Assembly: GCA_045599925.1 (NCBI GenBank)
Contig: JAZRWV010000314.1
Span: 1-32,523 of the forward strand
Source: Myxococcota bacterium
Lineage (GTDB): Bacteria; Myxococcota_A; Bradymonadia; UBA4248
DNA length: 32,523 nt
Reading direction: 5' to 3'
Positions 1-32,523 of the stretch are shown here, one piece after another. How positions within the stretch are numbered: position 1 is the stretch's first letter; each line of letters begins with the position of its first letter. The notes under the pieces are model-generated. The model did no database searches. It was given only the letters and a program-made list of their open reading frames with translations, and was not told where the DNA came from. The translations under genes and the position numbers were made by a program.

Positions 1-169
1 GAGGGATCCCCAATCTGGGCAAACTAAATTGATAATCCAACTCATCCCACATCATCACAGATAGGCAGCTTATTTTTACGGATGCTGTCAACGGCGTGGT
101 GTATCCACCTCTATCCAAGAGCCCCCGGCTGAATAGTTACCAGCCGCGCACTTTTTTGTGACATGCACA

Positions 170-198
170 TTGAAATACCACAAAAATTCTACTAAACT
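170..198 (+). promoter_or_regulatory. candidate sigma70-type promoter for the small lipoprotein gene
   Basis: TTGAAA (170-175), 17-nt spacer, TAAACT (193-198), about 55 nt upstream of ATG 252. This is a motif match only. Confidence 0.3.
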
Positions 199-251
199 GC
201 CAGATCGTGTGTGAAAACACGCTATTTTTTTTAACCATTCAAGGAGTTAAA

Positions 252-722
252 ATGAAACGTTGGATTAAAGTTGCAGCCTGTTCACTCGCTCTGGCCGGCC
301 TTCTGAACGGATGCTTTGGTAGTTTCGGTGCCACACGCCTTCTCTGGAACTTCAACAAAAACGTCCATTCAAACGTCTTTGTCCAGACACTCGTCATGTG
401 GTGCTTCACCATTCTTCCCGCCTACGAACTCTTCATCTTCGCCGATTGGCTGATCATCAATATGATCGAATTCTTCATGGGTTCAAACCCCATCGGAAAC
501 AACATTCAGTACATTCCCGGCGATGACGGCACGATCACCGCAATGGGCGAAAATGGTGAATCCCTCAAGTTCACAGCAGTTGCTGAAAACCGCATGATCG
601 TTGAACATGACGGCGTCGTTCTCGGCGAAGTGACTGTTGATCAGAACAAGAACGTCACGATGACGAACTATGCCACTGCTGATGTTCAGAATCTCGACCT
701 GAACAGCATTCCGGCGATGTAA
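252..722 (+). CDS. small lipoprotein, DUF3332-like
   Basis: ATG 252 is preceded by AAGGAG (241-246). The signal peptide MKRWIKVAACSLALAGLLNG|C carries a lipobox. The pattern CFGSFG...hydrophobic stretch...IEFFMGSNPI matches my recollection of the DUF3332 family. The GTG 207 extension in the ORF track is not needed. Confidence 0.8.
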   Translation: MKRWIKVAACSLALAGLLNGCFGSFGATRLLWNFNKNVHSNVFVQTLVMWCFTILPAYELFIFADWLIINMIEFFMGSNPIGNNIQYIPGDDGTITAMGENGESLKFTAVAENRMIVEHDGVVLGEVTVDQNKNVTMTNYATADVQNLDLNSIPAM

Positions 723-743
723 TCCATCCCTGATACGGATATG

Positions 744-770
744 AAGACGCCCTTTGCGGCGTCTTTTTTT
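744..770 (+). terminator. intrinsic terminator after the small lipoprotein gene
   Basis: AAGACGCC (744-751) pairs with GGCGTCTT (758-765) across a 6-nt loop, and a T-run follows to 770. It lies 22 nt after the stop codon. Confidence 0.7.
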
Positions 771-780
771 ATTTTGCTTC

Positions 781-842
781 GGCTATTGGCCCTGCGGGCC
801 AATACGCCTCAGGCCGGTGCTATGCTGCGCATACACACCGGC
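781..842. repeat. two REP-like GC-rich hairpins between convergent genes
   Basis: First hairpin: GGCTATTGGCCC-TGC-GGGCCAATACGCC (781-808). Second, nested hairpin: GCCGGTG-C-TATGC-TGC-GCATA-CA-CACCGGC (813-842). They share the architecture seen at 9126-9210, 19949-20011, 24973-25036, 30022-30115 and 30251-30288. Confidence 0.55.
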
Positions 843-873
843 AGAATGGGCTGCAATGATTCTCTGCAGCTGC

Positions 874-2625
874 TTAACTTTTTTGTGCAGCAAGCAACAG
901 CCGTCTGAGTTCGAGATTTACTTCGGTTAAGAAAAGCAGACTGTTTTTTGGGTTTGCGCCATGTTCGAGGAGAACGCGGACACATTCGGTTTTATTTTGT
1001 ATCGTGGCTGACTCTATAGGGCTATCCGTGTTTACATCAGCGCCGGCTTCAGCAAGCAGATCGATAATTTCCGGGGCATTATTTTGAACAGCCATTGTTA
1101 ACAACGGCCAGCCATTGAAATATATGTCGTGATAAACAGCATTTGGATTTGCACCTTTTTCCAGAAGAAGTCTGGTTGCGAGGGTGTCATACGTTTCGAC
1201 AGCCTTTAACAGTGCATCATCTAGTGACAATGCGCCATAAAGTCTGGCAAATTCAAAATCCTGATTGGTAAAAGTTTTGTTCAGATGACAGTAATGCCTG
1301 TTTATTAATTCGAGTGTTGTGAGCGGCATATCTCTGATATTCGTTAATTGATAATACAGTTCAATAATATCCGGGTTCTGTGAACTGAAGTACGTAGCAT
1401 TTTTAATGGCATCTGTGTGTATCAGTGCTAGAAAACACTTCAGATCATTAGAACTTAAGGTGATTTCGAATGGAGTAAGATAATCTCCTTTATAGTTAAC
1501 GTCAGCACCATTCATAATGAGCAGCTGCATTACAGCCGGAGCACGGTGATATGCAGCTTCCTGGAGTAAGGAAAATCTACTCGAGTTATGCTCAATCAGA
1601 AAATTCGCGTTTATACCAGATAACAACAGTTTTTGAACCTGAACGATATCATCTCGCCGGATTGCCTTTTTAATGGCTAACAATGGATTTTTTTCATAGT
1701 CATTCATGGTGTAGCCGTAGGGATTTACCACCGGATTATCACATGGAATGTCAGCACCTGCTATTTTGAGCTGTATGAGCAAAGCAATTTTTTGAGAATA
1801 GTCATCGGAATAGTCGTAGGGTGTTTTGCCGTCGGCATCCTTAATGTTGGGATTGGCCTTATGTTCCAGCAGGGTTTGGATGCATTCGACGGGGGCATTG
1901 TCGCGGATTAGCTTGATAAGAATCGGCGTGCCATCCGCAGAACGCGAATTGGGATCGGCGCCGGCCAGCAGCAGTTCTCTGATGATCTGTTTGGATTTTG
2001 CATAAAATAATGGGGAATTTCCAAGGGGATCCTTTTTATCCGGGTTTCCAATGTCCTGGAGTAATGTTCGAATCAGCATAACGTCGGGGGCGTTGTTTTG
2101 AAGTACCCAGGTGAGCAGAGGGGTTCCGTCGGATGCAAATGCGTTGGGGGTGGCACCGGCTTTGAGGAGTATAGAGGCAATTTCATCGCATTTTGCGTAA
2201 AAAAGCGGGGTTTTGCCGGATGAATTCAGAATGTTGACATCTGCGCCATGTTTGATGAATGAGGACAGTAAAGCCTTCTGTTCTGAAAAAAGCGAGCTGT
2301 CGAAGTTATGAGAAATCAGAATAGAAAGCGCTGATCTGCCGGTTTTGTCATGTACATTCGGATTGGCACCGAGTTCAAGAAGTGAATAAACGTATTGAAA
2401 ATCGCCGATATTTATGCCGTGTGTAATGGCGTGAATGAGAAGTGGTTCATCGTTCTTGGCCAGGGCATTGGGATCGAATGTATTATCATCGGAGCTGTCG
2501 ATGCCAATTTTATTGCACCATTGGATGAGCAGATATTTATCTGCGGACTGTATCTTTTTTCGCAGGCGCATAAAACCGAGACTTGCTGCAGATATCGTGA
2601 ATGCAATGATTGGGATAGGCAGCAT
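874..2625 (-). CDS. ankyrin-repeat protein with N-terminal membrane anchor
   Basis: 583-aa ORF. The N-terminus MLPIPIIAFTISAASLGFM is hydrophobic. More than 10 ANK-like units recur along the protein (G.TPL..A......(I/V)..LL..GA(D/N)(V/P)N), for example GADVNILNSSGKTPLFYA, GADPNSRSADGTPILI and GANPNIKDADGKTP. Confidence 0.9.
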   Translation of the reverse strand: MLPIPIIAFTISAASLGFMRLRKKIQSADKYLLIQWCNKIGIDSSDDNTFDPNALAKNDEPLLIHAITHGINIGDFQYVYSLLELGANPNVHDKTGRSALSILISHNFDSSLFSEQKALLSSFIKHGADVNILNSSGKTPLFYAKCDEIASILLKAGATPNAFASDGTPLLTWVLQNNAPDVMLIRTLLQDIGNPDKKDPLGNSPLFYAKSKQIIRELLLAGADPNSRSADGTPILIKLIRDNAPVECIQTLLEHKANPNIKDADGKTPYDYSDDYSQKIALLIQLKIAGADIPCDNPVVNPYGYTMNDYEKNPLLAIKKAIRRDDIVQVQKLLLSGINANFLIEHNSSRFSLLQEAAYHRAPAVMQLLIMNGADVNYKGDYLTPFEITLSSNDLKCFLALIHTDAIKNATYFSSQNPDIIELYYQLTNIRDMPLTTLELINRHYCHLNKTFTNQDFEFARLYGALSLDDALLKAVETYDTLATRLLLEKGANPNAVYHDIYFNGWPLLTMAVQNNAPEIIDLLAEAGADVNTDSPIESATIQNKTECVRVLLEHGANPKNSLLFLTEVNLELRRLLLAAQKS

Positions 2626-2690
2626 ATAAGCTCCTTGGCATCAGAGGCGGAACATACCGCGTTGCATAAAGGATGATGAAGAGAGAAGGA

Positions 2691-3155
2691 TCAGCGGCGA
2701 TGGGCGTGACAAATGGCGATGGCGAGTGCATCGGAAGCGTCGACGGGCCATTCATTTTGGACGCCGAGGAGGATGCGGACCATGCTGGCGACCTGAGATT
2801 TTTCGGCGTGACCGAAGGAAGTGATGCTTTGTTTCACATCGGTGGGGGAATATTCGAAGAGAGGCATTCCGAAACGGGCGCATGCGACGATGGCGACGCC
2901 TCTGGCGTGACCGAGTTTGATGGCGGCATCGGCATATTTCTGATGGAAAATGCCCTCAAAAGCGGCTTCATCGGGCTGCATTTTTTCGAGATATTCGTTC
3001 AGGAAGACGTCGATTTTGAGAAGACGTTCGGTGAAGGGTGCATTTCCGAGGACGAGTCGGTTGGCGTCGACGTATTTGAGGCGGGAACCGTTGAGTTCGA
3101 TGACGCCGTAACCCATATAACGGGAGCCGGGGTCGATGCCGAGAATTCTGGTCAT
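2691..3155 (-). CDS. ruvC: crossover junction endodeoxyribonuclease RuvC
   Basis: 154 aa. It starts MTRILGIDPGSR.MGYGVIE and ends DASDALAIAICHAHRR, which is the canonical RuvC N-terminal catalytic Asp motif plus the C-terminal acidic/His motif. The length is typical. Confidence 0.95.
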   Translation of the reverse strand: MTRILGIDPGSRYMGYGVIELNGSRLKYVDANRLVLGNAPFTERLLKIDVFLNEYLEKMQPDEAAFEGIFHQKYADAAIKLGHARGVAIVACARFGMPLFEYSPTDVKQSITSFGHAEKSQVASMVRILLGVQNEWPVDASDALAIAICHAHRR

Positions 3156-3260
3156 TGGCAGGGTTCATCCATGAAAAGCAGGCGGAGCGTATGGCCGAGA
3201 GGCCATAGCGGAGCCGATGCGAGCCGTATTGCAAAGCAATAGGCGCGCTTTTGAAAAAGT

Positions 3261-3287
3261 AAAAAAAAGCCCGCCCGAAGGCAGGCT
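3261..3287 (-). terminator. intrinsic terminator downstream of yebC
   Basis: On the minus strand: AGCCTGCC-TTCG-GGCGGGCT followed by T8. It begins 22 nt after the yebC stop codon (3309). Confidence 0.75.
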
Positions 3288-3308
3288 AAAAGCATCGAAA
3301 TTCCACGA

Positions 3309-4043
3309 TTATAAATCGAGTTTTTCCATGATTTCGTCGGAAATATCGGCGTTGGTATAGACGTTCTGGACGTCATCATCATCTTCGAAAATGCCGCAGA
3401 GTTTCATGATAGAAGCAGCAGCTTTTTCATCGACTTTAATGTGGTTCTGGGCAACTTTGGTGATTTCGAAGTTTTCGATTTTGTAACCGGCTTCTTCGAG
3501 CTTTTTCGCGACAGAAGCGACATCGCTAGGCGCAGTAATGATAACACCGTCCTCATTGACGTCATCAGCGCCGGCGTCGAGAGCAGCCATCATGACTTCA
3601 TCAGCATCGTTGTCGCCTTCGAGGGTAATCTGACCGAGGGTTTTGAACTGCCAGGCGACGGAGCCGGCTTCGCCCATCTGACCGCCATTTTTGGAGAACA
3701 TGGAGCGAATATTGGCGACGGTTCTATTTTTGTTATCAGTAAGGGTATCGATGAGAATTGCGACACCGCCTGCACCATAACCTTCGTAAACGTTCTGATC
3801 ATAATGAACTGTCTCACCTTCACCTGAACCACGCTTAATCGCGCGTTCGATGTTATCCTTGGGCATATTGCAGGCTTTGGCCTTTTGGATAGCGAGTCTG
3901 AGAGCGGAGTTGAATTCCGGATCGGTACCGCCCTGAGCGGCGACGATGAGTTCACGGACGACTTTTGTCCACGACTGTGAACGTGCGGCGTCTGTTTTAG
4001 CTTTTTTATGCTTAATAGTACTCCATTTATTATGACCTGACAT
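3309..4043 (-). CDS. yebC: YebC/PmpR family DNA-binding transcriptional regulator
   Basis: From ATG at 4043 the protein reads MSGHNKWSTIKHKKAKTDAARS..W.K..REL, the hallmark YebC N-terminus. It is 245 aa, a typical length. The 44-codon upstream extension in the ORF track is rejected. Confidence 0.95.
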   Translation of the reverse strand: MSGHNKWSTIKHKKAKTDAARSQSWTKVVRELIVAAQGGTDPEFNSALRLAIQKAKACNMPKDNIERAIKRGSGEGETVHYDQNVYEGYGAGGVAILIDTLTDNKNRTVANIRSMFSKNGGQMGEAGSVAWQFKTLGQITLEGDNDADEVMMAALDAGADDVNEDGVIITAPSDVASVAKKLEEAGYKIENFEITKVAQNHIKVDEKAAASIMKLCGIFEDDDDVQNVYTNADISDEIMEKLDL

Positions 4044-4299
4044 AAAACCTCTCAAAAAGGGACAACAAACAATGAAAATCATCATGAGGGATGTCCCAGT
4101 ACCCCTCAGAAACTGACCGCATAGTTTTACACCTTGTATTACCATGGCAACAACAGTTTTTTGCATGCAGGGCAAATCTATTGAGCTTTTATTTGCAATC
4201 TTGGTGCTTTTTCAAAAATGATTGACGATAACGAACAGTCACATTATGATATTACGGCCTTATTGTGGGCATAGTGAATCATCACTTATGGAGATTAAC

Positions 4300-6078
4300 A
4301 TGACAATGAAGAATCGCGGGATTCAACGCTTTTTAGCACTTGCTCTTATGGCTGCCGGCTTCGGCATTTTTTCTGGTTGCAGTCAGATTGATGTCAGCAC
4401 TGAAGAAGGTATGAAAGAAGCCCTCAGCTCAAGACAGAAACTCGATAAAGCCATCCCTAAAATTATGGGTATGTCAACTCGTCCGGAAGAAGTGAACAAA
4501 TACCTCGACGAACTGATTAAACTTTATGCCGATGGAAGCAGCTTTGACCGTGACGTCATTTCTGCAATTGCATCCTCAAAAAATAAAGACAAAATCCACG
4601 ACTCTCTCGTCAAAGCAGCTAAATCTCCAGACTATAAACAGGTCATGCAGGCTGCTATCGGCGCAAAATATACTGAAGATGCCGGTATCGTCGATATCCT
4701 TCTCAGCCGCTGGGATGATAAAAAAGTCGGTATCAATCCTGAAGTTCGTCGTGTCGTCCTCGAAACAGGTACTGCATTTAAAAATCCTGCCATCACTCAA
4801 AAAGCTATCGAAGTCCTCAACGGTCAGCTCGATGAAACACCTTTCGTCCTCCTCAGAACCAGCTGCGATGTCCTCGCATATCAGGCTGATCCCAATGGCC
4901 GGGAAACACTCATGAAGGTCGTTTATCATCAGGATGGTGTCGGACGTACTCTCACCACAAACTGCACTCGCGCTCTCCTCGCACTTGACAAATCTGATGT
5001 CGCGCCCCTGCTCCTCACAGCCTATAAGCTCGAAAATAAAGATCTTATGGCTTATGTCGAAGCTCATCCCGATACCCTCACTCCTGAATCCATTCGAAAC
5101 AACACCGCAAATGCCCTCGCAATGTATCGATATCAGGAAGCTATTGACCCAATGCTCGACTACCTCGAAAATACCAGAACTATTCCCGTTCCTGGCACCC
5201 TCGCCATTCGCCCAAATACTGACCCAGCATGGCAGATGTGGGCTGGCCTCGTCGGCGTCGCTGCTCAGTCAACCCTCTTCGCTATCAATGATATCGGCAT
5301 CCGAAATAACGAAAGAGCTAAAAAAATTCTCGTCGACATCTTTAACTGGACAACACCTTATCAGTCAAAATTCAAAAACGCCATCGAACTCACCGGTTCC
5401 ACAAATATCGAAGTTTCTCAGCGCGTCAACGCCTTCCGCGCTCTGCGCGAAAATGACCTCCTCTCAAATGCTGAAGTCCTCGCAATGATCGAAACCCTGA
5501 AAGGCGAAGAATTCATCGATGAAAGAACCTGGAGACCTTTCGCTCGCTCTTCGATCGGCACTGATATGGTCACATACTGCGCTGTGACTTCAAAACCTGG
5601 TGACACAAACACGATTTGGGCCGCTTTCAACGCCATGAAACAGCCTGATAAGGAATTCTATGTGCCTCAGGTCGCTGAAGGCGAAGTCAAGAAAGACCAC
5701 TACAATGACAACGTATACAAACGTATTGATGACGTTAAAGCCGCTTTTGAACTCGCTGATGAATGCCAGACAAATGTTGACTGCTATGCCGGAAAATTAA
5801 AACCCGATATGGACAGCTATGCAAGAGTCAGAGCTATATACGAGCTCGGTCTTTCCGGTGATCACAAATACTTTGAAACCGTTTGCAACGAATACAAGAA
5901 TCTTGATGTCTTCGGGCAGCTCTATGGCACAAAGGCTCTCGCCCTGCTCGGTACAAAAGACGATGTTCAGGCCATTAAAGACCTCAATAAAAAACTCGCC
6001 AGTGAAATGAATAACATTCAGTACATCGCTGCAAAACCAAACCTCGATGGCCTCGTTACTACTCTCGCTAATAAATAA
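4300..6078 (+). CDS. putative lipoprotein, predominantly alpha-helical, unknown function
   Basis: MTMKNRGIQRFLALALMAAGFGIFSG|CSQ is a lipoprotein signal peptide. GGAG (4290-4293) lies before ATG 4300; ATG 4288 and 4306 are alternative starts. The ORF is long with clean coding periodicity. I recognise no family. Confidence 0.75.
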   Translation: MTMKNRGIQRFLALALMAAGFGIFSGCSQIDVSTEEGMKEALSSRQKLDKAIPKIMGMSTRPEEVNKYLDELIKLYADGSSFDRDVISAIASSKNKDKIHDSLVKAAKSPDYKQVMQAAIGAKYTEDAGIVDILLSRWDDKKVGINPEVRRVVLETGTAFKNPAITQKAIEVLNGQLDETPFVLLRTSCDVLAYQADPNGRETLMKVVYHQDGVGRTLTTNCTRALLALDKSDVAPLLLTAYKLENKDLMAYVEAHPDTLTPESIRNNTANALAMYRYQEAIDPMLDYLENTRTIPVPGTLAIRPNTDPAWQMWAGLVGVAAQSTLFAINDIGIRNNERAKKILVDIFNWTTPYQSKFKNAIELTGSTNIEVSQRVNAFRALRENDLLSNAEVLAMIETLKGEEFIDERTWRPFARSSIGTDMVTYCAVTSKPGDTNTIWAAFNAMKQPDKEFYVPQVAEGEVKKDHYNDNVYKRIDDVKAAFELADECQTNVDCYAGKLKPDMDSYARVRAIYELGLSGDHKYFETVCNEYKNLDVFGQLYGTKALALLGTKDDVQAIKDLNKKLASEMNNIQYIAAKPNLDGLVTTLANK

Positions 6079-6107
6079 TCTTTCACTCTTGCGGTGAAAT
6101 TATTCTA

Positions 6108-6149
6108 AAAGACCAGATTCAGGTTCGATTTCCTCATCTGGTCTTTTTT
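6108..6149 (+). terminator. intrinsic terminator
   Basis: AAAGACCAGAT (6108-6118) pairs with ATCTGGTCTTT (6136-6146), and a T-run follows to 6149. It starts 30 nt after the stop at 6078. Confidence 0.75.
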
Positions 6150-6197
6150 CATTTTGTCTTCTCTCCGGCCCAGCCCATCCTCATTTCAGAGGTTCCA

Positions 6198-8420
6198 ATG
6201 CAGTTCCCAACCGCACCGATTTTGCCTTCAAATCCAATGATTTCACATCTCGAACTCGAACTCGAATGGCTGCGCGCTCTATTATTGGTCAGAATTCGAG
6301 AAATGCAGGCAACAGGCCTCCTGCCAGGTGCTGAAAACCTTCGTCCGGGAACTGTCGTTTATCCACAGGAAGTCGAAGCCAGACTCCATGAACAGGACGA
6401 AATTGCCAATGATCCAACACTCGATGAAGTCGAAGCAAAAGCTCGACTCGCTCAGGTCGAACACAAAAGAAGACAGTTCTATCGCGACCATACCGTCTTT
6501 GACACAACCGCCCCTCTCGCGTTTCTCAAACAACAGTACAGACTCGATGATGCTCAGTATCTCCTGCTGCTCATCGTCGCTGCTCCTGCTTTTAATCCAT
6601 CTTTTTCCAGACTTTACGCATTCATTCAGAACCATTTTGAACGCGATTATCCTACTCTCGCTCTATTTATCGAAATCTTTTCAAAAAACAGCAGAAATAC
6701 AGCCGGTCTAAACCGCCTCATTTCCCCGGGAAGCCTCCTCATCGGCGAAGGTCTTATCGAAATCCAATATACCTCAAGCATTCTGCCGCCGAACAAACAG
6801 CCTCTCACGCTTCCAATGCGAATCCAGTCATTTATCGGCGGCATCGAAATGATCGATTCAAGACTCGCTGCCTACACAGAACTGCGTTCACGACGATCGC
6901 TCAATACAGAAACGATGCTCACAGAAAGACAGCATCGAGAATGGTATTCCAGAATTGACAAAATTAGTGCACTCCTCCACACTGGAAAACAGCTTCCTCT
7001 CTGCTATATCACAGGCCCATCCGGTGCAGGAAAACGCCGTTTCGGTCAGGAAGTCGCCGCCATGCTCAACCGAGATTTGCTCTGCGTCGATATCAAAGCC
7101 GTTCAGGAATCGTTCGAAAGTTTTGCTTACGGTGTCAGTGTCGCATGCCGCGAAGCCATGCTCCACAACGCCATCGTCTGCTTTTATGGCTGGGAAACTC
7201 TGATACTCCCAACAACTGCAGAAGATGCGAATTTCCATGCACAAATCACAGCGCTTCATCTCAACGTCTGTCGTGTGCTCGATTCCATTCTCGCATGGCA
7301 TCCTCAAACCATCATCATCACCTGTCAAAATAGCGTTTCTTTCCCGCCTCGCCTCGATACTCGCAATGTCGAAGCTTTGCGCCTCACCATGCCCGATCAC
7401 ATTACGAGCCGAAAGTTGTGGGAAATCGCTCTTCCTCCGGAAAAACGCGACGAAAATTGCGATATCCAGGCATACGCCGAAAATTTCCATCTCACTCCAG
7501 GGCAGATTTCTGATGCCGTCTGCGTTGCTGCTTACGAATCTGAACCCTCCAACATCGTCAATACCGATCACATCATCGGCGCCGTCAAACAACAAATGCG
7601 GCACCGTCTCAGCGAACATGCCACACTCATTGAAAAAACCTATAAATGGGAAGATCTCATCGTCAACAAGGACGTCGAAATGCAGCTCCATGAAATCGTT
7701 TATCGATATCAATACAGAGCCCGCGTTCTTGACGACTGGGGACTCGGTGACAGATTCGGCCACGATATCGGCCTTTCCGCCCTCTTCGACGGCCCTCCGG
7801 GATCCGGTAAAAGTATGTGCGCTGCCCTCATCGCCAATGAAATTGGAATCGATATCTATCAGGTCGATCTTTCACGCGTCATGTCAAAATACGTCGGCGA
7901 AACCGAGAAAAATCTCGCCCAAATCTTCAACGAAGCCGAAAATGCTCAGGCTATGCTCCTCTTCGACGAAGCCGATTCTCTTTTCGGACAACGAACAAAC
8001 GTCAAAAATTCAAACGACAAATACGCAAATCTCGAAGTCAACTACCTCCTCCAGCGTATCGAACGTTTTCCCGGCGTCGCCATTCTGACCACAAACTTCC
8101 CGGCCGGAATCGATGAAGCCTTCGCAAGACGTCTTTCGCTTCGCGTTTCTTTCCCAAAACCTTCAAAAGCCGAACGCGCAAGACTTTGGCAGTCCATGCT
8201 TCGCTCTTCAAAACTTCCTAAAGGAAAAATCGATTATCGCGAACTCGCTACAGAATTTGAAATCACAGGCGGTTACATCAAAAATTCCGTCCTCAGAGCC
8301 GCTTTTATTGCCGCATCAACCAACGGCATCGTCGATCAGGACACGCTTTATCAGGCCGCACGCATTGAAATGAAAAGCATGGGCATGCTCGTTTCTCACA
8401 ATGATGAGGATGTCGAATGA
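6198..8420 (+). CDS. two-domain AAA+ ATPase (degenerate N-terminal P-loop domain plus canonical C-terminal AAA module)
   Basis: The C-terminal module has Walker A GPPGSGKS, Walker B LLFDEAD, and KYVGETEKNL...NYLLQRIE...AILTTN...D.AF.RR, all classic-clade AAA features. The upstream domain has GPSGAGKR but no acidic Walker B (AIVCFYGWE). AGAGG precedes ATG 6198. Confidence 0.9.
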   Translation: MQFPTAPILPSNPMISHLELELEWLRALLLVRIREMQATGLLPGAENLRPGTVVYPQEVEARLHEQDEIANDPTLDEVEAKARLAQVEHKRRQFYRDHTVFDTTAPLAFLKQQYRLDDAQYLLLLIVAAPAFNPSFSRLYAFIQNHFERDYPTLALFIEIFSKNSRNTAGLNRLISPGSLLIGEGLIEIQYTSSILPPNKQPLTLPMRIQSFIGGIEMIDSRLAAYTELRSRRSLNTETMLTERQHREWYSRIDKISALLHTGKQLPLCYITGPSGAGKRRFGQEVAAMLNRDLLCVDIKAVQESFESFAYGVSVACREAMLHNAIVCFYGWETLILPTTAEDANFHAQITALHLNVCRVLDSILAWHPQTIIITCQNSVSFPPRLDTRNVEALRLTMPDHITSRKLWEIALPPEKRDENCDIQAYAENFHLTPGQISDAVCVAAYESEPSNIVNTDHIIGAVKQQMRHRLSEHATLIEKTYKWEDLIVNKDVEMQLHEIVYRYQYRARVLDDWGLGDRFGHDIGLSALFDGPPGSGKSMCAALIANEIGIDIYQVDLSRVMSKYVGETEKNLAQIFNEAENAQAMLLFDEADSLFGQRTNVKNSNDKYANLEVNYLLQRIERFPGVAILTTNFPAGIDEAFARRLSLRVSFPKPSKAERARLWQSMLRSSKLPKGKIDYRELATEFEITGGYIKNSVLRAAFIAASTNGIVDQDTLYQAARIEMKSMGMLVSHNDEDVE

Positions 8421-9115
8421 ACGACCCAAATACGCCACACACCGAATTCCTGCGCGATATCCAATCATGGGTCTGGAAGCGCTTTCCAACGCGTCAGCTC
8501 TCCGCAACTGATATATTTTATGCGCTTCAGTGGGCCGAATCCGGCGTGCCGTTCTGTATTTTTTCCGACGGTTTCGAAGCCTGGCTACACACTCATCCAC
8601 TTGAATTCGTCAAATCCGGCAATCTGTCCGATCTTCATTTCCAAGCAGACCGCATTATCAAAGCCTATCATCAGCATATTTCATCTGCACCAGATACAAC
8701 ACCGACGATCGTCGACGATCCATACGACACCGCACTCACACGAATTGCCGAAGTCGGAAAAAAAACAAAAAACCCACTTCTACGCGACGAATTGCGAATA
8801 TTTTATCAAAATATGCTCATTTCCCGCACAGAGGCCAGAAAACTCTATCCCGACTGGAACCAGCGCTCCGAATCGTTTTATCCCCTTAAAGCTCGCGCAA
8901 TCATCGACTGGGACAAAGCTCTTAAAACACTTCTTCAGCATTGCTTTTCCATGCTTTCCGAGCAGGAACAGACACACCTCAAAAAACTTGCGCCTGTCGA
9001 TGAAATTCACTGCATGAAAATTGGCGAAGACGCACAATATATATATAAAACTCGAATTCTCAATCAAAAAATTGCTGATTATTTCGAAATTTCTGCACTC
9101 ATAAAAAGTTTATAA
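8417..9115 (+). CDS. hypothetical protein translationally coupled to the AAA+ ATPase
   Basis: ATGA overlap: start 8417 and ATPase stop 8418-8420. 232-aa ORF with no motif I recognise. The overlapping alternate-frame ORFs are shorter and compositionally poor. Confidence 0.65.
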   Translation: MNDPNTPHTEFLRDIQSWVWKRFPTRQLSATDIFYALQWAESGVPFCIFSDGFEAWLHTHPLEFVKSGNLSDLHFQADRIIKAYHQHISSAPDTTPTIVDDPYDTALTRIAEVGKKTKNPLLRDELRIFYQNMLISRTEARKLYPDWNQRSESFYPLKARAIIDWDKALKTLLQHCFSMLSEQEQTHLKKLAPVDEIHCMKIGEDAQYIYKTRILNQKIADYFEISALIKSL

Positions 9116-9125
9116 TTTTTTATAT

Positions 9126-9210
9126 GCCGCGCTATCGGCCTTAAAAGGCCGATACGCTGCGGCTGGTTCGGCTATTTATACTTTTGCTTCGCAAAAACTA
9201 TAAATACGCC
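9126..9210. repeat. two REP-like hairpins after the coupled ORF
   Basis: First: GCCGC-GCTATCGGCC-TTAAAA-GGCCGATACGC-TGCGGC (9126-9163). Second, nested: GGCTATTTATA-C-TTTTGC-TTC-GCAAAA-AC-TATAAATACGCC (9170-9210). Confidence 0.55.
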
Positions 9211-9218
9211 TCACCTTA

Positions 9219-9250
9219 TATAGGCTCCGCTTCAACACCATCGTTCTTAG
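9219..9250 (+). repeat. 32-nt direct repeat, copy 1
   Basis: TATAGGCTCCGCTTCAACACCATCGTTCTTAG matches 9451-9482 at 28 of 32 positions. A second shared block (CCTCTGAACAAAAC versus CCTGCTGAACAAAC) follows each copy. Confidence 0.6.
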
Positions 9251-9450
9251 GGAACCTCTGAACAAAACAATATTTTAAGGCACTAATTGAAGAGAGCCGA
9301 GTGGGGCCCCGGCGAGGCAAGATGGTTAGGCACCGCAAAATGCTTATAGATCTTTAAGATATTACGGATTCTTAAGGGCTTAGCCCTTAAGTGGAGTTTG
9401 GGGCAAAGCCCCTGAAAAATAAAGCTATTAATTTTTATTCAGAGTTTCCC

Positions 9451-9482
9451 TATAGGATCCGTTTCAACGCCATCGCTCTTAG
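9451..9482 (+). repeat. 32-nt direct repeat, copy 2
   Basis: TATAGGATCCGTTTCAACGCCATCGCTCTTAG, offset 232 bp from copy 1. Confidence 0.6.
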
Positions 9483-9537
9483 ATGACGCACGGTCTGATA
9501 CCTGCTGAACAAACCTACGCCATCTCATTTCCCCCTC

Positions 9538-9565
9538 TTGCAATCATAACAATTAGTGCTATAAA
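9538..9565 (+). promoter_or_regulatory. candidate sigma70-type promoter for the giant-lipoprotein array
   Basis: TTGCAA (9538-9543), 16-nt spacer, TATAAA (9560-9565), about 105 nt upstream of ATG 9671. Motif match only. Confidence 0.3.
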
Positions 9566-9574
9566 AATACGTTG

Positions 9575-9630
9575 AAGCGCTTCCAGCTTCCAAATACGAA
9601 GGGTTATTTGGAGTTTGAGGCGCTTTTTTA
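9575..9630 (+). promoter_or_regulatory. terminator-like leader hairpin (possible attenuator, or the 3' end of an intergenic RNA)
   Basis: Outer stem AAGCGCTTC (9575-9583) pairs with GAGGCGCTT (9617-9625) with 1 mismatch. Inner stem CCAAATA (9590-9596) pairs with TATTTGG (9605-9611). A T6 run (9624-9629) follows. The structure sits between the candidate promoter and the RBS of the first giant gene. Confidence 0.4.
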
Positions 9631-9670
9631 TTATCTGGCAAATAGTTAGGTAAATCGAGTGGTATCAGCA

Positions 9671-12600
9671 ATGAGAAGAACGAAATTCGCAAGCATTATT
9701 TCAATTCTGGCGCTTATTTGGGCAACCGGCTGTTCGGATAATGAAACTCACAATCCAAGCAATCCGCCTGAAGATGATGCCCCCATCGGCCCAGGCGAAG
9801 AGATTGTGTTGGATACCTCAAAAAGCATTAACTCATGGTCCGGCTGCATGATTGATGCTGACTGTACAAACGGTGCTTTCTGCTTTCAGGGACAATGTGT
9901 CGTTCAATGCAATGAATCCATGACATGTGACTCTGGATATGCCTGCCAATTGTCGAGAGGGCGATGCGTAAACGAATCATTCCTGCAGAATATCGCCGAA
10001 GCTCTGAAAATGGATACACCTGAATCCCCCATGTCACCACAGGAAAAAGCCATGATATTGGCAGAGCTTGATTTACAGGCCGCACAAAATTCAGATGTTC
10101 GTTACTCTGTTTTAGGAAAGAAAAACGAAGCTGGTGAAAAAATTCAGAATGTCGAGTTCATTAAGCGTCTTCCTTATGAAATTCATCGTGAAAATGCAAA
10201 AACAGGCCTATCCTTTGAAGTTCGCAATTCTGTTGGACCTGTATTTTATGCCGTTAAAACATCGGAAAATTCACTGCCCGTTTTGAAAAAAGTCAAAGGT
10301 ATTCGCACCGCAAACGGTAGTTATCAATACACACTTGATGTGAATGCGGATGAAGCTGTCAGATCGTTAAAACATCTTCAGCGTGATGGCGGAGAACTCG
10401 ATACTGTTGAACTCGATATCGTCACCAGTGTGGGCAACGAATCCGTACTTCTTTCCGAAACACCTTCAATAAGCAGAATTTATTCTGGAAAGGTTGTCCC
10501 TTTCAGTGTGCTTTCTGGAATAGATTTACCCATCAGAATGGCTATCGAAGTATTTCCGGATGATGTTCATAATTTTGACGAAATACAATCGATAAAATTG
10601 TATTTGCCTGTCAGTGATACTGATATATTTTCACCGGAAAATGTAAAATCGACAGACACTATAACAGAATGGACCAGCGTCAATATTGCTCAAAAAGACA
10701 ATGCATCAAACTGCACAAACGGAAAAGCTTGTTTCGCAGCCGTTTTTTCTACAAATGACTTCGTTTCTGCTGGCAGTATGATTTTATCAAAAGATGATCA
10801 TGTCAATCGCAGCATCCGTCTGGAAATTGATAGCTTTGACGCAGAAAATACGACATTTTCCGGTATTATTACCGATAAGTTTGAAGGCTTTTTCAGAGAA
10901 TCCGCTTCGAGCAATATCAGTAATGAACAACAACAATGGAATGTCACTCAACTTGGCGGTTATTTTAAAGTTGTGGGTACATCCTTATTGCCGGAAGACT
11001 TGAAAAGTCACAACCATGCGGCAGAAAACTTAAAAATGCGTGACATCAGTGAAGCTTCTATTCAAATTTGTTCGGGCGATGATGTTTCAGCATTGATGAA
11101 ATATATCAAAACTTCATGGACTGAAGGATGCAATGGATTGGAAGAAAATGATGCTTTGTTGTGCCAAAAGTATCAGACTTGTAAGAATGTGGATAACTTA
11201 GCCTCTTATGAAGCTCTTTCTTTGGATGATAGATTGTTCTGTGTTCAAGCTGCTGTAAATGAAATCTTGTTGGATAAAACTCGCGTTTCCTATGTTCTCG
11301 AACAGGTACTTGTTTCTGATGCTTCTGGAAAAGAAAATACCGAAGAAATTGAAGTCTGCGGTAGAAAGATAAACAATTTTGAAGACTTTCGAACAGCTTG
11401 TGCCGATTCAAACTGTAATTTGTGCAAAGAACGACCCGAATTATCATGTGCAAGTGATTTACTGGCAAAACTGTATAAAGAAAATAAATTATTGGATTCT
11501 GATGCAAAATCCAGTCTTGCAAGCAGCTGGATAAACATGATGAAGGAATCATATATTGCGCAGCAATATCTTGCCTGGAATCAGGATACAGAAATCCGAA
11601 AGTCATGGCTTACGGGAGCTTCCTATTCCGGTACATTTGCTGCCGCAACGATGAATTCTCATAACAAAACACTGCTCAAACGGTATCAAAGCGAGGTTCT
11701 CGACGTTCAGCGAAGTGTCTTGAGGAAGCAGTTTGTTCAGAGTACACTTGAAATGCTTTCGCACAGTACTGCCGACGCTGATGCCACAAATGTGAATGAG
11801 TTCAGTTCTCTGCGCAATCGAATACTCAGTGATCTCTCCAGTTGCTGGGAATCCGCGGCAAGCAGTCTTGGTCTGGCCGCCAAACGATACGATGTCCTCA
11901 TTCAGAATGACAGCGAACGCCTTTCTGCCGCAGCTGAATTAAGACCTGTTCTCTTTGATCTCTATTTTAGTGGTTTGATCGCTTCAACAATCAATCTTAA
12001 AGCAGATCAGGGATCATTAAATGGTGCATTTGGGGCAAATCTCTCCAGCGCAATCGGTAAGCTCAGTTCGTTGGATCAACCTTTTGAAAATCTCGTGTTT
12101 TCACGAGATGGGGAAATTTTTACCGATACACGACTCGAAACTGATAGCGACGAAACAGCTCTGGGAAGAGTCAAGTCTGCTGCAGAATCTTCAACTAAAA
12201 AAGCAGAACAGAAACGAACGGATGTTTTTAACGCCATCAATGCACAAAACCAGGAAATCCTGACCATTAAAGATGGGTATATGAGCTCTCTTGAAAATAT
12301 GAGAACTCAAATCGTCAATTTATGCGGATATCCGTCAGACTGTTCAACTTCAGAACAACGAAAAACATGTCAGCTATTTACGGCACCTTTTTTCTGTGGC
12401 TTAGCGATACCATCTACGGATACAACTGGTGTCGATCTTTCCAAATTTGAATCTTCTACACATGAATTGGCACAGGCATCGATTAGTCAGGTTTCCGATT
12501 TAAATAATTGTCTCGAAAAGTATTCGCATTATGAAGATGGAACACTCTCTGAAATGAGTGAAACGGATATTCATTCGTGTTTTGGATATGATCTGAACGA

Positions 12601-14740
12601 TATCAGTCTTGCATTGAGTACTGATGTCGAGGGTAATATCAGTAAAGCAGGCTTAGCTATTCAGGAGCTCCGTCAGGCAATTTTAGAATATGAGACTTCT
12701 CGCGCTGAATATCAAATCCATCTTCAGAAAGTCAACAATACCTATGAAACTCTAAATGCATATGCAGAAAGTCTTTCAGAACAATTCACCAATATGGCAG
12801 ATACTCTTTCTGCAATTGAAAATAATCTTACCACGATTAAACAGTATGAATCTGCAATTGCGAATTACCAAATTAAAATAAATGATGAAAAAACATCAGC
12901 ATTAAAAGCAGAATATCACAATAAAGTTGCCGATTTGGCCCATTGGGCTTTCGTTCAGGGAGTTGGCGGCATCTTCAATGGCGTTTATTCTGTTCAGGCA
13001 TTAAAAAAAGCTTTTAATATGATGGAATCCGAAATGAGCCATCGCGGTGATGAGCTGGAAAGGGACGCGGCAGCAATGAACAGCCGAACATCATCCGCAC
13101 TTATGGATTATATAGGTTTTACAACAGCAATTGACGCCATTTCTCGCGCTAGCATAAATTATTATACATTCAATCCAGCAGCCCCACAGATAGTCGTTCA
13201 AGGTTACGGAAGTGTCGTAGATGTAGCAGCTCAAATCGGTACATTTATCGACTTATCGATAGAACTTTCTGATAAATTCATATTTAGCAAAAAAGCTGCA
13301 CTGGCCACAAATGCAAATGAGCTCGTCAAATCAACGTTTAACCTCGCAACAGGTGCTTTAAATAAAGGAATGAGTATAAGTGCAGCCAATACTCAGGCTG
13401 AACTGGCCGAAACAATCAGCAAACTTAAGTCTGCAGTCACACTTCACAAAGAACAATGTGAAGGCAATTCCTCTGCAGCATGTACCGAATCCCAAAGTTT
13501 GAGCAGCGATGAAATGACCAATCTGATTGCTGATTTGGAACGCCAAAATCAGCTTTTGCTCAAACAAATCGAATATGAAAATGAAAGAAATCATGCACTT
13601 GAGGAACTGGAACTCGGCCGCAATGCTCTTTTGAATGACACACTCGATTTACTCGACTTTGAACGCATGGTTTATATCAAAGACCTCGATGTGGCTCAAA
13701 AACACTTAGAATATCTTAAAATTGCTCAGGATGCTTCAGAACTGGCAATGCAATTTAACAACAAACTGGCAAGATTTAACACATATCGTGATTTAATGGG
13801 TTCTGCATCGAGCTTCTTCCAATACGCTGCAGATCTCGAAGACGTCGAAAAATATATGGAATATGCAAGAAATGATCTTTCTGACTATCTTGCAGCCATT
13901 GAATATCTAACCGTTCGTCCATTTGTGGACCTGAGACGTTCCATATATACGGCTCGCGGCACAAATGATTTGAACATGATTTACAAACAATTAAACGATT
14001 TAACAAATCGCTGCGGTTCCGGAACTCGCTCGCAGAATCAAATAAAGCTTTCTGTTCGCAATCGTTTAGGTCTTGTCGATGATGAATTTGGTGGCATTTC
14101 AGCTGAAAACAAGATGATGTTAAACACTCGAAGTGGCCAAATAACATCAGATGCAGAACTGCGATATGTCAAAAATGAAGAACTTTCAAACCTGATATCA
14201 AACGGCAAATATTTAAGCTCTTCATTCTCACTTACACCTAAGCTTGCAAATATTTCGAATTCATGCGACGCCAAAATCGATGAAATTCAAGTGCGGCTCG
14301 TTTCCATGGAAGGCAAAGCGCTTCGTGAATCTGCGAATAGTACCCCAAAAATCATCCTGATTTATGGCGGTCAAAGTCAATTGATGTCGTGTCACGATAA
14401 AATCGATGCGATTGCATCATCCATTGGAACTCGCACAACATACGGCAAGTATTCCACATTCCATTCGGATCCGATTTCCGGCGGTTTAAATGCCGGTGTG
14501 TATGAAGTCCAGGCTGGCGAAAAATATGCCCTCTCTGATAGAACTGAATTCACAGGAACGACATCCTATCTTGCCCTTAGAGGATATCCGCTCATGGCAA
14601 CATACAGCATCATGATCGATCCCGAAAGTGGCGAAAATCCAAATATTCACTGGGAAAATCTGGCAGATATCGAAATTCAGATCTCTTATTCAACTGGTAC
14701 TCTTGGTTCCGATAGCAGTGTCTGTAACTACGATTTATAA
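9671..14740 (+). CDS. giant lipoprotein paralog 1, unknown family
   Basis: Uninterrupted ORF; GTG 9659 is an alternative start. MRRTKFASIISILALIWATG|CSD is a lipobox signal peptide. It carries the 8-Cys module (9845-9967), a long helical region, and a C-terminal module shared with paralogs 2-4. It aligns along its full length with the next three ORFs. Confidence 0.9.
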   Translation: MRRTKFASIISILALIWATGCSDNETHNPSNPPEDDAPIGPGEEIVLDTSKSINSWSGCMIDADCTNGAFCFQGQCVVQCNESMTCDSGYACQLSRGRCVNESFLQNIAEALKMDTPESPMSPQEKAMILAELDLQAAQNSDVRYSVLGKKNEAGEKIQNVEFIKRLPYEIHRENAKTGLSFEVRNSVGPVFYAVKTSENSLPVLKKVKGIRTANGSYQYTLDVNADEAVRSLKHLQRDGGELDTVELDIVTSVGNESVLLSETPSISRIYSGKVVPFSVLSGIDLPIRMAIEVFPDDVHNFDEIQSIKLYLPVSDTDIFSPENVKSTDTITEWTSVNIAQKDNASNCTNGKACFAAVFSTNDFVSAGSMILSKDDHVNRSIRLEIDSFDAENTTFSGIITDKFEGFFRESASSNISNEQQQWNVTQLGGYFKVVGTSLLPEDLKSHNHAAENLKMRDISEASIQICSGDDVSALMKYIKTSWTEGCNGLEENDALLCQKYQTCKNVDNLASYEALSLDDRLFCVQAAVNEILLDKTRVSYVLEQVLVSDASGKENTEEIEVCGRKINNFEDFRTACADSNCNLCKERPELSCASDLLAKLYKENKLLDSDAKSSLASSWINMMKESYIAQQYLAWNQDTEIRKSWLTGASYSGTFAAATMNSHNKTLLKRYQSEVLDVQRSVLRKQFVQSTLEMLSHSTADADATNVNEFSSLRNRILSDLSSCWESAASSLGLAAKRYDVLIQNDSERLSAAAELRPVLFDLYFSGLIASTINLKADQGSLNGAFGANLSSAIGKLSSLDQPFENLVFSRDGEIFTDTRLETDSDETALGRVKSAAESSTKKAEQKRTDVFNAINAQNQEILTIKDGYMSSLENMRTQIVNLCGYPSDCSTSEQRKTCQLFTAPFFCGLAIPSTDTTGVDLSKFESSTHELAQASISQVSDLNNCLEKYSHYEDGTLSEMSETDIHSCFGYDLNDISLALSTDVEGNISKAGLAIQELRQAILEYETSRAEYQIHLQKVNNTYETLNAYAESLSEQFTNMADTLSAIENNLTTIKQYESAIANYQIKINDEKTSALKAEYHNKVADLAHWAFVQGVGGIFNGVYSVQALKKAFNMMESEMSHRGDELERDAAAMNSRTSSALMDYIGFTTAIDAISRASINYYTFNPAAPQIVVQGYGSVVDVAAQIGTFIDLSIELSDKFIFSKKAALATNANELVKSTFNLATGALNKGMSISAANTQAELAETISKLKSAVTLHKEQCEGNSSAACTESQSLSSDEMTNLIADLERQNQLLLKQIEYENERNHALEELELGRNALLNDTLDLLDFERMVYIKDLDVAQKHLEYLKIAQDASELAMQFNNKLARFNTYRDLMGSASSFFQYAADLEDVEKYMEYARNDLSDYLAAIEYLTVRPFVDLRRSIYTARGTNDLNMIYKQLNDLTNRCGSGTRSQNQIKLSVRNRLGLVDDEFGGISAENKMMLNTRSGQITSDAELRYVKNEELSNLISNGKYLSSSFSLTPKLANISNSCDAKIDEIQVRLVSMEGKALRESANSTPKIILIYGGQSQLMSCHDKIDAIASSIGTRTTYGKYSTFHSDPISGGLNAGVYEVQAGEKYALSDRTEFTGTTSYLALRGYPLMATYSIMIDPESGENPNIHWENLADIEIQISYSTGTLGSDSSVCNYDL

Positions 14741-14834
14741 GCCAGGATTCAAATATCTTCGGCTTTTGAATGACTAAATTTAAGATTTTTTGAGAATCCG
14801 AAACGAATCCATGATTCGTGATAAGAGGAAAATA

Positions 14835-17800
14835 ATGAGTAAGACAAAACTTATTTGGGCATTATCAATTCTGACAATGGCATTGGCAGGCTGTTCGAAT
14901 GAATCCTCACCGTATGAGCCACCTCAAAATGACGATCCGGTTTCTCCAATCGTCATTGACGATGATGGGATGTCTGTTGACAACGCACTCCATTCCACCC
15001 ATGGCTGCTTGATCGATCACGACTGTGCGGAAGGTGCTTTTTGCTTTGAAAGCCAGTGTGTCGTTCAATGCAACGACGAATTGTCGTGCAATGAAGGCTA
15101 TGCATGCCAGATCGCGCGAGGGCGCTGTATCCGCGAAGATTATCTCCAAAACCTCGCAACTGCTATTCAAAACCTTGATAACAACAGCACTGATATGCCG
15201 CCGGAAGAAGTCGCACTTGCCAAAGCTGTACTCGACCTGGAAGCCGAAGAACATTCAGAAATCAGTCAGGCCCAGAATGAAAAAAAGGCTCTTGCAATTT
15301 CCGATTTTATCAGCCGTATTCCTGCTGGCATCACACTGGATCCTCAAAACAATAAACAGCAAGTGAGCTTTAGACTTCGCAGTGACTATGGCGTCATCTA
15401 TTATGCCGTTAAAACGGATGATAACAAACTGCCAATACTGAAAAGAGCCAATTCTGTTAAAACAGTCGATGGTGACTACGAATACACATTCGAAATCGAT
15501 GCAGCTGAATTGCAAATTCAGAAAACAAGCCTCTTGCGTGATAATAAAGAAACATCATCAAACACTGATGTCAACATTGTTTCCAGCATTGGAAACTCCA
15601 ATCTCCTCGTGCTTGATGCACCAGAACTAAACGGCATTTACACTGGTCACGTCGTTCCTAAAGAAGTCTTATCCGGCATCGACTTGCCAATTCGAATGGG
15701 AATTAAAGTCAATCCAGAAGACGCGCGTAGTTTTGATGATATCAAATCGATGACACTTATGCTTCCCGCCAGCAATGCAGACGTTTTTTCACCCGAAAAT
15801 GTCGCGTTGGACAACAACGGAAAAGTGAAGGAAACCTGGGCCAGTGTCGAAATTGCTCAAAAAGATGATGCTGCTTCATGCCGAAGTGGAATGCCCTGTT
15901 TTGCTGCCGTGTTTTCGACCAACGATTATGCTCCGGCAAACAGCCTGCTCCTGGATGAAGACCGCCATGTCAATCGCAATATCCGAATCGAAATCACTGG
16001 AATGGATGCCACTGATCATAAACTTACCGGACAAATTATCGACCGACTCGACGGCATTTATCGCGAAGTGACGGATAGAGAAAATCCATCCGATGAAATG
16101 AATTATCGTTGGAATTCCACCGAAATGCATGGTCTGCTCTCCGCCAAACTGTCGAATGAAATCGATATGGAAAAAATGTCGGTTCATTCCCATTCGCCTG
16201 CTGCTGAAAAAATCCGCGATATTGCTGAAGAACCAGATTTGAACTGCACTGATGCTCAAGTCGGCGAGTTGATGTCGCTTATCGTCAGTCCATACAAAGT
16301 GGCTTGCAATACACTGACGGATGAAAATGATATTGCATTGTGCAATCAGTATGTTGAATGCACCGGCATAAACAGCATTGCAACATGGGAAAATGCGTCA
16401 GACGAATACAAATACTTTTGTTTGAACAAAGCCATTGAAGCCATCCAGGCAGATGAAAGCCGGGTTTCTGCCGTCTTAAAAAATGTTCTCATTTCGGATG
16501 CATCATCCGCTGAAATCAAAGATCTCAAGGTTTGTGATAAAAATGTCAGCAATTTCGAGGACTTTAGAACACTTTGTGCTGATACAACATGCGATCTTTG
16601 CAAACCTCATCCTGAGTACACATGTGCAGCGGATTTATTGTCACTTCTTTATCGAAATGACAAAAGTCTGAATACAGAGGACAAAACGGCGATTGCTCAG
16701 AATTGGGTTTCCATGATGAATGAAGCCAATCTTTCCGAACAGTATCTTGCCTGGAATCAGGACATCGAAATCCGAAAGTCATGGCTTACTGGCGCTGTGT
16801 ATGAAAACACTTTTGCCGAAAACGTAATGAGTACCTTTAATACGGGGTTACTCAATCGCTACCGCTCAGAAGTCCTCGATGTTCATCACACCATTCTTCA
16901 AACGCTGACCCATCAGAACATTCTGGAAATGCTTTCTATCAGCAATGAAGATGCAAAAGACAATGGCATTACGGAACTGAGTTCCGCGCGCAACGAAATT
17001 TTAAACCAGATTGCGACATCCTGGACAAATCTGTCAGATTCACTCGGATTGATGGCTCGCCGATACGACGTATTATCTCAGGATGACATGGAACGCGTCA
17101 CAATTGGTTCTGAACTTCGTGCCTATCTGTTTGATTTATATTACGTGGGGCTTGTCGCATCTCATCTCAATTTGAAGGCAGATCAGGGTTCCCTTAACGG
17201 TAGTTTTGGTGCAAACCTCGCCTCCATTATGGAAAAGCTGGAATCTCTCGATCAGCCATTTGAAGACCTCGTCTTTATGAGAGATGGCGAAATCTTTACC
17301 GATACACGCCTCGAGGACGGAAGTGATACAGCCCTCGGACGGCTTAAAACAACGGCTAAAACAGCTGTCGAAAAAGCAGTCAGCAAACGCACGGAAGTTT
17401 TTAATGCCATCGAAAAGAAAAATGCCGAACGCATTTCAGCCAAAGACAGCTATTTGAGCTCGCTGGAATCCATGCGAACAAAACTGGTTGATTTATGCGG
17501 ATATCCGGCTGACTGCAAAACCGCAAAACAGCGAGAAAACTGTCAAATCTTTACAGCCCCATATTTCTGCGGTTTTGCATTGGATTCCCTCGAAACCGAG
17601 GGCGTCGATTTAAGTGAAATTGCCAAAGCTGATACCGCCCAAACGATATCTTCCGTTAAACAGATTGATAATTATTACGATTGCATTTTGAAAAATTCCA
17701 AACTGGACCAGGATGGAAAGATCGAAGCATCAAACGTTACTGAAGAAACTTATGAAAAATGTCTTGGGGCCGGAATTGGAAATGAGACCATCCCTGTAAG

Positions 17801-32523: not shown

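Follow-up and report, generated by a model that had tools for sequence, protein, structure and literature searches.

The window analysed here, a stretch of 32,523 nucleotides from a Myxococcota genome, contains a pair of overlapping forward-strand genes, both beginning with ATG (Table 1). The stop codon of the first and the start codon of the second share the ATGA at 8417-8420, and the preliminary description of this DNA had both reading frames and their overlap right. It had also placed a terminator of its own ahead of the first gene. The fold of this hairpin was equalled in none of 200 shuffled sequences; it was overlooked by a simple terminator scan because its loop exceeds 8 nt. The element probably serves the HEAT-repeat lipoprotein gene upstream as its intrinsic terminator, and likely marks the start of a separate transcription unit for the ATPase.

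Table 1. Features of the gene pair and its immediate surroundings in the window
Feature	Position	Strand	Evidence
HEAT-repeat lipoprotein, about 600 aa	4222..6078	+	Pfam; orthologous loci
Likely terminator hairpin with U6 tract	6108..6149	+	Sequence; MFE -19.9 kcal/mol, z -3.5
Predicted Afp15/Pvc15-type type-II AAA+ ATPase, 740 aa	6198..8420	+	Pfam, NCBIfam, tblastn, AF2, motifs
Coupled partner, predicted all-alpha, 232 aa	8417..9115	+	Overlap, homologs, AF2 model
GC-rich hairpin, no U-tract	9126..9163	+	Folding; synteny comparison

The order of HEAT-repeat lipoprotein, ATPase and an ORF of about 233 aa is kept in seven orthologous loci (72-86% ATPase identity). The lipoprotein is missing at 63% ATPase identity, and probably represents inherited synteny rather than a functional component. 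The synteny shared with the orthologous ATPase loci stops at about the strong GC-rich hairpin, which lies 11 nt past the stop codon of the partner gene, and the region 3' of the pair varies among these loci. In the window, a spacer of 543 bp (9116-9658) divides the pair from four paralogous ORFs of 1630-1700 aa that are 41-47% identical to one another. The spacer contains a dispersed repeat, a terminator-like leader and two strong hairpins; an Rfam scan of it returned nothing credible. Each of the four giants has a lipoprotein-type (SPII) signal peptide ending in a lipobox Cys, as expected from their first description as four lipoproteins of 1600+ aa. The reported lack of sheath, tube, baseplate and spike genes was also borne out: iterated HMM, Pfam and NCBIfam scans of the 32.5-kb window detected none of them, nor Pvc16_N.

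The two gene products

The ATPase is predicted to consist of a winged-helix N domain (PF22977, residues 15-226, 1.5e-16), a catalytically deviant D1 (about 240-470) and an active classic-clade D2 (about 525-735; PF00004 at 529-653, 5e-26). D1 is degenerate, with GPSGAGKR at 273-280 and VCFYGWETL in place of the DE Walker B. D2 contains Walker A (GPPGSGKS, 532-539), an aromatic pore loop (KYVG, 564-567), Walker B (MLLFDE, 586-591), DKYANLE (607-613), sensor-1 (ILTTN, 629-633) and FARR (642-645), which includes the RR fingers. The 17 homologs compared all keep the D2 motifs without change, and all have a degenerate D1; purifying selection on the ATPase is very strong. Foldseek assigned the AF2 model (pLDDT 80) to the tandem AAA fold, with alignments over 530-580 columns to D1+D2 of p97, NVL, Rix7 and Cdc48.

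That the 232-aa ORF is a real gene follows from its homologs, of which there are 15 or more and which share 20 invariant positions, and from an AF2 model with pLDDT 88. The model is all-alpha, with 11 helices in two lobes, and almost wholly ordered, only about 8 N-terminal residues being disordered. No match was found in Pfam, NCBIfam, PHROGs or PADLOC, which agrees with the original remark that the ORF has no recognisable motif, and in Foldseek searches of PDB and BFVD no match had an E value below about 0.7. A comparison by hhalign with 26 ORFs downstream of ATPases in orphan and eCIS loci, Pvc16_N included, gave probabilities of 0.6% or less. The family is lineage-restricted: a profile search of 1.84 billion representatives recovered 15 clusters, all of which fit one family. 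Its invariant N-terminal motif reads P-x-RQLS-xx-D ... W; a DnaD/DnaB_2-like appearance of this motif, noticed by eye, was unsupported by Pfam or Foldseek.

The partner was found in 6 of 7 distinct clade loci, and a 4-nt or 1-nt overlap with the ATPase gene is kept in L007, L008, L009, L010 and L011. It is co-inherited with the ATPase and, judged by these overlaps, translationally coupled to it in orthologs of at least 79% identity. It evolves much faster, falling from 65 to 33% identity while the ATPase falls from 86 to 72%. One contig (L002) carries an identical ATPase without the partner, and no partner was detected at L004, where the ATPase is 42% identical; therefore, the pair is not obligatory across the wider clade.

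Relationship to the eCIS ATPases

On sequence grounds, the ATPase is related to the Afp15/Pvc15/Alg15 family, the motors that load cargo in extracellular contractile injection systems (eCIS), because its architecture, its direct similarity to Afp15 and its eCIS-embedded outgroups all agree. The preliminary description had pointed to this resemblance, and had read a degenerate first P-loop domain and a canonical second AAA module from the sequence; both judgements were correct. The Pvc15 layout is N / deviant D1 / D2 (PMC11495950). In a tblastn search, the ATPase matched Afp15 of pADAP, taken as the gene flanked by the tape-measure gene (Afp14) and the DUF4255 gene (Afp16) following the component table in PMC6899500, with 27.4% identity over residues 104-729 (85% of the query, E 9e-55). 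It matched the eCIS-embedded P0028 with E 2e-74 over 81% of its length, and each of the closest relatives beyond its clade, P0028 and P0029, stands at the head of a complete eCIS locus. Two features expected of a Cis15 protein are thus present, namely the three-part build and full-length similarity to a bona fide eCIS-encoded ATPase. A third, location inside an eCIS cluster beside DUF4255, was seen neither in the 32.5-kb window nor in the orthologs with flanks of up to 10 kb.

The window ATPase belongs to a Myxococcota-only clade whose loci contain no eCIS structural genes within 10 kb or less. It falls in a split of 20 Myxococcota loci with 88% bootstrap in an NJ phylogeny of 439 columns with long branches, and no eCIS markers were found in the available flanks (up to 10 kb) of these loci; all 292 replicates gave the window clade a marker-free sister group. 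Among the ATPase relatives scanned, about 50 of 80 are linked to eCIS markers. Housekeeping genes of varied kinds surround the orphan loci, and an all-against-all blastp of these neighbours revealed no gene shared across the 20 loci beyond close relatives.

All characterised members of the family act in eCIS cargo loading, so the ATPase might serve in trans an injection system encoded elsewhere, the 232-aa protein being a small cargo or a cargo-specific adaptor. eCIS loci do exist in Myxococcota (L067 and L062), and two orphan-clade ATPases have neighbours resembling eCIS cargo: at L023 a giant eCIS_core/DUF4157 protein follows directly, DUF4157 being an eCIS marker (PMC8213781), and at L035 the next protein, of at least 3333 aa, has an end of calpain-protease type. 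This explanation nevertheless appears unlikely. More than 85% of eCIS loci carry a linked ATPase (PMC6899500), a tendency reflected in the proportion of marker-linked relatives given above. The orphan clade is monophyletic, with stable housekeeping synteny (RuvC-YebC) and several orphan paralogs per MAG (L009 plus L095; L004 plus L038), and no eCIS gene was seen on any examined contig of the lineage. Moreover, eCIS cargo bears a long disordered loading sequence (bioRxiv 10.64898/2026.05.27.728243), whereas the 232-aa protein is nearly all ordered.

Defence and the giant lipoproteins as alternative contexts

The best NCBIfam and PADLOC matches of the ATPase are IetA/IteA (2e-29 and 7e-33), which raises the question of a two-gene conflict or defence module, which could be an AAA+-based anti-phage system, Iet-like or otherwise, or a pair of toxin-antitoxin type. 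The rapid divergence of the partner, common in conflict systems, and the variable region downstream would suit such a module. The match to IteA (NF042959), however, scores 102.7 bits, where the cutoff is 510, and covers the generic D2 module only, no IetS-type protease is present and the partner has no PADLOC match. The pair is also single-copy and vertically inherited beside RuvC-YebC, not placed in a defence island, and its ATPase is under the strong purifying selection described above. A defence role is accordingly considered improbable.

The giant lipoproteins form an independent unit, which came to lie beside the pair by local rearrangement and not through a conserved partnership. No giants follow the pair at any of the seven orthologous loci (L001, L003, L007, L008, L009, L010 and L011, from at least five MAGs). 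MAG GCA_045599245.1 contains pair and giants alike, on different contigs and in different neighbourhoods, the giants coming after RecBCD-like genes; at L018, no ATPase lies in the 10 kb upstream of a lone giant. Protein clusters number 27 for the ATPase clade vs 6 for the giants. Two DNA runs, X1 and X2, which were examined for the exact junction, contain only diverged, fragmented relatives. The giants' own conserved upstream leader and motifs travel with the giant array.

The preliminary description had cast the pair as a dedicated unfoldase, assembly chaperone or quality control system for the four giants, and had held that pairs without giants, or giants without the pair, would count against this role; the co-occurrence analysis of ATPase, 232-aa ORF and giants found the linkage broken. 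Their adjacency on one strand, a layout resembling Afp15-16-17-18 and the ATPase-plus-giant pairs of L023 and L035, and the presence of both in GCA_045599245.1 speak for the proposal, but the separate distributions, the intervening spacer and the SPII signal peptides, because of which the giants should leave the cytoplasm unfolded through Sec, make it highly improbable.

Possible function and comparison with known systems

We therefore lean, with some reserve, towards a stand-alone two-gene module, in which an eCIS-derived hexameric type-II AAA+ unfoldase works with a lineage-specific helical adaptor or substrate. By analogy with Pvc15 and Alg15, D1 would hold the hexamer together, D2 would hydrolyse ATP and pull a polypeptide along the central pore, and choosing the client would fall to the N domain. 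The fast-evolving 232-aa protein may be this client or an adaptor that selects it, as its linkage and coupling to the ATPase suggest. The output would be a remodelled or unfolded cytoplasmic protein, rather than a loaded tail tube of the same locus.

For the monophyletic Myxococcota branch as a whole, in which a gut-associated Bradymonadia-like lineage is included, a broader scenario is put forward tentatively. A detached eCIS-loader ATPase may have taken on, by exaptation, the role of a free-standing cytoplasmic unfoldase with private partners, or else the branch may represent the cellular ancestor of the eCIS loader. Under exaptation, the lineage-private partner at this locus would be the novel-fold 232-aa protein.

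The eCIS ATPases Pvc15 and Alg15 have only recently been tied to cargo loading, in systems that are engineered for protein delivery. A machine-free clade of such ATPases, if confirmed, would point to a machine-independent cellular role of the motor, and a stand-alone ATPase would offer a simpler system for the study of client selection by the winged-helix N domain. For annotation, a lone Afp15-like ATPase should not count as evidence of an eCIS, nor gene adjacency in a single genome as evidence of functional linkage.

Among known systems, IetAS is similar in its classic-clade AAA module and two-gene arrangement. With about 370 aa, IetA has a single AAA module and is partnered with a subtilase-type protease, whereas the window ATPase has 740 aa with a winged-helix domain plus D1, and its partner is non-enzymatic and helical. 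In structural and PDB sequence comparisons, the ATPase matched Cdc48/p97/VAT and NVL/Rix7 best (E 5e-21 and E 2e-32), and these have the same tandem D1-D2 fold; their selection of clients by N-domain-bound adaptors would be a further likeness. In contrast to Cdc48/p97, the window ATPase has a winged-helix variant instead of a double-psi barrel as its N domain, and its D1 is degenerate; the TIGR01243 score is 70.9 bits against a cutoff of 802.65.

The closest likeness in build is to Afp15 (Serratia entomophila pADAP), Pvc15 (Photorhabdus) and Alg15 (Algoriphagus), with which the window ATPase shares the domain order, the D2 SRH with two Arg fingers, the K-Y-[VI]-G pore loop, the family signature [SA][NH]D[KR]YAN[LI]E and, presumably, the nature of a hexameric unfoldase. 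Cargo loading depends on Alg15 and Pvc15, by which the cargo is probably unfolded (bioRxiv 10.64898/2026.05.27.728243). Unlike these proteins, the window ATPase lies outside an eCIS cluster, without an Afp16/Pvc16 (DUF4255) neighbour, in a window that lacks sheath, tube and baseplate genes as well as any cargo whose N terminus carries a disordered loading sequence. Its own separate clade is confined to Myxococcota and sits among housekeeping genes, and its coupled partner is a novel helical protein of 232 aa.

The ATPase and its family

Both genes of the pair are present in the window, the ATPase and its 232-aa partner sharing an ATGA stop/start as the preliminary description had stated. The terminator claimed 5' of the ATPase folds as a stable hairpin and is probably that of the HEAT-repeat lipoprotein gene. 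Four large paralogous proteins were indeed found 3' of the pair, and the reported absence of injection-machine genes agrees with an iterated HMM scan, which detected no contractile-injection structural gene in the window.

Features of the window, of the ATPase protein, and of the distant paralogs
Feature	Position	Details
HEAT-repeat lipoprotein gene	4222-6078	5' of ATPase
Hairpin, 11-bp stem, then U6	6108-6149	MFE -19.9 kcal/mol, z -3.5
ATPase ORF	6198-8420 (+)	740 aa
Partner ORF	8417-9115 (+)	232 aa
Strong hairpin	9126-9163	-28 kcal/mol; right 3' of partner stop codon
Dispersed repeat	9247-9412	~165 bp
Terminator-like hairpin + U6	9574-9632	~40 nt upstream of first giant's ATG
Four tandem paralogous lipoproteins (giants)	9671-30009	~1650 aa (1632-1703)
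Ser/Thr protein kinase, N-terminal fragment	30332-30871	179 aa; distal end of giant array
IS4-family transposase	31010-32458	after kinase fragment, far end of giant array
D2 Walker A GPPGSGKS	ATPase residues 532-539	
D2 pore loop KYVG	ATPase residues 564-567	
D2 Walker B MLLFDE	ATPase residues 586-591	
D2 DKYANLE	ATPase residues 607-613	
D2 sensor 1 ILTTN	ATPase residues 629-633	
D2 FARR	ATPase residues 642-645	
L095 paralog	JAZRVP010000268.1 2563-5019	818 aa; same MAG as L009
L091 paralog	4691-6973	760 aa

Every motif quoted for a canonical second AAA module (D2) was found in the ATPase, and the first P-loop domain (D1) is degenerate as claimed, with GPSGAGKR (residues 273-280) and no acidic Walker B. 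Pfam assigns a WHD (PF22977, residues 15-226, 1.5e-16) and an AAA domain (PF00004, residues 529-653, 5e-26). The top PDB sequence matches are p97/Cdc48/Rix7, and 530-580 columns of the AF2 model (pLDDT 80.3) align to D1+D2 of p97, NVL, Rix7, and Cdc48. Thus, the ATPase is a type-II tandem AAA+ protein.

Outside its own clade, the nearest relatives in the database are P0028, at 29% identity (81% coverage, E 2e-74), and P0029. Each is the first gene of a complete extracellular contractile injection system (eCIS) locus containing Pvc16_N, sheath, gp19 tubes, CIS_tube, VgrG, PAAR, and gp25. In a tblastn search of plasmids, a pADAP gene flanked by the CIS tape-measure gene and the DUF4255 gene was matched (27.4% identity, 85% of query, E 9e-55); a published component table identifies the gene in that position as Afp15 (PMC6899500). 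These matches and a Pvc15-like layout bear out the resemblance to Afp15/Pvc15 stated in the preliminary description.

Elsewhere in the window, a 583-aa ankyrin-repeat protein (874-2625, minus strand) adjoins RuvC. The NCBIfam models that it matches best, those of Legionella Dot/Icm Ank effectors, score far below their cutoffs. Such a protein is unusual in a free-living bacterium and may have a bearing on host or prey interaction.

ATPase relatives without injection-system genes nearby

At least 557 ATPase relatives were found in the GTDB species genomes scanned. The best 80 (28-43% identity) were retained and searched for seven eCIS markers by iterated HMMs; about 50 of these loci have markers within 10 kb. 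In a neighbor-joining tree of D1-D2 (89 sequences, 439 columns; 292 bootstrap replicates), the window clade and L004 (42% identity) fall inside a set of 20 loci, every one of them with a Myxococcota label (Kofleriaceae, Myxococcales, Polyangia, 'Deltaproteobacteria'), none of which carries any of the seven markers in flanks of up to 10 kb. Bootstrap values are 88% for the 20-locus split and 100% for the window clade with L004, and the sister group of the window clade is marker-free in all 292 replicates.

Around the ATPases of this orphan group lie housekeeping genes of various kinds, except at two loci. Immediately after the ATPase, L023 has an eCIS_core/DUF4157 protein that is 1725 aa long or more (9373-16850), and L035 has a protein of 3333 aa or more that ends in a calpain-type protease (3-11527). 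Both resemble modules of an ATPase plus its cargo, with no structural genes in the flanks. No description of eCIS-detached Afp15-like ATPases was found in the eCIS literature searched. With lower probability, the ATPase may act in trans as the loader of an eCIS located at another place in the genome. NCBIfam and PADLOC models matched the ATPase only below threshold, through the D2 module (IteA, CdvC, CDC48, PAN, FtsH), and a conflict or defence module is a quite improbable reading of the pair.

A second, more distant WHD+AAA paralog occurs in the window's gut Myxococcota lineage (L095, L091), flanked by PG_binding_1-domain proteins and, in L091, then by beta-lactamase-like, DUF58-like, and transglutaminase genes. 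These loci, too, lack eCIS genes.

The giant lipoproteins and their position beside the pair

The giants are 41-47% identical to one another, each with a lipoprotein signal peptide and lipobox Cys. Their family is very rare, with 6 clusters versus 27 for the ATPase clade among 5.8 billion proteins. Each giant has an N-terminal module rich in Cys and lacks Pfam domains.

The comparison of ATPase orthologues took in up to 10 kb of flanking sequence. HEAT-lipoprotein, ATPase, and 231-236-aa ORF follow one another in this order in L007/L008 (ATPase 86% identical to the window's), L009 (85%), L010/L011 (79%), and L001/L003 (72%). The 3' neighbor of the pair varies among them (gyrA-like gene, TyrRS, 959-aa ORF, or DUF3332), and no giant lies 3' of the pair within these flanks. 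In MAG GCA_045599245.1, the pair is on contig JAZRVP010000038.1 (L009) and a syntenic array of at least three giants is on contig JAZRVP010000259.1 (L017), behind RecBCD-like genes; L018 holds a lone giant without an ATPase within 10 kb upstream. At the DNA level, the synteny of the window with the ATPase loci runs out near 9094-9115, and from 9624 onwards the window is continuously syntenic with L017.

In the 543-bp spacer, the dispersed repeat reaches a Logan contig depth of 66-170x versus 3-8x for neighboring genes, with many different flanks, in two gut-metagenome runs, and may be a MITE- or REP-like element at the rearrangement junction. Two copies are present in L009 intergenic regions, and inverted 17-mers occur at 9273-9289 and 9550-9566 in the window. 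The short motifs GGAACCTCTGA...TATTTTAAGGCA (~9250-9283) and TTATTATCTGGCAAA.AGTTAGGTAAA upstream of the giants are common to the window and L017, which shows that a leader region of their own accompanies the giants. The hairpin preceding the first giant has a terminator-like counterpart at the equivalent place in L017 (~9905-9960), with a different stem sequence and the same downstream motif TTATTATCTGGCAAA.AGTTAGGTAAA; these could be a conserved leader or attenuator of the giant-lipoprotein operon. The kinase fragment and transposase at the array's end fit an IS-mediated rearrangement.

From the orthologue context, the separate contigs, the synteny breaks, the spacer features, and the IS4 end, the adjacency is a lineage-specific rearrangement. 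The preliminary description had proposed the pair as unfoldase, assembly chaperone, or quality control for the giants and had named co-occurrence as a check; the outcome was what it had set down as refutation, with orthologous pairs lacking giants and the giants of L017 and L018 lacking an adjoining ATPase. The functional link, the most striking element of the original claim, falls, and a chaperone for the giant proteins is now highly improbable.

The partner and a possible mechanism

The partner family comprises 16 word-index matches and, among 1.84 billion representatives searched in full with a profile, no more than 15 clusters. The matches of either search are fragments or proteins of about 230-240 aa, without family annotation, and their genomic context was examined for the clade loci. 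The partner is kept down to 63% ATPase identity, and the 4-nt or 1-nt overlap is kept in L007-L011. In L012 it lies 650 bp away from the ATPase and the HEAT gene is absent; in L004 it is not detectable. In L002 (GCA_017421975.1), the ATPase (10001-12357) is identical to that of L001 and the partner is missing, reflecting either real loss or a MAG assembly chimera. Where the 233-aa partner would be expected, there is an Exo_endo_phos gene on the opposite strand. Compared with the ATPase, the partner diverges far more quickly, with identities of 65, 58, 39, 33, and 35% versus 86, 85, 79, 72, and 63% at the same loci. Its confident AF2 model (pLDDT 88) is all-alpha, with two lobes and 11 helices, and no similar fold was found in PDB or BFVD; nor does its profile resemble any of the ORFs, Pvc16_N among them, that were compared from positions 3' of the ATPase at other orphan loci and at eCIS loci.

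The loading of cargo with disordered N-terminal loading sequences requires Pvc15 and Alg15, which probably unfold it (PMC11495950; bioRxiv 10.64898/2026.05.27.728243). On the strength of this role, we lean towards the ATPase being a hexameric threading motor, with the 232-aa protein as its candidate adaptor or client. D1 would form the assembly ring of the hexamer and D2 the ATP-driven pore, while the client would be chosen by the winged-helix N domain; the best candidate for adaptor or client is the coupled, fast-evolving partner.

The ATPase belongs to a known family, but its stand-alone context is undescribed in the literature searched and its partner is novel. In Pvc15, an N domain resembling winged-helix DNA-binding proteins precedes D1, which is deviant, and D2, which is catalytic (PMC11495950), and this order is common to the ATPase of the window.

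Follow-up and report, generated by a model that had tools for sequence, protein, structure and literature searches.

Four giant lipoprotein genes follow one another in the 32,523-nt stretch of DNA from a Myxococcota bacterium analysed here (contig JAZRWV010000314.1, hereafter the window), raising the question of what such proteins are and what they might do for the cell. The combination of predicted structure, remote profile similarity, and gene context suggests that they are probably compact relatives of TcA with a lipid anchor, TcA being the membrane-penetrating subunit through which Tc (ABC) toxins are translocated.

An array of ancient paralogs

The four same-strand open reading frames proposed in an earlier note on this DNA (Table 1) hold up as full-length paralogs: their pairwise identities of 42-47% extend over full-length alignments and are far above chance, and the genes share a single strand with intergenic gaps of 94-159 nt. 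In genes 1 and 2, the longest open reading frames begin upstream (at GTG 9659 and TTG 14790), and the downstream ATG starts yield proper signal peptides. The common plan that had been described for these proteins was found in each element checked: a lipoprotein-type signal peptide and lipobox Cys in every copy (e.g., LTAGC|S), a Pro/acidic linker after it, an 8-Cys module that is invariant among the paralogs (C59...C99 in protein 1), and a conserved C-terminal module, present in all four, that terminates in C.YD. Likewise, self-BLAST of the paralogs gave no off-diagonal match, in agreement with the description of these proteins as not built of internal tandem domains. Promoter and terminator scans performed no better than chance, and an Rfam search returned no matches.

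The array recurs in a related MAG as 1:1 orthologs in the same order, with 68-74% identity between orthologs (paralog 1-P0004, 68%; paralog 2-P0005, 70%; P0003-P0006, 74%; paralog 4-P0018, 71%) versus 42-47% between paralogs; this MAG also carries a fifth family copy at a separate locus. The family as a whole comprises ~166 clusters at 50% identity, all metagenomic and annotated as 'hypothetical', a size that emerged from an exhaustive search after a word-indexed homology search had retrieved only ~19 relatives. Taxon labels, where given, are Myxococcota, Bradymonadia, Polyangiales, or 'Deltaproteobacteria', and nearly all full-length members have a lipobox-type leader (a hydrophobic stretch, then Cys). 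Tandem arrays of family genes occur at 7 of 30 loci, single copies at others (L005, L007, L008, L014, and L037), and pairs at still others. Members of an unannotated family found in predatory Myxococcota, the four genes of the window are genuine paralogs of long standing.

Table 1. Positions of the four paralogs and of the domains of paralog 3 (P0003) in the window.
Feature	Residues (aa)	Position (nt)	Strand	Remarks
Paralog 1	1689 in total	9671..14740	+	TcA-like C-terminal region ~aa 992-1689 (window 12644-14737)
Paralog 2	1688 in total	14835..19901	+	TcA-like C-terminal region ~aa 997-1688 (window 17823-19898)
Paralog 3 (P0003)	1632 in total	20061..24959	+	Copy used for AlphaFold2 models
Paralog 4	1645 in total	25072..30009	+	TcA-like C-terminal region ~aa 989-1645 (window 28036-30006)
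P0003: type II (lipoprotein) signal peptide, lipobox LTAG-C21		20061..20123	+	Read from sequence
P0003: Pro/acidic linker	22-55		+	Directly after lipobox
P0003: 8-Cys knot module	56-100	20226..20360	+	Invariant Cys; small beta hairpins in model
P0003: beta-sandwich region	~171-455	20568..21425	+	AF2 N-terminal model, pLDDT mostly 80-90
P0003: all-alpha domain, Cys-rich start	~478-892	21492..22736	+	AF2 N-terminal model
P0003: mostly non-regular segment	891-995	22731..23045	+	Few secondary-structure elements; C-terminal model residues 53-156
P0003: long antiparallel alpha-helical hairpin, TcA-like pore-forming/translocation channel (predicted)	~996-1392	23046..24236	+	AF2 and Foldseek
P0003: hypervariable channel tip	1096-1233	23346..23759	+	Lowest-identity region; pLDDT <50
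P0003: C-terminal beta-rich module, TcB-binding-domain-like funnel/docking domain (predicted)	~1398-1632	24252..24956	+	AF2 pLDDT 80-90; hhalign

A predicted TcA-like C-terminal region

Searches of sequence libraries gave little indication of what these proteins are. No significant match for the four paralogs was found in Pfam, NCBIfam, PADLOC, or PDB sequences, and the one PHROGs match, to a family without assigned function, was marginal (E = 0.0016). In hmmscan comparisons, the four proteins matched neither the TcB-binding domain of TcA (PF18276, E up to 1) nor the models for the TcA shell, neuraminidase-like, and receptor-binding domains (PF03538, PF18413, PF18518, and PF20220), and six distant family members had no Pfam matches either. 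RHS/YD, RTX, Ig/cadherin-repeat adhesin, and autotransporter features were likewise without Pfam matches in the paralogs. A family profile run against PDB sequences with HMMER yielded only coiled-coil noise and no TcA at E up to 10, and the exhaustive homology search returned no TcA-sized proteins.

The predicted structure, in turn, points to TcA. An AlphaFold2 (AF2) model of the C-terminal part of P0003 (residues 840-1632, 793 residues), built on a shallow 19-sequence alignment, reached a mean pLDDT of 73, with values of 80-90 in its beta-domain. When this model was compared with the PDB by Foldseek, the best 21 matches were all TcA chains (XptA2, TcdA1 prepore and pore, TcdA4, TcaA-TcaB, and YenTcA), with E = 2e-11 to 5e-6, a probability of 1.00, and ~540-650 aligned columns; the first match outside TcA was a generic coiled coil at E = 5e-3, and coiled coils scored 8-9 orders of magnitude worse. 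Since the aligned columns outnumber the ~400 residues of the channel, the modelled beta-domain is probably included in the match. TM-scores were low (~0.2), reflecting poor global superposition of the model on TcA, as expected for an extended hairpin of the 200-A class. In TcA, whose published domain definitions were used for this comparison, the alpha-pore-forming domain builds the translocation channel from long antiparallel helices that a loop connects (PMC11435725); a hairpin of this kind is present in the predicted structure.

Profile-profile comparison addresses the same region independently of the model. Aligning a 54-sequence family profile with a 20-sequence TcA C-terminal profile in hhalign produced a single co-linear match, between the C-terminal beta-module of the family and the TcB-binding domain (PF18276 region; E = 0.0026 over 164 columns, with a probability of only 11%), which reaches the common terminal DIxLxIxYT. 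Against SepA as a single sequence, the C-terminal match (E = 0.09) was not significant alone, and neither SepA nor the TcA profile matched anything outside the family C-terminus. For a TcB-binding domain, remote homology and predicted structure thus make a weak but concordant case.

Alternatively, these proteins could be surface adhesins, S-layer-like proteins, or envelope scaffolds without any relation to Tc toxins, their TcA likeness being mimicry by the model. Such an origin would fit the missing profile-HMM link to TcA, the shallow alignment under the model, the low TM-scores, and an N-terminal half (55%) without any match. It is nevertheless highly improbable, given how far generic coiled coils fall below the 21 TcA matches, the co-linear placement of the model-independent match on the TcB-binding domain, and the TcB/TcC genes that follow two family members in the classic A→BC order (see below). 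The statement in the earlier note that the proteins bear no Tc hallmark is contradicted by these same Foldseek, hhalign, and gene-order results. Its view that they belong to no recognisable family is right for sequence libraries and for the N-terminal ~890 aa but not for the C-terminal ~40%, and it is to this ~40%, rather than to most of the length, that the structural match to TcA extends. Its guess of a toxin, pore former, or contact-dependent weapon went in the right direction.

Domain architecture of the family

The N-terminal AF2 model (pLDDT 76) had no Foldseek match in the PDB at E <1e-3 and no TcA among its best 50 matches: a helical domain and beta-sandwiches exist in this part of the protein, but they are not recognisably those of TcA, whose alpha-helical shell is interlaced with a neuraminidase-like domain and IgG-like RBDs. 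The 8-Cys module is of a DUF7107-like type that also occurs in Cys-rich giant neighbours at other loci. The beta-sandwich region of paralog 3, a candidate receptor-binding or shell part, carries the blocks LSGIDLPIRM, CFAAVFSTNDF, and VNRNIRIE, while its all-alpha domain, a candidate 'shell' without detectable TcA likeness, carries QYLAWN.D.(E/D)IRK.WL, ADQGSLN, and LVFMRDGEIF. Blocks of this kind had been called invariant; they are present, but strict invariance fails in copy 4 (ILSGISLPIRM, CFATVFSTNDF, and KVNRNLRIE) and in copy 1 (LVFSRDGEIF). The non-regular segment that follows (~105 residues, 36% identity among paralogs) has conserved LCGYP.DC...C...CGF cysteines (4-6 Cys) and then a variable acidic stretch; its placement after the helical domain and before the channel is that of the largely disordered TcA linker, of which it may be a functional counterpart despite its cysteines.

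The predicted helices of the P0003 hairpin are 68-74 residues long, and the hairpin of this copy closes with the near-invariant FFQYA.DLE.VE.YIE.ARNDLSDYL.A.EY.TVRPFVELRRSIY. This near-invariant motif (residues 1321-1400) is 77% identical among the paralogs, and its EY.(A/T)VRPF element is nearly invariant across 54 diverse family members. As had been noticed from the letters alone, the helical region is broken by a hypervariable segment, here the channel tip, with 20% identity among paralogs and 47-59% among orthologs. The tip of paralog 3 is Gly/Ala/Ser-rich and moderately hydrophobic (e.g., FAGLVGASVGATAVSAQMI), although its hydrophobicity is not above background (best 19-residue median 1.2 versus 1.31 for the remaining protein), and Gly/Ala-rich tip segments are present in most family members. 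This tip is presumed to be the membrane-contacting end. At the other end, the beta-rich module of paralog 3 finishes with ...DIELQIKYTTG...C.YD. Across the family, conservation is highest at this docking end and lowest at the tip.

Classical TcAs (P. luminescens TcdA1, X. nematophila XptA1/XptA2, M. morganii TcdA4, and S. entomophila SepA) have the C-terminal order predicted here, in which a largely non-regular, possibly linker-like segment leads to a very long antiparallel helical pore hairpin and a beta-rich domain, including a TcB-binding-type end with a DIxLxIxYT-like strand, and their association with a TcB/TcC cocoon gene is matched directly downstream of two family members. Classical Tc loci, too, can carry more than one A gene. 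However, members of this family are ~1,450-1,700 aa long, i.e., ~900 aa shorter than the ~2,300-2,500 aa of classical TcA, and their N-terminal shell is unrelated to that of TcA, with no VRP1, neuraminidase-like, or TcA_RBD domains. They also differ from classical TcA in having a lipoprotein signal peptide and ~30 conserved cysteines and in being encoded frequently in tandem arrays; we know of no classical Tc components with signal peptides. YenTc is reported to be released through T10SS-dependent lysis (PMC10847048), and no holin/endolysin cassette was found within the window. The channel tip of the family is hypervariable and no more hydrophobic than background, whereas TcA tip loops are reported as highly conserved and hydrophobic (PMC11435725). 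The host phylum, here Myxococcota, differs as well: a 2021 census placed TcC proteins mainly in gamma/beta-Proteobacteria and Firmicutes.

The type II split TcAs (Y. entomophaga YenA1/YenA2 and Y. pseudotuberculosis TcaA/TcaB) come closer in size, their channel-bearing chains being smaller, and chains containing YenA2 and TcaB are among the Foldseek matches (6ogd_B, 9c4k_B, and 6rwb_A). Split TcAs consist of complementary halves, whereas a single chain here combines a shell-like N-terminal half with the channel, and the tandem genes encode full-length paralogs. ClyA-family and tripartite alpha-pore-forming toxins (SmhABC, AhlABC, and XaxAB/PaxB) are similar in their long helical bundle, membrane-inserting head, and side-by-side paralogs, but they are ~350 aa long and lack a C-terminal docking beta-domain; SmhB and PaxB were matched only marginally, by the N-terminal model alone (Foldseek E ~0.1, probability <=0.2), and were absent from the matches of the C-terminal model.

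Gene neighbourhood and candidate partners

Two distant family members are directly linked to TcB/TcC-type genes, which lie on the same strand 100 nt downstream of P0122 (locus L011) and 59 nt downstream of P0089 (locus L012) and encode proteins with SpvB, FG-GAP, TcdB_toxin_midN, and RHS_repeat matches (the L011 protein, of 2130 aa, was rescanned, and the L012 protein, of at least 1517 aa, was assigned from precomputed Pfam matches). Both P0122 and P0089 are full-length, co-linear members according to an HMM built only from the near clade of the window (E = 1e-89 and 5e-166, respectively), and the BC proteins linked to them have Sec-type leaders. The window and the 48-kb orthologous contig contain no TcB/TcC gene, and neither do 28 of the 30 loci.

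While BC is the usual neighbour of classical TcA, that of this family is a Cys-rich giant lipoprotein, near-constant across loci; no such giant occurs near the array in the window. The adjacent giants at other loci contain lectin. YenTcA recruits separate accessory chitinases for targeting (PMC11435725), and by analogy these Cys-rich, lectin-containing giants could have a similar role. The giants at L001, L006, and L015_c were considered as divergent family members and rejected, as the family HMM matches only their shared Cys module. Nor do the Cys-rich giants appear to be disguised BC cocoons: they have no RHS, SpvB, or FG-GAP match, a PDB search gave no relative, and BLAST linked them neither to SepB and SepC nor to the BC proteins of L011 and L012.

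The association with an AAA+ ATPase gene that the earlier note had raised is not conserved. The orthologous locus lacks this gene and has RecBCD-like helicases ahead of its array, and an AAA+ neighbour is found near only one of the 29 other loci, its resemblance to that of the window being confined to the generic AAA module.

TcA alone is pore-forming and can be toxic, and the four proteins might similarly be stand-alone alpha-pore-forming toxins that use the TcA channel fold without a cargo partner, the four copies providing four membrane specificities. The rarity of BC genes beside the family, together with the concentration of variability at the channel tip, would be in line with toxins of this kind. 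We nevertheless consider them unlikely, because conservation in the family peaks in the docking-type domain and the motif that precedes it, which is hard to account for without a conserved interaction. Furthermore, two full-length members share operons with BC cocoons, and family genes almost always have the gene of another large protein beside them. A translocator that works with a partner remains our preferred reading.

Myxococcota also encode teneurin-like proteins (TLPs), which are predicted SPII lipoproteins, possibly surface-displayed, and have no obvious delivery machinery according to the authors who described them (Raoelijaona et al. 2026, PMC13018210). TLPs and the present family have in common the host phylum, a predicted SPII lipoprotein nature with possible surface display, and a place in the world of Tc/RHS toxins, but TLPs are cocoon (BC-like) proteins rather than channels, and the BC proteins beside P0122 and P0089 are of the TcB/TcC type (SpvB + FG-GAP + TcdB_midN + RHS), not the TLP type. 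No TLP or YD-shell gene was seen beside the array in the window, and a functional link between the family and TLPs or YD-shell toxins is speculation.

Proposed mode of action

A TcA-like translocator of this kind would leave the cytoplasm through Sec and receive its lipid at the lipobox Cys, with the outer membrane or the cell surface as its most likely destination, a route suggested by the lipobox, the Ser at +2, and the ~30 conserved cysteines. The C-terminal ~640 residues would fold into a long antiparallel helical hairpin (the channel) with a beta-rich docking/funnel cap, as in TcdA1, XptA2, and YenTcA, and the Cys knot, beta-sandwiches, helical domain, and Cys-rich linker of the N-terminal ~890 residues would form a family-specific 'shell' in place of the TcA shell and RBDs. 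By analogy with TcA, protomers would assemble into a ring, probably a pentamer, and upon a trigger the channel tip would enter the target membrane, allowing a partner seated on the C-terminal domain to feed an unfolded toxic polypeptide into the channel. For at least part of the family, this partner would be an RHS cocoon of the TcB/TcC type, and the Cys-rich giant lipoprotein that is the constant neighbour at most loci may provide targeting or cargo.

Divergence among the four copies is greatest in two places, the channel tip and the variable region of the N-terminal part, and similarity is greatest at the docking end. With this pattern, they may represent a repertoire of translocators that differ in target specificity and share a common partner encoded elsewhere. 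Alternatively, the four paralogs could be obligate subunits of one mixed ring or larger envelope structure, making up one machine and no repertoire. Their retention in order as 1:1 orthologs fits this assembly and also a repertoire; the short gaps between the genes on one strand suit it too, and the split (type II) TcAs offer a precedent for multi-chain A components. However, many family members are single-copy and others are paired, so assemblies of one protein alone must be viable; in the related MAG, a fifth copy sits at another locus; and known TcA rings are homopentamers (5:1:1 with TcB-TcC) or 5+5 split halves, not mixed paralogs (PMC11435725). We regard a mixed assembly as quite improbable and lean towards a repertoire of translocators.

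In a predatory Myxococcota lineage, the likely use of such translocators would be the killing of prey or competitors. More tentatively, the family could constitute a Sec-exported, lipid-anchored, Tc-like injection system, in which compact TcA-like rings on the outer membrane or on vesicles deliver toxins by contact into neighbouring bacteria, with new Cys-rich giant lipoproteins, in place of classical TcB/TcC cocoons, as usual docking partners, or else the YD-shell/teneurin-like lipoproteins abundant in the phylum, and with arrays as tip-based specificity repertoires; taken as a whole, this fuller picture is rather doubtful.

Implications

Tc toxins are a model of syringe-like protein translocation and are in development as insecticides and protein-delivery tools. 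To our knowledge, the TcAs studied structurally are all ~2,300-2,500 aa, consist of one chain or two split chains, come from gamma-proteobacterial pathogens, and have no signal peptide. A family that is ~40% smaller, Sec-exported, and lipid-anchored, with an unrelated shell and a hypervariable tip, and that is limited to predatory Myxococcota, would widen this picture and would reveal the channel and the docking domain as the essential parts of the machine. It would also provide a much smaller scaffold for engineering. Profile libraries miss the family entirely, and it was revealed only by structure prediction and gene context; the Cys-rich giants beside it are a second unannotated family of giant proteins and its likely partner. 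For the biology of the Myxococcota, the family offers a concrete candidate route by which the RHS/YD-shell toxins of myxobacteria might pass the target membrane, and it would carry Tc-type translocation into bacterium-bacterium conflict or predation.

Results

The four giant genes are arranged as the earlier note described: consecutive same-strand ORFs (Table) whose products align end to end, with 42-47% identity over full length in pairwise alignment. Each product starts with a lipobox signal peptide and a Pro/acidic linker and continues through an 8-Cys module, which is invariant, the conserved blocks and a long helical stretch broken by a hypervariable segment; a near-invariant motif comes next, and then a conserved C-terminal module ending C.YD. 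The blocks had been called invariant; all are present, but some show small departures in one copy. Self-BLAST found no internal repeats, in keeping with the proteins' description as non-repetitive. Searches of the four proteins against Pfam, NCBIfam and PADLOC gave no match, HMMER against all PDB sequences returned only coiled-coil noise, and PHROGs gave a single marginal match (E = 0.0016) to a family of unknown function. Sequence-profile libraries thus miss the family altogether.

Table. Coordinates of features in the window and at family loci (L0xx)
Feature	Locus	Position	Strand	Description
Ankyrin-repeat protein	window	874-2625	-	583 aa, many repeats
HEAT-repeat protein	window	4222-6078		618 aa
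AAA+ ATPase	window	6198-8420		740 aa; N-terminal winged-helix domain (PF22977), IetA/IteA-like anti-phage AAA module
232-aa ORF	window	8417-9115		start overlapped by AAA+ stop codon
Gap 5' of gene 1	window	9116-9670		555 nt
32-nt motif TATAGGnTCCGnTTCAACnCCATCGnTCTTAG	window	9219 and 9451		
18-nt direct repeat	window	9387 and 9604		
Paralog 1	window	9671-14740	+	1689 aa
Paralog 2	window	14835-19901	+	1688 aa
Paralog 3	window	20061-24959	+	1632 aa
Paralog 4	window	25072-30009	+	1645 aa
Ser/Thr protein kinase ORF	window	30332-30871		truncated at ~179 aa; N-terminal part of kinase domain only
DDE transposase	window	31010-32458		
Cys-rich giant	L001	5296-9753		
Cys-rich giant	L006	5020-10233		
Cys-rich giant	L011	5637-9946		
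Cys-rich giant	L012	189-8354		
Cys-rich giant	L015	11420-15892		
Cys-rich giants	L019-L036			
TcB/TcC-type protein	L011	14607-20999		Sec-type signal peptide ...TSTALA/DF
TcB/TcC-type protein	L012	13373-17924		Sec-type signal peptide ...ATPVMA/DV
Split family gene	L020	2304-11327		two overlapping ORFs
Split family gene	L026	6082-10292		two overlapping ORFs
Split family gene	L031	1-1888		two overlapping ORFs

Paralog 3 (P0003) was modelled as a monomer in two overlapping pieces from an alignment of 19 family sequences. The N-terminal piece (residues 45-1000, pLDDT 76) combines a small Cys-knot and a two-helix hairpin with beta-sandwiches (~171-455) and a large all-alpha domain (~478-892), and had no significant Foldseek match in the PDB. 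The C-terminal piece (residues 840-1632, pLDDT 73) is predicted to form a ~105-residue, mostly non-regular segment with Cys, an antiparallel hairpin with helices of 68-74 residues each and a low-confidence far end, the near-invariant helical motif, and a beta-rich terminal domain (pLDDT 80-90). The top 21 Foldseek positions in the PDB for this model were all TcA, the translocator subunit of Tc toxins (XptA2, TcdA1 in prepore, intermediate and pore states, TcdA4, XptA1, TcaA-TcaB and YenTcA), at E = 2e-11 to 5e-6, probability 1.00 and ~540-650 aligned columns. TM-scores were low (~0.2), as expected when extended hairpins are superposed. The best non-TcA match was a generic coiled coil (E = 5e-3), and the 8-9 orders of magnitude between TcA and other coiled-coil proteins argue against a trivial helix match. 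That these are non-Tc surface proteins whose predicted model merely mimics TcA seems highly improbable.

Comparison of a 20-sequence TcA profile (C-terminal sequences chosen by PF18276; SepA from Serratia plasmid pADAP) with a profile of 54 family sequences gave one match only, co-linear, with E = 0.0026 over 164 columns. In it the beta-module at the C-terminus of the family pairs with the TcB-binding domain of TcA, and the alignment extends to a common terminal motif (family ..DIELQIKYT.., TcA ..DIILHIRYT..). At a probability of only 11% this match is unconvincing alone; it is independent of the model and lies exactly where the structure predicts. The C-terminal region is very probably homologous or analogous to the channel and docking module of TcA.

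Word-indexed searching of 5.8 billion proteins returned only ~19 relatives; when a profile covering the C-terminal ~1,100 residues was run exhaustively with HMMER over 1.84 billion cluster representatives, 166 matched at E <= 1e-3 (129 at E <= 1e-30). Almost all full-length representatives measure 1,400-1,700 aa, and no TcA-sized protein is among them; nearly every full-length member has a hydrophobic leader with a Cys after it. All members are metagenomic or MAG proteins annotated 'hypothetical', labelled, where a taxon is given, Myxococcota, Bradymonadia, Polyangiales or 'Deltaproteobacteria', and family loci range from 41% to 72% GC. At three loci the family gene is split (Table), reflecting either frameshifts (pseudogenes) or assembly errors. 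The distant member P0125 (L014, JGI Ga0484953_001643; 24% identity) has neighbours that differ from the window's.

Neighbourhoods were compared across 30 distinct loci for which DNA was available: the window itself, 11 loci obtained by look-up and 18 found by scanning metagenomes. Of the two arrangements that the earlier note had singled out, multiple copies recur, with tandem family genes at 7 of the 30 loci (four copies at the window and its ortholog, two at five others), but the AAA+ ATPase is not conserved: besides the window, one other locus has such a gene, and the two resemble each other in the generic AAA module only. Because the pair formed by the AAA+ gene and the 232-aa ORF, the latter with no homologs found, is not retained beside family genes, it may represent a defence-type module without a link to the array.

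Members of a second unannotated family, Cys-rich giants (secreted proteins or lipoproteins of 900-1,750 aa), directly adjoin a TcA-like gene at 17 of 30 loci, usually just downstream on the same strand. A MopE-type motif, 'CxDxDGDG...DCDD', and a C-terminal region rich in Gly characterise them; one also contains a C-type lectin domain, and no relative was found in the PDB. These proteins are likely a functional partner, serving as targeting subunit or cargo. They are absent from the window and from the ortholog contig in a related Myxococcota MAG; that MAG has a fifth family copy elsewhere, among several Cys-rich giants, so the window organism plausibly also encodes partners at other loci.

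A TcB/TcC-type gene occurs at 2 of 30 loci, those of the distant members P0122 (L011) and P0089 (L012), on two different contigs of one 'Deltaproteobacteria' MAG. There, a giant SpvB/FG-GAP/TcdB_toxin_midN/RHS_repeat protein lies 100 nt and 59 nt downstream, respectively, on the same strand; judged by these domains (re-scanned against Pfam for L011, precomputed Pfam matches for L012), the giants are TcB/TcC-type cocoons in the classic A->BC order. An HMM from the window's near clade alone matched P0122 and P0089 co-linearly in all modules (E = 1e-89 and 5e-166), making them true members of the window architecture. A cargo-less pore former, the alternative on which this linkage bears, is rather unlikely. 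Because the linked proteins have Sec-type leaders, the whole system appears to be exported via Sec.

All four genes recur, in unchanged order, in the related MAG, where the orthologs are 68, 70, 74 and 71% identical. Since orthologs are closer (68-74%) than paralogs (42-47%), the quadruplication took place before the two organisms diverged, and no copy has been lost since. The flanking genes are unrelated: HEAT, AAA+ and the 232-aa ORF upstream and the truncated kinase and transposase downstream in the window, versus RecBCD-like helicases upstream in the MAG. Together with the array's lower GC (~0.39-0.46 over window 9001-30000, versus ~0.43-0.51 for upstream genes), this lack of synteny suggests that the array moves as an island. 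The truncated kinase and DDE transposase look like an IS insertion at its downstream edge. Before gene 1, the 32-nt motif occurs twice (chance expectation none; absent from 37 other loci) and, with the 18-nt repeat, suggests an imperfect ~220-230-nt duplication. Ankyrin- and HEAT-repeat proteins, both encoded upstream, are eukaryote-like and uncommon in bacteria.

Paralog divergence is highest at residues 101-275 and the channel tip, while the pre-funnel motif and C-terminal domain are the most conserved parts of the family. Such a pattern would suit translocators that differ in target specificity and share a docking partner. It is also compatible with a mixed ring, although an obligate hetero-oligomer seems quite improbable.

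Discussion

Three independent lines, predicted fold, profile match and gene context, converge on a TcA-like translocator; a lipid-anchored toxin translocator of this type is what we consider the probable identity of these proteins. They would be exported to an oxidising compartment and lipid-anchored at the outer membrane or cell surface, where they may assemble into a ring, probably pentameric. Upon a trigger, the channel tip would insert into a target membrane and the docked partner's unfolded toxin would be translocated, possibly in predation or competition.

The system falls within the Tc/ABC-toxin world and so is not categorically new, but it is a clearly divergent, unannotated variant: compact, apparently Sec-exported and lipid-anchored, with a new shell, a hypervariable tip, a new constant partner and tandem repertoires, in a new phylum. 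Classical Tc components, TcB and TcC included, are not known to have signal peptides, whereas the family has lipoprotein signal peptides and ~30 conserved cysteines, and its linked BC proteins have Sec-type leaders. The proteins are ~900 aa shorter than classical TcA, whose defining features we took from PMC11435725, and Pfam, Foldseek and profile comparison detected no relation of their N-terminal 55% to the TcA shell, neuraminidase-like domain or RBDs. TcA tip loops are reported to be highly conserved and hydrophobic (PMC11435725), whereas the family's channel tip is its fastest-evolving region (20% identity between paralogs, 47-59% between orthologs) and does not exceed the remainder of the protein in hydrophobicity. 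YenTc is released by T10SS-dependent lysis (PMC10847048).

The lipoprotein nature and size of these proteins would surprise a Tc specialist. A published census located TcC proteins mostly in gamma/beta-Proteobacteria and Firmicutes and leaves Myxococcota unmentioned, and we found no description of a lipoprotein or myxobacterial TcA in the literature. According to PMC13018210, myxobacterial RHS/YD-shell toxins have 'no obvious delivery machinery'; our findings make testable the idea that these toxins use a dedicated TcA-like channel.
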